Made by a program: the position numbers and the translations under genes
Notes under the pieces: generated by a model
The model's input: the letters and a program-made list of their open reading frames with translations, nothing else
Databases searched by the model: none
What the model was told of the DNA's origin: nothing
In this document: in pieces, positions 1-56,056 of the stretch
Layout of the letters: every line of letters starts with the position of its first letter
How positions within the stretch are numbered: position 1 is the stretch's first letter
Virus record (IMG/VR): IMGVR_UViG_3300036845_000136
Location: 1-56,056 of that record
Origin: a virus
Taxonomy: Duplodnaviria > Caudoviricetes
DNA: 56,056 bases
Reading direction: 5' to 3' (one strand)

Positions 1-65
1 TGCGGGCTGGTTGCGTGGTATGCAGAATGCATTGTTAAGCGGATGAGCTTCACCGGAGAGGGGCC

Positions 66-395
66 ATGCTGATGGCCAAAACCAACACGTTCGTCGTCAT
101 GCTTCAGATCACGACCGACGATCCACGGTTATCGGAAACACGCCTTATCGAGGCTTTGCACAGCGGCAAGGCGGAGGGCTTCGCCGCCGCCCGCACAGCG
201 GTGATGCAGCGATTACCCGAGGACGTCACGCGGCTGATCGCTGTCATGCCGGTCGAGCAAGCCCGGCTGCTGATGATGCTTCACGAGAGCGTTGGCTCGG
301 ACATAGCTGGATATCTTCGCAAAGCCGGTTTCGAGGTCGAAGACCCGGAGTTCCGCCGTCCGCCGCCGGACTACATCCCGCCCGGCGGCCGGTGA
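66..395 (+). CDS. hypothetical phage protein
   Basis: 109-aa ORF with purine-rich SD-like sequence upstream; stop overlaps the next start (GTGA). Confidence 0.6.
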   Translation: MLMAKTNTFVVMLQITTDDPRLSETRLIEALHSGKAEGFAAARTAVMQRLPEDVTRLIAVMPVEQARLLMMLHESVGSDIAGYLRKAGFEVEDPEFRRPPPDYIPPGGR

Positions 396-694
396 GCGAG
401 GTATGGGTTATGGCGATGATCGAGGGCACTGACACGGTCGAGTTGATGCGCGTAGTCCTGGAGGGCCGTGATCCGTCCGGACTTTTCCTGCGCAGCTTCG
501 ACCCGGACGCCTATCGCGGGCGCGGCTCAATCGTCACCACGCGGCTGATCGAGGAGGCCCAGCGGTTCGACAGCTTCCTCGCCGTTATGGAGGAATGGAA
601 GCGCCAGAGCACCCGGAGACCGCTGCGACCGGACGGTGAGCCGAACCGGCCGTTGACGGCGTGGAGCATCGAGCCGCGGAAGATCCGCCCATGA
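392..694 (+). CDS. hypothetical phage protein
   Basis: 100-aa ORF coupled to both neighbours by 4-bp overlaps. Confidence 0.6.
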   Translation: MSEVWVMAMIEGTDTVELMRVVLEGRDPSGLFLRSFDPDAYRGRGSIVTTRLIEEAQRFDSFLAVMEEWKRQSTRRPLRPDGEPNRPLTAWSIEPRKIRP

Positions 695-909
695 GCTTCA
701 CCGGAGACGACCTGCAAGCCCTGCGCGGCCTGAACCTGCGCGAGCCGCGTGTGCAGCAAGCGCTGGCCGGTTTCACGCTCCGCTGGATGGGCGAGGTCAA
801 CGGTGGCGCGGTGTCCGCCCACGACGTGCGTGACATGCTTGAGCAGTTCGTCGTCGCGATCGACGAGAAGCTGGATGACGCCATCGGCGTGATAGGTCGG
901 AGACAGTAA
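691..909 (+). CDS. hypothetical protein
   Basis: ATG at 691 overlaps the upstream TGA (ATGA); MSFTGDDLQ... Confidence 0.55.
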   Translation: MSFTGDDLQALRGLNLREPRVQQALAGFTLRWMGEVNGGAVSAHDVRDMLEQFVVAIDEKLDDAIGVIGRRQ

Positions 910-1042
910 TGGCGCTGCGGGGGATGATCGACGGAAAGCCGGTGGAGCACCTCTCGAACGACGAGGCCGAAGACGCCGACATCAATGGTGCCCGATGAAG
1001 CTCTGCATCCCGTGCGCCATGCAATACGTGAGGTCGAACTGA

Positions 1043-1288
1043 ATGATCAAAGCCACCGGCATGTTCAAGGGCCGCAAGACGCTGTTCGTCGGGCTCTCTT
1101 TCGCCAACCTGGACAAGCTGCTCGAGGCGCCGCTGGACAGCTTCATCAAGATAGACGGGCCGGAGACCGGGCTGCCGTTCGACGTGCTGATCTTCAGCGG
1201 GAGGAGCGAGGGGCAGATGACTGAAATGCTGGCCGAAGGCATCGGCCCCGACACCAAGGTCCACATCACCGACAGGCTCAAGCAGTAA
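1043..1288 (+). CDS. hypothetical protein
   Basis: 81-aa ORF with GC3-rich codons; TAATG coupling to the next gene. Confidence 0.6.
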   Translation: MIKATGMFKGRKTLFVGLSFANLDKLLEAPLDSFIKIDGPETGLPFDVLIFSGRSEGQMTEMLAEGIGPDTKVHITDRLKQ

Positions 1289-1567
1289 TGGCACTAGGCG
1301 CTGTCACGCTTCGCATTTACGCCAGCGCGCAGGCGTCGTTCTCGGCCTGGTGCGAGGAGCGCAATATCGAATTTCCGGCGCCGTATGCTGATGTCGCGCG
1401 ATATCTGGGGACGGTCAAAAGCCGCAGTTCGGTGCCGGTTCATGTGGCCGCGATCGGGGCGCTTTATCGCCGGCATGACATTCCATTCGACATTAAATCC
1501 AAGGTGCTACAGCGGGTTATTGCGCAAGCGAGAGCTCGTGACAGGTTCAAGCAGTAATGGCGCTCGG
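1271..1567 (+). repeat. 28-bp imperfect direct repeats (1271-1298 and 1540-1567) flanking the 1288-1557 gene
   Basis: GACAGGCTCAAGCAGTAATGGCACTAGG vs GACAGGTTCAAGCAGTAATGGCGCTCGG, 25/28 identical. Confidence 0.85.
1288..1557 (+). CDS. stand-alone domain resembling the N-terminal core-binding (SAM-like) domain of Cre-type tyrosine recombinases
   Basis: TLRIYASAQASFSAWC...PAPYADVARYL...SSVPVHVAAI..YR pattern; no catalytic domain follows. Confidence 0.5.
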   Translation: MALGAVTLRIYASAQASFSAWCEERNIEFPAPYADVARYLGTVKSRSSVPVHVAAIGALYRRHDIPFDIKSKVLQRVIAQARARDRFKQ

Positions 1568-1763
1568 TCCCGGCAAGTATGACCGCCTCGCCACTATCGT
1601 CCGGGAGGAGTCCGGGGCCGACGCGGTGATCGTGCTCGTGCTCGGCGGCAAAATGGGCTCTGGGTTCTCGGTGCAGAGCCGGGGAGTGGACCTAACCGCG
1701 ATGTTGCCGGGCATGCTGCGCAAGATCGCCGACGACATCGAGAAGGACACCAGCAAGGAATGA
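1557..1763 (+). CDS. hypothetical protein
   Basis: 68-aa ORF, TAATG coupled. Confidence 0.6.
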   Translation: MALGPGKYDRLATIVREESGADAVIVLVLGGKMGSGFSVQSRGVDLTAMLPGMLRKIADDIEKDTSKE

Positions 1764-1773
1764 AAGGGTAATC

Positions 1774-2916
1774 ATGAGCATCATCACGGTCGGTCCGACT
1801 GGCGATTTCCAGACCATCCACGACGCGGTCGCCGCCGCACAACCCGGCGACACGATCGACGTGCAGGCCGGGACGTATACCGATGATTTCACGACAATCC
1901 GCAATTCGCTGATCCTCCAGGCGGTCAACGGTGAGGTCGTCATGGTGGCGACGACGCAGCCGCCAGACGGCAAGGCGATGATCACCGAAGGCGCGCCCGG
2001 CATCAGCGTCGCCATAAACGGCTTCGATATCTCGGGCGTCACCGTGCCGGACAGCAACGGTGCCGCGATCCGCTATGAGGGCGGCGCGCTATCCCTCTCA
2101 AATGACTACATTCACGACAATCAGGACGGCCTGCTTGGCGCGCCCGATCCGAACGGCTCGATCGCGATCGACAACTCGGAGTTCGCCTTCAACGGCGATG
2201 GATCAGGCTCGACGCACAACCTGTACATCGGCGCGATCGCGGATTTCAGCATCACCAACAGCTACATCCACGACGCCATCGTCGGCCACGAGATCAAGAG
2301 CCGCGCCGAGAACAACACCATCACCGGCGACCGCATCTTCGACAACAACGGCAGCGCAAGCTACAGCATCGACCTGCCGAACGGCGGCAATGCCAACATC
2401 TCGAACGACCAGATCGAGCAAGGGGCGAACACCCAGAACCCGTTCATCATCGCGTATGGGGAGGAGGGCGCCAGCAACCCCGGCACGTCGGTCTCGATCG
2501 CCAGCAACACCATCGTCAACGACGATCCTCGCGGCGGTTTCGCGCTCGATCCGCCGGGGACGCCCTTGGGCCTCACCAACAACAGCGTGTTCGGCCTGAC
2601 CGCGTCGCAGCTACCGGCCGATGCCTCGGGCACTGTGCTACTGTCCTCCAGGCCGTCGCTCGACACCAGCCAGATGACGTTCGTCAACCCGACGACGACC
2701 GGCGATCCTCCACCGCCGCCCCCCCCTCCGCCGCCGCCTGTGCTGACGCTGGACGATTACCATGCTCAAGTTATCAACGACTTCGTGGCATATTACGGCA
2801 CGCACCCAGAAGTCGCGTCCGATATCAACGCGCTCAACGTGTTCTATGGGGAAGTACTCTCCGCGACGGTCCCGACAATGCCGGTTCCAGGCGATCTGTG
2901 GTCGCACACGCCGTGA
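1774..2916 (+). CDS. right-handed parallel beta-helix (pectin lyase-like) protein
   Basis: TIHDAVAAAQPGDTIDVQAGTY cap, Asn-rich repeats (IHDN, NSYIHD, NNTITG), HEIKSRA motif, poly-Pro linker near the C-terminus. Confidence 0.8.
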   Translation: MSIITVGPTGDFQTIHDAVAAAQPGDTIDVQAGTYTDDFTTIRNSLILQAVNGEVVMVATTQPPDGKAMITEGAPGISVAINGFDISGVTVPDSNGAAIRYEGGALSLSNDYIHDNQDGLLGAPDPNGSIAIDNSEFAFNGDGSGSTHNLYIGAIADFSITNSYIHDAIVGHEIKSRAENNTITGDRIFDNNGSASYSIDLPNGGNANISNDQIEQGANTQNPFIIAYGEEGASNPGTSVSIASNTIVNDDPRGGFALDPPGTPLGLTNNSVFGLTASQLPADASGTVLLSSRPSLDTSQMTFVNPTTTGDPPPPPPPPPPPVLTLDDYHAQVINDFVAYYGTHPEVASDINALNVFYGEVLSATVPTMPVPGDLWSHTP

Positions 2917-3071
2917 GCCGCTACGTGTGTCCGCGCTGCGGCGCCGTCAGCCACCATCCGAAAGATGCGGAGTTTCGCTTCTGCGGGAGGTGCCACCGGT
3001 TTGAGGACGACCCGGAGCCGTTTGACGCCCAGGACGTGATTGACGGCAAGGGGCTGGATCGCTTTGGATAA
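2913..3071 (+). CDS. small zinc-finger protein (52 aa, not in ORF track)
   Basis: GTG overlaps the upstream TGA; YVCPRCG...FCGRCHRF gives two CxxC motifs. Confidence 0.6.
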   Translation: MSRYVCPRCGAVSHHPKDAEFRFCGRCHRFEDDPEPFDAQDVIDGKGLDRFG

Positions 3072-3081
3072 GCGTCTGCAA

Positions 3082-3336
3082 ATGACGCCCGGCTACTGGA
3101 TGCACGAGACCTCGGGCGTGTTGCGGCCCGCCGTCGAGGCGTTCCTTACGGGCATGCCCATGACCGAGGAGCAGATCGCCGCGATGCGCGCCTACCTGCG
3201 ACAGTGGATCAACGCGCCAGCGTGGCGCGGTCCCGAGATTGAAAATCTGCGGTCAATGGTGCCCGGTATCACCAGTCGGGACCGGCTCGATTTCTGGCTG
3301 AACGAAGCGCTGGCCTGCGGGATCGATCCGCTATGA
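3082..3336 (+). CDS. hypothetical protein
   Basis: MTPGYWMHETSGVL...; in frame with track ORF 3040-3336; start uncertain. Confidence 0.55.
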   Translation: MTPGYWMHETSGVLRPAVEAFLTGMPMTEEQIAAMRAYLRQWINAPAWRGPEIENLRSMVPGITSRDRLDFWLNEALACGIDPL

Positions 3337-3509
3337 CCAAAGCCGAACTCATCGAGCAGATGGAGGCGGCGGTCAAAGCGCTGGAGCCGCCGTTCCTGGC
3401 ACTCCCGGAGTTGGGTCAGACCGCAGAGCAGATGGCCTACCGCCGAGGCGTCAGGGACGCTTACCGCGCCGCGCTGGAGGCGATTGCGGAGCTACCCGAC
3501 GAGCGGTAA
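3333..3509 (+). CDS. hypothetical protein (58 aa)
   Basis: ATGA overlap with the upstream gene; MTKAELIEQMEAAVKAL... Confidence 0.5.
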   Translation: MTKAELIEQMEAAVKALEPPFLALPELGQTAEQMAYRRGVRDAYRAALEAIAELPDER

Positions 3510-3560
3510 AACTGCGCCACATCGCCTCGCGTTCCTCCTTTCGAATGGCGCAGAGCCGCA

Positions 3561-3821
3561 TTAGCGCGTAAGGATCGTCTCCACCGAGTATTCCGACATG
3601 TAGGGCACGATTGGCATATCGTCTGTGAAGGTCAGTTCGCCACGTCGCTCTATTTCGTTCAGCAGGATGTCCGTGGCGTGCTGCGTCAGCGTTATCAGAT
3701 GAAGCAATCTGTCGAGGTCAAAGACCGACACATCGCCGCCGAGCAGATCCGCTGTAGCGGTCTTCAGTACGTCCTCGGTCATCTGCATCGCCATAGCCTT
3801 TCGTGACCTGACAAAGTGCAC
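3561..3821 (-). CDS. hypothetical protein
   Basis: 86-aa ORF, last gene of the leftward block; start uncertain. Confidence 0.45.
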   Translation of the reverse strand: MHFVRSRKAMAMQMTEDVLKTATADLLGGDVSVFDLDRLLHLITLTQHATDILLNEIERRGELTFTDDMPIVPYMSEYSVETILTR

Positions 3822-3979
3822 GGTCGTGGGCGAAAATGCCGGTTATCGGACGGAACCACCTTGTAACTTTTCGCTGCCCGATTTGTGGCCAATACCGCTT
3901 ACCACGCCTTAATCAGACCGTGCACTTTGCACGCCACAATCAACGCATAGCGCCGGTCGACCATCAGCCATACCAACGC

Positions 3980-4204
3980 CTAGTGCCGCCGCCGCACGAT
4001 CGTGGCGCGCCAACCCAACCGTGCAAAGCCCTGGCGCAGCTTGTCAGACCGCTGGCCCATCAGATGGCGCAGGATCGGCGCGGCGAACACCACCCGGTCG
4101 GTCGCCCGATCGATCAGCAGCCCGGCACAGAACGGCCGCGGCCCGTCGCACACCACGCGCACCAGGATGCCGTCGCAGTATTGCTCGCCAGGTGTCATAC
4201 CCAC
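3980..4204 (-). CDS. hypothetical protein
   Basis: GGAGG SD upstream; co-oriented with neighbours. Confidence 0.5.
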   Translation of the reverse strand: MGMTPGEQYCDGILVRVVCDGPRPFCAGLLIDRATDRVVFAAPILRHLMGQRSDKLRQGFARLGWRATIVRRRH

Positions 4205-4306
4205 ACCTCCTCAATCTCAGGCACGTCGTTCGGGTCGCGCGCCAGCCGCACCACTCCAGGCGGCAGCAGCGCGCGCAGCTCCTCCTGCGTCGTCTGGGAT
4301 TTTCCG

Positions 4307-4504
4307 TCAGACACCTTCACGCCCCCTCTCCCAAGCTTCGATCAAAGCCATATCAATGACGGTGGCTAACTCACACGGCTCTGCTATGTGATTATTCTCC
4401 CAATCCGCCACGATCTTTTGCCCTTCGGTCAGCGGTTCGGTTTGCGCGGTCTTGTCCCTAGCTAGGGTATAGGGGTTGGTCGTTCCGTCTTTTCCTTCAG
4501 CCAC
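4307..4504 (-). CDS. hypothetical protein
   Basis: 65-aa ORF with GGAGGG upstream. Confidence 0.45.
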   Translation of the reverse strand: MAEGKDGTTNPYTLARDKTAQTEPLTEGQKIVADWENNHIAEPCELATVIDMALIEAWERGREGV

Positions 4505-4531
4505 GGCTTTCCCTCCGGTATCTCCAGGGCG

Positions 4532-4795
4532 TCACGGCTCCCACTCTTCCTTTGTGATGCCAGGGTACTCGCGCCGGAATCGCTCATGCAGCGCCAGCAC
4601 GTGGTCCTCGCGCACCGGCAGTTCTGGCAGCGCCCCGAGCAGCCGTGAGGTGCCGGGGATCGCGTGGGTGCAGATATCCAGCGCCTCGGCCAGCGAGTAA
4701 CGGCCGGCGTCGCCCAGGCTGCGGACATAACCGGAGCGCAGCGGGCCCCACCAAGCCCCGTGTTCGACACTAAATACGAGATACCACTCGCTCAT
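4532..4795 (-). CDS. hypothetical phage protein
   Basis: MSEWYLVFSVEHGAWWGP..GY...AGRYS pattern; ATGA overlap with the upstream gene. Confidence 0.6.
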   Translation of the reverse strand: MSEWYLVFSVEHGAWWGPLRSGYVRSLGDAGRYSLAEALDICTHAIPGTSRLLGALPELPVREDHVLALHERFRREYPGITKEEWEP

Positions 4796-5130
4796 CGCCA
4801 CACCTTCTCGATTTCCGCCCGCGTCTCGCGGGCGATCTGGCGCAATGCCGGCCCCGGCCGCGACCAGTCAGGACGTTCTGGCGGCGGCGGGGGCGGCTTA
4901 AATTCAGGTGGTGATGGAGGCGGCACGATGAACGCCGGGCAGGCATTGTGTAGGATGTGCCGGATCGCCTGATGGACGAGGCCCTCGCGGGCGGCGATCG
5001 TGGCGATAGTGTCGCGCTTCTCGCCGATCAGCATGGCGTAGCGGATCGCACGTAGGCGCCGGGCGGCGCGCCTGCGCTCAATGTCCTGGCGCTCCGGTGT
5101 CATTCGATGCAGGTCTGTCGATCTTGCCAT
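4792..5130 (-). CDS. hypothetical protein, possible HTH
   Basis: TIATIAAREGLVHQAIRHIL is HTH-like; followed by a Pro-rich segment. Confidence 0.45.
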   Translation of the reverse strand: MARSTDLHRMTPERQDIERRRAARRLRAIRYAMLIGEKRDTIATIAAREGLVHQAIRHILHNACPAFIVPPPSPPEFKPPPPPPERPDWSRPGPALRQIARETRAEIEKVWR

Positions 5131-5278
5131 TGACGGTCACCCCGATGTCGCCGATCTGCGTCTTTTGTGTCCGGCAGTCTATTTTAGACACAACCTGTTG
5201 ACGCTGGCATAGTGCACGGTCTAGCGTCCGCACTATTGTCGAAGGATTCCGCGCTTCAGGCGCAACATCCGAGTCAGG

Positions 5279-5593
5279 TCATTGGCGCGCGTTCTCCCAG
5301 CCATAAAGCCAACGGCGGTGCGGCACCCCTCCGTCGTAGGTCAACTCATACCGATTGGCACCCCTCGGAAGTCCGGTCTCAAAGTCAGCAGCGCCCTCCC
5401 GCATGTATCGATCTTCAAACCCGGGATAGTCGTGCTCGTAAACGAGATAGCGGACCGCCTCCATCTCCTCCGCCGTGACCTCGTGTCCAACGGGCACGCG
5501 CCACCAGTTCGCCAACAAACGCCGCCATCCAGCCGCTCGCAGATAGGCGCACGCGTCACCCTCGCTGAGCCACACCCGACTCGTCTCGCTCAT
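5279..5593 (-). CDS. hypothetical protein
   Basis: 104-aa ORF tightly packed in the leftward operon. Confidence 0.5.
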   Translation of the reverse strand: MSETSRVWLSEGDACAYLRAAGWRRLLANWWRVPVGHEVTAEEMEAVRYLVYEHDYPGFEDRYMREGAADFETGLPRGANRYELTYDGGVPHRRWLYGWENARQ

Positions 5594-5596
5594 CGC

Positions 5597-5803
5597 TCAG
5601 CCCTCCATCCGGGCGTGCCAATCGGCCAGCACAGCCTCCGCCAACGACTGCTTGATCTGCGTCAGTGTGTCGTCGTCCGCGCCCTCAGCACCGTCGGGCA
5701 GTTCGCTAACCGCAATCGCAAGCTTGTGGTAAAACATGGCGTTCAGCGCCGCGAGGTCGAAATCGCTGTAGCCGGCGGTGTTGTCGGGGGTGAATTGATC
5801 CAT
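5597..5803 (-). CDS. hypothetical protein
   Basis: 68-aa ORF, GGAG SD, 5 bp downstream of the previous stop. Confidence 0.55.
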   Translation of the reverse strand: MDQFTPDNTAGYSDFDLAALNAMFYHKLAIAVSELPDGAEGADDDTLTQIKQSLAEAVLADWHARMEG

Positions 5804-5808
5804 GGTCG

Positions 5809-6816
5809 TTACTCCGTTCCTTTCGTTGTGTAGTGCGAGCGCTGCGACTTGAACGAAGCGCGCTGATCGTCGGGCACTCCGACTAAAGTATCGCGGATAA
5901 AAATGCTTCGTCCTGTGGCGTAGACTCTAGGATGCCCGCGCCGTATGTGGGGCGTCGGGCTGGCATGATGGCCGCCGCGATCCTCGCCACCGCTACTACG
6001 CCGCGCCAGTAACGCTGTGACATACGGCTGTGTATTCACCCGATCGAACGGCGGGATCGGCCGTTTGCCCGACTTCAGCCGCGCCTTGGCCAGCTTCGGT
6101 GGGCAGGCGATGGTCTCCCGATCGACACCGCGCGTGTTCAAGATCAGCAGCGCCGTCATCAGCGGATCGCCGATGTTGCCGGCCGCGGCACTCTCTGGCG
6201 AACCGCCGTTGTTGAACTCTGCGCCGTAGGGCTCAAGCAGAAAGCGCAGCATCGAAGGCGCCACGATCGCCTTGTATTTGTGCGTCGGCATCGCGTCGCC
6301 CGGCTGCGGCCTACAGAAAATGCCTCGATCAGCGATCATTAGGATGCGCCTGCCACCGAGCAGGACCGGCTGTAGCTCGCAGACCTCGGCGTCACCGTTC
6401 GCCATCGGGTTGACCAGATAGATGGCCACCGCCTTTTCCCAGGTGTGATAGAGCACCCACGGATCTTGGAACGGCTGGCCCAGGGCACTCTGGTTGAACA
6501 GGGGGCCGCCGCGCGAGCCGCCGAGCTTCAATGCGTCATTCGGCAGATCGCCGAAGTCGATCATGCGCCCGGCGGTCACCGCCTCATGGCATAGTTCCGA
6601 CGTCACCTCGACCTCGCGTTGCGTCGGCGCAAATTCCTTGGCCAGGGGCTCGAGCGGCAAGCTCTCGCTGAAGTCAGGCCCGGTCACCAGGAAATCGAGG
6701 ATTACGTCGCGCACCTGCGACGGGGTGGGCCGCCATTCGCCGATCGCGGTGGCGTCCGCCTCGATCCCGTGCCGGCCGTCGGGGAGCGCACGCGGCGTTT
6801 CGGAGAAGGTGTTCAT
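5809..6816 (-). CDS. conserved phage protein of unknown function
   Basis: 335 aa; C-terminal HASPTPHIRRGHPR motif of the kind common in phage accessory proteins. Confidence 0.7.
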   Translation of the reverse strand: MNTFSETPRALPDGRHGIEADATAIGEWRPTPSQVRDVILDFLVTGPDFSESLPLEPLAKEFAPTQREVEVTSELCHEAVTAGRMIDFGDLPNDALKLGGSRGGPLFNQSALGQPFQDPWVLYHTWEKAVAIYLVNPMANGDAEVCELQPVLLGGRRILMIADRGIFCRPQPGDAMPTHKYKAIVAPSMLRFLLEPYGAEFNNGGSPESAAAGNIGDPLMTALLILNTRGVDRETIACPPKLAKARLKSGKRPIPPFDRVNTQPYVTALLARRSSGGEDRGGHHASPTPHIRRGHPRVYATGRSIFIRDTLVGVPDDQRASFKSQRSHYTTKGTE

Positions 6817-7034
6817 GCCGCCTGCCTCCGCTGATCGAGCACCGCGATGTTGTGGCTGCGGATTTCCGCCAGCAGCCGGTCATAGAGCGCCTTGTAGGGG
6901 GAGGCGGCGAAGCCCTCGGCCTCGGCCTCGCCCTCGTCCTCGTCCTCGATGTCCATCATGTGCCGCCGCCGGTCCTCCAGCAGCCCGAACACAAGGCTGG
7001 CCTCGCGCAGGGTGAGGGTGAATCGCTCGGCCAT
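6813..7034 (-). CDS. hypothetical protein
   Basis: 73 aa, coupled to both neighbours. Confidence 0.55.
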   Translation of the reverse strand: MAERFTLTLREASLVFGLLEDRRRHMMDIEDEDEGEAEAEGFAASPYKALYDRLLAEIRSHNIAVLDQRRQAA

Positions 7035-7243
7035 CAGACCAGCCTCCCTTCGGCGGCTTGCTTGGCGCGATAGTCGACCAGCGCTTGCTTGGCTTTGGCC
7101 TCGGTCATCTCCACCGCTGATCCAAGCTCGATCAGGTCGCCGTAGAGATCAGTGCCTTTCCACGCCACGGTCTCGCCGTTCTGCATCCTGATCGGATAGA
7201 CCACGGCGAACTTGACGTCGTTCCAGTTGGCCTTTGCCATCAC
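7034..7243 (-). CDS. hypothetical protein
   Basis: 69 aa, coupled to both neighbours. Confidence 0.55.
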   Translation of the reverse strand: MMAKANWNDVKFAVVYPIRMQNGETVAWKGTDLYGDLIELGSAVEMTEAKAKQALVDYRAKQAAEGRLV

Positions 7244-7458
7244 GCGGCCTCCGAGCAGATCAGCGCGATCTTGTACCTGTTATACGCCATGTTCGTCTTG
7301 ATCTGCTTGACGCTCTGCTTGCCGGTGCCCTTGCAGGAGAAGCAGGGGCCGGACTTCTCGCACTGGCCGTTGACCACGGCGCCCCAGCCATAGACGCCAC
7401 TGCCCGAGCACTTCTCGCATTGGCCGGGCTTCGCGTTAGGGACACTCAAATCAAACAT
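7240..7458 (-). CDS. small DnaJ-like CxxCxGxG zinc-finger protein
   Basis: CEKCSGSG and CFSCKGTG; ATG at 7458 follows GAGGAA. Confidence 0.7.
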   Translation of the reverse strand: MFDLSVPNAKPGQCEKCSGSGVYGWGAVVNGQCEKSGPCFSCKGTGKQSVKQIKTNMAYNRYKIALICSEAA

Positions 7459-7467
7459 CGGTGGGGT

Positions 7468-7550
7468 TCCTCGGTGTGTGTGCAACACCAGGAATATAGG
7501 AAAAAACCGGGACGTCAGTCAAGCGATAAAACGGAAAAAATAGGGACATC
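7468..7550 (-). promoter_or_regulatory. sigma70-like promoter with two 18-bp boxes (copy 1)
   Basis: On minus strand TTGACT-N18-TATATT, then leader GTTGCACACACACCGAGGAA; boxes at 7499-7516 (variant) and 7533-7550 (GGAAAAAATAGGGACATC on +). Confidence 0.75.
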
Positions 7551-7563
7551 GTTCATTTTATCC

Positions 7564-7818
7564 CTATCGGCTTACGTTGCGGACTTTCCAGTCGATCGGC
7601 TTCGGAATGCGCTCGTGTGCCGTTGCCAGCCGGGTCAGCCATTTGACCACAAGCTTCGGCACCCCGACATCGCCTCTCGCCCAGCGGATCGGCAGGTTCT
7701 TGTCACAATCCAACTCCCGCGCGAGGCGATGCCGCGTCCAGCCGATCTGCTCGAGCACCTGATCGAGCCAGCCATCCGGTAGGTCGCTTACATGCAGTGG
7801 ACGTCCCGCTCTGGTCAT
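7564..7818 (-). CDS. XRE-like helix-turn-helix protein
   Basis: LEQIGWTRHRLARELDCDKNLPIRWARG..VP HTH pattern. Confidence 0.6.
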   Translation of the reverse strand: MTRAGRPLHVSDLPDGWLDQVLEQIGWTRHRLARELDCDKNLPIRWARGDVGVPKLVVKWLTRLATAHERIPKPIDWKVRNVSR

Positions 7819-8226
7819 TTACTTCGCCTCCAGCGCCAGCATCGCGTCGGGATCTGCGGCCGGATCAGTGGTGACCTCGCCAAGCCGATCGAACCATGAC
7901 TTATTGCGAAAGGCGCCGTGGCCCCAGCGCATCATGGTTGTCCACACCGACAGATAGGCGTCGTGGCGGTCGATCTCCTCCACAGAGTTTTTGAAGTTTG
8001 TATAGCTAATTCGCTCCACTTCATCGGCCATCGCACGCGACACGACACGGCGAGCAATGAACGCGCGATAGGCATAGTCTCGCTTCGGCGTATGCTCGAC
8101 CTTCACCGCGCCGAACACCCGCTCGATATCGCCCTCGCGTCGCGCGCGCACCAGCAAGTTGCGGGTCTTGCGCGTAGCGGTCGGTGCGACAATGCTCAGA
8201 AATGAGTCATTGCAAAACAACCACAT
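7819..8226 (-). CDS. conserved phage hypothetical protein
   Basis: ATG at 8226 overlaps the upstream TAA; MWLFCNDSFLSIV..LLVRAR..DYAYRA..YTNFKN. Confidence 0.7.
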   Translation of the reverse strand: MWLFCNDSFLSIVAPTATRKTRNLLVRARREGDIERVFGAVKVEHTPKRDYAYRAFIARRVVSRAMADEVERISYTNFKNSVEEIDRHDAYLSVWTTMMRWGHGAFRNKSWFDRLGEVTTDPAADPDAMLALEAK

Positions 8227-9089
8227 TAGTTTGTCCTCCGTTTGTAATTCTGCCGCCAAGAATCACTGCGTTTGGCATGACCTGCCTTGGTTGCGGCGCT
8301 GCGTCGTGCCTTAGCATCGGGCGTGTCGTAGTCAGGTTTTGTACGGCGTTTGATCCAGGCAACTTTTCGGCCGGCGCAGACTCTGATCTTCACCTCAGGT
8401 CTAGCGTGAGCGGCTTTAATACCCTCGCTACGACTGGTCCTGACTTCGGGGTCTGCCCAAGTGGCCGTCTGCCCAGCTATCTGTCTCGCCTTCACTTCAG
8501 GATCAGCCAGCGCCGTTTTGATTGCTTTCTTGACCTCTGGTCTATTGTGAGAAATCTTCTGCCTAGCACTGATCGAAGCTCTAACCTCAGGACTGGCTAA
8601 CGCGGCCTTTAACCCGGCGCTCTTTCGTTGAAATGCTCCAGGCTGCGCAAACGCAGCCTTCAGTAAAACGCTTTGCCGAGCTTTGAACGCAGGATCGGCG
8701 AACGCAACCTTCAGCGAAGCGCTCTTCTTCGCTCTATAAGCAGGATCGGCGACTAATCGAAGCACGAACTTAGACGTAAATCCGCGCCCGCCACCCAGTA
8801 GGTTCATGCACAACGCGTCGTCCATCACCATCTGGTCAGTGACCAACTCGGCCTCAGCCGCATAGGCGGCTGTCTCATTGGGATAGAACGCTACCACCTC
8901 GAAGGTCAGTCGCTCCGGCGCAATGTGATCCGCAATCCAATGCCCCGAACCGATGTAGCCGTCCGCTAGATCGCTGGTGGTGTGCTTCCCGCCATACCAC
9001 TCGAAGGTGTCGGGATCGTACGTCACGTAGGTGAAGTGCCACTGGCCGTTGGCATCTGGCGGCGGCGCGTCGTTCAGCATTATCCACAT
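8226..9089 (-). CDS. GIY-YIG-like homing endonuclease with repetitive basic C-terminal DNA-binding helices
   Basis: FTYVTY..WYGGKH..GYIGSG..AYAAEAEL..CMNL; repeats of A(F/L/W)ADPE/A.K/R.R.S; lower GC than flanks; ATG at 9089 overlaps the upstream TGA. Confidence 0.75.
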   Translation of the reverse strand: MWIMLNDAPPPDANGQWHFTYVTYDPDTFEWYGGKHTTSDLADGYIGSGHWIADHIAPERLTFEVVAFYPNETAAYAAEAELVTDQMVMDDALCMNLLGGGRGFTSKFVLRLVADPAYRAKKSASLKVAFADPAFKARQSVLLKAAFAQPGAFQRKSAGLKAALASPEVRASISARQKISHNRPEVKKAIKTALADPEVKARQIAGQTATWADPEVRTSRSEGIKAAHARPEVKIRVCAGRKVAWIKRRTKPDYDTPDAKARRSAATKAGHAKRSDSWRQNYKRRTN

Positions 9090-9307
9090 CAGACAGACTC
9101 CCCATCCGTAGCGCCGGGCGGTATCTGTGATAGTGCGATCGCATAGGCCATCCACCATGCGCTGCGACGCTCGAGCGTTGTCGCGACGCCGGTCTCGCCG
9201 ATCTCCCGTAAATGGTTCGCCATGCCCTGGCACTCGCGGGCTAGGTTTCTCGCCTTGACCGCCGACATCAGCGGCACCGGTGGCGGCAGGATAGGTTCAT
9301 CGCTCAT
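9089..9307 (-). CDS. hypothetical protein
   Basis: 72 aa, AAGGAG SD upstream. Confidence 0.55.
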   Translation of the reverse strand: MSDEPILPPPVPLMSAVKARNLARECQGMANHLREIGETGVATTLERRSAWWMAYAIALSQIPPGATDGESV

Positions 9308-9358
9308 CAGACAGACTCCTTCTCGCTGGAGGCGCGTCGCCGCGTCCCCGTTGGTTGG

Positions 9359-9490
9359 TCAGTAGCAGTCGGTGCGGCAGGCTTGAGAGCCGTTGACGCC
9401 CGAGTTGTTGCAGGTCGTGCGGCAGTGGGTCTCGGCCTGCGCGATGCCGATGGTGGCGAGCAGCAGTGCGATAGCGATGATCGACTTCAT
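9359..9490 (-). CDS. small secreted Cys-rich peptide (43 aa)
   Basis: MKSIIAIALLLATIGIAQA signal peptide followed by ETHCRTTCNNSGVNGSQACRTDCY; AAAGGAA SD. Confidence 0.65.
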   Translation of the reverse strand: MKSIIAIALLLATIGIAQAETHCRTTCNNSGVNGSQACRTDCY

Positions 9491-9572
9491 AGTTGCGGTT
9501 TCCTTTGTGTGTGCAACAGTTCCCCTGGACAGGCCCAGGCAAATGCAGCGCGGACGCTGCATCTGTCGCGGG

Positions 9573-9812
9573 TCAGACCGAGGGGTCGGCTTGTTGCTTC
9601 TTGATCGAGGCGATGATCCTCGGGCTCTGCAAACTGAGCGCGTTGAGCGCGAGCAGGACCCAGAACGTGGCGCCGATCAGCGTGGGGTAATCGGGGAAGT
9701 GGTAGGCAACCATGAAGGTGGCGACCAGCGGGAACCCGATGTAGCGGCCCACCGGGCCGGCGATCTTGATGATGACGTAGGCGATGATGATCGCCGCGAC
9801 GATGATGAACAT
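9573..9812 (-). CDS. small membrane protein
   Basis: about three hydrophobic segments; TAGGAA upstream. Confidence 0.6.
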   Translation of the reverse strand: MFIIVAAIIIAYVIIKIAGPVGRYIGFPLVATFMVAYHFPDYPTLIGATFWVLLALNALSLQSPRIIASIKKQQADPSV

Positions 9813-9879
9813 ATCTGTGATTCCTATGGGGATGCGCAGGGAAATGGACCGGCATCGCTGCCGGCCCTTCCGTCGGTGA

Positions 9880-10758
9880 TCAGGCGTCGGCCAACTCGGC
9901 CCAGACCTTGCCGCCGATCAGCCCGGCCACGCGCTTCTCGCGATCGAAGCGAGCCTGCCCACGGCCACCCTTGATGGTGGTGTCGCCGTGGCTGCTCCAA
10001 TAGGTAAGCGTATTGTAGAGAGTCCAGAGATTGGCGCCCGACTGCGCGGAGCCATCGTCGCGAGCCCGCAGATACGCATGGACGAGGTGATCCGTCAGCG
10101 TCTCAGTGGCCGCCGGCATAGACGCGCAGACCGCGATCGCCTGGGCATCCGACACCGGGATATGCGGCCACGCCTGCCAGCGCTTTGCCGTCAGGATGTG
10201 TTCCTCGGCCGCCTGGGTCAGCCCGGCAATCGCCTTGGGCACGTCAATAGTGCCGGTGTGGCGCATCGCGAACGAGGCGTAGTCGGTCCCCATAATCGAG
10301 GTATTGGCGCAGACGAAGTTATAGGCGCCGCACTGGCCGCGGAAGCGAAGCGAACCATCGTAGCTATTGAGCATCAGCAGCCGCAGCGCGACCTCGACCC
10401 CAGGCTTCACCTGGACGCGGTGCGCCGGCAGCAGATACTGGCGGAAGCAACGTGCGCCGAAATGCGCGTAGTCGGTGCCGATCCGCATGTCGGTCAGGTC
10501 GAGCGAGGACTTCGCCAGCGTCTCTTCGAAAGCGCCGAACGCTTCCTCGTTGGTCACCACTTGATATTTGTCGGTGGCGACGTGCAGCGTGTCGCCGGTG
10601 TCCTCGCGCACGATGCGCATCCAGCCCGGCAGTTCATGCCCCTGGTCGTCAAACAGCCGGCGCGCCTTGACCGGAAAGAACACCGGGGCGGCGTGATTCG
10701 CTGGAATGAAGCCATGCTTCTCGACCAGATCGGCGTAGGGAAGATTGTCAAACGGCAT
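9880..10758 (-). CDS. DUF932/DUF945-family phage/plasmid protein
   Basis: REDTGDTL..TDKYQVVTNEEAF, LLMLNSYDGS, FVCANT, HTG motifs; ATG at 10758 after AAAGGAA (the track start at 10821 lies in the promoter). Confidence 0.75.
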   Translation of the reverse strand: MPFDNLPYADLVEKHGFIPANHAAPVFFPVKARRLFDDQGHELPGWMRIVREDTGDTLHVATDKYQVVTNEEAFGAFEETLAKSSLDLTDMRIGTDYAHFGARCFRQYLLPAHRVQVKPGVEVALRLLMLNSYDGSLRFRGQCGAYNFVCANTSIMGTDYASFAMRHTGTIDVPKAIAGLTQAAEEHILTAKRWQAWPHIPVSDAQAIAVCASMPAATETLTDHLVHAYLRARDDGSAQSGANLWTLYNTLTYWSSHGDTTIKGGRGQARFDREKRVAGLIGGKVWAELADA

Positions 10759-10765
10759 CGGAAGG

Positions 10766-10860
10766 TTCCTTTGTGTGTGTGCAACGGCGACAAGATAGGA
10801 AAAAATAGGGACATCAGTCAAGAGGAATATCGTGGCAGCAGAGGAAAAAATAGGGACATC
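10766..10860 (-). promoter_or_regulatory. sigma70-like promoter with two 18-bp boxes (copy 2) at the divergent junction
   Basis: On minus strand TTGACT-N18-TATCTT, then GTTGCACACACACAAAGGAA; exact boxes GGAAAAAATAGGGACATC at 10798-10815 and 10843-10860. Confidence 0.75.
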
Positions 10861-12130
10861 AGGCGCGTGGCCGGCAGATCACGTGGAACGCCGCCCGCTG
10901 GCAGAGTTGATCGCCTACGCCCGCAACGCCCGCACCCACAGCGAAGGTCAGGTCGCGCAGATCGCCAAATCGATCACCGAGTTCGGTTTCGCGACGCCGG
11001 TGCTGATCGACCCCGACGGGACCATCATCGCCGGCCACGGCCGCGTCCTCGCAGCAGGACGCCTCGGCCTCACCACAGTCCCCGTCATGGTCGCCGACGG
11101 TTGGAGCGCCGCGCAGATCAAAGCCTACCGCATCGCCGATAACCAGTTGGCGCTGAACGCCGGCTGGGACCTGTCGTTGCTGCGGGGCGAGTTCATGGAC
11201 CTGCAAGCCTCGGGCTTCGATCTGGAGTTCACCGGCTTCGCCGCCGCCGCGGCCGAGGCGATGATCGCCGACACCGGCGGCAGGACCGAGCCGGACGACG
11301 TGCCGGAGCCGCCAGAGGTCCCACGCACGCGCCCAGGCGACGTGTGGCAGCTTGGCCGGCATCGGCTGATCTGCGGTGATGCCACCGACCCCGAGGCCGT
11401 GCAGCGCGTCCTGGCGGGCGCCACGCCGCAGCTTCTCGTGACCGACCCGCCCTACGGCGTGGCCTATGATGGCAAGTGGCGCGACAAGGGACCGCGGCAG
11501 GCGCCCGGCAAGAGCAAAGTGGCCTACGTGCCGGGCGACGGGCAGAGCGACTGGTCAGCCGCCTGGGCACACTATCAGGGCGACGTCGCCTATATCTGGA
11601 GCAGCCCACTCAAGCTCGAGGTACCGCAACACCTGCTCGCCGCCGGCTTCGAGATCAGATCGCAGATCGTCTGGCGCAAGCATCAACCGATCTTCGGTCG
11701 CGGCCACTACCACTGGCAGCATGAATGTTGCTGGTACGCCGTGCGCAAGGGCAGCACAGGACACTGGCAGGGCGACCGCAAGCAGAGCACGGTGTGGGAC
11801 ATCACCACCGCCTCGGGCTTCCATGCCGGTGTGGTCGAGGCCGCCACCACGCACGGCACGCAGAAGCCGGTGGAGTGCATGCGCAAGCCGATGGAGAACA
11901 ACTCGGCCGTCGGCGATTGGGTGTATGATCCCTTCCTCGGATCGGGGACCAGCGTTATCGCCGCGCAGATGGCCGGCCGCTGCTGCGCCGCAATCGAGCT
12001 AAACCCGGCATATTGCGATCAGGCGATCACCCGCTGGCAGGAGTTCGTCGGCGCCGAGGCGGTCCTCGAGGCCACCGGCGAGAAGTTCGATGCCGTGCGC
12101 GTGGTGCCAGAACTGGCCTTGGGTAGGTGA
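10832..12130 (+). CDS. ParB-like N-terminal domain fused to an N4/N6 DNA methyltransferase
   Basis: YARNARTHS..IIAGHGRVLAA..IADN (ParB-like); DPPY, HGTQKPVE and DPFLGSGT (beta-class MTase). Confidence 0.9.
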   Translation: MAAEEKIGTSGAWPADHVERRPLAELIAYARNARTHSEGQVAQIAKSITEFGFATPVLIDPDGTIIAGHGRVLAAGRLGLTTVPVMVADGWSAAQIKAYRIADNQLALNAGWDLSLLRGEFMDLQASGFDLEFTGFAAAAAEAMIADTGGRTEPDDVPEPPEVPRTRPGDVWQLGRHRLICGDATDPEAVQRVLAGATPQLLVTDPPYGVAYDGKWRDKGPRQAPGKSKVAYVPGDGQSDWSAAWAHYQGDVAYIWSSPLKLEVPQHLLAAGFEIRSQIVWRKHQPIFGRGHYHWQHECCWYAVRKGSTGHWQGDRKQSTVWDITTASGFHAGVVEAATTHGTQKPVECMRKPMENNSAVGDWVYDPFLGSGTSVIAAQMAGRCCAAIELNPAYCDQAITRWQEFVGAEAVLEATGEKFDAVRVVPELALGR

Positions 12131-12132
12131 GT

Positions 12133-12574
12133 GATGGGAGCCGTAGCGAAGCGATCGGTTGCACGCCGCTTGCAGTTCTGCCGCGTGATCGCCTCCGGCG
12201 GCAGCGTGCGGACAGCGTGTCGCGTCATCGATATGGCCCGCCAAGCGGTCTACGCGTGGCGGGATGCTGATCCCATCTTCGCCAAGATGTGGGACGAAGC
12301 CTACGAAGATCACACCGACCTCTATGAGGAGGTCATCAGCAAGGCCGCCGCTCGTGGCAGCCTGTACGCTGCCCTTGCCGCGCTGCGCGCCCGCCGGCCG
12401 GGAGTGTGGGCAAAATCAGCCTCGTCCACTGAGGGCGACGTCGTCGAGGCTCTGGCGATCGCGCATGCGAGCAGCAACGCCGAGGCGCCCAAGGTATTCC
12501 TGATGCCGACCGATGCCGTGTCCGATAACGAACCCGATGAGCCACTGACAATCGAGGGCGAGCAGGCCGCATGA
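12133..12574 (+). CDS. terS: putative terminase small subunit
   Basis: N-terminal HTH (SVRTACRVIDMARQAVYAWR..D..FAKMWDEA); overlaps the terL start; exact start uncertain (GTG 12131 or ATG 12134). Confidence 0.6.
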
Positions 12575-14019
12575 TGCAGGTCGGCCGGCCGCGCGAAGGC
12601 GTCGACATCTATCCGCAAGCCGGGCCGCAGCAGACCTTCGGACGTACCGGGGCCGAGATCGCCGTGTTCGGCGGCAGTGCCGGGAGCGGCAAGACCTACG
12701 CCTTGTTGCTGGAGGCAATGCGCCATCCGCCGCACGTTACCGGCTTCGACGCGGTGATGTTCCGCCGCACCACGGTCGATATCCGCAAGCCCGGCGGTCT
12801 CTGGCCGGAATCACTCCGCGTCTTCCCCCACGCCGGCGGTGTGCCGATCAGCCACACGCTGGAATGGCGCTGGCCCGGCAAGGGCTCGATCAAGATGGCG
12901 CATCTCGAGCACGAGAACACAGTGTATGACTGGCATGGTAGTCAGGTTCCGTTGATTTGTTGGGATGAACTCCAAACTTTTACTAAGTCTCAGTTTTTCT
13001 ACATGCTGAGCCGCAATAGAAGTTCCACCGGCATACAGTCATGGATGCGCGCTACCTGCAACGCCGATGCGTCCTCATGGCTCGCTGAGTTCCTGTCCTG
13101 GTACTGGGACCCGCTGACTGGCTATCCGATTCCTGAACGCTCCGGCGTGATCCGCTATTTCACTCGCGGACAGGACGACAGCTTCCTGTGGTTCAACAGC
13201 AAGCGCGAAGCGGTGCGGGCCACCGGTCAGCCGCCCGAGACGGTCAAGAGTTTCACCTTCGTTGCCGCCAAGCTCGCCGACAACCCGGCACTGATGCGTT
13301 CAGACCCATCGTATTTGGGTAATTTGATGCTCCTGCCGCAGGTCGAGCGGGAACGACTGCTGAACGGCAACTGGAAGATCATTCCTTCCGCCGGGCTCTA
13401 CTTCAATCGCTCGTGGTGTCAGGTGATCGACATTGCGCCGATGTGCACCAAGATCGTGCGCGGCTGGGATCTGGCCTCGTCGGAGCCGAAAGACAGTTCC
13501 GATCCCGACTGGACGGCGTGCACCAAGATCGGTGTGATGCAGGACGGCCGCTGGATTGTGCTGCACCACGATGCCTTCCGTGGCAGCCCTGCCGAGGTCG
13601 AGCGCCGGGTGGTGAACTACTCTGCGATGGATGGCTACGATTGCATCGTCAGCCTGCCACAGGACCCTGGACAGGCCGGCAAATACCAAGTGGCGGCAAT
13701 GACCAGGGCGCTCGCCGGCTATCGCGTGGAGAGTTCACCGGAGAGTGGCGACAAGGTGACGCGGTTCGGACCGTTCAGCGCGCAGGCCGAGGTCGGCAAC
13801 GTGCTGGTCCTACGCGGCCAGTGGAACGAACGGTTCGTGTCGCAGCTTGAGAACTTTCCCGAGGGCGCGCACGACGACGATGCCGACAGCGTCAGCCGCG
13901 CCTATAACGCGATCGCGCAGAATCCGCCGATGCGCTTCGATCCGGATGAATTGCGCAAGCTCGGCATCCACATGCCGGGCGATATGACGGGGATGCTGCT
14001 GCCGCCAATGCGTCGCTGA
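12571..14019 (+). CDS. terL: terminase large subunit
   Basis: Walker A GGSAGSGKT, Walker B ICWDE, ATCN coupling motif, nuclease motifs GWDLA and HDDDAD. Confidence 0.95.
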   Translation: MMQVGRPREGVDIYPQAGPQQTFGRTGAEIAVFGGSAGSGKTYALLLEAMRHPPHVTGFDAVMFRRTTVDIRKPGGLWPESLRVFPHAGGVPISHTLEWRWPGKGSIKMAHLEHENTVYDWHGSQVPLICWDELQTFTKSQFFYMLSRNRSSTGIQSWMRATCNADASSWLAEFLSWYWDPLTGYPIPERSGVIRYFTRGQDDSFLWFNSKREAVRATGQPPETVKSFTFVAAKLADNPALMRSDPSYLGNLMLLPQVERERLLNGNWKIIPSAGLYFNRSWCQVIDIAPMCTKIVRGWDLASSEPKDSSDPDWTACTKIGVMQDGRWIVLHHDAFRGSPAEVERRVVNYSAMDGYDCIVSLPQDPGQAGKYQVAAMTRALAGYRVESSPESGDKVTRFGPFSAQAEVGNVLVLRGQWNERFVSQLENFPEGAHDDDADSVSRAYNAIAQNPPMRFDPDELRKLGIHMPGDMTGMLLPPMRR

Positions 14020-14030
14020 AGGGAGGGGTC

Positions 14031-17000
14031 ATGTCGCTGCTGACCGCTCTCGCCGGCTTCGCCGGGCTCCTGGCGCGCGACGCGGCGCCTGAGCCGCCAC
14101 CGCCTCCACCGCCTGCCCCGCCGCAGATCGACGCCCAGGCGCTCTACAACGCGCTGCTGAGCACCGGCATGGTCGGCCAGCAGACCACGCCGTTCCAACT
14201 CTACTCGACCCGCCCCGTGGACGCTGGTGACATGGCGCGCATCTTCGCGCCGGCCAAGCCGATGCGTGGCGTCGTGCCTGATGGCGTCATCCCGATGGCG
14301 ATGGACGACCTCAACAACCCCATGTCGCTCTACGGTGGCTATCAGGGCATCACCGAGGGCATGGCGTGGCTCGGCTATCCCTATCTGGCCGAGCTGGCGC
14401 AGCGCACCGAATACCGGCGCATGTCAGAGACCATCGCCAAGGAAATGACGCGACGGTGGTTCAAGCTGATCGCGACCGGCGATGACGACAAGACCGACAA
14501 GATCACCGCGCTCGAAGCCTGTATGCGCGAGCATAAGCTGCAAGAGAAATTCGCGCTGCTCGCCCTGCTCGACGGCTTCTTCGGCCGCGCGCACCTCTAC
14601 ATCGATACCGGTGTCGGCGATGATCTGGATCAGATGAAGTTACCGCTGCTGATCGATCCGAGGGTGATCGGCAAGAACGGGCTAAAGGCACTGCGGGTCA
14701 TCGAGCCGATGTGGTGCTACGCTAACCGCTACAACGCCAACGATCCGCTGCGCAGCGACTTCTACCTGCCGCAGTCGTGGTATGTGATGGGCAAGGAAAT
14801 CCATCGCACCCGCATCCTGCCGTTCATCTCGCGCGAAATGCCCGACATGCTGAAGCCGGCATACAGCTTCGGCGGCCTTTCGCTGAGCCAGATGGCCAAG
14901 CCCTACGTCGACAACTGGCTGCGCACTCGCCAATCGGTGTCCGATCTGGTGCACAGCTTCTCGACGCCCGTGCTGATGACCAACATGGGCAGCGTCATGA
15001 ATGCCGGCGCCAGTCAGGCACTGCAAATGCGTGCCGCGCTGTTCAACTACCTACGCGACAACAACAATATGATGGTGGTCGATAAGACCACCGAGGACTT
15101 CAAGAACGTCGCGGCACCGCTCGGCTCGCTCGATCATCTGCAAGCGCAGAGCCAGGAGCACATATCGTCGGCAGTCGGGATACCCCTGGTGGTGCTGACC
15201 GGCATTTCGCCGTCAGGGCTTAATTCAAGCAGCGAATTTGAACTCCAGGTTTGGGCGCAGTGGATACACGCCAACCAGACCAGCTTCTTCGATGCGAATC
15301 TGAAGCTGATCTTGGACGTGATGCAGCTCGACCAGTTCGGCGAAATTGACCCCGACATCTCGCACGCGTGGGAGCCCCTCGAGGAGCTATCGGAGGCGGA
15401 GAAGGCGACCGCCGACAAGACCAAGGCGGACACCGACGTTGCCTACATCAACGCCGGCGTGTTGTCCCCCGACGAGGTGCGACAGAACCTGTCCGGCGAG
15501 GCGGAGAGCCCCTATCCCGGCCTCGACCTGGAGGGCCCCGCGCCACCGCCGCCGCAGCAGGAGCAGGACCCGCTCGCTGGCGCCCCTGGCGGCGATCCAG
15601 AAGGCGGCGGCGCACCTCCCGGCCCGGGTGGCCCTGGCGGTCCTCCCGGCACCGCAGGCGGCCCCGCAGGCGGCCGGCCGAACCCGATCAAGCCCACACC
15701 GCCGCGGGAGGTCGAGGCCGGTGGCTCGCCCGCCGCGACCAAGCCGAATGCCAGCCGTGATGAGGGTGGCAGCCGCGAGGTCGAGCACACCGCGATCAAG
15801 ATCGGCGAGAACGACAACGCCCAGGTGCACCTGAAGCCGCACGATGAACTGCACATCAAGATGGCGGCCGACGGCAGCCTGATCCTGTCAGGGGCTCGGC
15901 GTGACGCCCCTTTCGGCCAGGACGCTGAGTTCGAGGAGAGCAACGTCAAGCGGGACCAGAGCGGCAAGTTCGCCAAGAGCCGCACTTACAGCAAGACCAA
16001 CCCGCCGCAATCGAGCCATCTGCATGACGTCGAGTTCAAGTCATGGGACGCGCCAAAGGATAGTGCTGGGTGGAAGAAAGAAGCCGAGACCACACCGCAT
16101 TTCGAAGAGCCCGAGATGCCAGCCACGGGCGGCAAGAAACAGGGCGCCGGCGTGATCGTCCAGGAGCCCGACGGCCGGGTGTGGGTGATCCATCCGACCA
16201 ACCAATACGGCGGCTACTCCGGCACTTTCCCCAAGGGCGGCGTCGATAAGGGCGACAGCCTCCATGCCACCGCGATCAAGGAAGCCTACGAGGAGTCTGG
16301 CCTGCATGTGCAGTTGACCGGCTATGCCGGCGACGCCAATCGAGGCACATCGGTCGCCCGCTACTACTACGCCAAGCGGATCGGCGGTACGCCGGCAGAT
16401 CACGGCTGGGAGTCGGAAGGCGTCACGCTCTCGCCCCCCGATGAACTGCATCATCACCTGAACACGCCGCTCGATCGCCGCATGGCGGTCGCGATGATCC
16501 CTGGCGCGCACAAGGAAAGCCCGATCGACACCGCCAAGATGGAGAAGACCGGCGGCAAGCTGGGTAGCAATCCGGGCGGCAAATACAAGGACAGCGACGG
16601 CAAGGAATACTACGTCAAGGACAGCAAATCAGACAGCCACGCCAAGAACGAGATACTGGCATCGCGGCTGTATGACGCGGCCGGGGCACCGGCGCTGCAT
16701 GTCATGCCGGCGACCACACCAGACGGAAAGCTCGGCACCGCCACCGAGTGGCAGAAGACCGAGAAGATCAATCCGAAGAGCGAGGCCGATCGCACCGCAG
16801 CGCAGAAACATTTCGCGGCCCATGCGTGGCTAGCGAACTGGGATGCACCCGGCCTGACGCATGACAATCAGGCGCGGATCGACGGCAAGATGACGACGCT
16901 CGATAGCGGTGGCGCGCTGCTGTATCGCGCGCAGGGCGGCGAAAAGGGCGACAAGTTCGGCGACGACGTCGGCGAATGGGACACGCTGCGCAGCCCGAGC

Positions 17001-19433
17001 AACAAGCAGGCGCATGACCTGTTCGGCAGCATGACGCCCGCACAGTTGCAGGAATCGGCCTCGCGCGTGGTGCGCATCCCGTCCTCGCATATCCGCAACG
17101 CGGTGAACCGCCTCGGCCCCGGCAGCAAGGAAGAGCGCGCGGCCCTGGCAGAGCGGCTGATCAAGCGGCGCAACGACATCGCGCAGCGTGCCGGCGGCGG
17201 TCTCCAGGCGGCCGACAGCGCCCTCGCCTGGGCGTTCGACGCGATGATCGGCGAGTGGGAAGAGGAAGCTCACCCGCGTGATGAGGGCGGCAAGTTCACC
17301 GCCGGCAGCGGCGCCGGGGAGAAGGCCGAGGCGCCAGCGCCACCGCCGCACCAGTTGCACGTCAAGGTGCCCGGCAACAAGATCAAGTCGCTCGCCGACT
17401 CGCTGCCGTTGTCGGCCGAGAAAGATCAGATCACCGAGGTCGCGGGTCAGATCAAAGACATCGCCGGCCAGTACAAGCACAGTGCGATTTCCACCTATGC
17501 CAATTCAGTCCTGGCACACCTGGAAAGCCAGCACGGGCTGAGCAGCGGCAACCTCGGCAAGGCCAAGAAGATGCCGACGGTGAAGGGCGAGAAGGCAGCG
17601 CCAGAGCCCGCAGCCGAGCCGAACCCGCTGGAAGGGTTCAAGCTGAATGAAGCCGAGCCCGCGTCAAAGCAACCCGACCACATCCCAGATCCCAATCCGA
17701 ACTCGCCGACTCAGTTGACCATCCATCAGGTCGGCACGGGTGAGAACACCGTCGAGAAGAAGATCGGCCTGATCACTGACATTGCCTCCGGACAAAGCGA
17801 TAAGGACCAGCAATATGCTTTAGCGTGGCTCTATCACCTGGAGCAGCTTCCGAAAGAGGAGGAGGAGCCGAGCGCGACCCACGGTCAGATCGATGACGTC
17901 GTCGCCAGCAACGATCCGCTCGATCAGAAGATCAAGGCCATCATCGATCTCGGTCTGACGGGCTCGCAACAAGATGCTGATTACGCCGATGAGCAGTTGG
18001 CGAACCTCAAGAAGTGGAACGCCACCGAATACGCCGAGATGGAGAAGGCTGCCAAGTCCCAGTCCTCCCCGGACCCCGGCAAGGAGATGGAGAACATCGG
18101 CTTTGCCGCGATGGAGGCCGCCAAGCTCGACCCGGTGGCACTGAAAGCGGCGATCGCCGATATCGAGGCGATGCCGTCCGCCAATGCCGAGGTGGACAAG
18201 TTTAAGGCCGGATGGCTGACGACGCTGCAACAGACCTGGACCGCCAAGAATCAGTCGCCGCCCGCCGCGCCCAAGATGCTCGACCCTGAAGAACAAATGC
18301 ACGCGGTCGCCGAAAGCGCGATGCCGCACGAGCAGAAGATCGCGCTGCTAGAGAAGGTTCTGGACAGCAAGACCGTCAGCAAGGAGCACAAGCAGATCGC
18401 GGAGACGCTGATCAAGGTGCTCGATAAGAAGCAGACCGCAGCCGCACCACCGCCCGCGCCGAAGCCGGTCCCGCCGCCGATCATGGAGAGCAGCGCGACC
18501 CAGACCTCTATGCACGAGATCGCCACCGGGACGGAAACCGACGCGCAGAAGGTCGCTTATCTCAAGGCCAGCACGAAGCTACAGGACCAGCTTGCCAAGA
18601 GCCCGACTGGCACCACGGCGCAGTACTATAACCAGCTTATGGAGGCGCTCGGCGGCGAGCCGTTGCCAGGGGTAGTGGCGCCGCAACCGAAGCCCCCACC
18701 GCCTCCACCGAAGCCCAGCGCCGCCCAGAAGGCCGCTGCCGAGGCACCCAAGACCGCCAAGCACGGCTCGCTGACCGCCCCGGCCAATGCCCAGGTGACC
18801 CAGGCCCGCAAGGGCGCGGCACTGAGCCATGCGCTGAAGCAAGAGGCCGACGCGGTCAGCCCAGCCAGCACCGACACCGCGGCCGCGCGTGAGGCGGTCC
18901 CGTCACTGCGGCCGGACTTCTGGGCCGAAGTCGGCAACAAGCACGATAATGAGGCCGTCGAATCCTACGGCGGCGGCGGCTACAGCAAGATCAACGGCGT
19001 GCTGCGCGGCAACAGTCCGATCACGGAAGACGCGCTGAAAAAGATCGACAGCATGGATGGTCTGATGAACGAGCCAGGGACCAGAACCGTCGGCGACAAG
19101 CCGGTCCGGCTGATCCGTGGCGAGGACATGGAGCCGGAGCAGATCAAGAAGATCAAGGATAACCTGGAGAAGGGCATCGGCACGGTGGCCTACCAGCGCA
19201 TGGGATACACCAGTGCCTCGATTGGCGAGAAGCCCGGCTACAAAGCGAGCGCCAACACCTACTGGCAGTTCACCGCCATGCCGGGTGCCAGGATGCTCGG
19301 TATTGCTGCCAGCCCGGCGCACGGCATCGGCCACGGCGAGCGCGAGGTGGTGCTGCCGAATGGCATCACGGTCGAGGTCTATGAGATGTATCACGACGGA
19401 AAACGCCACATAATCAAGGCGCTATACCGCTGA
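14031..19433 (+). CDS. DUF1073-type portal protein fused to Nudix hydrolase, HipA/PI3K-like kinase, helical repeats and ADP-ribosyltransferase
   Basis: Directly after terL; portal motifs GYPYLAELAQR.EY, IHRTRI, GIPLVVLTGISPSGLN in aa ~90-495; Nudix box GGVDKGDSLHATAIKEAYEESGL; kinase motifs GSNPGG, YYVK, NE, WLANWD..DN, LDSG; ART motifs Y..IN..LR, LIRG, YTSAS, ERE. Confidence 0.88.
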   Translation: MSLLTALAGFAGLLARDAAPEPPPPPPPAPPQIDAQALYNALLSTGMVGQQTTPFQLYSTRPVDAGDMARIFAPAKPMRGVVPDGVIPMAMDDLNNPMSLYGGYQGITEGMAWLGYPYLAELAQRTEYRRMSETIAKEMTRRWFKLIATGDDDKTDKITALEACMREHKLQEKFALLALLDGFFGRAHLYIDTGVGDDLDQMKLPLLIDPRVIGKNGLKALRVIEPMWCYANRYNANDPLRSDFYLPQSWYVMGKEIHRTRILPFISREMPDMLKPAYSFGGLSLSQMAKPYVDNWLRTRQSVSDLVHSFSTPVLMTNMGSVMNAGASQALQMRAALFNYLRDNNNMMVVDKTTEDFKNVAAPLGSLDHLQAQSQEHISSAVGIPLVVLTGISPSGLNSSSEFELQVWAQWIHANQTSFFDANLKLILDVMQLDQFGEIDPDISHAWEPLEELSEAEKATADKTKADTDVAYINAGVLSPDEVRQNLSGEAESPYPGLDLEGPAPPPPQQEQDPLAGAPGGDPEGGGAPPGPGGPGGPPGTAGGPAGGRPNPIKPTPPREVEAGGSPAATKPNASRDEGGSREVEHTAIKIGENDNAQVHLKPHDELHIKMAADGSLILSGARRDAPFGQDAEFEESNVKRDQSGKFAKSRTYSKTNPPQSSHLHDVEFKSWDAPKDSAGWKKEAETTPHFEEPEMPATGGKKQGAGVIVQEPDGRVWVIHPTNQYGGYSGTFPKGGVDKGDSLHATAIKEAYEESGLHVQLTGYAGDANRGTSVARYYYAKRIGGTPADHGWESEGVTLSPPDELHHHLNTPLDRRMAVAMIPGAHKESPIDTAKMEKTGGKLGSNPGGKYKDSDGKEYYVKDSKSDSHAKNEILASRLYDAAGAPALHVMPATTPDGKLGTATEWQKTEKINPKSEADRTAAQKHFAAHAWLANWDAPGLTHDNQARIDGKMTTLDSGGALLYRAQGGEKGDKFGDDVGEWDTLRSPSNKQAHDLFGSMTPAQLQESASRVVRIPSSHIRNAVNRLGPGSKEERAALAERLIKRRNDIAQRAGGGLQAADSALAWAFDAMIGEWEEEAHPRDEGGKFTAGSGAGEKAEAPAPPPHQLHVKVPGNKIKSLADSLPLSAEKDQITEVAGQIKDIAGQYKHSAISTYANSVLAHLESQHGLSSGNLGKAKKMPTVKGEKAAPEPAAEPNPLEGFKLNEAEPASKQPDHIPDPNPNSPTQLTIHQVGTGENTVEKKIGLITDIASGQSDKDQQYALAWLYHLEQLPKEEEEPSATHGQIDDVVASNDPLDQKIKAIIDLGLTGSQQDADYADEQLANLKKWNATEYAEMEKAAKSQSSPDPGKEMENIGFAAMEAAKLDPVALKAAIADIEAMPSANAEVDKFKAGWLTTLQQTWTAKNQSPPAAPKMLDPEEQMHAVAESAMPHEQKIALLEKVLDSKTVSKEHKQIAETLIKVLDKKQTAAAPPPAPKPVPPPIMESSATQTSMHEIATGTETDAQKVAYLKASTKLQDQLAKSPTGTTAQYYNQLMEALGGEPLPGVVAPQPKPPPPPPKPSAAQKAAAEAPKTAKHGSLTAPANAQVTQARKGAALSHALKQEADAVSPASTDTAAAREAVPSLRPDFWAEVGNKHDNEAVESYGGGGYSKINGVLRGNSPITEDALKKIDSMDGLMNEPGTRTVGDKPVRLIRGEDMEPEQIKKIKDNLEKGIGTVAYQRMGYTSASIGEKPGYKASANTYWQFTAMPGARMLGIAASPAHGIGHGEREVVLPNGITVEVYEMYHDGKRHIIKALYR

Positions 19434-19494
19434 GGTTGTATCATCGTGCAAATTGCATCCGATGCGCCTATATGTCCGGCATAGGAGCAAACTC

Positions 19495-19698
19495 ATGGCA
19501 ATGACACCGGAAGAGCAGGCCGCCTGGGACGACGAGCGAGCGAAGCCCGACGGCCTGATGTTTGACGGCGACGGCAAAGTGATCTTCGACGCAGGGAATA
19601 CAGGCTTCAAGACGAAGGCCGATGTCGAGGCCCATCAGGCCGAGTTGGCGGAGAAGCTCGCCGAGTATCGCGCCAACAAGGCGAAGGCCGCCGAGTAA
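19495..19698 (+). CDS. small charged protein, candidate partner or immunity protein of the ART domain
   Basis: AGGAG SD at 19483; 67 aa; immediately after the ART stop; function inferred from position only. Confidence 0.55.
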   Translation: MAMTPEEQAAWDDERAKPDGLMFDGDGKVIFDAGNTGFKTKADVEAHQAELAEKLAEYRANKAKAAE

Positions 19699-19843
19699 GA
19701 CCTAGACGCTGCCGCCCAGGTCTCCCTGGACGGCAAACGCCTACCGGGACATGATGCGGACGTGGACTTTCACCACGATCCGCACCAGTATCCGCGGTAG
19801 GAGCTTGTGCGACTGCATCGCATTGCACTCCTAAGAAATAAGC

Positions 19844-19885
19844 GAGCCGTGACGGCGCTTTGAACACCGTCACGGCTCTGACCAC
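19844..19885 (+). promoter_or_regulatory. leader hairpin plus TGACCAC (copy A)
   Basis: Perfect 12-bp stem GAGCCGTGACGG/CCGTCACGGCTC followed by TGACCAC, upstream of an HNH gene. Confidence 0.7.
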
Positions 19886-19910
19886 CGGCTCTTTGTAGAG
19901 GAAGAACCAG

Positions 19911-20423
19911 ATGGCTTATCGACTTATGCCAGACGCGGCATATCTGCGCGAATGCTTCAATTATGACCCAGAGACAGGCGCCTTGCGGTGGCTAATCCGG
20001 CCTGTGTCGCACTTCGAGAGTGAATATATAGCTGCGCGCATAAACACTCGTTATACCGGACAGCCGATCACCTCGACTGCCAAGGGCTATTTACGGGTGG
20101 CGGTGCAGGGGAAACGCTATCAGGTGCATCGCATCATCTGGAAGCTGATGACTGGCGACGAGCCGCCTGTGGTAATCGACCACATTGACAGGAACCGCAC
20201 AAACAACCGCTGGGGCAACTTGCGACCTGCGACCCTCAGGGAAAACCAGATGAACCGCGCACGTGTCCAAGGGGCGCGGGTGGGCGTATACTTTCGAAGG
20301 GGGAAGCCGTCGCCATGGGTCGCCACCATCCTGGTTGGCTGTTACTCGACAGCCGCTGAGGCTTCAGCAGCAAGGGCATTGGCGGTAGACTGTCTGCGAG
20401 CCGCCTCCCTTTGGAGGGACTAA
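19911..20423 (+). CDS. HNH homing endonuclease with degenerate AP2-like tail
   Basis: FNYDPETGAL, HRIIW, IDHIDRNRTNNRWGNLR..N. Confidence 0.85.
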   Translation: MAYRLMPDAAYLRECFNYDPETGALRWLIRPVSHFESEYIAARINTRYTGQPITSTAKGYLRVAVQGKRYQVHRIIWKLMTGDEPPVVIDHIDRNRTNNRWGNLRPATLRENQMNRARVQGARVGVYFRRGKPSPWVATILVGCYSTAAEASAARALAVDCLRAASLWRD

Positions 20424-20468
20424 CGGCCGCCACTGCCGTTTCTGGCATCGAACGGTGGGACATGAAAC

Positions 20469-21299
20469 ATGCCGCCACCCGAGGGCATCAACTACATCGG
20501 CCGGGGCAGGGACAGGGTGCTGCCACCGGTCCACCCCAACGCCGGCATCGGCGTGGTCTACCGCACCCGCCTGCAACGCGCCGTCGCCGCGATGAACGCC
20601 AGCCTCGATTACTGGCTGTCCGCCCGCTGGGGCGAGGACAACCGAAGCGCCAACCGCATCATCGCCACCATGAAGGAACTCGGTCGGCGCTGGCAGTCCA
20701 ACTTCGACGAACTCGCCCCCGACGTCGCCGGCCAGTTCGGTGCCCGCTCGGTGCAATACACTACCAACCGGATGGAACAGCTTCTCGACGACGCCGGCTG
20801 GTCCGTCGAGTTCAAGGTCAGCCCGGCGATCAATGTCATCATGCGCTCGGCCGTGACGGAGAACGTCGGGCTGATCCGCTCGATCGCCAGCCAGCACCTC
20901 CAGAAGGTCGAGGGGATCGTGATGCGCGGCGTGCAGGCCGGCAACGACCTGAAGACCATGACCAAGGCGCTGCATGAAGAGTTCGACGTGCCGAAGAAAC
21001 GTGCCGCTTTCATCGCGCTGGATCAAACTAAAAAGCTGAACTCGGTCATCACCAAGGCCCGACAGGATCAGGCCGGAATCAAGCGCGCCGTTTGGATGCA
21101 CGCGAATATTACGACCCCGGGACATTTTCGGCCGGAGCATCTGGCGTTCTCTCGCGGCACGCACGCCGACGGCCCGAGCGGCAAGGGGCCGGTCTACGAG
21201 GTGGCGCAGGGGGCGTATCTTGAGGGCAAGTGGACGTACCCCGGCTTCGAGATCAATTGCCGATGCAGCAGTCGTCCGGTGATTGAGGGCTTTGAATAA
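20469..21299 (+). CDS. phage head morphogenesis protein (MuF / SPP1 gp7 family), short form without toxin extension
   Basis: RAAFIALDQTKK, WMH..RPEH, PGFEINCRC. Confidence 0.9.
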   Translation: MPPPEGINYIGRGRDRVLPPVHPNAGIGVVYRTRLQRAVAAMNASLDYWLSARWGEDNRSANRIIATMKELGRRWQSNFDELAPDVAGQFGARSVQYTTNRMEQLLDDAGWSVEFKVSPAINVIMRSAVTENVGLIRSIASQHLQKVEGIVMRGVQAGNDLKTMTKALHEEFDVPKKRAAFIALDQTKKLNSVITKARQDQAGIKRAVWMHANITTPGHFRPEHLAFSRGTHADGPSGKGPVYEVAQGAYLEGKWTYPGFEINCRCSSRPVIEGFE

Positions 21300-21416
21300 A
21301 TGTTCGACCTGAACGCGCTTGCAATCTGCTGTCCCTCTGTGTTCGGCACCATCCCAAACAAATTACCGGCGCAGACCTGTTGCAGCAGTTCGCCTATCTC
21401 AAGGCCGCAGCGCCAC

Positions 21417-21563
21417 ATGACACTGAACCCGAGCGGCATTGTGATCGACACGGAGACCGGCGAGGTGACGATTCCCGAGGGTCTGGCGTTAACAGATGCA
21501 GCGAAAGCCTTCTGGGCGGCTGTGCAGCACGTCTCCGGCTTTCGTCAGCCAGGGTTCTGGTGA
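21417..21563 (+). CDS. hypothetical protein
   Basis: C-terminal part of track ORF 21300-21563 looks coding; start uncertain. Confidence 0.4.
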   Translation: MTLNPSGIVIDTETGEVTIPEGLALTDAAKAFWAAVQHVSGFRQPGFW

Positions 21564-21760
21564 TCAAACAGGAGGACGTAATGTCAGACAAACCAAGTCC
21601 AAATCCCAATCCGCAGCCAACGCAGACGCCACAGGACCCGAAGCCGCCGGGGCAGAGCGATCCGAACCAGCCGCAGCAACCAACTGACCCACCACAGCAG
21701 CCGCAGCGAGAAGCCGCGCCGTTGCTCGATCGTGGCGTGCTGCGCCGAGGCTAAACCCGA

Positions 21761-21946
21761 GTGGGCGTGCTTTTGGTATGCGATAGCACCACGGCGGATT
21801 GCTATCGCACCACGCAGGCGGCGGTCACCAATGGCCGCCCGTCTGCGCCGGAAGGCTGGTACATGGTCGCAGATAAGCAGGGCGCGCTCATCGTCGCCTG
21901 CTGCGAGCGGCACTTCGATCTGATCCGCCAGCAGAGGGGGATCTGA
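21761..21946 (+). CDS. small Cys-containing protein
   Basis: LVCD...C and ACCERH; TGATG coupling to the next ORF. Confidence 0.45.
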   Translation: MGVLLVCDSTTADCYRTTQAAVTNGRPSAPEGWYMVADKQGALIVACCERHFDLIRQQRGI

Positions 21947-22122
21947 TGCCGAGCGAGGAACACGACGACGGCTTGCCTTGGGGCCACATAACGGATGACG
22001 GCGTTTGGCACGAGTTGCCAAAGACACCGCTGGTGCTCGCCAATCTTGGTCCGCCACCATTCAAGATCGAACTGCCCTGGGGCGAGACGCGCGAGGTCGT
22101 GCATCGCCCATCGCTGATCTGA
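21946..22122 (+). CDS. hypothetical protein (58 aa)
   Basis: ATG overlaps the upstream TGA; GAGGGG SD. Confidence 0.45.
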   Translation: MPSEEHDDGLPWGHITDDGVWHELPKTPLVLANLGPPPFKIELPWGETREVVHRPSLI

Positions 22123-22271
22123 TCGCCGGGAGGTTCAGGTTCCCGGAGATGCCTGCCACGGGCGACGCGTGGCGTTGTGGTCTTATTGCTTTTCCTTCCT
22201 TGGGTGGCGCGCGTCGGCCGCAACAGCCAGACTGTACGGGCGCGCGCCGTTCCAAAATGGGGGATGTAGCG

Positions 22272-22478
22272 ATGACAGAGCAACGCAAGCTGCCGGGCCG
22301 CGCCGGGTATCCGCTGCTATCCAAAGTCGCGGTCGGTCTGGTCGAGGGCGTGGTCATCGCGCGCAGTTTCACTGATCCGATGCGCTACGACGTGCGCCAC
22401 GCTGAAGGCGTTCTGCGCGATCAGACCGACGTGCGGCTGATCGAGCGCTACAGCGGTCCGCCAATTCAGCGCGTGTGA
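22272..22478 (+). CDS. hypothetical protein
   Basis: MTEQRKLPG... within track ORF 22005-22478, GGGGA upstream. Confidence 0.45.
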   Translation: MTEQRKLPGRAGYPLLSKVAVGLVEGVVIARSFTDPMRYDVRHAEGVLRDQTDVRLIERYSGPPIQRV

Positions 22479-22786
22479 TGAGCCACGGGGCGATGTTCTT
22501 CGGCGCGCTGGCGATCCTGTTCGTGATCGTGTTCGCTGGATTGGAGTGATGGGTTGATCGAGTTCGAGATTGCCAACGGCCACCTGATTGTCGATCCCGG
22601 TCAAGCTGGCATCGGCGCCGCTACATTCCTGTCAGCGATGCTCGGTATTCCGATGTTGCAGCCGACTGCGCCCGGGACGCGCGGCGTGCGCTGCATGATC
22701 GAGGACGCCGAATACTTCCGGCATCTGGAAGGCTCGCGATAACCACGCTCAATGACTGGCGCCGCGCGCTGAACGGAGATCCCGTC

Positions 22787-22963
22787 ATGTCACCATTGCT
22801 GCTCGTGCTGATCATCCTGCTGGTCGTGGTGCTGTTCGGAGGCGGCTACGGATATCGCTATGGCGGATGGCACGGGTCGCCCTACTACGGTCCCGGCTTC
22901 GGGCTGGTCGGCCTGATCGTGCTGATCCTGATCATCCTGCTGTTGTTCGGCTATCTCCGCTAG
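22787..22963 (+). CDS. DUF3309-like small membrane protein (58 aa, not in ORF track)
   Basis: Two strongly hydrophobic helices around a Gly/Tyr loop (LLVLIILLVVVLFGGGYGY...GLVGLIVLILIILLLFG); GGAG SD. Confidence 0.7.
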   Translation: MSPLLLVLIILLVVVLFGGGYGYRYGGWHGSPYYGPGFGLVGLIVLILIILLLFGYLR

Positions 22964-22970
22964 CCCGCCT

Positions 22971-23378
22971 CTATCGATCGCGACGCTTCTTGACTGGCGT
23001 CTTGGGCTTCTTGGACACCGACGCCTTCTTGGTTTTCTTTGTCGGCTTGGGCGCCGCTTCAGCGAAGACCTTCGCCAGATCATATAGCTCCTTCCAGTCA
23101 TTCTGCATGGCGGCATAATACGAAGCTGTCGCGTTGAGTTTTGTGATGAACGATTGAACGCTGGCATCTACCGACAGTATCGCTGACTCCAGCTTAGATA
23201 GATGCGCGTGCAGCACGGCTTGCTGCGATCCTACAACTCCTTGCTGGGCTTCTGTCTGCGTCATCCGCGCTTGCAGTATGGCGACCACCTCCATCCAGAA
23301 ATGCGACCGGATCGATGAGGCCCGCTGTTCGAGTCTGTCGAGCGTGCTGAGCGTCATGTCGTCTGGGTAATCGTTCAT
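22971..23378 (-). CDS. antisense-oriented coiled-coil protein with Lys-rich tail
   Basis: 135 aa, AAGGAAAGGAAG upstream, fills the intergenic gap exactly. Confidence 0.5.
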   Translation of the reverse strand: MNDYPDDMTLSTLDRLEQRASSIRSHFWMEVVAILQARMTQTEAQQGVVGSQQAVLHAHLSKLESAILSVDASVQSFITKLNATASYYAAMQNDWKELYDLAKVFAEAAPKPTKKTKKASVSKKPKTPVKKRRDR

Positions 23379-23410
23379 TCCGTGCTTCCTTTCCTTGGGC
23401 GAGGTGCGTC

Positions 23411-24871
23411 ATGCCATTCGATACGCTTTGGCTGGCGCTGGACAAGTCCGTGCGCCGTTACGATGAGGACGGCCGTCTGCACGTCGCAGTCAGCCACCTG
23501 ACAAAAGCAGCGGTCAACCCTTATAGGGGCTCCGAGATACCCGGATGGCAAGAACTCGGGCTTGATCCGGATCGTATCTACAACCTGCTCCGCGATCCGG
23601 GCGAACTCGAGAAAGCTGTTCCCACCTTCAACAACATCCAGCTTCTCGATCAGCACATCCCGGTCACGGCCGCCGATGCGCAGCAACCGCGCGTGGTCGG
23701 ATCGACCGGAACCAACGCCACGTGGAACCCGCCGTACATCGACAATAGCTTGGTTTTCTGGACCGACGCCGCCAAGGCGATGATCGAGACCGGAGCGCAA
23801 CGCGAACTGAGCGCGGCCTATCGCTACGACCCGGTGATGACGCCCGGCACCTATCTCGGGAAATCTTACGATGGGGTGATGAAAAACATCAGAGCGAACC
23901 ACGTCGCTCTGGTCGAGGCCGGGCGCGCCGGCAGCGATGTCGTGGTGATGGATAGCAAATTAGAGGAGATGCCGATGCCGACGCTGGCTCTGTCACGGCG
24001 CGCCACCTACACGGCTGGCTCGCTGGCAGCTTACATCAAGCCGCTCCTGGCGAAAGACCAGAAGCTGCCTGATCTGCCCGCATTGCTGGCGGGTCTGACC
24101 GCGAAGAACTGGGACAAGCAGAAGCCAGTCATCGCCGCGAAGATCACCGACCTGCTCAAGGGCAAGCTCGCCACCGATGCGGAGATACACATCCACGAAC
24201 ACATGGATGGCGCGGGCGCCGAGGCCCCTGGTGATGACACGCCGCTGGCCGTAGAGGGCGCCGCCTCAGAGGGCAGCGAGGTCGATCCCGCAGAAGGCGC
24301 CGACCCCGACGCTGGCGCTGGCGATGATGATCTCGCCAACAAGGTGCAGCAGTTGCTGCAAGGCAAGATCGACGACAACGACCTCGCCATCATCCTGCAA
24401 GCTATCGCTGCGACGAAAAAGCCCGCCGAGGAAGATCCCGCAGCGGCAGCGGCGGCGGCCGGCCCGCCGAACGGCGAGGCCACCGACAACGCAGCAGATC
24501 TCCCCAAACCAGGATTGGCGAAAGGCCCAGCCATGGATGCGAAAATGGTCGACGCGCGTATCAAGAAGGCGATCGCCGAGACCCGCGAGAGCGAGCGCAG
24601 GGTCCGCGACGCCGAGAAGTTCGTCTTCAAATACGTGGGCAACGTGGTCGCTATGGACAGCGCCGAGGCTGTCTACAAGTTCGCCCTAGAAGCGATGGGC
24701 GAACAGAACATCGCCGACCTGCATCCGTCGGCCTATCGCGCGGTGCTGTCACGCATTCCGGTGCCGGGCAGCGAGCAAGCGCGGCCATCGCATCTCGCGA
24801 TGGATGCATCAGGCAACAAGTCATACCTGGAACGATTTCCTAATGCCAATCGCTTGCAGGCTAGGCACTGA
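23411..24871 (+). CDS. DUF2213 head maturation protease / scaffold
   Basis: SVRRYDEDGRLHV, VNPYRGSEIP, RELSAAY.Y, NHVALV..GRAG; acidic scaffold-like C-terminal half; GAGG SD. Confidence 0.88.
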   Translation: MPFDTLWLALDKSVRRYDEDGRLHVAVSHLTKAAVNPYRGSEIPGWQELGLDPDRIYNLLRDPGELEKAVPTFNNIQLLDQHIPVTAADAQQPRVVGSTGTNATWNPPYIDNSLVFWTDAAKAMIETGAQRELSAAYRYDPVMTPGTYLGKSYDGVMKNIRANHVALVEAGRAGSDVVVMDSKLEEMPMPTLALSRRATYTAGSLAAYIKPLLAKDQKLPDLPALLAGLTAKNWDKQKPVIAAKITDLLKGKLATDAEIHIHEHMDGAGAEAPGDDTPLAVEGAASEGSEVDPAEGADPDAGAGDDDLANKVQQLLQGKIDDNDLAIILQAIAATKKPAEEDPAAAAAAAGPPNGEATDNAADLPKPGLAKGPAMDAKMVDARIKKAIAETRESERRVRDAEKFVFKYVGNVVAMDSAEAVYKFALEAMGEQNIADLHPSAYRAVLSRIPVPGSEQARPSHLAMDASGNKSYLERFPNANRLQARH

Positions 24872-24885
24872 AGGGAGCAACGCAC

Positions 24886-25395
24886 ATGCCATTCCAGACC
24901 TCTGTTTCAGTTACGCAAGCGCCTGCCGTGGAGGGCGACTTCGCTTCGGAAAATCCGCGTTGGGCCGTGCCCTCGGTCGAGGGTGGCTTCAAAGCCGGTG
25001 CTGGCGGTGTGACGGTCGCGCGCTTCGCCTGGGCTGATGTCGCGACCAACACGCTGTTGCTGAACGCAGGCAGCGGCGCTCCGACCGGCTTCGTGCATCG
25101 CAACATGATGGGGCTGAACTTCAACTACTTCAGCAGCCCCGACTCAACGACGTTCGTCATCCCGCAGGGCTTCGGCTGTGGCGAGATATTCAGCGGCGGT
25201 GACTTCTGGGTGCGCAACACCGGCGCGGGCGCGGCAGCAGTCGGTATGAAAGCGTTCGCCAGCCTGACCACTGGTCAGGTGCAGTTCGCTGCGGCTGGCG
25301 CGACCGTCTCTGGCTATGTCGAGACCAAGTGGTGGTGCGAAGCACCCTGTCTCGCTGGCGAATTGACGAAGATGTCCAGCCAGCCGCTGGGCTGA
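24886..25395 (+). CDS. capsid decoration / cement protein
   Basis: Between protease and capsid; PAVEGDFAS.NP, GFVHR, GDFWV motifs typical of this head module. Confidence 0.7.
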   Translation: MPFQTSVSVTQAPAVEGDFASENPRWAVPSVEGGFKAGAGGVTVARFAWADVATNTLLLNAGSGAPTGFVHRNMMGLNFNYFSSPDSTTFVIPQGFGCGEIFSGGDFWVRNTGAGAAAVGMKAFASLTTGQVQFAAAGATVSGYVETKWWCEAPCLAGELTKMSSQPLG

Positions 25396-25463
25396 TCCAA
25401 CCCCTCAAACCACGAATATCCCCGAGCCGTCCAGCAACCCCTTGGGGCCGAGACAGGAGAACT

Positions 25464-26522
25464 ATGATGCACCGCACTCCCGAATTTGCGCGTGATGCCG
25501 CTCGCCTGGAGAGGGAGTGGGGCATCGTTATGCCGTATGCCATGGACTACATGCCGGCAGACTTGCAGATGCCACCCGGCATGGCAGCCGATGCGCAGCC
25601 GCCATTGCTGACCACGCCGAACGCCGGCATTCCCGGGTTCTTCACCCAGCTTGTTGACAGCGAGGTGGTGCGCATCCTGCAAGCCCCGAACAAGGGCAGC
25701 GAAATCCTCGGCGAGCAGAAGAAGGGCTCGTGGGTCGATCAGACCATCTTCATCCCGGTGATCGAGAACACCGGCGAGGTCTCCACCTACGGAGACTACA
25801 ACACGCTCGGTCGCTCGGACGTCAACGAGATGTGGGAACAGCGGCAATCCTACCTGTTCCAGACCATCACCGAATACGGCGACCTTGAGGTCGAACGCGC
25901 TGGCGCTGCAAAGCTGCAATTGGTCAGCGAGAAGCAGCAGGCGGCTGCCAAGACGCTCGATAAGTTCCTCGACCTGACCTACCACTTCGGTATCTCGGGC
26001 CTGATGAACTACGGCCTGCTGAACGATCCGTCACTACCAGCGGCACTGACGCCGTCGACCAAGGCGGCGGGCGGCGTGAAGTGGGTCAATGCCGGCGTGG
26101 TGAATGCGACGGCGGCTGAAATCTACATGGACTTCCAGTCGATGTACAATCAGCTTGCCACGGTCTCGAACGGCTACATCACGCAGGATACCTCGTTCAA
26201 GATGGTGTATCCGAACACGGTGGCCGGGGCGCTGACCGCGATCAACAGCTTCGGCATCACCATCAAGGCGTTCATCAAGGAGAGCTTCCCGAACGTCGAG
26301 TTTGTCTCCGATCCGCGTTACGCGACCACCGGCGGCAACGTGGTGCAACTGATCGCCAAGGAGTTCGATGGCAACAACACCGGCTATTGCGGCTTCAATG
26401 AGAAGAGCCGCGATCATGCCATTGTTCGCAGCCTGTCGAGCTACGCGCAGAAGCGCACGGGCGGTACTTGGGGATGCGTGATCCGATACCCCTTAGCTTT
26501 CTCACAACTACTTGGTGTATAA
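25464..26522 (+). CDS. major capsid protein (DUF2184 family)
   Basis: AGGAG SD; KKGSW, YGDY, RQSYLFQT..YG..E, YGLLNDPSL, GCVIRYP. Confidence 0.9.
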   Translation: MMHRTPEFARDAARLEREWGIVMPYAMDYMPADLQMPPGMAADAQPPLLTTPNAGIPGFFTQLVDSEVVRILQAPNKGSEILGEQKKGSWVDQTIFIPVIENTGEVSTYGDYNTLGRSDVNEMWEQRQSYLFQTITEYGDLEVERAGAAKLQLVSEKQQAAAKTLDKFLDLTYHFGISGLMNYGLLNDPSLPAALTPSTKAAGGVKWVNAGVVNATAAEIYMDFQSMYNQLATVSNGYITQDTSFKMVYPNTVAGALTAINSFGITIKAFIKESFPNVEFVSDPRYATTGGNVVQLIAKEFDGNNTGYCGFNEKSRDHAIVRSLSSYAQKRTGGTWGCVIRYPLAFSQLLGV

Positions 26523-26571
26523 CACTTTTCTCAGCTTTTGCGATATAATCGGAGTGCGTGTATGTTGATGC

Positions 26572-27501
26572 ATGAACGCAAAAACTGGCACCGAGAAAGT
26601 ATGCGAAGTCTGCGGCAAGGCATTCTATGCCCAAGCGCATCGAGCAGCAGAGGCAAGGTTCTGTTCGCGTCAGTGTCTGGGGAAAGGGCGAACTAAGCGC
26701 CCCAGGAATGAAGCAGAGGTAACGTGCCGTCGATGCGGCAAGGTCTTTATCGTTCCCAAGCACCGAGCGGCGGTCGCTGTCTACTGTTCGATGGCCTGTT
26801 CGGCGCGTCAGTTGCTTCCAGAGGAAGCGGGTGGAAAGAAGCGATGTCCTGACTGTCAGGAGATCAAGCCGCTCGACGCGTTCTATCCGAGCAAAAATGG
26901 GTTCCAGGGCGTCTCGGGATATTGCATTCCGTGCGACAAGGCGCGCCGGAATGCACGGTCCGCGCTTGACCGCGATACACCCCGAGCAAGAGCAAAGGCT
27001 TGGAGTGCAGCCCACCCGGAACGCAAGAAGGACAACGATGCCCGCTGGTATTCCGACAACAAGGATTACGCCAACGAACGTGGCACAGCCTACTACGTCG
27101 CCAACAAGCCTAAGCTACGGGCCAAGAACAAAGAGTGGCGAGTCGCGAACTCCGCCCAAATAACAGAACAAAACCGTCAAAAGCGCATCATCAACGGCGA
27201 CGGTATTCGCGCCAAACGACGCCAGCACTATGCCGACAACAAGGCCGCCTATATCGCCAATGCGCGCAGGCGCGAGGCCGACAAGCTGCGGGCGACACCG
27301 GCATGGGCAGATCACAAGCTGATGCTCGCGTTCTACGAACGCGCCGAGGAGATGACTCGCGCCACCGGCATCGCGCATCACGTCGATCACATAATCCCGC
27401 TGCGCAGTCCCCGCGTGTGCGGACTTCACGTTCATTACAATCTGCAAATCCTGACTGCGGAAGAAAACCTGCGGAAAGGAAACAACTTCACCGGAGGGTG
27501 A
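26572..27501 (+). CDS. HNH homing endonuclease with N-terminal zinc-ribbon repeats
   Basis: CEVCGK..FCS..C, CRRCGK..YCS..C, CPDC..CIPC; C-terminal HHVDHIIPL..VCGLHVHYNLQILTAEEN..K.N; TATAAT upstream. Confidence 0.85.
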   Translation: MNAKTGTEKVCEVCGKAFYAQAHRAAEARFCSRQCLGKGRTKRPRNEAEVTCRRCGKVFIVPKHRAAVAVYCSMACSARQLLPEEAGGKKRCPDCQEIKPLDAFYPSKNGFQGVSGYCIPCDKARRNARSALDRDTPRARAKAWSAAHPERKKDNDARWYSDNKDYANERGTAYYVANKPKLRAKNKEWRVANSAQITEQNRQKRIINGDGIRAKRRQHYADNKAAYIANARRREADKLRATPAWADHKLMLAFYERAEEMTRATGIAHHVDHIIPLRSPRVCGLHVHYNLQILTAEENLRKGNNFTGG

Positions 27502-27503
27502 GA

Positions 27504-27932
27504 ATGCCAGGAACCGTCACCGTTGCGTGCAAGATCCCCAACGGGCTGATGATTCGCACGTTCGTCAACGAGACGTATGACGAGCCGGTGATGGCGGGTG
27601 GCACCAAGGTGGTGACGCGCTCGCGACCGGAGGGATGGAGCCACAAGCTGAACGGTCCGGCGCGCGCGATCGGCAAGGACGTGAATTATCAAATCGTCCA
27701 CGGCGCCGGCATTACGCACGGGGTTGACGCTGACAAGTTCGCGCTCTGGCTGGAACAGAACAAAGACGCTGATTACGTGGTCAAGGGCCTCGTGTTCGCC
27801 CAGGTGAAGGCCGATGCGGTGATCACGCAGGCGTATGAGCATCGCAACGAGAAGTCCGGTGGCGAGGCGGTCGATCCGCAGAACCTGCCGCCTGAGTTCA
27901 AACGAACCATTACGACCGCAAACGCTGCCTGA
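27504..27932 (+). CDS. conserved head-region protein
   Basis: ATG at 27504 after GGAGGG; VTVACKIPNGL, GITHGVDADKFALW. Confidence 0.7.
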   Translation: MPGTVTVACKIPNGLMIRTFVNETYDEPVMAGGTKVVTRSRPEGWSHKLNGPARAIGKDVNYQIVHGAGITHGVDADKFALWLEQNKDADYVVKGLVFAQVKADAVITQAYEHRNEKSGGEAVDPQNLPPEFKRTITTANAA

Positions 27933-27944
27933 AAGGAACCCATC

Positions 27945-28436
27945 ATGGCCCTGGTCATCATCGCGTCACAGCACCCGATGTCGGTGCGTATTCACATGGT
28001 CGATCCGGACGCTCCGGAGGGCACTGAGCCGGTCTACGACGAGATCCTGGGCAATCGCGAGCCGGGCGCGGTCGAGGGCTATGGCCTGACCTATGACGTC
28101 GACGACGCCATCTTCAATAGCTGGGCCGCAGCGTATCCGGACGTTGCCGCTGGCATGAAGATCACCGACGAGGCGGAGATCGACACGTGGCGCGATGCCG
28201 CGAATCACTACGGCTACGAGCTTGGTCTGGAGGACGCCGAGAAGGCGAACGCCGAAGATCCCAAGGTGCCGATGCTCGAGGAAGCCATGGCCAATCTCGA
28301 TGAGGCCAGGGCGAAGCTGGCAGACGATCAGCACGCCGTTACGGTAGCCGAGGCGCGTCTGGTGCGCGTGACGGCGATGCCGCCGCCAGCGCCCGTCCAG
28401 CCAGCTCCTGCGGCCCCAGCGCCAGCGCCGGCCTGA
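27945..28436 (+). CDS. paralog of the head-region protein with coiled-coil/Pro-Ala tail
   Basis: First ~95 aa closely match the next gene; AAGGA SD. Confidence 0.7.
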   Translation: MALVIIASQHPMSVRIHMVDPDAPEGTEPVYDEILGNREPGAVEGYGLTYDVDDAIFNSWAAAYPDVAAGMKITDEAEIDTWRDAANHYGYELGLEDAEKANAEDPKVPMLEEAMANLDEARAKLADDQHAVTVAEARLVRVTAMPPPAPVQPAPAAPAPAPA

Positions 28437-28440
28437 TCCG

Positions 28441-29016
28441 ATGGCCCTGGTGATCATCGCCTCGGAGCATTCGATGGCGATCCGCATCCATGATGTGGAC
28501 GCCCCGGAGAATGCGACGCCAGCCCAGTTCGATATCGCTGGCAATCGTTCGCCCGGGGCGGTAGCGGGAAAGGGTCTGACCCGCGATGTGGATCAGGCCG
28601 TGTTCGAGGGCTGGGCGGCGGCAAATCCTGATGTTGCCGCTGATATGCAGATCACCACCGAGGAAGAGATCGCGTACTGGATCAGGCCCAAGAACGCATA
28701 CGGCTACGAACTCGGGCTTGATGAAGAGGGCACCGCTCCCCCGCCTGTGCTGCCTCCCGAGAACGTCGATGTGCCTCACGTCACGCAGAGCGGCGCCGTG
28801 CTGAACTGCACGATGGGCAACTGGAACGGCGAGCCAACTTCGTACGCCTATCAGTGGCAGTTAAACGGCGTGAATGTCGGCACTAATGCCGCCAACTACA
28901 CGATCCACGCCGATGAGGTCGGTCAAACCGCGACCTGCACCGTGACCGCGACCAATGCTGCGGGTTCGACGACGGCGCCACCGTCGAACCCCTTGACGGT
29001 CGTTTCAATCGAATGA
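28441..29016 (+). CDS. paralog with C-terminal Ig-like domain
   Basis: LNCTMGNW..PTSYAYQW..G...YT...VG.T.TCTVTATNAAG Ig-like pattern. Confidence 0.75.
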   Translation: MALVIIASEHSMAIRIHDVDAPENATPAQFDIAGNRSPGAVAGKGLTRDVDQAVFEGWAAANPDVAADMQITTEEEIAYWIRPKNAYGYELGLDEEGTAPPPVLPPENVDVPHVTQSGAVLNCTMGNWNGEPTSYAYQWQLNGVNVGTNAANYTIHADEVGQTATCTVTATNAAGSTTAPPSNPLTVVSIE

Positions 29017-29522
29017 GCGGCGTTACCGTTCCCCCGATCGTCTTCGACTATGCCGCGTGGCTGCTGATGTTCCCCGAGTTCGCCGCGGTCACCGAGCCGC
29101 GTGCGCAGTTGTTCTGGAATGCGGCGGGCGGCATTTGCGACAACACCGCCACCTCGCCGTTCGATGTGACGCTACTGCCGAGCTACCTCAACGTGCTGAC
29201 CGCCCATATCGCGGCGCTGAACGGGGGCCTGACCGCGACCGGCTCGATTGCCCCTGGCAGCGGCCCGCAGCCGGTGGGGCGGCTTGCGAGCGCCAGCGAG
29301 GGCTCGGTCTCGGCGAGCTATGAATACGGCGGCGGCGAAGGCGGCGGTCCGTCAGAGGCTTGGTATACCCAGACCAGCTACGGCGCGCTCTACTGGGCTA
29401 TGACGGCGCAATATCGCACATGGAAATACTTTGTGGGCCCAGAGCGGTTTCCTGAATATCCGTATTACGGGATGTTCGGCCAACCGCCGGTGTTCGGTCC
29501 GTGGGGTCGTCGATCCGGGTAG
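29013..29522 (+). CDS. DUF4054 head-tail adaptor
   Basis: FPEF, LTAHIAAL, VGR.ASASEGSVS, WYTQTSYG..YW. Confidence 0.85.
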   Translation: MSGVTVPPIVFDYAAWLLMFPEFAAVTEPRAQLFWNAAGGICDNTATSPFDVTLLPSYLNVLTAHIAALNGGLTATGSIAPGSGPQPVGRLASASEGSVSASYEYGGGEGGGPSEAWYTQTSYGALYWAMTAQYRTWKYFVGPERFPEYPYYGMFGQPPVFGPWGRRSG

Positions 29523-29668
29523 GCGATGCCGACGCGAGGCCCACTCAATCACGAGCCGCCATTGCAGCCCCGGACGCCCTCGGTGCCCTGGCCGCCCACG
29601 GCGCCCCGGACGCCGCTACGACCGCTCAGTTGGTGGCGACGCTTCCTGATCTGGCTGCGAGGATCGTG

Positions 29669-30220
29669 ATGGCGACAGTAACAGGCGGCGCGAAGCTGCG
29701 GGCGACGCTCGAACAATACAAACGCATGGCGACAGGTCCTGATCGGGTCAAGGTGGGCTTCCTTGAGGGCTCTTATCCGGAAGGCCCGCCGATCGCCACC
29801 GTCGCGGCATGGAATGAGTTCGGACGCGGCCCGGGGACAGCGGTGCGCGGCAAGAGAGAAACGCATCAGGACTTTGCCCGTCGGTCGCATCATTTTGTCG
29901 ATGTGGAGTTCGGGCTACCTGCGCACGGCCAGCCGCCGAGACCCTTCTTCCGCAACATGATCGCCGAGCAAAGTCCGACCTGGGGCCGGAAGGCCGCCTC
30001 GATCATGAGGGGCAACGGCAACGATATCGCCGCGACGCTCGAGGTGATGGGGCAGGAAATCGCCGGGAGGCTCAAGGAGTCGATCAACGCGCTGACCGAT
30101 CCGCCGCTGGCGCCAAGCACCATCGCGCGGAAGGGCTTCGACAAGCCCCTGATTCATACCTCGCTGATGGTGAACAGCGTCAGTCATGTCGTGGAGGGAG
30201 GCGATGCCGGTGGGACCTGA
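29669..30220 (+). CDS. neck / tail completion protein
   Basis: VKVGFLE, VAAWNEFG, PPRPFFR, PPLAPSTIARKGFDKPLI.T. Confidence 0.8.
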   Translation: MATVTGGAKLRATLEQYKRMATGPDRVKVGFLEGSYPEGPPIATVAAWNEFGRGPGTAVRGKRETHQDFARRSHHFVDVEFGLPAHGQPPRPFFRNMIAEQSPTWGRKAASIMRGNGNDIAATLEVMGQEIAGRLKESINALTDPPLAPSTIARKGFDKPLIHTSLMVNSVSHVVEGGDAGGT

Positions 30221-30410
30221 CCAAGAGCCGCTGTTGCAGTTCTTCGCCACCGAGCATCTGCGCGACGATCTCAAGATGATCGTGCAGCCGTTTCGTGATC
30301 TGGCGGTGCAGATGGTCGCCATGCTGCCGCGCAACCCAGAGCGCACGACCATGGTGCGGAACCTGATGACGGCGAAGGACAATGCCGTTCGCGCGAAGCT
30401 CTGGAAGTGA
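30204..30410 (+). CDS. small helical protein, possibly Acb2/Tad1-like
   Basis: GGAGG SD; LQFF..HL...PF..LA......PRNPERT...R.L..AKD.AVRA. Confidence 0.5.
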   Translation: MPVGPDQEPLLQFFATEHLRDDLKMIVQPFRDLAVQMVAMLPRNPERTTMVRNLMTAKDNAVRAKLWK

Positions 30411-30772
30411 ATCTCCACCAGTTAGTTTCAGGTGTCGTGGGCTCGATCAACCCGTTCCAGACGGTGAGCATCCGACGCAACACCGGATACACCATCACGC
30501 CAGACGGCATGCGCATCGCGGTCTACGTCACGCTGAGTGGCATCGCGCAGGTCCAGGACCTGTCCTCCGATGATCTCAAGCTGGTCGAGGGGCTCAACAT
30601 CCAAGGCGCCCGCAAGACGGTCTATCTCAATGGCACCTGGGCCGGCGTTGTGCGCGCCGCGGGCAAGGGCGGCGATGTATTTACATTCGATGGTTACGAT
30701 TGGCTGGTGACACTTGTCGCGGAAGCGTGGCCCGATTGGACAAAAGTAATTGTAACTCTCCAGTCCCCTTAA
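30407..30772 (+). CDS. head closure protein
   Basis: MNLH.LV, QVQ.LS..DL, GGD, WLV..V.E.WPDW; position in the neck module. Confidence 0.75.
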   Translation: MNLHQLVSGVVGSINPFQTVSIRRNTGYTITPDGMRIAVYVTLSGIAQVQDLSSDDLKLVEGLNIQGARKTVYLNGTWAGVVRAAGKGGDVFTFDGYDWLVTLVAEAWPDWTKVIVTLQSP

Positions 30773-30785
30773 CGGGAGAACGGAC

Positions 30786-31019
30786 ATGCCTCTCACTGAC
30801 AAAGGAACCGCTATCAAGTCGGCTCTTACCAAGGAATACGGCGAGAAGAAAGGCGAACAAGTTCTGTACGCCGGGAAGAACAAGGGGACGTTCACCGGCA
30901 TCGATCGCGCTTTCACCTCGACTTATCGCGGAATGAACGGCGATCAGCAACCGCCGTTGGTAACGACGCCGAACGCGGGGCTGCCGGGCTTCATGACCAC
31001 CGTAGACGACGACGACTGA
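30786..31019 (+). CDS. 77-aa protein ending in a copy of the capsid N-terminal arm
   Basis: GGGAG SD; DQQPPLVTTPNAGLPGFMT matches capsid DAQPPLLTTPNAGIPGFFT. Confidence 0.75.
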   Translation: MPLTDKGTAIKSALTKEYGEKKGEQVLYAGKNKGTFTGIDRAFTSTYRGMNGDQQPPLVTTPNAGLPGFMTTVDDDD

Positions 31020-31022
31020 TGC

Positions 31023-31733
31023 ATGGCGACGCTGATCGACCTGACAGAAGTCGCCGTCCTGACCGGGGTTCGGGCGATGCTGCTCGCAGTGCTGCCTTCC
31101 GGTATTGAGGTAATTAGAGCGCAATCGAACCGAGTTCCCGAGCCGCTTGGCCCTGATTTTGTCGTTATGACGCCCCTCCGGCGCACACGCCTTTCGACCA
31201 ACATCGATAACGACGCCGACATTCAGATCGCTGGCGGCATCGCGTTCAGCGAGATGACGGTCTCCGCTGTTGCCAACGGCACGCTGTCCCCTGGCCAGGA
31301 ACTGACCGGCCCTGGCGTCGTGATCGGCAGCATCATCATCGAGCAACTGAGCGGCACGCCCGGTCTCGACGGCATCTACACCATCGCGCCTTCGCAGAAC
31401 GTCGCAACCGGCACGATCTACGCGGGGCTGCACGGCATGATGCAGCCGACCAACTTCACATATCAGCTTGATATCCACGGCCCATCGAGCGCGGAGAACG
31501 CGCAGATCATCAGCACCATCGGACGCGACTGGTGGGCCTGCCAGTTTCTGGCGCCCTACGGCATCCAGCCGCTCTACGCGGACGATCCGCGACAACTGGC
31601 ATTCGTCAATGCTGAGAACCAGTACGAGGACCGCTTCATTGTCGAGATGTGCCTACAGGGCAATCCGACTGTCTCCGTGCTTCAGCAATACGCCGATCAG
31701 GTGAACGTCGATCTGATCAACGCCGCGCAATAA
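31023..31733 (+). CDS. neck / tail terminator protein with inserted beta domain
   Basis: AQSNRVPEP, QLDIHGP, PLYADDPRQ, NAENQYEDR; directly before the sheath gene. Confidence 0.8.
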   Translation: MATLIDLTEVAVLTGVRAMLLAVLPSGIEVIRAQSNRVPEPLGPDFVVMTPLRRTRLSTNIDNDADIQIAGGIAFSEMTVSAVANGTLSPGQELTGPGVVIGSIIIEQLSGTPGLDGIYTIAPSQNVATGTIYAGLHGMMQPTNFTYQLDIHGPSSAENAQIISTIGRDWWACQFLAPYGIQPLYADDPRQLAFVNAENQYEDRFIVEMCLQGNPTVSVLQQYADQVNVDLINAAQ

Positions 31734-31796
31734 GCGCGAAGGGCGCCCGCTTGGCGCCGCCAATTCCCCACGCCGTCTAAAAGAGAGGTTAACGCA

Positions 31797-33542
31797 ATGA
31801 GCGGTTCCACGTTCGCGATCCCGGCATCGCAGATCGTCTCCGTCGTACCGTCAGTGCTGTCCGCTGGCGGTGCTGGATTGGATCTGGTCGGCGTCGCTTT
31901 GACCACGAGCAACCGCCTGCCACTTGGGCAAGTGCAGCCGTTCCCCGATCGAACATCGGTTGCCAACCTGTTCGGCGCGACCAGCCCCGAGGCTGCTTTC
32001 GCTGCCACGTATTTCAATGGCTACGACGGCGCGTTCATGAGACCGGGCAGCTTGTGGATGGCTCAGTATCCGCTGGCAGCGGTGTTCGCCTGGACGCGCG
32101 GCGCGCCGTTAACCGGAATGACGCTGGCGCAGTTGACCGCGATACCGACCGGCAATCTGTCGGTGACGATCGACGGGGTGGCCAAGACTGCCGCTGCGGT
32201 GAACCTCTCGACCGCCACCAGCTTCTCCAACGCCGCGCAGATCATGGAAACCGCGCTGGCGATCTCCGGGCCGCAGACCGCGTCGTTCACCGGCGTGATC
32301 ACTGCGGCTGGCGTGCTGACGGTGACCGCGATGGTCGCTGGCGGCGCCATCGCGGTCGGCAACGAGGTCAAGGGCGCCTTGGTTCTGACCCCAACGATGA
32401 TCACACAACAGCTTACCGGAACGCCGGGCGGCAACGGCACCTATCAGGTCGACAAGCTGACAGCCGTGGCGTCTGGCGCTCTGACGTCAAACGAGCCGGG
32501 CGTGGCGTTCGCCAGTCAGACCAACGCCTTCAGGATCAATTCGGGGTCCAAGGGCGCGACGTCCACTATTACTTTCCCGACTGGCACGATCGCCACGGCG
32601 CTGAGCATGACGCAAGTGCAAGGCGGGGTGATCAGTCAGGGCGCTGCGCCGACGACCCCGACCGCGTTCATGAACAGCCTGATCGCGATCACCCAGAACT
32701 GGGCGTCGTTCACCACGCTGTTCGATCCGGATGCGGGTGCGGGCAATGCGCTGAAGCTCGAGTTCGCCCAGTGGACCAACAACTCCGACACCAACTTCGT
32801 GTACGTCGCCTGGGATACCGACGTGACGCCGACGCTATCGGCGCAGGCGTCGAACAGTCTCGGGGCGCTTCTCGCCGCCAGCGATTATAGCGGCACAGTC
32901 GCGTTCTGGTCGCCAGCCGATGGACCGGCAAAGGCGGCGTTCGTGATGGGTGCGATCGCCTCGATCGACTACTCGCAGACCAACGGCCGCACAACGCTGA
33001 AGTTCCGCAGTCAGTCAGGGCTTGTCCCTGATGTGGTGACCGGCATCGTCGCCACCAATCTCGAGGCGAACAATTACAACTACTACGGGACGTGGAGTAC
33101 GGCGGCGTCCAACTTCACCTTTATGTCGGACGGCTCGCTCTCCGGCCCGTTCTCGTGGATCGACAGCTACATCAACAGCATCTGGCTGGCGAACCGCTTC
33201 CAAGTCGCGCTGATGACGCTGCTCACCAATATGGGCGCGGTGCCGTACAACCCCGCCGGCTACGGGCTGATCATGGCGGCCTGCCAGGACCCGATCAACA
33301 TCGCCGCCAACTTCGGCATCTTCTACACCGGCGTCGTTCTCAGTGCTGCACAGGCCGCCGAGGTGAACTCGCTGGCGGGCGTGCGCATCGACCTGATCCT
33401 GAATACTCAGGGCTATTACCTGTCTATTCGCGACCCCGGTCCTGAAGTGCGAGCGGTGCGCGGTAGTCCCGTTTGCAACTTCTTCTTCTGCGACGGCGGC
33501 AGCGTCCAACGCATCAACCTCTCATCGATGTTGATCCAATAA
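31797..33542 (+). CDS. contractile tail sheath protein (DUF3383)
   Basis: IPASQIVSV.P, FG..S.E, TQNWASF, GRTTLKF, WIDSY, VPYN..G, DGGSVQ. Confidence 0.9.
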   Translation: MSGSTFAIPASQIVSVVPSVLSAGGAGLDLVGVALTTSNRLPLGQVQPFPDRTSVANLFGATSPEAAFAATYFNGYDGAFMRPGSLWMAQYPLAAVFAWTRGAPLTGMTLAQLTAIPTGNLSVTIDGVAKTAAAVNLSTATSFSNAAQIMETALAISGPQTASFTGVITAAGVLTVTAMVAGGAIAVGNEVKGALVLTPTMITQQLTGTPGGNGTYQVDKLTAVASGALTSNEPGVAFASQTNAFRINSGSKGATSTITFPTGTIATALSMTQVQGGVISQGAAPTTPTAFMNSLIAITQNWASFTTLFDPDAGAGNALKLEFAQWTNNSDTNFVYVAWDTDVTPTLSAQASNSLGALLAASDYSGTVAFWSPADGPAKAAFVMGAIASIDYSQTNGRTTLKFRSQSGLVPDVVTGIVATNLEANNYNYYGTWSTAASNFTFMSDGSLSGPFSWIDSYINSIWLANRFQVALMTLLTNMGAVPYNPAGYGLIMAACQDPINIAANFGIFYTGVVLSAAQAAEVNSLAGVRIDLILNTQGYYLSIRDPGPEVRAVRGSPVCNFFFCDGGSVQRINLSSMLIQ

Positions 33543-33567
33543 CTCAAGCACAAGGGGTCATCCCGCT

Positions 33568-34014
33568 ATGGCTACGCTGACCGCAGCAAATGCAAAGTTC
33601 TCTTTGACAATCGCGACCTTGTTTCCGGCACCGCAGTGGTTGGCCGGGTATGCCGCTGACGACGTGTTCACGACTGATGTCGTGGCACCGGTCGAGACGC
33701 TGATGGGCGTTGACGGCATACTGTCAGGCGGCTGGACCGCGGTGCCTAAGGTCCAACACATCAGCCTGCAAGCCGACAGCGACAGCAATCTGATCTTCGA
33801 GCAATGGATGAACAAGATGAACCAATTGCGCGAGACCCTGATTGCCACCGGCAACGTGCAGATCGCGGCAATCAATCAAGTGTATATTCTGAATCAGGGA
33901 TTTCTGACCGGCTATCCGCCGATGGCGGACGCGCGGAAGATATTGCAGCCGCGACGCTATCAGATCACCTGGGGCGAAGTGATCGGCAACCCGATGTCGC
34001 CGCCGGTGGCATAA
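33568..34014 (+). CDS. tail tube protein
   Basis: Follows sheath; GYAADD, MGVDG.LSGG, LQADS.S. Confidence 0.8.
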   Translation: MATLTAANAKFSLTIATLFPAPQWLAGYAADDVFTTDVVAPVETLMGVDGILSGGWTAVPKVQHISLQADSDSNLIFEQWMNKMNQLRETLIATGNVQIAAINQVYILNQGFLTGYPPMADARKILQPRRYQITWGEVIGNPMSPPVA

Positions 34015-34018
34015 TCGC

Positions 34019-34510
34019 ATGGCGCGTAGGACTGCCAATTACCACGTGACAACGCCGGGCCGTGACTACGGCAAGGTCTATCTGCTGACCGAGATGCCCG
34101 CGATGCAGGCCGAGGAATGGGCGGGGCGGTTCGCCTTTCATGTCGCGGGTGACTTCGACCTGGAAGTTCTGAACCAGGGCGGCATGGCGGTGATGACGGA
34201 GTTGGTGCACGCCTGGGCCAAGGTGCCATGGCCGGAGCAGAAGGAACTACTCAGGGAGATGATGACGCAGATCACCATCTGTCCTGACCCAAACAATCCA
34301 AGCTATTCGCGGCCTTTGGTGACGGACGATATCGAGGAGGTGGCGACGCGGCTGCAACTGCGCGATGCGATGATAGAATTACATACGGGTTTTTCCGTAC
34401 GCGGCTTCCTATCGAGACGGACCGAGGAGTCGCGGGACCAACCACCCCAGACTGGTCCGAATACCGCAATCTACCCCGTACCGTCGGAGCTGTTGTCTCG
34501 TCGAGGCTAG
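34019..34510 (+). CDS. tail assembly chaperone (short product)
   Basis: GRD.GK.Y.LTEM.A.QAE.WA, DIEEV.TR..LR; between tube and tape measure. Confidence 0.8.
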   Translation: MARRTANYHVTTPGRDYGKVYLLTEMPAMQAEEWAGRFAFHVAGDFDLEVLNQGGMAVMTELVHAWAKVPWPEQKELLREMMTQITICPDPNNPSYSRPLVTDDIEEVATRLQLRDAMIELHTGFSVRGFLSRRTEESRDQPPQTGPNTAIYPVPSELLSRRG

Positions 34511-34626
34511 CCTCGCTGCACGAATTACAGACGGTCTACGGCACCCGGGACCTCTATGACATGCTGGAGGTGATTATGGTGGATAATCATAATCAGTGGC
34601 TCGCCAGCAAGTGGACTAATCCCTGA
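34387..34626 (+). other. programmed -1 frameshift site and extended chaperone frame
   Basis: In-phase G GGT TTT heptamer at 34387-34393; -1 frame stays open to TGA 34624-34626, which overlaps the tape measure ATG. Confidence 0.8.
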
Positions 34627-37600
34627 TGGCGACGACCGTCATTGACGAAATTGTCACGATCTTCCGGATCAACGCGAAGCCAGCGGAAGAGGGCGCCAAC
34701 GATGTCGATCGCGCGGCTAGGCGCGCTGCTGAGGATGTAGCGAAGCACGCTGGCAATATCGAGCGCACCGCTAAGAGCGCGGCGGAGGGAATTTCCGGCA
34801 TGGGCCGGGCGTTCCTGGGCTTCCTTGGGATCACGGCATCGGCGGTCGGCCTAGAGCGGCTGATCGAGAATATCAGCAAGATTGACGCGGCGACCGGGCG
34901 GGCGGCGCAGCGGTTCGGCGTTTCGGTGCAGGACCTCAAGAGCTTCCAGGGCGCCGCCGAGGCATTAGGGGCATCTGCCGAGGATGTAGCGTCCGGCCTC
35001 GCTGGTATGCAGCAGAGCCTGTTCGCGTACCGGCAGAATGGCACGATGGATCAAACGATCCAGACAATTGCGCGGCTCGGACTGCACACAGAGGACGCGG
35101 CTGGCAAAGCCAAGAACGCGACCGAGATCTGGCAGGAGTTCGACGAGCAAGCCGCCAAGACGCATATGAGCATGACGGAGCGGATCGAGTGGAGCCGTCA
35201 GCTTGGTCGTTCGCCAGCGTTGACTATGGCGATGGAAGATCCGCGCTTCAAAGAGATACAGACGCGGCGGGCGCAGCTTAATCCGATCACTGATGCCGAT
35301 ACCGAGACAGCGCGGAAATGGCAAATCGCGCTGAGCGACATGCAGGCGGCCAGCGAGGGGCTCGGCCGCTCGATCGAAACCAAGCTGCTGCCGGTGTTCG
35401 GGCCGATCATCGACAAGCTGAACGACTGGATCGCGGCCAACAAGGAGTGGCTCGCCAACGATATCGCAAAGTTCCTTGATGATCTGATCAAGGACCTGAC
35501 GCCAATCGCCAAGCTTCTGAACGGCATCGCGCAAGCGATGGGCGGTTGGGAGACGGTGATCAAGCTGTTGGTCGAGGCGTGGGCCGGGATGAAGCTCCTG
35601 GCCTGGGGTGAAGCCCTGATCGGCTTTGCCCTCTCGATCGGACGGGTGACGGCGGCATTCATCGGCCTGGGAACGGCGGCGGCAGAGGCGGCGACGGCAG
35701 AGGAAGCGGCTCTCACGGCAGGGGCTGGCGCTGGCGTCAAGGGGGCTGCGGGCGCCGCTGCGGGCGCCGCTGCGGCGACGGGCGGCAAGGCCGCTGGCGC
35801 TGTAGGCGCTGCGGAGGCCGGAGCGGCAGAAGGGGCGAGCGTCGGGCTGCTGGCGAAGATCGGCGGCGCGTTCGCAATGCTTGGGACGGTGGTCAGTAAC
35901 ATCATCCCGGTGGCGCGCGCGGCGCTGATCACGCATCTCGTGCTTGAGGCGGCGGAGACGCAGTTCGACTTCTCCTCCTGGATCGATAAGCACATTCCGG
36001 GCGCGGCCAAGTTTGACGACTTCATGGCGCGCAAGACCGGCGCTGGCCGCACCTACAAGGAACAGCGCGAGGCGGCAGGCGAGCCGGAGACAGCCCCCGG
36101 CGCCTCCGCGCCAACCGCTGCAACGCCAGCCGCGCCCAGACACAGGATGCGCGGCGACCCGGAACCAGCCCCTGCGGCCGCGGCGCCGAGCGCACAGCCG
36201 GCACCGGCGTCTCCCGCTGGGCCGGAACGTCGCTCGATCTTGGACCGGGTGATGGGATGGCATCACACCTCCGCCACGGCCCCTGTGGCATCCACTGCGC
36301 CGTCCGGTCTCCTGGCAGGACCGGGAGCGCCCCCGGAGACCGCGCCAGCGCCACCGATGCCAGAGACGCGCGGCGACGTTGCGGCGATGATGCAAGGGGT
36401 GCAGGGCGCCAGCGGTGCGGCTCCTGCGCCGTCGTTGTGGCATCGGCTCGTCAGTGCGTTCACCGGCGCAACGCCAGAGGCCTCGCCAGAGGCAGCAGCG
36501 GCGTCGGCGGCGCGGGGCGAGGCCCCAAGTTCGCAGCAAGGTCCGCTCTCAGGGTCCACTGACACGACGACGGCAGGCACGCTCGCGCCAGCCCTGAAAG
36601 ACGCCCCATCGGATGATGCGGGAGGTGGCGATGCTGGCGGTGGCGGTGGCGGCACCGGGGGCGGCTTCTCGATATTGCACCCATCGACGTGGCTCGGCGG
36701 TGGGAGCGGCGGCGCGGGGGCCGGCACGCCGGCAGCTCCCCTCGGCCTAGCGCCGGTCCCGGCGGGACAACCGCCGCCGGTGATAGCGCAGCTTCCTGGT
36801 GACACGTCCTCGGGCGACTACGGCACGCGTGCGAACAATCCGGGCAACATGAATTATGCGTCGTGGCAAAAAGCGTCCGGCAGGTTTCAATATACCGACC
36901 CGCATACCGGCGGCGCGCACACCATGGCCGTCTACAACACGATGGAAGAAGGCGTTTCGGACACCTACAAACTGTTAGAGCGAAATCAGGCCCGACACGG
37001 GAAAACGCTCGCTGGTGCGCTGCAAGGCTGGGCTGAAAACTCATACACCGGCTCCCTTGCCAAGTCTCTCGGGATAGATCCAAACGCGCCGTTCGACATC
37101 GCTTCCGCTGATCCGAAAATTGTCGCGCAAATGCTGCAAGGCCAATTCAAGCGCGAAGGGCGACGCGGCTCCCGTACTGCAACAGAAGGCCAGATCCTCG
37201 AAGGCATCTCGTTAGCGCGTGGCAATGCCCAACGACCCGGCGGCGGGCTGGTGGCATCCGTCACACCGCCTCGGCCAACCGCGACAACGCCCGCCACGCC
37301 TCCAACGGCGCCGCCAGCGCCGCCAGTGCCCCCGGCTCAGACGGACGGCAGGCAGGCAAACGTCAATGCCGTCCTGCAAGGGATGCGGTCAGGCTCGTGG
37401 ACGCCCCCAGGCGTGCCCGCAATCACCGCGCCACCGATCGGCGCCGCGATGTCGGCCGATCGCCAACAGCAGGCGATGAACACGTCGAGCAGCATCAGCA
37501 ATGACAACTCGTCCGAAACCCATGTCGGGCAGATCCATGTGCACTCGGGCGCCACCGATGCCGCCGCCGTCGCCAAGGACATCAAGCTGCAAATGCAGAA

Positions 37601-37640
37601 GACCGCCTTCGTCAGCCATCACAACACGGGCCTCGCATGA
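34626..37640 (+). CDS. tape measure protein with C-terminal lysozyme-like domain
   Basis: Ala-rich helical N-terminal half with spaced Trp; RANNPGNM..YNTMEEG..WA segment at about 36830-37210. Confidence 0.85.
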   Translation: MATTVIDEIVTIFRINAKPAEEGANDVDRAARRAAEDVAKHAGNIERTAKSAAEGISGMGRAFLGFLGITASAVGLERLIENISKIDAATGRAAQRFGVSVQDLKSFQGAAEALGASAEDVASGLAGMQQSLFAYRQNGTMDQTIQTIARLGLHTEDAAGKAKNATEIWQEFDEQAAKTHMSMTERIEWSRQLGRSPALTMAMEDPRFKEIQTRRAQLNPITDADTETARKWQIALSDMQAASEGLGRSIETKLLPVFGPIIDKLNDWIAANKEWLANDIAKFLDDLIKDLTPIAKLLNGIAQAMGGWETVIKLLVEAWAGMKLLAWGEALIGFALSIGRVTAAFIGLGTAAAEAATAEEAALTAGAGAGVKGAAGAAAGAAAATGGKAAGAVGAAEAGAAEGASVGLLAKIGGAFAMLGTVVSNIIPVARAALITHLVLEAAETQFDFSSWIDKHIPGAAKFDDFMARKTGAGRTYKEQREAAGEPETAPGASAPTAATPAAPRHRMRGDPEPAPAAAAPSAQPAPASPAGPERRSILDRVMGWHHTSATAPVASTAPSGLLAGPGAPPETAPAPPMPETRGDVAAMMQGVQGASGAAPAPSLWHRLVSAFTGATPEASPEAAAASAARGEAPSSQQGPLSGSTDTTTAGTLAPALKDAPSDDAGGGDAGGGGGGTGGGFSILHPSTWLGGGSGGAGAGTPAAPLGLAPVPAGQPPPVIAQLPGDTSSGDYGTRANNPGNMNYASWQKASGRFQYTDPHTGGAHTMAVYNTMEEGVSDTYKLLERNQARHGKTLAGALQGWAENSYTGSLAKSLGIDPNAPFDIASADPKIVAQMLQGQFKREGRRGSRTATEGQILEGISLARGNAQRPGGGLVASVTPPRPTATTPATPPTAPPAPPVPPAQTDGRQANVNAVLQGMRSGSWTPPGVPAITAPPIGAAMSADRQQQAMNTSSSISNDNSSETHVGQIHVHSGATDAAAVAKDIKLQMQKTAFVSHHNTGLA

Positions 37641-38389
37641 CGCCGATCAGCGTTCCCTCGTATCCGCGGGTGCCGCGCTATCCTGGCGTCCCGGCATTGC
37701 GCGCGCCCATCGACGACGCGCTTAGCTCTATCTCTTCGTTCGCGTTGCTGTCAGGCGACATCGTGGGCTTCCTGGGGGCCAATCTGTTCGCCGGACCACA
37801 ATGGGGCATCTTCGCCATGGATGGCTCGCCGGTCGCGGTGGCTGACTCGGTGGTCGCGGTGGACTTCCGCCATGAGACCCGGATCAGCGACTACCCGACT
37901 GAACAGGGCGGATTCGCCAGCTACAACAAGGTTCAGGTGCCCTACGATGCGCGGGTTCGCTTTGCCATCGGCAGCGGCACACTGACGGACACAGCGAAGT
38001 TCCGCCGCACCGCGTTCTTGCAGAACATCGAACGCGCGGTGCTGTCGCTCGATCTCTACGTGGTGGCGACACCAGAGCAAAGCTACGGCAACGCCAATCT
38101 GGTGCACTACGATTATCGCCGCGAGGCAAAGGCGGGGATCAACCTGCTTTTGGTCGAAGTGTGGCTGCAAGAGGTGCGGATCACCGCGAATGCTTCCTTT
38201 GCCAACACTGCGGCTGCGAGCAGTCAGGCGGCCGTATCGGGCGGTGCGGTTCAGCCGGTCACAACATCACCAACGCCAGTGACGGCGCCGCCTTTGATGC
38301 CGACACTGGCCACGTCGTCGCCGCCGCCCTTGGTAGCGTCAGCCGTGCCGCCGAACATGCCGTTCTTTGGCGACGGCTCGTTGCTCTGA
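37637..38389 (+). CDS. baseplate / distal tail (Dit-like) protein
   Basis: QWGIF, ISDYP.EQG.FASYNKV..P, V.TPE. Confidence 0.75.
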   Translation: MTPISVPSYPRVPRYPGVPALRAPIDDALSSISSFALLSGDIVGFLGANLFAGPQWGIFAMDGSPVAVADSVVAVDFRHETRISDYPTEQGGFASYNKVQVPYDARVRFAIGSGTLTDTAKFRRTAFLQNIERAVLSLDLYVVATPEQSYGNANLVHYDYRREAKAGINLLLVEVWLQEVRITANASFANTAAASSQAAVSGGAVQPVTTSPTPVTAPPLMPTLATSSPPPLVASAVPPNMPFFGDGSLL

Positions 38390-38682
38390 TGCTGCGCCAG
38401 ATCATCCCTGTTCAGACGGTGCCGGCGCAGACCTTCAACATCGTGCTGAACGACCAGCACTGCCGGATCAACATCTACACGCGCACCACGGGTCTCTACG
38501 TCGATATCGGCCGAGACAATGTGCTGATAATCGGCGGCGTGCTGGCGCACGACCGCAACTGGATCGTGCGCGAGGCGTATTTCGGCTTCCTTGGTGATAT
38601 CGCGTTCTGGGATACCCAAGGCATCAATGATCCTGAGTGGCAGGGACTTAATACCCGCTACTACCTTGGTTACTGGGCTTGA
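38389..38682 (+). CDS. baseplate plug-like protein
   Basis: TGATG coupling; VPAQTF.I.LN.Q.C, Y.GF.GD.AF.DTQG..DP. Confidence 0.75.
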   Translation: MLRQIIPVQTVPAQTFNIVLNDQHCRINIYTRTTGLYVDIGRDNVLIIGGVLAHDRNWIVREAYFGFLGDIAFWDTQGINDPEWQGLNTRYYLGYWA

Positions 38683-39599
38683 GCGACTTCGACGCGGCTG
38701 GGCTGCCGCTCGGCACCGCGCTGGCGGCGCCCTCGGCAGTCTATGTCAAACGGCGCATCGATGTCTCATTCATCCTGAACGCTGCCAGCGGCACATTCGG
38801 TGGCAGCGACTCCCTGACGCTCTCGGGCTTTCGCTGTTCGCTGACGATGGTCAAGGCGATCGGCGCGATGACCGAACTCCATTTGCGCATCTGGGGCATG
38901 ACGCTGGCGCAGATGGATCAACTCGCCACGCTGAACACATTACCGGATGCGCAGAACGCCAACTTCATCATCGTGCAGGCAGGGGACAACGTGAATGGCA
39001 TCACGACGGTCTTCCAGGGCAACGTGAAAAGCGCGGTGTTCGACGGCAAGGCACAGCCGCAGGTCGCCTACCAGATCCTTGCCATCGGGGCGCTGGTCTC
39101 TGCCATGAAGCCGGTGCCGCCAATCAGCCTGCGCGGCCCGGTGGATGTCGGACAGGCGATGCAGACCTGCGCCGGCGCTATGGGATGCTCGCTGGAGAAC
39201 AATGGGGTCAACGTGCAATTGCCGACCAGCTACTGGCCGGGCACGACATGGATGCAAACCCGGGCGATAGCGCGGTCTGCCGGTATCGAGTTTATCCAGG
39301 ACGACGCCACCCAGACGCTGGCCATCTGGCCGCGCGGGCAGGGCCGCGCTGGCGCCGAGCCGGTGATCACGCCGGCCCCGGGCGGAACGGTCGCTTATCC
39401 AACATTTGCGGCACCTAATTTGAATGTCACGACACTGTTCAACCCGGCAATCATTGCGGGCGGCTTTGTGCGTGTGGTGTCGCAGATCAAACTCGGCCCA
39501 GAGCGCTGGAGGATCTTCAAGATCACTTACGTCCTTGAGTCTGAACTGCCCGGCGGTAGCTGGTTCCAGTTCCTCGAAATGAACACGATCCTCCACTAG
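38679..39599 (+). CDS. baseplate hub protein
   Basis: IWGMT, AGD....TVFQG, ENNGV, YP, FNP.I..GG; position. Confidence 0.75.
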   Translation: MSDFDAAGLPLGTALAAPSAVYVKRRIDVSFILNAASGTFGGSDSLTLSGFRCSLTMVKAIGAMTELHLRIWGMTLAQMDQLATLNTLPDAQNANFIIVQAGDNVNGITTVFQGNVKSAVFDGKAQPQVAYQILAIGALVSAMKPVPPISLRGPVDVGQAMQTCAGAMGCSLENNGVNVQLPTSYWPGTTWMQTRAIARSAGIEFIQDDATQTLAIWPRGQGRAGAEPVITPAPGGTVAYPTFAAPNLNVTTLFNPAIIAGGFVRVVSQIKLGPERWRIFKITYVLESELPGGSWFQFLEMNTILH

Positions 39600-39600
39600 C

Positions 39601-40182
39601 ATGTCGGGAACGGTTTATAAGGGCTTTGCCTCGGTCACCGCGACGACCAACGAGGCGGAGGGGCTCGAGTTCGTCGCCGATCAGGCGATCAGCCGCATGG
39701 CGACGGCGACGGTGGTCAAGATCGTCGGCATCGACGGCGGCAAGGGCGCGGTCGCGGCTCCCGGCCGGGTGCATGTCCAGCCGATGGTCAAACAGGTCGA
39801 TGGCGACGGCAAGAACCCGATGGATCACGGCACGATCTGGGATCTACCCTATCATCGCCAGGGCGGCGGGACGGATGCGATCATAGCCGATCCCAAGGTC
39901 GGCGATATCGGTATCGTGGTGCATTCATCGCGCGATATCTCTGGCGTGAAAGCGAACCGCGACGCCTCGGTTCCGGGCTCGATGCGGCGCTACGATCATG
40001 CCGACGGCATCTATGTCGGCCAATGTCTGAACCTGACGCCGGAGGCTTACCTGCGGTTTTCAGATACCGGGATCGAGTTGGTATCGCCAATCGAGGTCAG
40101 GATTACGTCTCCGAAGATCACCCTTACTGCCACTGAAAACGTGTCCATTAACGCGCCGGAAATCGACCTTAACAAATCGTAA
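39601..40182 (+). CDS. baseplate spike (gpV/Gp138-like) protein
   Basis: VQPMV.QVDG, PY.R.GGG, DPKVGDIG, RDIS.VK, PGS.R. Confidence 0.8.
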   Translation: MSGTVYKGFASVTATTNEAEGLEFVADQAISRMATATVVKIVGIDGGKGAVAAPGRVHVQPMVKQVDGDGKNPMDHGTIWDLPYHRQGGGTDAIIADPKVGDIGIVVHSSRDISGVKANRDASVPGSMRRYDHADGIYVGQCLNLTPEAYLRFSDTGIELVSPIEVRITSPKITLTATENVSINAPEIDLNKS

Positions 40183-40200
40183 AGGTCAGTGTAAAAATAC

Positions 40201-40242
40201 GGGATCAGTAGGCGCTGCAAACGCCGACTGATCCCTGACCAC
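40201..40242 (+). promoter_or_regulatory. leader hairpin plus TGACCAC (copy B)
   Basis: GGGATCAGT/ACTGATCCC stem, inner GGCG-CTGCAAA-CGCC, then TGACCAC; TAAAAT just upstream. Confidence 0.7.
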
Positions 40243-40264
40243 TCGAAGCCTGATAGGGGCTGGA

Positions 40265-40813
40265 ATGGCTGATCATATGATAATCCGCACCCGCGCGGAG
40301 GCGAAGTCCGCTGGTCTGAAGCGGTTCTTTACTGGCATCCCGTGCAACCACGGTCACGTCTGTGAACGCTGGGTTAGCACGAAGGGTTGTCTGGAGTGTT
40401 TGAGTAACCGAAACGCATCACCCAGCGGGAGGGCTTGGTATCGCGCGCATTATCGAACACCAGCGCAGATCGCTAAGCGACAGACAGATGATCATAAGGC
40501 CAAGCGCAGGAAGCTGGAGTCCGGTCGGTGGCCGTTGCGGAAAGGGCCAGCGAGAGAGCGGCTTCTGAGGAACAAGTATGGCCTGACGGTCGATCAACTG
40601 GACCAGATGAGGCTTCAACAAAATAACTGCTGCAAAATCTGTTCGGTGCAATTCCCTTCTGATCGTTGGCACAAAAGCTCTATGCACGTCGATCATTGTC
40701 ATTCAACAGGAAAAGTTCGTGGTTTGTTGTGCCGTGAATGCAACCAGGGCATCGGAAAATTCCGCGATAGTCCTGACTTACTTCGCTTGGCGATTCTCTA
40801 TCTGGAGGGCTGA
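40265..40813 (+). CDS. endonuclease VII-family homing endonuclease
   Basis: FFTG.PC..GH...R, YGLT..Q...Q..CC.IC, VDHCH.TGKVRGLLC..CN.GIG.F.D. Confidence 0.88.
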   Translation: MADHMIIRTRAEAKSAGLKRFFTGIPCNHGHVCERWVSTKGCLECLSNRNASPSGRAWYRAHYRTPAQIAKRQTDDHKAKRRKLESGRWPLRKGPARERLLRNKYGLTVDQLDQMRLQQNNCCKICSVQFPSDRWHKSSMHVDHCHSTGKVRGLLCRECNQGIGKFRDSPDLLRLAILYLEG

Positions 40814-40817
40814 ACGC

Positions 40818-41093
40818 ATGGCAGGTCTCTCTGTGGCGCGGCTTGGCGATCCTTCCGACCATGGCGGCAACATCGTCAGCGCTTCCTCTGATGTGACCGC
40901 CAACGGCATTGGCGTAGCCCGCCAGGGCGATATGCATTTCTGCCCGATCCCCGGTCACGGCACCACGCCACTGCACAAAGCCACCGGGACCACCAACTGG
41001 ACGGTCGACGGACGCGCCGGGATGAATGTCGGCGATCAGGCGGCATGCGGCGCCTCGATCAGTGCCGGCTCGCCCAACGTGTTCGCGAACTAA
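40818..41093 (+). CDS. PAAR domain spike-tip protein
   Basis: VARLGDPSDHGG, ARQGD.H.CP..GHG, GD..ACGA.I..GS.NV. Confidence 0.85.
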   Translation: MAGLSVARLGDPSDHGGNIVSASSDVTANGIGVARQGDMHFCPIPGHGTTPLHKATGTTNWTVDGRAGMNVGDQAACGASISAGSPNVFAN

Positions 41094-41098
41094 ACCCC

Positions 41099-42535
41099 AT
41101 GTCAGGCACGACAGCAGTACCCGCCCCTACGCTGGGGCCGAACGGCTTTATCATCCCCACGGACTCGCAAGTTCTTGCCGGCGTACAGAGCGACATCAAT
41201 AACTGTTTTGGGGGTAATCTTAACCCGGCGCTGGAAACCCCGCAGGGGCAGCTTGCGACGACCGAAACGGCAATCATCACCGACAAGAACGACCAGTTCC
41301 TGTTCCTGTCTCAGATGTGCGATCCGGCTTATGCGCAAGGCCGCTATCAGGATGCGCTGGCACGGATCTACTTCATCACCCGAAACCCCGCCGAGCCGAC
41401 GGTGGTCGATTGCCTATGCACCGGACTTGGTAATGTGGTGATCCCGGCTGGCACGCAGGCGACGGACGGCCAGGGCAACTTCTACATTGCGCGCAACACG
41501 GGAACGATAAGCCCGGCGACCGGCAATGTGCTGATTGAATTTGCCAACACGACGTATGGCCCGATCGCATGTCCGGCCAATTCGGTGACGACGGTCTATC
41601 AGGTCATCCCTGGATGGGACTCGATCACCAACCCGCTTGACGGGATAGTCGGCAGCGACGTTGAAAGCCGCACGGCATTCGAGCTTCGCCGTCAGCAGAG
41701 TGTGGCGAACAACAGCATCGGCCAACTGCCGTCGATCATTGGCGCCGTGCTGGCGGTTCCTGGCGTATTGGATGCCTACGTGACGGAGAACTGGACTGCG
41801 GCCCCCTTGACGGTCGGCGGCGTCACTCTGGTGCCGCACAGCATTTATGTCGCGGTGGCGGGCGGCACCAACATCGATATCGCGACCGCGATCTGGGCGA
41901 AGAAAAGCACCGGCAGCAACTACAACGGCAACACCACGGTGACGGTGCAGGACACCAGCGCGTGGTATTCCACGCCGTATCCGAGCTACCCGGTGACGTT
42001 CCAACGCCCGGCGCAGATCGAGATCGCTTTCAGCGTGGTGATCCAGCAGAACCAGAACATCCCGTTCGACGCATTGACGCAAATCCAGAATGCGATCCTG
42101 GCGGCATTCGCCGGCACTGACGGCGGCCCGCGCGCGCGTATCGGCCAGCCAGTGCTGGCGTCGCGCTATTACTGCGCGGTGACCGGCCTCGGACAATGGG
42201 CGCAATTGTTGACCCTGACGGTCGGCGCGACGGGCAGCGATGCCACCAGCTTCACCGGCACGATCGGCGGGCTGACATTGACAGTGAGCGCGATCCCGGC
42301 GGGCGGGCATATCAAGGTGGATGATCTGATCGAGGGTCCTGGCGTGCAGCCGGCCACCTTCGTGACCGGGCTGGGCACGGGAACCGGCGGGGTGGGAACC
42401 TACAGCATCGGAGTATCGCAACTCGTGAGCATCACGACGATGAGCGCCACCAGCTTCGACATCGAAGTGCCGATGACGCTTGCCCAAATTCCGGTCTGCT
42501 CTGCCAACGATATTAACCTGACGATCACGCCCTGA
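41099..42535 (+). CDS. baseplate J/gp47-family protein with inserted beta domain
   Basis: TPQGQLA, DP..AQGR.QDAL, ESR..FE.RR, V.GVLDAYV.EN, PHSIYVAV.GG. Confidence 0.88.
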   Translation: MSGTTAVPAPTLGPNGFIIPTDSQVLAGVQSDINNCFGGNLNPALETPQGQLATTETAIITDKNDQFLFLSQMCDPAYAQGRYQDALARIYFITRNPAEPTVVDCLCTGLGNVVIPAGTQATDGQGNFYIARNTGTISPATGNVLIEFANTTYGPIACPANSVTTVYQVIPGWDSITNPLDGIVGSDVESRTAFELRRQQSVANNSIGQLPSIIGAVLAVPGVLDAYVTENWTAAPLTVGGVTLVPHSIYVAVAGGTNIDIATAIWAKKSTGSNYNGNTTVTVQDTSAWYSTPYPSYPVTFQRPAQIEIAFSVVIQQNQNIPFDALTQIQNAILAAFAGTDGGPRARIGQPVLASRYYCAVTGLGQWAQLLTLTVGATGSDATSFTGTIGGLTLTVSAIPAGGHIKVDDLIEGPGVQPATFVTGLGTGTGGVGTYSIGVSQLVSITTMSATSFDIEVPMTLAQIPVCSANDINLTITP

Positions 42536-43107
42536 TGGACGACTACCTCAAGACGGTCATATCGCAGTATTTCGATAGCACAACTATACGGGCATTATTG
42601 GAAGCATTCAACCAGTGGAAGTCGCCGCAGCCCAGCATCGAGTTGCTTTACAACGGCGTGCTGAACCTCGACACCGCGCGCGGCTATGGCCTCGATCGCT
42701 GGGGCCGCATCGTCGGCGTCGGTCGCGTGTTCAACGTGGCGGCGGGAACGTTCTTTGGCTTCGCCGAGGCTCAGGACATCGCGGAGAGCCCGTTCAACAA
42801 CGACGGCTGCTTCTGGTCCGGCGGCCCGACGACGGTGCCAACGCTGCTGTCCGACAACGGGTTCCTGACCCTGATACTGGCGAAGGCGATGGCGAACATC
42901 ACCGACGGCTCCACCGCGAGCTACAATCAAATCCTGATGGCGCTGTTTGGTGATCTCGGCCCGTGCTTCGTGGTCGATGGTCTCGACATGACGGGGCAGT
43001 ATCGCTTTCTCGGCTTTTTCCTGCCGCCGCTGGAGAGCGCGGTGTTTTACCAGAGCGGCGTGATTCCTCATCCAGCGGGCGTGCAGATGACCGTTGTGGA
43101 GGGCTAA
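42535..43107 (+). CDS. DUF2612 baseplate protein
   Basis: ISQY..S, LDTA.GYGLD.WGRIVG, LILAKA.ANI, P.PAGV. Confidence 0.85.
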   Translation: MDDYLKTVISQYFDSTTIRALLEAFNQWKSPQPSIELLYNGVLNLDTARGYGLDRWGRIVGVGRVFNVAAGTFFGFAEAQDIAESPFNNDGCFWSGGPTTVPTLLSDNGFLTLILAKAMANITDGSTASYNQILMALFGDLGPCFVVDGLDMTGQYRFLGFFLPPLESAVFYQSGVIPHPAGVQMTVVEG

Positions 43108-43137
43108 CGGCGGCGACGTGGCAAACCGGAGGTCTGT

Positions 43138-43581
43138 ATGCAAACCAGCAATATACCGCAGAAGTACGACATGCCATTTGGTGCGAACGCCGGAGTTGGG
43201 CAGATCAGACCAATACCGACAGCATCACAGATAGGTTTGCAACTCGGCGCAGCCTCGCTGAACGACGGCTACCCGCCAGCTTGTTTCGTCCCAATAGCGG
43301 CCGGAGGTTCGTGGCCGTTCGGGCAAGACACGCAACGCATGTTCAACTGGGAAAGTCAGTGGTCGCAGTGGTTCAGCGCGGGCGGTCCAGCAATCTATGA
43401 CGCGGCGTGGCAAGTGACGATCGGCGGCTATCCGCGCCACGCAATCGTCCGCGATGTGTCGGGTGACCCGCAGTGGCGTAGCACCACTGAGAACAATATG
43501 ACGGCGCCGAGCTTTACCGCGGCGACATGGCAGAAGTATCCGATCCAAGATGCAATGATTTTGTTCGCCGCGTGTTGCTAG
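43138..43581 (+). CDS. tail fibre N-terminal / baseplate-anchoring protein
   Basis: PF, IP..S, AS..DGYPP, AGG..P.G.D, IGGYP, W.ST..NN. Confidence 0.7.
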   Translation: MQTSNIPQKYDMPFGANAGVGQIRPIPTASQIGLQLGAASLNDGYPPACFVPIAAGGSWPFGQDTQRMFNWESQWSQWFSAGGPAIYDAAWQVTIGGYPRHAIVRDVSGDPQWRSTTENNMTAPSFTAATWQKYPIQDAMILFAACC

Positions 43582-43596
43582 ATGGGGGAAGAATGA

Positions 43597-43920
43597 ATGG
43601 CCTTCACGGCAGCAAAATACAGCGCGGCGCTCGCGTCGGGCGCGCTGACCGACATAACGGGCGGCGGCGTCGCGATCGGCGGCACCTATTTGCTGACGGT
43701 TTCCAATGGCACCGGGACCAATAATACCATCTCGATTGCGATAACGACCGGAGCGGCGCCGGTGCCGGCGGATTACGTTGAACAGAACACCACGGTCGAC
43801 GGGATGGGAACCGGCGGCATTCTTTCGCGCTGGCCGATACCGCTCAATCAGGGATGGCGGGTTTACGCCCAGGCTGGTTCGGCCGGCCTGAGCATCACCC
43901 TCTTGGGAGCCACGTCATAA
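43597..43920 (+). CDS. small beta-rich tail-associated protein
   Basis: 107 aa, coupled to the next gene. Confidence 0.55.
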   Translation: MAFTAAKYSAALASGALTDITGGGVAIGGTYLLTVSNGTGTNNTISIAITTGAAPVPADYVEQNTTVDGMGTGGILSRWPIPLNQGWRVYAQAGSAGLSITLLGATS

Positions 43921-44912
43921 TGGTGCAGCGGATTAGCACCGCGAGCGATGCGGCGCACGGCGGGAGCGGTGGCGGCAATACGCCGTCTGGCGGTTATGGC
44001 AACGGGCAAACGGCGGTGTTCGGCAACGGACAGTTTCAATCGTTCCTGTCGTCGTCGAGCTTTACGGTGCCGCCGGGTATCACAACGATCAGGGCGCGCG
44101 TCGTGGGGGCGGGCGGACCGACGGCGAACAGTACATCTGGCTATGGTCTGGCCGGCGGTGGTGGCGGTGAGTTCGCCATGGGCATCTTTACGGTCACGCC
44201 AGCGCAGGTGATCCCGGTCACCGTTGGCGCCGGGACCAGCAGCGTAGGAGCATTGATCTCGGCGCTTCCTGGCCTGGGTGGTGTGGTGCCGTCGAACAAC
44301 GTTGCGCCGGGTGGCGCTGGCGGAACGGGTGGGACCGGCGGCTCAATGCGTTACCCCGGCGGCGCGGGGGGGTCTGCGTCCGGAACGACCAACGGCGGAC
44401 AGAATGCAGGTGGAGGCGGCGCCGCCAGTCAGTTGGGAACTGGCGGAAGAGGCGGTGCAGGCAGTCCCAACGGTGCCGGCGGCGGTGGCGCCGGGTATGC
44501 TGGTGGCACTGCTGGCGGCGGCGGAGGATCACCGTTTGGTCCTGGGAATGATACCGGTGCCGGTGGTCCTGATGGTCTTGGCGTAAGAGCGGCCGGTGGC
44601 ACCGCTGCGAATGGCGCCCCTGGCACGCTGCGAACTGGACCCACCCCGAGATTTACCGGCGATACGTTGTCCGGTGGCGGCGGGGGCGGATGCACCGCGA
44701 ACTCCGGGTCACCGACCGGCGGTAATGGCGGTGATGGCAGTGGCGGCGGTGGCGGTGGCGGCAGCGGCACGGTCAACGGCGCTGGCGGCAATGGCGGTAT
44801 CTTCGGCGGCGGTGGTGGCGGCTACGGCGGCAACGCCAATGGCGGCATCGGTGGCGGCGCCTCGGGTATTGGCGGCTCCGCTGGCGCGGGGATGGCAGTA
44901 ATCGAATGGTGA
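43920..44912 (+). CDS. glycine-rich tail-associated protein
   Basis: FTVPPGIT.I...VGAGG..GGGGG, many GG repeats, C-terminal G.AVIEW. Confidence 0.75.
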   Translation: MVQRISTASDAAHGGSGGGNTPSGGYGNGQTAVFGNGQFQSFLSSSSFTVPPGITTIRARVVGAGGPTANSTSGYGLAGGGGGEFAMGIFTVTPAQVIPVTVGAGTSSVGALISALPGLGGVVPSNNVAPGGAGGTGGTGGSMRYPGGAGGSASGTTNGGQNAGGGGAASQLGTGGRGGAGSPNGAGGGGAGYAGGTAGGGGGSPFGPGNDTGAGGPDGLGVRAAGGTAANGAPGTLRTGPTPRFTGDTLSGGGGGGCTANSGSPTGGNGGDGSGGGGGGGSGTVNGAGGNGGIFGGGGGGYGGNANGGIGGGASGIGGSAGAGMAVIEW

Positions 44913-44916
44913 AATC

Positions 44917-45195
44917 ATGACGATCCATGCACGGCTGGACGCGGATGGCTTCGTGATCGAGGTGCAGCCACCGCATCCGCACGGTCATGAGTTCGAGGAG
45001 TGCTTTCCGCCTGAGACCTGCGCGCTGTTCGTCGATGCGCCGGACGAGGTCGAGATTGGCTGGAAGTTCGATGGCACCGACTGGCTTGAACCTGACGCCA
45101 GGAGCTTCTCCGAGATAGCATGGATCAGGAACCAGGAGCCGTGGTCGGCACCGCTGACCTTCCATGTGTATAAAGCCCCGCATCGCGAGGCGTAG
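44917..45195 (+). CDS. small partner of the glycine-rich protein
   Basis: EVEIGWKFDG..W..P pattern; 4 bp after the upstream stop. Confidence 0.6.
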   Translation: MTIHARLDADGFVIEVQPPHPHGHEFEECFPPETCALFVDAPDEVEIGWKFDGTDWLEPDARSFSEIAWIRNQEPWSAPLTFHVYKAPHREA

Positions 45196-45259
45196 CGCGT
45201 GGATACGCTGTTACTCGACATCGACTTTGATACGATGGCAGCGAGTATGATATAAAAGC

Positions 45260-45301
45260 GGGGCCGGACGGTGGTTGCACACCGCATCGGCCCCTGACCA
45301 C
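45260..45301 (+). promoter_or_regulatory. leader hairpin plus TGACCAC (copy C)
   Basis: GGGGCCG/CGGCCCC stem, inner GGTG-GTTGCA-CACC, then TGACCAC; TGATATAAAA upstream. Confidence 0.7.
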
Positions 45302-45323
45302 AACCGAACACGTGAGGTTCGCT

Positions 45324-45875
45324 ATGGCTGATACAGAGCTTACCGCCGATGAGGCGCGCCGTCTCCTGCGCTACGATCCGGAGACAGGTGAGTTCCGGTG
45401 GCGCGTTCGTAGGGGCAGCACGGCGCCGGTAGGCGGTCTTGCCGGAAGTCCGCACATCAAGGGCTATTGGACGATCAGGATCAATTACAAACTCTATCTG
45501 GCGCACCGCATTGCGTGGCTGATGATGACCGGATCATGGCCTGCGATACAGATAGATCACGAGAACTTGGATAAGTCAGACAATCGATGGGGGAATCTGC
45601 GCGAAGCCACAAGACATCAGCAGCGAGGCAATGTGCCAAAGGCGGCTCGCAACACCAGTGGTTTTAAGGGTGTTGCGTTCATTCAGTCTCGCGCCAATCC
45701 AAACAGAACCGAGCGTCGCGGTAACCGACCCGGCGCAGGATGCTGGGTCGCCTATATTGTAAAAGGCAGAAAGAAAGTAAACCTTGGCAGGTTTGAGACG
45801 GCGGAGGAAGCGCACGCGGCTTATCTTCGAGCAGCCAAAGATCACTTCGGAGCAGAATTTGCCAGGGGAGAATAG
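45324..45875 (+). CDS. HNH-AP2 homing endonuclease
   Basis: YDPETGEF.W, AHRIAW, IDHENLDKSDNRWGNLR, NTSGFKGV, LGRF.TAEEA..AY. Confidence 0.9.
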   Translation: MADTELTADEARRLLRYDPETGEFRWRVRRGSTAPVGGLAGSPHIKGYWTIRINYKLYLAHRIAWLMMTGSWPAIQIDHENLDKSDNRWGNLREATRHQQRGNVPKAARNTSGFKGVAFIQSRANPNRTERRGNRPGAGCWVAYIVKGRKKVNLGRFETAEEAHAAYLRAAKDHFGAEFARGE

Positions 45876-45877
45876 TC

Positions 45878-46291
45878 GTGCAGACACTTTTGTTGGACAC
45901 GGCTACATGGGATTTGACCAAGGATGCCTCTCGGAACATAGCGATAGCAAGTGAGCCATATAGTCAGGCACAAGACATTGCGAGTGCCTGTAGGCTGTTT
46001 CGTTCTGAGGCATGGTTCGACACCACGCGCGGCATTCCCTACTGGGAGCGCATCCTCGGCCACGCACCGCCGATCGGCGTCATCAAGTCGGCGCTGAACA
46101 CAGCGGCATTGACGGTCCCCGGCATTAACGCCGCGCAGAGCTTCATCGTGGTCAATCGGGATCGCACAGTGACGGGTCAGGTGCAAGCTAGCGCGTCCGG
46201 GTTTACAATCGCTGTGAATATATCGGTGCTGCCCTCTGGAAGTCCTTTCATTGTGGCAGTCAGTGCGATTGGAGGTAAGGATTTTGTCTAA
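45878..46291 (+). CDS. putative baseplate wedge / sheath-initiator protein
   Basis: TLLLD...WDL..DAS.NIA, AQD.ASA..LF..E.WFD...GIPY. Confidence 0.7.
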   Translation: MQTLLLDTATWDLTKDASRNIAIASEPYSQAQDIASACRLFRSEAWFDTTRGIPYWERILGHAPPIGVIKSALNTAALTVPGINAAQSFIVVNRDRTVTGQVQASASGFTIAVNISVLPSGSPFIVAVSAIGGKDFV

Positions 46292-46811
46292 ACTTCTGGC
46301 GGCGCGCCGGACGAATGAGTCGAAGGTCTCAGCGGAATTTGCGAAGGAACTACTGGAATATCAGCCGGAGAGTGGAGTCTTCTATTGGCGTGTAGATCGT
46401 GCCGCCGAAAGGCAAGGACAGATAGCAGGGTTCAGCAATGGGCGTTATTGGAATATCTGTATCAACTACGTGCATTATGCGGCTCACCGCCTTGCGTGGC
46501 TTATTGTGACCGGTGTGTGGCCAAAGGACGAGATCGATCACCGCAATCTGGATAAGCTGGACAATCGGTGGATCAATCTACGCGAAGCTACGCATTCCCA
46601 AAACGCACATAACGCGCGGAAGCGAAGCGACAACACCTCAGGCTTCAAAGGTGTGTCCTATGACAAGAGTCGTGGACGGTGGCGAGCTACCATCGAAAAG
46701 GATGGCGGGGGTCAGCGGTTTGTTGGCAGATTTCATACCGCTCAAGAGGCACATGCTGCGTATTTGCGTGCTGCGATAGAGCAGTTCGGGGAGTTCGCCC
46801 GAGGGGAGTAA
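46284..46811 (+). CDS. HNH-AP2 homing endonuclease
   Basis: TTG start after GGAGG; AHRLAW, IDHRNLDKLDNRW.NLR, NTSGFKGV, GRF.TAQEA..AY. Confidence 0.9.
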   Translation: MSKLLAARRTNESKVSAEFAKELLEYQPESGVFYWRVDRAAERQGQIAGFSNGRYWNICINYVHYAAHRLAWLIVTGVWPKDEIDHRNLDKLDNRWINLREATHSQNAHNARKRSDNTSGFKGVSYDKSRGRWRATIEKDGGGQRFVGRFHTAQEAHAAYLRAAIEQFGEFARGE

Positions 46812-46814
46812 TGT

Positions 46815-47201
46815 ATGTCCAACTCGCTGGCGATCTCAGGCGTCAACACGTCGCCGGGGTGGACGACGGGCAAGATTCCCTCGACCGATGAATGGAACTC
46901 GACCTACGTGGGCAAGGTCGATGCGCAATTCGGCTACGCGACCGAGCTTACGCTGACCGATGCGCAGGTGATCGGCACGCTGCTTCTGGCGCAGGACCCA
47001 GGCAGCCCGCTCGAGGCTGCAACCCGTCAGTACGTCGATGCGAAGGCCGCCGGTGGCGGCACTGTCACAGACCTCACTGTGACCGGCACCCTGACAGTCA
47101 CCGGCAAACTGGTGTTGGCCAATCTTCCGACCGACGCCTCGAAACTTACCCCTGGCAGTGGTGTGGTCTGGAACAACGGAGGTTTCCTGTGCGTCGCATA
47201 G
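46815..47201 (+). CDS. short fibre-adaptor-like protein
   Basis: N-terminal ~75 aa paralogous to the 49857 protein; ATRQYVD motif; ends VWNNGGFLCV. Confidence 0.7.
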   Translation: MSNSLAISGVNTSPGWTTGKIPSTDEWNSTYVGKVDAQFGYATELTLTDAQVIGTLLLAQDPGSPLEAATRQYVDAKAAGGGTVTDLTVTGTLTVTGKLVLANLPTDASKLTPGSGVVWNNGGFLCVA

Positions 47202-49843
47202 TCGCCGCTCTGGGTTTGCTTGCGCTGGTGTCCTCTCCAAGTGCTGCGCAGCTTCCGCCGCCAGCCCCGATTGGTGATGCCTCCAAGATGACGACCACGG
47301 CGACCGGCGGCAGTGCCGCGCGCGCCCTGTCTGCACGGGCCGCTGACTGGCTCAATCCAGCCGACTATGGCGCCATCATGGATGGCACCAGCCACCCGCT
47401 ATCGAGCGTCTACAACACGCTGGCAGCCGCACAGGCGGTGTGTCCCGAAGCGACTGCGCTGTCGCAAGAAACCGATTGGTGCGCCATGCAGGCCATCATC
47501 GACAAGGTGCAGGCGATGCCCGCCTTGGTGCCGACGTATAGCAACATATCCGGGGCGTCTGGCGCCAAGATACGCGTACCGAATCACGCGATGCTCTACA
47601 CTGGCGCCGACGCGCTCAATGCCAACAATATCTCGCTGACCGTCGCGGGAGATGATGGGCTTAGCAGCGGCGCAGTGGTCAAAGCCACGCCGTGGCTCAA
47701 CTACGGCCTGAACAATAAGATGGGTGTCGGTTCGGCAGTTGTGAGCGCCACCGGACTAGGCTACTCGGCTGCGGATCAGCTTACGCTGACCGGCCTCGGG
47801 GGCACCTGCGAAATATCACCGGTGATCAACGTGCTGACCGTCGGAAGCTCGGGCGAGATACTGTCCACCAACATCGCCACGCCAGGGTCGTGTTCGGTGC
47901 CGCCGCCGAACCCGCAGGCTTACACGACGTTAAGTCCCGGCTTTGGTGCGACCATCAACGCCACGTTCACCGCAGGCGTGCTGACGGCGTCATCGTTCGC
48001 TGGAACCGGCTCTGGATGCGTCGTCGGCGAGACGCTGACCGCGACCGGCGGCAGTACACCGGGCGGCAGTCCAACGTCAGCAACGCTGACTGTCACCAAG
48101 GTCACTGGCGGGGCCGTGCAGAGCGGTGGCGTGACAATCGCCACTGGCGGTTCCTACGGCACGCCACCCATCAATCCGGTATCTTTCACCGGGTCCGCTG
48201 CGTGCAGTGGGGCAACGTTCAACCTCGGCAAATTCAGCAACAATGGCGGCCGGTTGACGATGGACAACCTCCACTTCGTCGCTGGGGCGCCGCACGTCGC
48301 GATCGCCAAGGCGCAGTTCAATCTCACGTCCAATTCCACGATGATCAATAACGTAACATACAATTACGTCCAGGGGGTGGGCTATTGGGGTTGGCTGTTC
48401 GATCTCATGTCGGTGAGCAACGGCATCTTCAATAACGTCGACGGCAACAACGACCTTGCTCACATCAATGACGGCACGACCGGGGCGATGTTTACCATCC
48501 GTGAACAGAACAACCTGTTCGGTCACTACGAGCATCGGTGGACACGAATCAACGCGACTGCATTCTATCTCGGCGCGATCGATTATCTGGCGACCGATGA
48601 AGCGTTCTATCAAGGGCTGTATTTCGATCGAATCGGCTGCGGCCTCGGCGCCATGTGCCTGAATATGGAAAATGCAGGACACCACGCTTACGGCAACATT
48701 ATGATCCAGAACTTCTATTCGACACAAACCGCGCAACAGCTAGCGATCAACATCGGGCTTTCAGTCTACATTAGCCATAGCGCCTTTGGCACCGGCACCA
48801 ATCGTCTAGCGACTCAGCCACCGAGCGCCGATGGCGTGCTGCTCAACAATGTAAATCAGGCAATCATCACTGATAACGTCTGTGGCGCTGGATTGGCGGT
48901 GATTCCGACATTCAACTGTTTTCATATCGCTGGAACGTCTGCGTTCAATGTGTTGCAAAATAATACCATCACGAACGCGGCCAGGGTGCCAAACTTCACC
49001 GGCTATCTGTTCGACGCAGGTACAAGCAACAACACGCAGCAGGATGCCTTCCGCACCGCCCCCGCCAGGGTGACCTACGCAACCGATAACGGTGTGAATA
49101 ATTACACGCAAAACAATCCGACGATGAATGCGACCGGGTCTGGTTCGGTGACGCTGGGAAACTCTAACGGCCCTGGCTTGCAGGTGACGAACAATCCGGC
49201 TGTGCCGCGTTATTTACCAAGCACGAGGTCCGGAGGTGCTGGGCAGGGAGCGTTTTACTCCGCTGTGGGTCTCGACAATTTCACACAGCCCACCAGCGCG
49301 GACGCGATTGCCGGATCGACCACAATCAGCATGGTCAACACGATCGGACTGATTAACGGTCTGCTGGTGACTGGCAGTCCGTTCTTGCCGACGCCGACCT
49401 TGATCGCGTCGACCACATCGAACTCGATCACGATCAACACAGCCACGAGTGGCGGCACAATCCCGTCGGGAACCGTCCTAACGTTCTCCGATTATTCCAC
49501 CGACATTAACCTGCAAGCTGGCGGCACGGGCGCGGTGATCACCAACGGCGCCAAGGGCGCTACGTGCGTGAACCACGCGCTCGTCGCGGCCGAGGTGTAT
49601 ACTATTCCAGATGGCACTGGTTGCGTGTTTCTGAATAACGTCTTGGTCGCCTCTGCCACTATCATCATGCCGCTAAACGCGCGTCCGAACCAGGACATCG
49701 AGATGACTTTTTTCGGCGGCGTCACCACGCTTACCGTGCAAGCCAATACCGGCCAAACGATGGGGGGCGGTGTGCCGACGACCGCGACATCGGCCACGCC
49801 GTTCCGCTGGCGCCTGCTCAGTGGTCGCTGGCAGCGGATGTAA
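47189..49843 (+). CDS. tailspike-like beta-helix protein with apparent N-terminal signal peptide
   Basis: GTG at 47189 after GGAGG; MRRIVAALGLLALVSSPSAAQ; WLNPADYGA..DG..DW.AMQAIID cap; Asn/Thr-rich beta repeats. Confidence 0.7.
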   Translation: MRRIVAALGLLALVSSPSAAQLPPPAPIGDASKMTTTATGGSAARALSARAADWLNPADYGAIMDGTSHPLSSVYNTLAAAQAVCPEATALSQETDWCAMQAIIDKVQAMPALVPTYSNISGASGAKIRVPNHAMLYTGADALNANNISLTVAGDDGLSSGAVVKATPWLNYGLNNKMGVGSAVVSATGLGYSAADQLTLTGLGGTCEISPVINVLTVGSSGEILSTNIATPGSCSVPPPNPQAYTTLSPGFGATINATFTAGVLTASSFAGTGSGCVVGETLTATGGSTPGGSPTSATLTVTKVTGGAVQSGGVTIATGGSYGTPPINPVSFTGSAACSGATFNLGKFSNNGGRLTMDNLHFVAGAPHVAIAKAQFNLTSNSTMINNVTYNYVQGVGYWGWLFDLMSVSNGIFNNVDGNNDLAHINDGTTGAMFTIREQNNLFGHYEHRWTRINATAFYLGAIDYLATDEAFYQGLYFDRIGCGLGAMCLNMENAGHHAYGNIMIQNFYSTQTAQQLAINIGLSVYISHSAFGTGTNRLATQPPSADGVLLNNVNQAIITDNVCGAGLAVIPTFNCFHIAGTSAFNVLQNNTITNAARVPNFTGYLFDAGTSNNTQQDAFRTAPARVTYATDNGVNNYTQNNPTMNATGSGSVTLGNSNGPGLQVTNNPAVPRYLPSTRSGGAGQGAFYSAVGLDNFTQPTSADAIAGSTTISMVNTIGLINGLLVTGSPFLPTPTLIASTTSNSITINTATSGGTIPSGTVLTFSDYSTDINLQAGGTGAVITNGAKGATCVNHALVAAEVYTIPDGTGCVFLNNVLVASATIIMPLNARPNQDIEMTFFGGVTTLTVQANTGQTMGGGVPTTATSATPFRWRLLSGRWQRM

Positions 49844-49856
49844 GGGAGACCGCGCG

Positions 49857-52802
49857 ATGTCGATGGAGGAGATCGCGAAGGCTCGCATGGCGCCACCGAG
49901 GCCGCGCCGACCGCCGCCGCGGACAACGCTGACCAAAATGCTGCGCAACACCGAGGTGCCGACCTTCACCGATGCGCCGCCACCGCCGCCGCAGCTTCGC
50001 ATATCCGGCGTCAATACATCCCCGGGCTGGGTCACGGGCTATGTGCCGACGACGGACCAGTGGAACGCCGCGTACGTCGATAAGGTCGATGCGCAGAACG
50101 GCTTCGCGACTGATCTGACACTGACCGACTCTGTCGTTATCGGCAGCCTGACACTGGCGCGCGACCCGGCTCAACCGCTTGAAGCCACGAGCAAGCAATA
50201 TGTCGATGCGGCGACCGCGCTCAACCTGCCCAAGACTGGCGGCACGATGAGCGGGCCGCTCGTACTGGCCGCAGACCCAACTGCCGCACTGCAACCCACG
50301 AGTAAGCAATATGTCGATGCGGCGATCAGTACGCTGGTGAGCGGCCTCACGTACAAAGGATCGTGGAATGCGGCGACCAACACCCCGACACTGACCTCCG
50401 GCGTCGGCACGCAGGGAGATGTGTGGATTGTCGGAACCGCCGGCACCACAACGCTCGACGGCAATTCGGTGTGGTCCGTTGCTGATGAGGCTCTGTTCTC
50501 CGGTGGCGTCTGGAAGCGCATACCGCTGTCGAGCGCCTACGGCACGATGGCGGTGCAGAACGCGAGTGCAGTTGCCATCACTGGCGGCACGGCAACATTG
50601 TCAACGGTCGGCATTGTCGGCGGAGCAACCATCTTTGCGCCGGTCGGTACGACCGATGATGCTTATTTTTCTGATGTTGATGGTGGTGTGTGGGCAAAGT
50701 TCCTCACCTCGACGGCGGGTTGGCAGCTTAAAGTGCCGCTCACTGCGCCAACCGGCACTTTCACGACGCTGAATGCGAGTGCGATCACTGGTGGCGGCAC
50801 GGCATTGTCAACGGTCGGCATTGTCGGCGGAGCGACCATCGTTGCGCCGGTCGGTCCCGATGATGCTTATTTTTCTGATGTTGATGGTGGTGTGTGGGCA
50901 AAGTTCCTCACCTCGACGGCGGGTTGGCAGCTTAATTTGCCGCTCACTGCGCCAACCGGCACATTCACGACGCTGAATGTCGCTTCGTTTTCGCCGGTGA
51001 CGTTGCCGCTCAAGATCGGCTCGACCCTTGATACGACGATATACGCGACTTCGACGCCGTACAGCACACAGCCGTTGGTGGTTTTTCTAGATCCTGACGG
51101 CGCTGTCATGAACAGAGTCGATCCGACGACGGGGGAATGGGCGCATCAAAAAGCGACTGGCATTCCCGCTGCGCTGATCAACGCTGGCCGCTACCGCACG
51201 CGATTGACTGCCAAGCCGATCACATGGTTCACCACCGTGGTCAACTCCACCGCGAATACGACTTATGCTGCGATTTTCACCACCGAAGGCCAGCCATCGT
51301 CAGTTCGGTTCATCGTGCCATCAGCCCAATCGGCGGCGACCATCCAGATGGCATATGCCTTTGCTGACACGGTAGGCGATGGGATCAACCCGACGATAGG
51401 CGGAAAGGCTGCGCAGTGGACGACTGTTACATGGCTCAACGCCGGGCTGGATGTTGACTATATTTCACAGTTGGCAGCTTTCAATTTGGCCAACTTGGTG
51501 GCGCCCACCACCTTCGCGCTGCCCACGGCCGATCCCATCAACTATGGCACCTTCAATCCTCGCCAGATATTCCACCACTATCTCTCGGATTGGATGCCAG
51601 GAGTGGCGCCGCTGCGCGTGGATGGCGGCAGCGGCGCATCGCTCGTTTTCGTGCGGCTATATGTGACGACCGGCACACTTCAATTGGCAGTTAACACCGG
51701 CGATGTATCAGGGGCCTACGACTCGTTTCTGTTCGGCCGCACGCTGCAATCTTTCAGTCAGGTCACTGATGGTGTCACAACGCCGGCCAATTTCACCAGC
51801 ACGACCCGAGTTGGAAATTGGGCCTGTCACGGCCTGCAATATGAAAGCCTGAACCGAGGCATCGCTATCATGGACGGTGGTGACAGCACTTCGGCAGGCA
51901 CCGGGTCTGACTACGGGATATGGGGCGTGTGGCGCAAAGTTGCTATGGCGCTGTCCACGCCCGCCAATCCAGTCGAACTGGCAATCTTCGCACAGCCGGC
52001 ATCCGATTTTTACACGTATGTGGTCCAGTATGGACAGTCAGTCGATTGGGTGAAGCCCACGGTGGCCTACTTACAGGCTTGGTCGCGCAATAGCTGGAAA
52101 TTGACAACGCTTGTAACGGGAGTGCCCGCCAGCAATGGACACTCCGATGTGCTACAGATTTTGATCGGTGGCACGATCACTCCAGGTAACATTGTTTCTA
52201 CCACCATCACGGATACCAACGTCGCCGGCTCGCCTCTCACCGTGAGCTATACAGTTCAAGCCGGCGACACTCTGTCATCCGTGGCGACCAATTTTGCCGC
52301 TGCCATTCAAGCCACCACCGTACTGTTTAATGCAGGATATCGTGCTTTCAGCAACGGTTTGTGGACAAACGTGGCGTTCCCATCGGTGCTGCCGTCGGGC
52401 GGCACTGCGACGGCCAACGGTACGCTGACTGCGACCGGGTATTTCGATTATCTTTACATCACGCAGCAAATCGCCGATATGTCGCTGTCAGCAGCAATGT
52501 CCATCTTTGGCAGAGTGGAGTCGTATGGCGGCGTGTCGTTCATCGCAACGCTCTACGGCGATATCGGTATGACGCTGCAAACTGATGCGACGCGGCAGAA
52601 GGTCAACGCGGCGATCCGCGCGATGAGCCGTGCAGTTGTCATAGATTATGACTCGGTGTTGAGCGGGGCAACAGGGCCGGCGGGCGCGCCACAAATCCCC
52701 TCACCGTCGCTGAGTGCTGATGGTGTCCACCCCAATAATGCAGGTTACGTGATTGAGGCGAACTTGTTGAGCCCGCTGTTGAAGCAGGTCTACGGGCTGT
52801 AA
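49857..52802 (+). CDS. tail fibre/spike with C-terminal SGNH/GDSL esterase domain
   Basis: TSKQYVD repeats, YKGSWNAATNTPTL domain, GGDSTSAG block I and DGVHPN block V. Confidence 0.75.
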   Translation: MSMEEIAKARMAPPRPRRPPPRTTLTKMLRNTEVPTFTDAPPPPPQLRISGVNTSPGWVTGYVPTTDQWNAAYVDKVDAQNGFATDLTLTDSVVIGSLTLARDPAQPLEATSKQYVDAATALNLPKTGGTMSGPLVLAADPTAALQPTSKQYVDAAISTLVSGLTYKGSWNAATNTPTLTSGVGTQGDVWIVGTAGTTTLDGNSVWSVADEALFSGGVWKRIPLSSAYGTMAVQNASAVAITGGTATLSTVGIVGGATIFAPVGTTDDAYFSDVDGGVWAKFLTSTAGWQLKVPLTAPTGTFTTLNASAITGGGTALSTVGIVGGATIVAPVGPDDAYFSDVDGGVWAKFLTSTAGWQLNLPLTAPTGTFTTLNVASFSPVTLPLKIGSTLDTTIYATSTPYSTQPLVVFLDPDGAVMNRVDPTTGEWAHQKATGIPAALINAGRYRTRLTAKPITWFTTVVNSTANTTYAAIFTTEGQPSSVRFIVPSAQSAATIQMAYAFADTVGDGINPTIGGKAAQWTTVTWLNAGLDVDYISQLAAFNLANLVAPTTFALPTADPINYGTFNPRQIFHHYLSDWMPGVAPLRVDGGSGASLVFVRLYVTTGTLQLAVNTGDVSGAYDSFLFGRTLQSFSQVTDGVTTPANFTSTTRVGNWACHGLQYESLNRGIAIMDGGDSTSAGTGSDYGIWGVWRKVAMALSTPANPVELAIFAQPASDFYTYVVQYGQSVDWVKPTVAYLQAWSRNSWKLTTLVTGVPASNGHSDVLQILIGGTITPGNIVSTTITDTNVAGSPLTVSYTVQAGDTLSSVATNFAAAIQATTVLFNAGYRAFSNGLWTNVAFPSVLPSGGTATANGTLTATGYFDYLYITQQIADMSLSAAMSIFGRVESYGGVSFIATLYGDIGMTLQTDATRQKVNAAIRAMSRAVVIDYDSVLSGATGPAGAPQIPSPSLSADGVHPNNAGYVIEANLLSPLLKQVYGL
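50596..50979 (+). repeat. near-identical in-frame tandem duplication of about 180 bp
   Basis: 50596-50775 vs 50803-50979; both encode LSTVGIVGGATI...DDAYFSDVDGGVWAKFLTSTAGWQL..PLTAPTGTFTTLN. Confidence 0.95.
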
Positions 52803-52817
52803 TAAAGGGATCAAAAG

Positions 52818-53603
52818 ATGCCCACAGCTTTCCTATTCAATAACGCTGACGCCACTGCGTACGCTGACGAATACATATTGCCGGGCACCCTTCCGACAGG
52901 GCTCGTTGCGCTATATTTATTCGATCGCGGCGCTACCCGGAGCGCGACTAACCTTGCGACGGGCGGTCTGCAAGGCGCCGCGTTCGTCGGCACGCCGACG
53001 ATAAACTCTGACGGTACCATGACATTCTCTGGCGGCACCACGTACCTCCAGACGCCGATCATGCAAACCGTCGAGTTAACGGTCATGTTGGTGGCGTATT
53101 CGCTGGCGCCGCTGGCCGGCGAGGCAACCCAACTATTTGCTTGCACCGGAGGCGATCCAAACCGAATTCCGCCCAACACATCGGCCGGCATTCAGTTCAC
53201 CAACAACACCGCGTCCACGGCGCCTGATGGAAAGCTGACAGCTTCAACCTATTGGGGACCGACTGGCGGACCATCCTCACTGGTTGTCACCCTTCCGTTG
53301 GATATTCCACAGTGGCGCACACCAAGTTTGCTGTGGGTCACGGCCGGTTCGACCGAGGAACGAACGGTGGCGGGCAGTCAGACGCTCGGCACGTCTGCGG
53401 TGTCCGCGCTGCAAAGCCAGCCTCTATATGTGAACACGACGTTGTCATTCCGCGTGGGTGCGTCGTGGACTGGATCATCGGCTGGCCAGAGTAACCAGGC
53501 ATGTTGGGCCTACTGGAACCGCGTGCTTACATCCGCCGAACGGGCAGCTTTCCAGGCGTGGATCAGCGCGCGGCTGCTGCGCCGGCATGGCTACGTCGTC
53601 TAA
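52818..53603 (+). CDS. ConA/LamG-like lectin-fold protein
   Basis: GLVALYLFD...NL, F.G...Y..T, FRVG...AYWNRVLT.AE. Confidence 0.6.
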   Translation: MPTAFLFNNADATAYADEYILPGTLPTGLVALYLFDRGATRSATNLATGGLQGAAFVGTPTINSDGTMTFSGGTTYLQTPIMQTVELTVMLVAYSLAPLAGEATQLFACTGGDPNRIPPNTSAGIQFTNNTASTAPDGKLTASTYWGPTGGPSSLVVTLPLDIPQWRTPSLLWVTAGSTEERTVAGSQTLGTSAVSALQSQPLYVNTTLSFRVGASWTGSSAGQSNQACWAYWNRVLTSAERAAFQAWISARLLRRHGYVV

Positions 53604-53633
53604 AGGCTGATGCGCGGGAAGAAAGGATGAGGC

Positions 53634-53879
53634 ATGTCAGAGAGCCGACAACAAACGATTGATCCCAATCTGACGGTGCCGCTCACGCTCGCTGCGGCCG
53701 AGTGGGACGTGATCCTACGCGCGCTCGATGAGATACCGATGCCGAAGCGCATTTCAGCCCCGCTCGCCGCTAAGATTTTCGCCGCAGTGACCGAGGCGTC
53801 GCAAGCGGTTGAAACGGTTGTCGAGCACCTGCGCGGACGCGATCTGCCGTCATCGCTGCGCGGTGACGTCGGCAGGTGA
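53634..53879 (+). CDS. hypothetical protein
   Basis: 81 aa, GAGG SD. Confidence 0.55.
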   Translation: MSESRQQTIDPNLTVPLTLAAAEWDVILRALDEIPMPKRISAPLAAKIFAAVTEASQAVETVVEHLRGRDLPSSLRGDVGR

Positions 53880-53883
53880 TTAT

Positions 53884-54102
53884 GTGGCCGATGATCCAAA
53901 GCCGCCGTTTGATCCAGTGTGGGGCGCATGGATTCTAATCCTCGCCATGATCTTCGTCGTCGTGCTGGGTCAGGTGTTGATATTCATCGGATGCATCGCT
54001 GGTGCTCAGACCATGTGCGAGCGCAACACCGGCAACCTCAGCCAGATCGCGATGGAGATATTAACCGCCGTGGCGATCCTGATCTCGGTCAAGAGACCCT
54101 GA
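53884..54102 (+). CDS. small two-helix membrane protein (holin-like by size and position only)
   Basis: GAWILILAMIFVVVLGQVLIFIGCIAG and EILTAVAILISV hydrophobic segments. Confidence 0.5.
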   Translation: MADDPKPPFDPVWGAWILILAMIFVVVLGQVLIFIGCIAGAQTMCERNTGNLSQIAMEILTAVAILISVKRP

Positions 54103-54188
54103 TCGTCACACAACCTCGCTAGCCGTGCCTGAAGGTGTGCTGTATGCACGCATCATCGAAGCCACCATTCAATGGAGGAACGCCCATC

Positions 54189-54983
54189 ATGCCAAGAACT
54201 ATCCCAGCGCTTATCGTTATCGGCGGAGGTCCCAACAACGAACTTCCTGGTGTGCCGGGTTATCCGGATCAGGGGCTGCCGCCCTATGTCGACAACTCGC
54301 TGCCATCGGTCCCAGGCCCTATCGACCCCGGCTGGGGTTTCCCTTTGCCGCCGGTTATCTCGCACCCGATCGCGCCGACGCCTGGGCATCCGATCGCGCC
54401 CGGCGGGCGGCCGCCTCATCCGGCGCACCCGATCCAGCCGACCTATCCGGTTGATCCTGACTACGGCATTCCTGCGCCGCCGACCGTCTGGCCCAATCCG
54501 CCGATCCCGGTGTATCCGGCGCACCCGATCCCGCCGCGACCCGACCAGGGCCTGCCAGGGCAGCCGCCGGCTCCCGATCAGGGGCTTCCTGGAAACCAGC
54601 CTGGGATAGACAACACCCTGCCGCGCCCGCCCGGCCGGCCTGACAATAGCCTGCCGCCGATCCCGGTGTTCCCGAACAACGACCTGCCGATCTTCCAAGG
54701 CGGTCCGAACAACGACCTGCCGATCCCGCCGGGCGCCGTCTGGCCGCCATTGCCGCCCTACGTCGACAACAGCCTTCCTGGCTCTAAGCAGGTGATGGTT
54801 CTGGTTTGGATTCCGGGTTTTGGCTATCGCTGGACCACGCTCGATCTGTCGCTGAAGCCTTCGCATCCGATGGTGCCGCCATCGACGGTGCCGGGTTATC
54901 CCGATCAGGGTCTGCCAGATACCGGCAACCGGCCGATGAACCCAATTGATCCGGGCGGCACGCCGACGCCGACGAAGAAGTAG
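54189..54983 (+). CDS. proline-rich repeat protein
   Basis: GGAGG SD; repeated PDQGLP, (V/I)DN(S/T)LP, PNN(E/D)LP and HPI motifs. Confidence 0.75.
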   Translation: MPRTIPALIVIGGGPNNELPGVPGYPDQGLPPYVDNSLPSVPGPIDPGWGFPLPPVISHPIAPTPGHPIAPGGRPPHPAHPIQPTYPVDPDYGIPAPPTVWPNPPIPVYPAHPIPPRPDQGLPGQPPAPDQGLPGNQPGIDNTLPRPPGRPDNSLPPIPVFPNNDLPIFQGGPNNDLPIPPGAVWPPLPPYVDNSLPGSKQVMVLVWIPGFGYRWTTLDLSLKPSHPMVPPSTVPGYPDQGLPDTGNRPMNPIDPGGTPTPTKK

Positions 54984-55017
54984 GTCTCTCTCGACCGGAC
55001 TATTCTTCCCCTCACCT

Positions 55018-55046
55018 GGGGCGTCCTTCGGGGCGCCCTTTTTTTT
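55018..55046 (+). terminator. intrinsic terminator
   Basis: GGGCGTCC-TTCG-GGGCGCCC followed by a run of T. Confidence 0.85.
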
Positions 55047-55209
55047 GGAGAACTCCCAAATGGAACAACTGATCCGCAAGTGGTGTTCGTGACAGTGACG
55101 CTGCAACTGGTGTCGTCGTCGCGACGCTGATTTCTTTGTTGTTCTGGGCCATTGTTGCATTCAGCGTTTATTTGGCGCAACGATGACTGGTTACCGAGAA
55201 CTAGCACTT

Positions 55210-55246
55210 GCCCCGCTTGGCTCCCGCCCGGCGGGGCTTTTCTTTT
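55210..55246 (+). terminator. probable intrinsic terminator
   Basis: GCCCCGC...GCGGGGC stem followed by TTTTCTTTT. Confidence 0.6.
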
Positions 55247-55272
55247 GTCCGCTCTCCGGCGATGCTGCGGGG

Positions 55273-55500
55273 ATGACAGACACACACGACGACACCCTGG
55301 CGGAACTGCACCGACGCATCGCCCTGATGGAAGTGCACGTTGCCGGGCTGGAAGCCGAGAACGCCGCTCTGAAACGGCACAACCACGAACTGCGCGAGGC
55401 GGTCGCTGAACTGTTGGCACCCGACAAGCCGTCTCAGGTGTCACAAAACCCGGGACTGTCCACTACCGTAACGCCAAACCTACTGATAAGGCCCAACTAA
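55273..55500 (+). CDS. small coiled-coil protein
   Basis: Heptad pattern LAELHRRIALME..VAGLEAENAALK..N.ELRE. Confidence 0.5.
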   Translation: MTDTHDDTLAELHRRIALMEVHVAGLEAENAALKRHNHELREAVAELLAPDKPSQVSQNPGLSTTVTPNLLIRPN

Positions 55501-55680
55501 GTTTATTTTGGTTTGTCGGCGGATTTTACAGACGTATCGCATCCGAACCAGCTAGCCTTTGCGATGGCGGTCGCAGGATCGCTGCGGTTCGACCGGGATG
55601 TTTTTGGTCCTATGGGTAGGCACCTTGCAAGGAATAGCTCGGCGTTCCGCTTCTCCTCCTTTTGCAAAGGGAAACCTCAC

Positions 55681-56056
55681 ATGAAGCGCCTACTCCTCTC
55701 CACAGCGGCACTGCTCGGGGGCCTCGCGGTCGTCGGCACCGCCCACGCCACCGTCATGAGCATTGGCCTCCAGACCACCGGGGCGATCACCACCGAAGCG
55801 ACCAATTCCGGCGTCGGCGCGATCAACTTCACCGGCAACTTCGGCGCCTGGGTAGTCAATCTCGTCCAGGCGGCCGACCAGACGACGCTGTTGGCGCCGG
55901 GGATACTCAATTCCAGCTCGCTGGACATTAAGGGTATCCTGACCGCCGCTGGCACGCTGAAAGTTTACGTCACCAGCCAGGGCCTGACCGGTGAGGCCGC
56001 GCTCGAAGACTTCACGTCGAGCTTCACCAGCAATGTCATCAGCGGCTCGGTCGCGT
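55681..56056 (+). CDS. secreted Ser/Thr/Gly-rich protein, possibly PEP-CTERM-like (truncated by window end)
   Basis: AAGGGA SD; signal peptide MKRLLLSTAALLGGLAVVGTAHA; frame open to the end; sorting motif not visible. Confidence 0.6.
   Translation, partial: MKRLLLSTAALLGGLAVVGTAHATVMSIGLQTTGAITTEATNSGVGAINFTGNFGAWVVNLVQAADQTTLLAPGILNSSSLDIKGILTAAGTLKVYVTSQGLTGEAALEDFTSSFTSNVISGSVA

Follow-up and report, generated by a model that had tools for sequence, protein, structure and literature searches.

Effector enzymes attached to proteins of the phage head have been described before. In the available text of Iyer et al. (2017, 2022), PBECR, 2H, InPase, NudE-like Nudix and ADP-ribosyltransferase (ART) domains are reported as fusions to the portal, and packaging in the head followed by injection is predicted for effectors carried on the portal, MuF or the capsid peptidase (PMC5512222, PMC9503650). 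T4 Alt and MuF-fused effectors are given there as the precedent for packaged effectors (PMC5512222). The available text of Jamet et al. (2017) describes MuF polymorphic toxins of temperate phages (PMC5576092). According to the accessible part of the Pa193 report, residues 529-765 of the gp19 portal (765 aa) have no density in the virion map (PMC11456595). Finally, the accessible description of Helicobacter pylori CtkA shows this protein, too, to be carried on a mobile element (ICE/T4SS).

In the present work we analyzed the window, that is, the whole stretch of 56,056 nucleotides of IMG/VR virus record IMGVR_UViG_3300036845_000136, and focused on one of its ORFs, P0001, which encodes a portal followed by Nudix, kinase-like and ART domains. 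P0001 is a variant of the already described head-protein-anchored effector arrangement, and the novelty that the first-pass annotation had implied for an enzyme-loaded portal was overstated, as the available text of Iyer et al. already reports such proteins (PMC5512222, PMC9503650). Like the polyvalent proteins of that text, P0001 joins several effector domains in one polypeptide encoded near terminase and portal genes, and its Nudix, kinase-like and ART domains place it under the polyvalent definition of at least two effector-type domains in one viral ORF. Unlike in those proteins, the hub domains MPTase, LPDs, ArdC-N and methylase-helicase were undetected in P0001 by Pfam. The kinase of Iyer et al. 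is described in the same text as devoid of the C-terminal subdomain and as found mainly in Verrucomicrobia-Chlamydia and Bacteroidetes prophages, whereas the kinase-like domain of P0001 keeps its C-terminal helices. The supplementary files of these authors may already list the same architecture. The kinase-like domain and a boundary motif presented below appear to be undescribed in the literature searched, where the papers listed included none relevant to the motif and nothing on phage fusions of a CtkA-type kinase; the 2017 supplement may list both the domain and the motif.

The MuF toxins, as far as their available description goes, resemble P0001 in combining an N-terminal head-assembly anchor with a C-terminal domain that varies and is toxic or enzymatic, but in P0001 the anchor is the portal, MuF is separate and short, and the protein has four modules rather than one. 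The gp19 portals of the PB1-like phages Pa193 and E217 belong to the same portal family as P0001 and also extend C-terminally past the barrel; in the accessible part of their description this extension comprises about 240 aa, compared with about 1300 aa and three enzymes in P0001. With T4 Alt, P0001 shares an ART of the R-S-E class as well as the predicted carriage in the head and action at the start of infection, the likeness of the two ARTs being weak and at the domain level only. T4 Alt itself is a free internal protein that is targeted by its own sequence, is cut by the T4 prohead protease and is not known to be fused to a portal.

The portal-cargo ORF and its gene neighbourhood

The features of the locus are listed in Table 1. 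P0001 starts 12 nt downstream of the terminase stop codon at position 14019 and lies directly after the large terminase, inside a late head module with the gene order TerS, TerL, P0001, HNH, MuF, protease, minor head, MCP. P0001 is the genuine portal gene of an uncultured myovirus from soil, and a chance origin is not an issue because the frame is open over 5.4 kb and contains four independent domain matches. The contig is about 69% complete.

Table 1. Coordinates of P0001, its predicted domains and neighbouring genes in the window.
Feature	Position	Strand	Details
Small terminase	12131-12574		PHROG phrog_4044, E 5e-13
Large terminase	12571..14019	+	PHROG phrog_979, E 4e-145
Portal-cargo ORF P0001	14031..19433	+	ATG start, 1800 aa, zero internal stops
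Portal domain	14292..15641	+	aa 88-537, PHROG phrog_146, E 3e-107
Pro/Gly-rich flexible linker	15522..15710	+	aa ~498-560; composition G22 P22 per 100 aa
Degenerate boundary-motif copy	15930..15971	+	aa 634-647; precedes the Nudix module
Nudix hydrolase domain	16137..16478	+	aa 703-816, PF00293
Predicted atypical protein-kinase-like domain	16518..17192	+	aa 830-1054; AF2 model pLDDT 86.4
Module-boundary motif	17256..17297	+	aa 1076-1089; a Gly/Ser-rich stretch comes next
Six three-helix repeat units	17403..18653	+	aa 1125-1541; Pro/Ala/Glu-rich spacers; AF2 helices
Predicted C-terminal R-S-ExE ADP-ribosyltransferase	18921..19394	+	aa 1631-1788, PF03496
HNH endonuclease	19911-20423		HNH_3; separates the portal ORF from MuF
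MuF-like head-morphogenesis protein	20469..21299	+	276 aa; phrog_324, E 7e-60; PF04233, E 1e-8
DUF2213 (PF09979) head-maturation protease/scaffold	23411..24871	+	phrog_2229, E 2e-114; PF09979, E 1e-42

The portal core was matched by PF06381 (Phage_portal_3, which we take to be the former DUF1073) over aa 117-469 (nt 14379-15437; profile positions 2-355 of 357), with an E-value of 6.7e-79 and 265.6 bits against a curated cut-off of 33.8. The dodecameric portals 9b41 (E 2e-35) and 8fvh (E 1e-32) in the PDB were also matched by sequence. Portals are dodecamers with the C-terminal end directed towards the capsid interior, and by its likeness to the solved 12-chain portals, that of P0001 would be expected to form a 12-mer at one capsid vertex. 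No Pfam family was matched in the Pro/Gly linker, in either whole-protein or segment scans, nor in aa 601-700 and aa 1100-1560.

The first-pass annotation, which was made from the letters alone, had described a single uninterrupted ORF of 1800 aa at the portal position, with the portal at about 14300-15520, a Pro/Gly linker after it, a Nudix domain at about 16140-16500, a HipA/PI3K-like kinase fold at about 16530-17190 and a VIP2/Alt-type ART at about 18950-19433, and had noted that MuF is short and that the cargo sits on the portal instead. This description agrees with Table 1: the ORF is stop-free, the MuF gene is short and without cargo, the linker was recovered, and all four domain assignments, as well as the gene position, are backed by profile and fold evidence, the kinase as a kinase-like fold and the ART by a profile match that exceeds the cut-off in the segment-only scan. 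Every motif named in that annotation corresponds to an alignment column that is invariant or at least 90% conserved. The six helical repeats, the module-boundary motif and the cargo carried on the DUF2213 protease in relatives were absent from it.

Integrity and relatives of the fusion

The P0001 sequence was found in one sequencing run, from a soil metagenome that may be its source sample, and in no RNA run among the matches listed. An artefact, in which separate portal and cargo genes were joined by chimeric assembly or sequencing error, would fit the observation that none of the Logan contigs of this sole run bridges positions 15489-15518, exactly at the portal/linker border. The two contigs that abut there, however, share the k-1 = 30 nt overlap and have similar depths (14.7 and 12.4), and the competing branch at the break is an Illumina-adapter-like 23-mer loose end. 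Moreover, P0002 (1853 aa), encoded on an 81.7-kb contig from another source, aligns continuously with aa 1-1254 of P0001 at 53% identity and thus crosses the portal/cargo junction; both the N-terminal 30 aa of P0001 and the junction are conserved in it. A portal and the kinase-like domain occur in one ORF in 18 of the 83 kinase-bearing ORFs from 80 viral loci, and a portal is located N-terminal to the kinase-like domain in 30 of the 192 fetched relatives. Because of the 30-nt overlap, the adapter-like branch, P0002 and this recurrence, the Logan break is not read as a join, and we regard a chimera as extremely improbable. The portal-cargo fusion, which by the first-pass annotation would be refuted by reads showing an assembly join, is not an assembly artefact.

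Relatives were found using alignment A1, as single-protein patterns were too specific. No close relative of the whole P0001 was detected in viral contigs, and the 27 pattern matches in genome contigs included zero relatives. Among GenBank phages, none of the 747 matching records had at least 80% query cover, and the best reached 24%, in the portal only.

Enzymatic domains of the cargo

The Nudix domain was matched by PF00293 with 43.1 bits (E 5e-11) in the whole protein and 48.2 bits (E 1.4e-12) in the segment alone, against a cut-off of 21.1; weaker matches were obtained with the PHROG nudix profile (2e-4) and the Ap4A hydrolase 3i7u in the PDB (E 0.0018). The Nudix box consensus is GX5EX7REUXEEXGU. 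In P0001 the box (aa 736-758) reads G-x5-D-x7-K-E-A-x-E-E-x-G-L, with two departures from this consensus (D in place of E, K in place of R) and with the core K-E-x2-E-E kept. The first of these positions is variable in the relatives too.

For the segment downstream of the Nudix domain, sequence profiles did not indicate a kinase: no kinase family was matched in Pfam at E<=10 or in NCBIfam, and the PDB profile search with alignment A1 returned no kinase and four weak non-kinase rows. The kinase call is therefore based on fold and conservation. Pfam includes a model named Kinase-PolyVal. HipA_C was reached by 4 of the 18 relatives (best E 0.004), and PI3_PI4_kinase was found on 16% of the members of one Atlas cluster. 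The sole Pfam/NCBIfam row for the segment was Flagellin_D3 (E 0.16), which was rejected.

When the AF2 model of the segment was compared with the PDB by Foldseek, a check proposed by the first-pass annotation, all 33 matches at E<=1e-3 were kinases, including CtkA (E 1.7e-5). The VIA Z scores were 15.4 for CtkA (over 208 aligned residues, 3.2 A), 13.1 for CotH, 11.4 for HipT, 11.0 for HipA and 10.8 for LepB, and generic kinases appeared lower in the list with Z 7.8-8, well under the value of CtkA. The helical C-terminal part is retained in the model. At the level of a predicted structure, these comparisons confirm that aa 830-1054 adopt a bilobal protein-kinase-like fold, nearest to CtkA, CotH and HipA. 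The pattern of conserved residues (loop, Lys, Glu, Asp, Asn) appears to match that of CtkA, CotH and HipA/HipT, whereas identity to these proteins in structural alignments is 12-15% and the window segment has no profile match. In 18 sequences, the alignment columns of the Gly-loop, Lys, Glu, D..DN and DxGG are all invariant or at least 90% conserved; the corresponding putative ATP-binding and catalytic residues of P0001, assigned by sequence alignment, are G845/N847/G849/G850 in the Gly-rich loop (845-850), K863, E874, D938, D945/N946 and D958.

The kinase-like domain is very common in proteins of phages and prophages: it is represented by 4101 cluster representatives at E<=1e-3 and occurs in at least 585 IMG/VR stretches as well as 159 stretches from species genomes. 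Its hosts include Proteobacteria and Actinomycetota, among others, and it usually adjoins a Nudix domain. Its closest genome match (49%) was found in a Roseomonas MAG. The Nudix and kinase-like domains remain linked where they are encoded separately, as in adjacent genes of cultured phages of Morganella and E. coli. The Mecenats66 paper does not mention ORF50, ORF52, NUDIX, mass spectrometry or virion protein.

At the C-terminus, PF03496 scored 27.3 bits for aa 1560-1800 alone and 20.6 bits in the whole-protein scan, that is, above and under the cut-off of 23.4, respectively. The segment also matched the PHROG Alt-like profile (E 1.3e-5), and Foldseek returned 58 hits at E<=1e-3. C3, VIP2, iota and CDTa headed the list, which also contained C2-I, and the best hit was C3bot1 (E 2.2e-7, TM (target) 0.61). 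The putative catalytic residues are R1696, S1728/S1730 and E1770/E1772, and the R, S and E positions are invariant or at least 90% conserved in 18 sequences. Profile and fold comparisons thus confirm the predicted C-terminal module as a C3/VIP2/Alt-type R-S-ExE ART of the arginine class. Only two short ART homologs were found, P0191 and P0192.

P0001 ends in a toxin-type ART and is anchored by a head protein, like the MuF toxins in their available description (PMC5576092), which raises the question of whether it is a phage-borne polymorphic toxin for interbacterial competition, with the ART as the toxic tip and an immunity gene nearby. The occurrence of the kinase-ART combination in cellular genomes as well (18 ORFs in 80 genome loci) would be in line with this. 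Unlike in the MuF toxins of that description, however, no immunity gene was recognised near P0001 among the five small ORFs (19453-19698, 21300-21563, 21380-21754, 22005-22478 and 22867-23118), none of which had a Pfam match. Immunity proteins are frequently unannotated. The N-terminal anchor is a portal and not MuF, and no lysogeny genes were seen among the scanned genes of this incomplete myovirus contig. Taken together, a polymorphic toxin appears very improbable.

Boundary motif and helical repeats

The modules of the cargo are bracketed by a short aromatic-acidic-HPR-Gly-x-Phe pattern, whose copy at aa 1076-1089 is the sole strict match in the six frames of the window. The degenerate copy that precedes the Nudix module has a more complete counterpart in the alignment with P0002. 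Across the related proteins, 83 matches were found in 68 of 192, as compared to 0-1 per shuffle, and none of the matches falls inside a mapped domain. Between the kinase and the transferase, a repeat HMM detected six units in P0001; such units are present in 13 of the 192 proteins and were absent (0) from shuffles.

The long flexible tether, followed by about 450 aa of helical repeats and spacers without an enzymatic signature, might also suit a cargo that is never detached from the portal as long as the virion exists. It would then either have a role within the head (to organise or retain the DNA end, or to fill space) or thread C-terminus-first down the tail while tethered, the enzymes being secondary passengers. 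That no protease site was identified would agree with such a role. On the other hand, all three enzymes have kept their predicted catalytic residues in the relatives, which argues for selection on catalysis, and twelve tethered chains of 1300 aa could presumably not all pass the tail tube together with the DNA. We therefore consider lifelong tethering quite improbable.

Proposed fate of the cargo

We favour, with moderate confidence, the reading that P0001 is a portal bearing, on a Pro/Gly tether, a Nudix-kinase-repeats-ART cargo that is packaged in the head, freed and injected for host takeover or counter-defence. The enzymes are probably carried inside the virus head. As the portal would be a dodecamer with its C-terminal end inward, up to 12 cargo copies may be enclosed per virion, as the first-pass annotation had proposed and in agreement with portal topology and the published fusion predictions; by our estimate, 12 copies would amount to about 1.7 MDa, a small share of the head volume. 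A release step must be assumed, because cargo tied to the portal stays with the virion and cannot simply be injected. Release would take place in the prohead, with the DUF2213 maturation protease as the most likely candidate enzyme, and the cut would fall within the tether or at a boundary motif; the boundary motif as a release site is a guess. The cargo would then exit with the DNA at infection and act first on the new host. Like T4 Alt, the ART may use NAD+ to modify host proteins; the kinase may phosphorylate host proteins, and the Nudix domain may remove ADP-ribose/NAD-derived or capped nucleotides. The net outcome would be host takeover or counter-defence.

The enzymes could instead act late in the producing cell, being trimmed or degraded around head assembly so that nothing is delivered onward. 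There they might modify proteins of the host or the phage, in the manner of T4 ModA/ModB, or clear nucleotides, at the time of portal synthesis. As part of the late head module, the gene would in any case be expressed late. No signal for release or injection is known, and the unseen extension of the Pa193 portal, as given in the accessible part of that report, would fit cleavage and loss. This reading has difficulty with the different anchors of the same cargo, all internal to the prohead: in the 80 viral loci, the cargo is fused to a portal in 18, to DUF2213 in 9 and to MuF in 1, PF09979 preceding the Nudix-kinase(-ART) cargo in P0004, P0005, P0006, P0008 and P0010, and a head-gene context was seen in 43. 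Such anchor swapping would be hard to account for if placement in the head were irrelevant. The precedent of T4 Alt and the MuF-fused effectors in the available text of Iyer et al. (PMC5512222) also speaks for delivery. Purely late action thus seems rather unlikely to us.

Going beyond delivery of a head-packaged cargo, we tentatively propose, while regarding it as unlikely, that the Nudix and CtkA/CotH-like kinase domains form a conserved, unnamed phage effector pair (at least 4101 clusters), that the boundary motif is a signal by which the DUF2213 protease or the packaging machinery would recognise and release cargo carried on portal, protease or MuF, and that about 12 molecules each of kinase, Nudix and ART are injected against NAD+/nucleotide immunity.

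Anchoring to the portal would set the stoichiometry at 12 per virion and define where the cargo sits, which makes the long-standing prediction of multi-enzyme 'polyvalent' injection directly testable. Naming the kinase-like domain, for which there is no family model in Pfam, would annotate thousands of giant phage proteins now labelled 'hypothetical'. The steady pairing of the kinase-like domain with Nudix and ART domains points to a possible early-infection attack on host NAD+/nucleotide signalling, or on RNA polymerase and translation, which may matter for counter-defence by phages and for selecting phages for therapy.

Gene neighbourhood of the portal-cargo ORF

The first-pass annotation had read a single 1800-aa ORF as a portal fused to three enzymes. 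The ORF is indeed stop-free along its whole length, and the four domains are supported by profile or fold matches. It starts 12 nt past the end of the large terminase gene, and the gene order of the head module around it is ordinary. The IMG/VR record is linear (56,056 bp), with a CheckV completeness estimate of 69% and a G+C content that is even along its length (0.58-0.68). Tail sheath, tape measure and baseplate wedge are encoded farther downstream, so that, judged by its gene content, the phage is a myovirus.

Features of the window, of the portal-cargo protein and of two related phage loci
Feature	Location	Strand	Remarks
ParB-methyltransferase	10832-12130		upstream of small terminase
Small terminase	12131-12574
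Large terminase	12571-14019
Portal-cargo ORF	14031-19433	+	ATG start, 1800 codons, stop-free
Pro/Gly linker	aa ~498-560		C-terminal to portal domain; a spacer lies between linker and Nudix
Degenerate boundary motif	15930-15971		upstream of Nudix
Nudix	aa 703-816		PF00293, E 5e-11 (whole protein), 1.4e-12 (segment alone)
Kinase-like domain	aa 830-1054		AlphaFold2 model, Foldseek, VIA-align
Strict boundary motif	17256-17297		directly after kinase; single strict copy in window
Six three-helix repeat units	aa 1125-1541 (17403-18653)		low-confidence Pro/Ala/Glu spacers between units
HNH endonuclease	19911-20423		between portal ORF and MuF
Short MuF protein	20469-21299		276 aa, PF04233
Head-maturation protease	23411-24871		DUF2213/PF09979
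Minor head protein	24886-25395		between head-maturation protease and major capsid protein
Major capsid protein ORF	25329-26522		after minor head protein; GTG start as listed
Mecenats66 (L001)	4012-8963		kinase-like domain within 1238-aa giant 'hypothetical' protein, Nudix two ORFs downstream
ECML-606-1 (L002)	994-9103		kinase-like domain within 2253-aa giant 'hypothetical' protein, Nudix two ORFs downstream

Three HNH or homing-endonuclease-like genes are present in the window, two of them within the head module, in the portal/MuF gap and after the capsid gene (26572-27501); the third lies at 8226-9233 on the minus strand. There is an overlap between the capsid ORF and the minor head gene, and the PHROG match of the capsid ORF starts only at residue 84; the true start of the gene is probably downstream of the listed GTG. 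The AT skew is 0.29-0.30 over the cargo-coding part (window 16001-20000), compared with 0.13 in the portal part and 0.00-0.15 over most of the contig. This fits a Lys/Glu/Ala/Gln-rich cargo and might be a sign of a different origin.

Domains of the portal-cargo protein

The annotated portal and Nudix assignments were both borne out. The portal domain was matched by PF06381 at aa 117-469 (Pfam, E 6.7e-79, 355 of 357 profile positions covered), by the PHROG portal family phrog_146 (E 3e-107) and, by sequence, to the solved dodecameric portals of Pa193 (9b41, E 2e-35) and E217 (8fvh, E 1e-32). In the Nudix box the core K-E-x2-E-E is kept, and D and K are found at two positions that are E and R in the consensus.

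The kinase-like domain had no family match in Pfam or NCBIfam, and was analyzed using a confident AlphaFold2 model (pLDDT 86.4, pTM 0.81, from an alignment of 18 sequences). The kinase fold proposed for it was recovered: all 33 Foldseek matches in the PDB at E<=1e-3 were kinases, the top one being Helicobacter pylori CtkA (E 1.7e-5), and VIA-align superimposed 208 residues on CtkA at 3.2 A (Z 15.4). Lower Z values were obtained with CotH (13.1), HipT (11.4), HipA (11.0), LepB (10.8) and actin-fragmin kinase (9.7), and generic protein kinases scored near 8. The previously named motifs coincide with alignment columns that are invariant or at least 90% conserved, namely the Gly-rich loop, K863, E874, D938, D945/N946 and D958. 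At the sequence level the kinase relationship is thin. HipA_C was touched by four of 18 relatives (best E 0.004), PI3_PI4_kinase was found on 16% of the members in one Atlas cluster, and no kinase was among the matches of a PDB profile search with the domain. Counted at E<=1e-3, the domain occurs in 4101 cluster representatives; at the stricter E<=1e-30 the number is 934. Mostly it forms part of a long multidomain protein.

A model of aa 1100-1800 (pLDDT 78) consists of six three-helix units followed by an ART (ADP-ribosyltransferase) fold. The repeats, for which no Pfam match was found, occupy 450 aa that separate the kinase from the ART, and a profile of the six units picked up such units in 13 members of the set of 192 related proteins; shuffled versions of these gave none. 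The C-terminal VIP2/Alt-type ART also stood up to analysis. Foldseek gave 58 matches to it at E<=1e-3, with C3 exoenzyme, CDTa, iota-like toxins and VIP2 at the top of the list. The PF03496 cut-off of 23.4 bits was exceeded when the segment was scanned by itself (27.3 bits), though not in the whole-protein scan (20.6 bits). The residues R1696, S1728/S1730 and E1770-x-E1772 are present and conserved; the E-x-E form of the family is that of arginine-specific enzymes.

A boundary motif was identified between modules: an aromatic residue and then acidic ones lead into H-P-R, a gap of 2-12 residues separates this from G-x-F, and a Gly/Ser run comes next. In the set of 192 proteins, 68 contain the motif, with 83 matches in all, compared with 0-1 per shuffle in 20 shuffles. 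No match is contained in a mapped domain, and 22 of them begin among the N-terminal 80 residues of their protein. Copies beyond the window protein occur among the relatives P0002-P0190. No family model or description in the literature was found for this motif, and our guess is that it could be a signal for processing or for packaging, or a joint at which modules are exchanged by recombination.

Continuity of the fusion

The reads were checked for an assembly join. A single public sequencing run, a soil metagenome that may be the source sample, contains this stretch. Two of its Logan contigs abut at 15489-15518, exactly where the portal domain ends, and no Logan contig of that run bridges this site. 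The two contigs overlap by 30 nt, which equals k-1, their depths are similar (14.7 and 12.4), and a 53-nt contig links the same 30-mer to a 23-nt Illumina-adapter-like loose end, forming a competing branch. Because of these three features the break looks like a graph artefact, with carried-over adapter sequence splitting the graph where portal and linker meet. The comparative sequences are stronger evidence for a real fusion than the reads. The related protein P0002 (1853 aa, from an 81.7-kb contig of another data source) is continuous across the junction: its unbroken alignment (53% identity) spans aa 1-1254 and takes in junction, tether and spacer, and its C-terminal ART aligns again. A portal is N-terminal to the kinase-like domain in 30 of the 192 proteins, a set biased for such counts by its selection on cargo similarity.

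Distribution and anchors of the cargo

Of 599 candidate stretches in IMG/VR, 585 code for the kinase-like domain. Of the 80 best among these 585 loci (83 ORFs), 31 have a Nudix fused to the kinase-like domain and another 14 have one in a separate ORF close by; for the ART the corresponding figures are 40 and 12. At least 43 of the 80 have a head gene, either in the fusion or close to it, a lower bound, as the profiles were seeded from the window phage alone. The anchor within the same 80 loci is a portal in the same ORF in 18 cases, DUF2213 in nine and MuF in one, and the orders portal-Nudix-kinase-ART and portal-kinase-Nudix-ART occur three times each. Closely related cargo (41-53% identity) follows an N-terminal DUF2213 in P0004, P0005, P0006 and P0008, which carry Nudix, kinase and ART, and in P0010, which carries Nudix-kinase and in which no ART was detected. 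This anchor domain belongs to the family of the window's own protease (PF09979). The presence of the same cargo on three prohead-internal proteins is the best argument here that the head location matters. Other combinations are portal-SET-kinase-ART (P0038) and Nudix-kinase-topoisomerase IB (P0007). The window's portal and its protease share a match to one PHROG family, phrog_30637 (1119 positions), which suggests that portal-protease fusions also exist.

Among cultured phages, Morganella phage Mecenats66 and E. coli phage ECML-606-1 encode the kinase-like domain (41% identity) and, two genes downstream, a Nudix (about 50% identity). In these genomes (86-95 kb) both genes lie upstream of terminase and portal, and a ParB-methyltransferase is found upstream in Mecenats66, as in the window. 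The fold was also found in BFVD, in Gordonia phages Sixama and GodonK, in an 'ADP-ribosyltransferase' of Mycobacterium phage Onyinye and in a 1201-aa 'HK97 portal' of an uncultured phage. Of 184 candidate stretches from species genomes, 159 proved to be relatives, distributed over Alpha-, Beta- and Gammaproteobacteria, Actinomycetota, Chloroflexota and others, with one portal fusion among the best 80 of the 159. Rhodobacter capsulatus and its relatives (Rhodobacter, Fuscovulum; L085-L089, L092 and L098) encode kinase-like proteins of 422-583 aa (43-47% identity), and no head gene was detected within 8 kb of them using profiles from the window phage.

Relation to published fusions and predicted delivery

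In the parts of the papers cited here, Iyer et al. 2017 defined polyvalent proteins and reported fusions of PBECR, 2H and InPase domains to portal or MuF (PMC5512222), Iyer et al. 2022 reported NudE-like Nudix domains fused to MuF, portal and a capsid-processing serine peptidase (PMC9503650), and both predicted injection; the portal-cargo fusion is thus an example of a theme already published. Compared with the proteins in those parts, the window protein differs in its four-module make-up, in an Alt/VIP2-class ART within a multi-effector protein, in the three-helix repeats and boundary motif, and in a kinase-like domain for which no description or model was found.

Portals are dodecamers whose C-terminal end is directed toward the head interior. 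The last 237 residues of the related Pa193 portal are reported, in the part of the source cited here, to be without density in the virion (PMC11456595). By our own arithmetic, the head would enclose up to 12 cargo copies, about 1.7 MDa. Because the portal remains in the virion, delivery would require either a cut that frees the cargo, for which the DUF2213 protease would be the obvious candidate, or threading of the cargo while it is still tethered to the portal. Once inside the cell, the ART would use NAD+ to modify proteins of the host, for which T4 Alt is a precedent, and the Nudix would remove ADP-ribose, NAD-derived or capped nucleotides. Host proteins are also the predicted substrates of the kinase, since, LepB apart, the structural relatives of this domain are protein kinases. 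Such packaging and delivery of portal cargo, as predicted here, is plausible.
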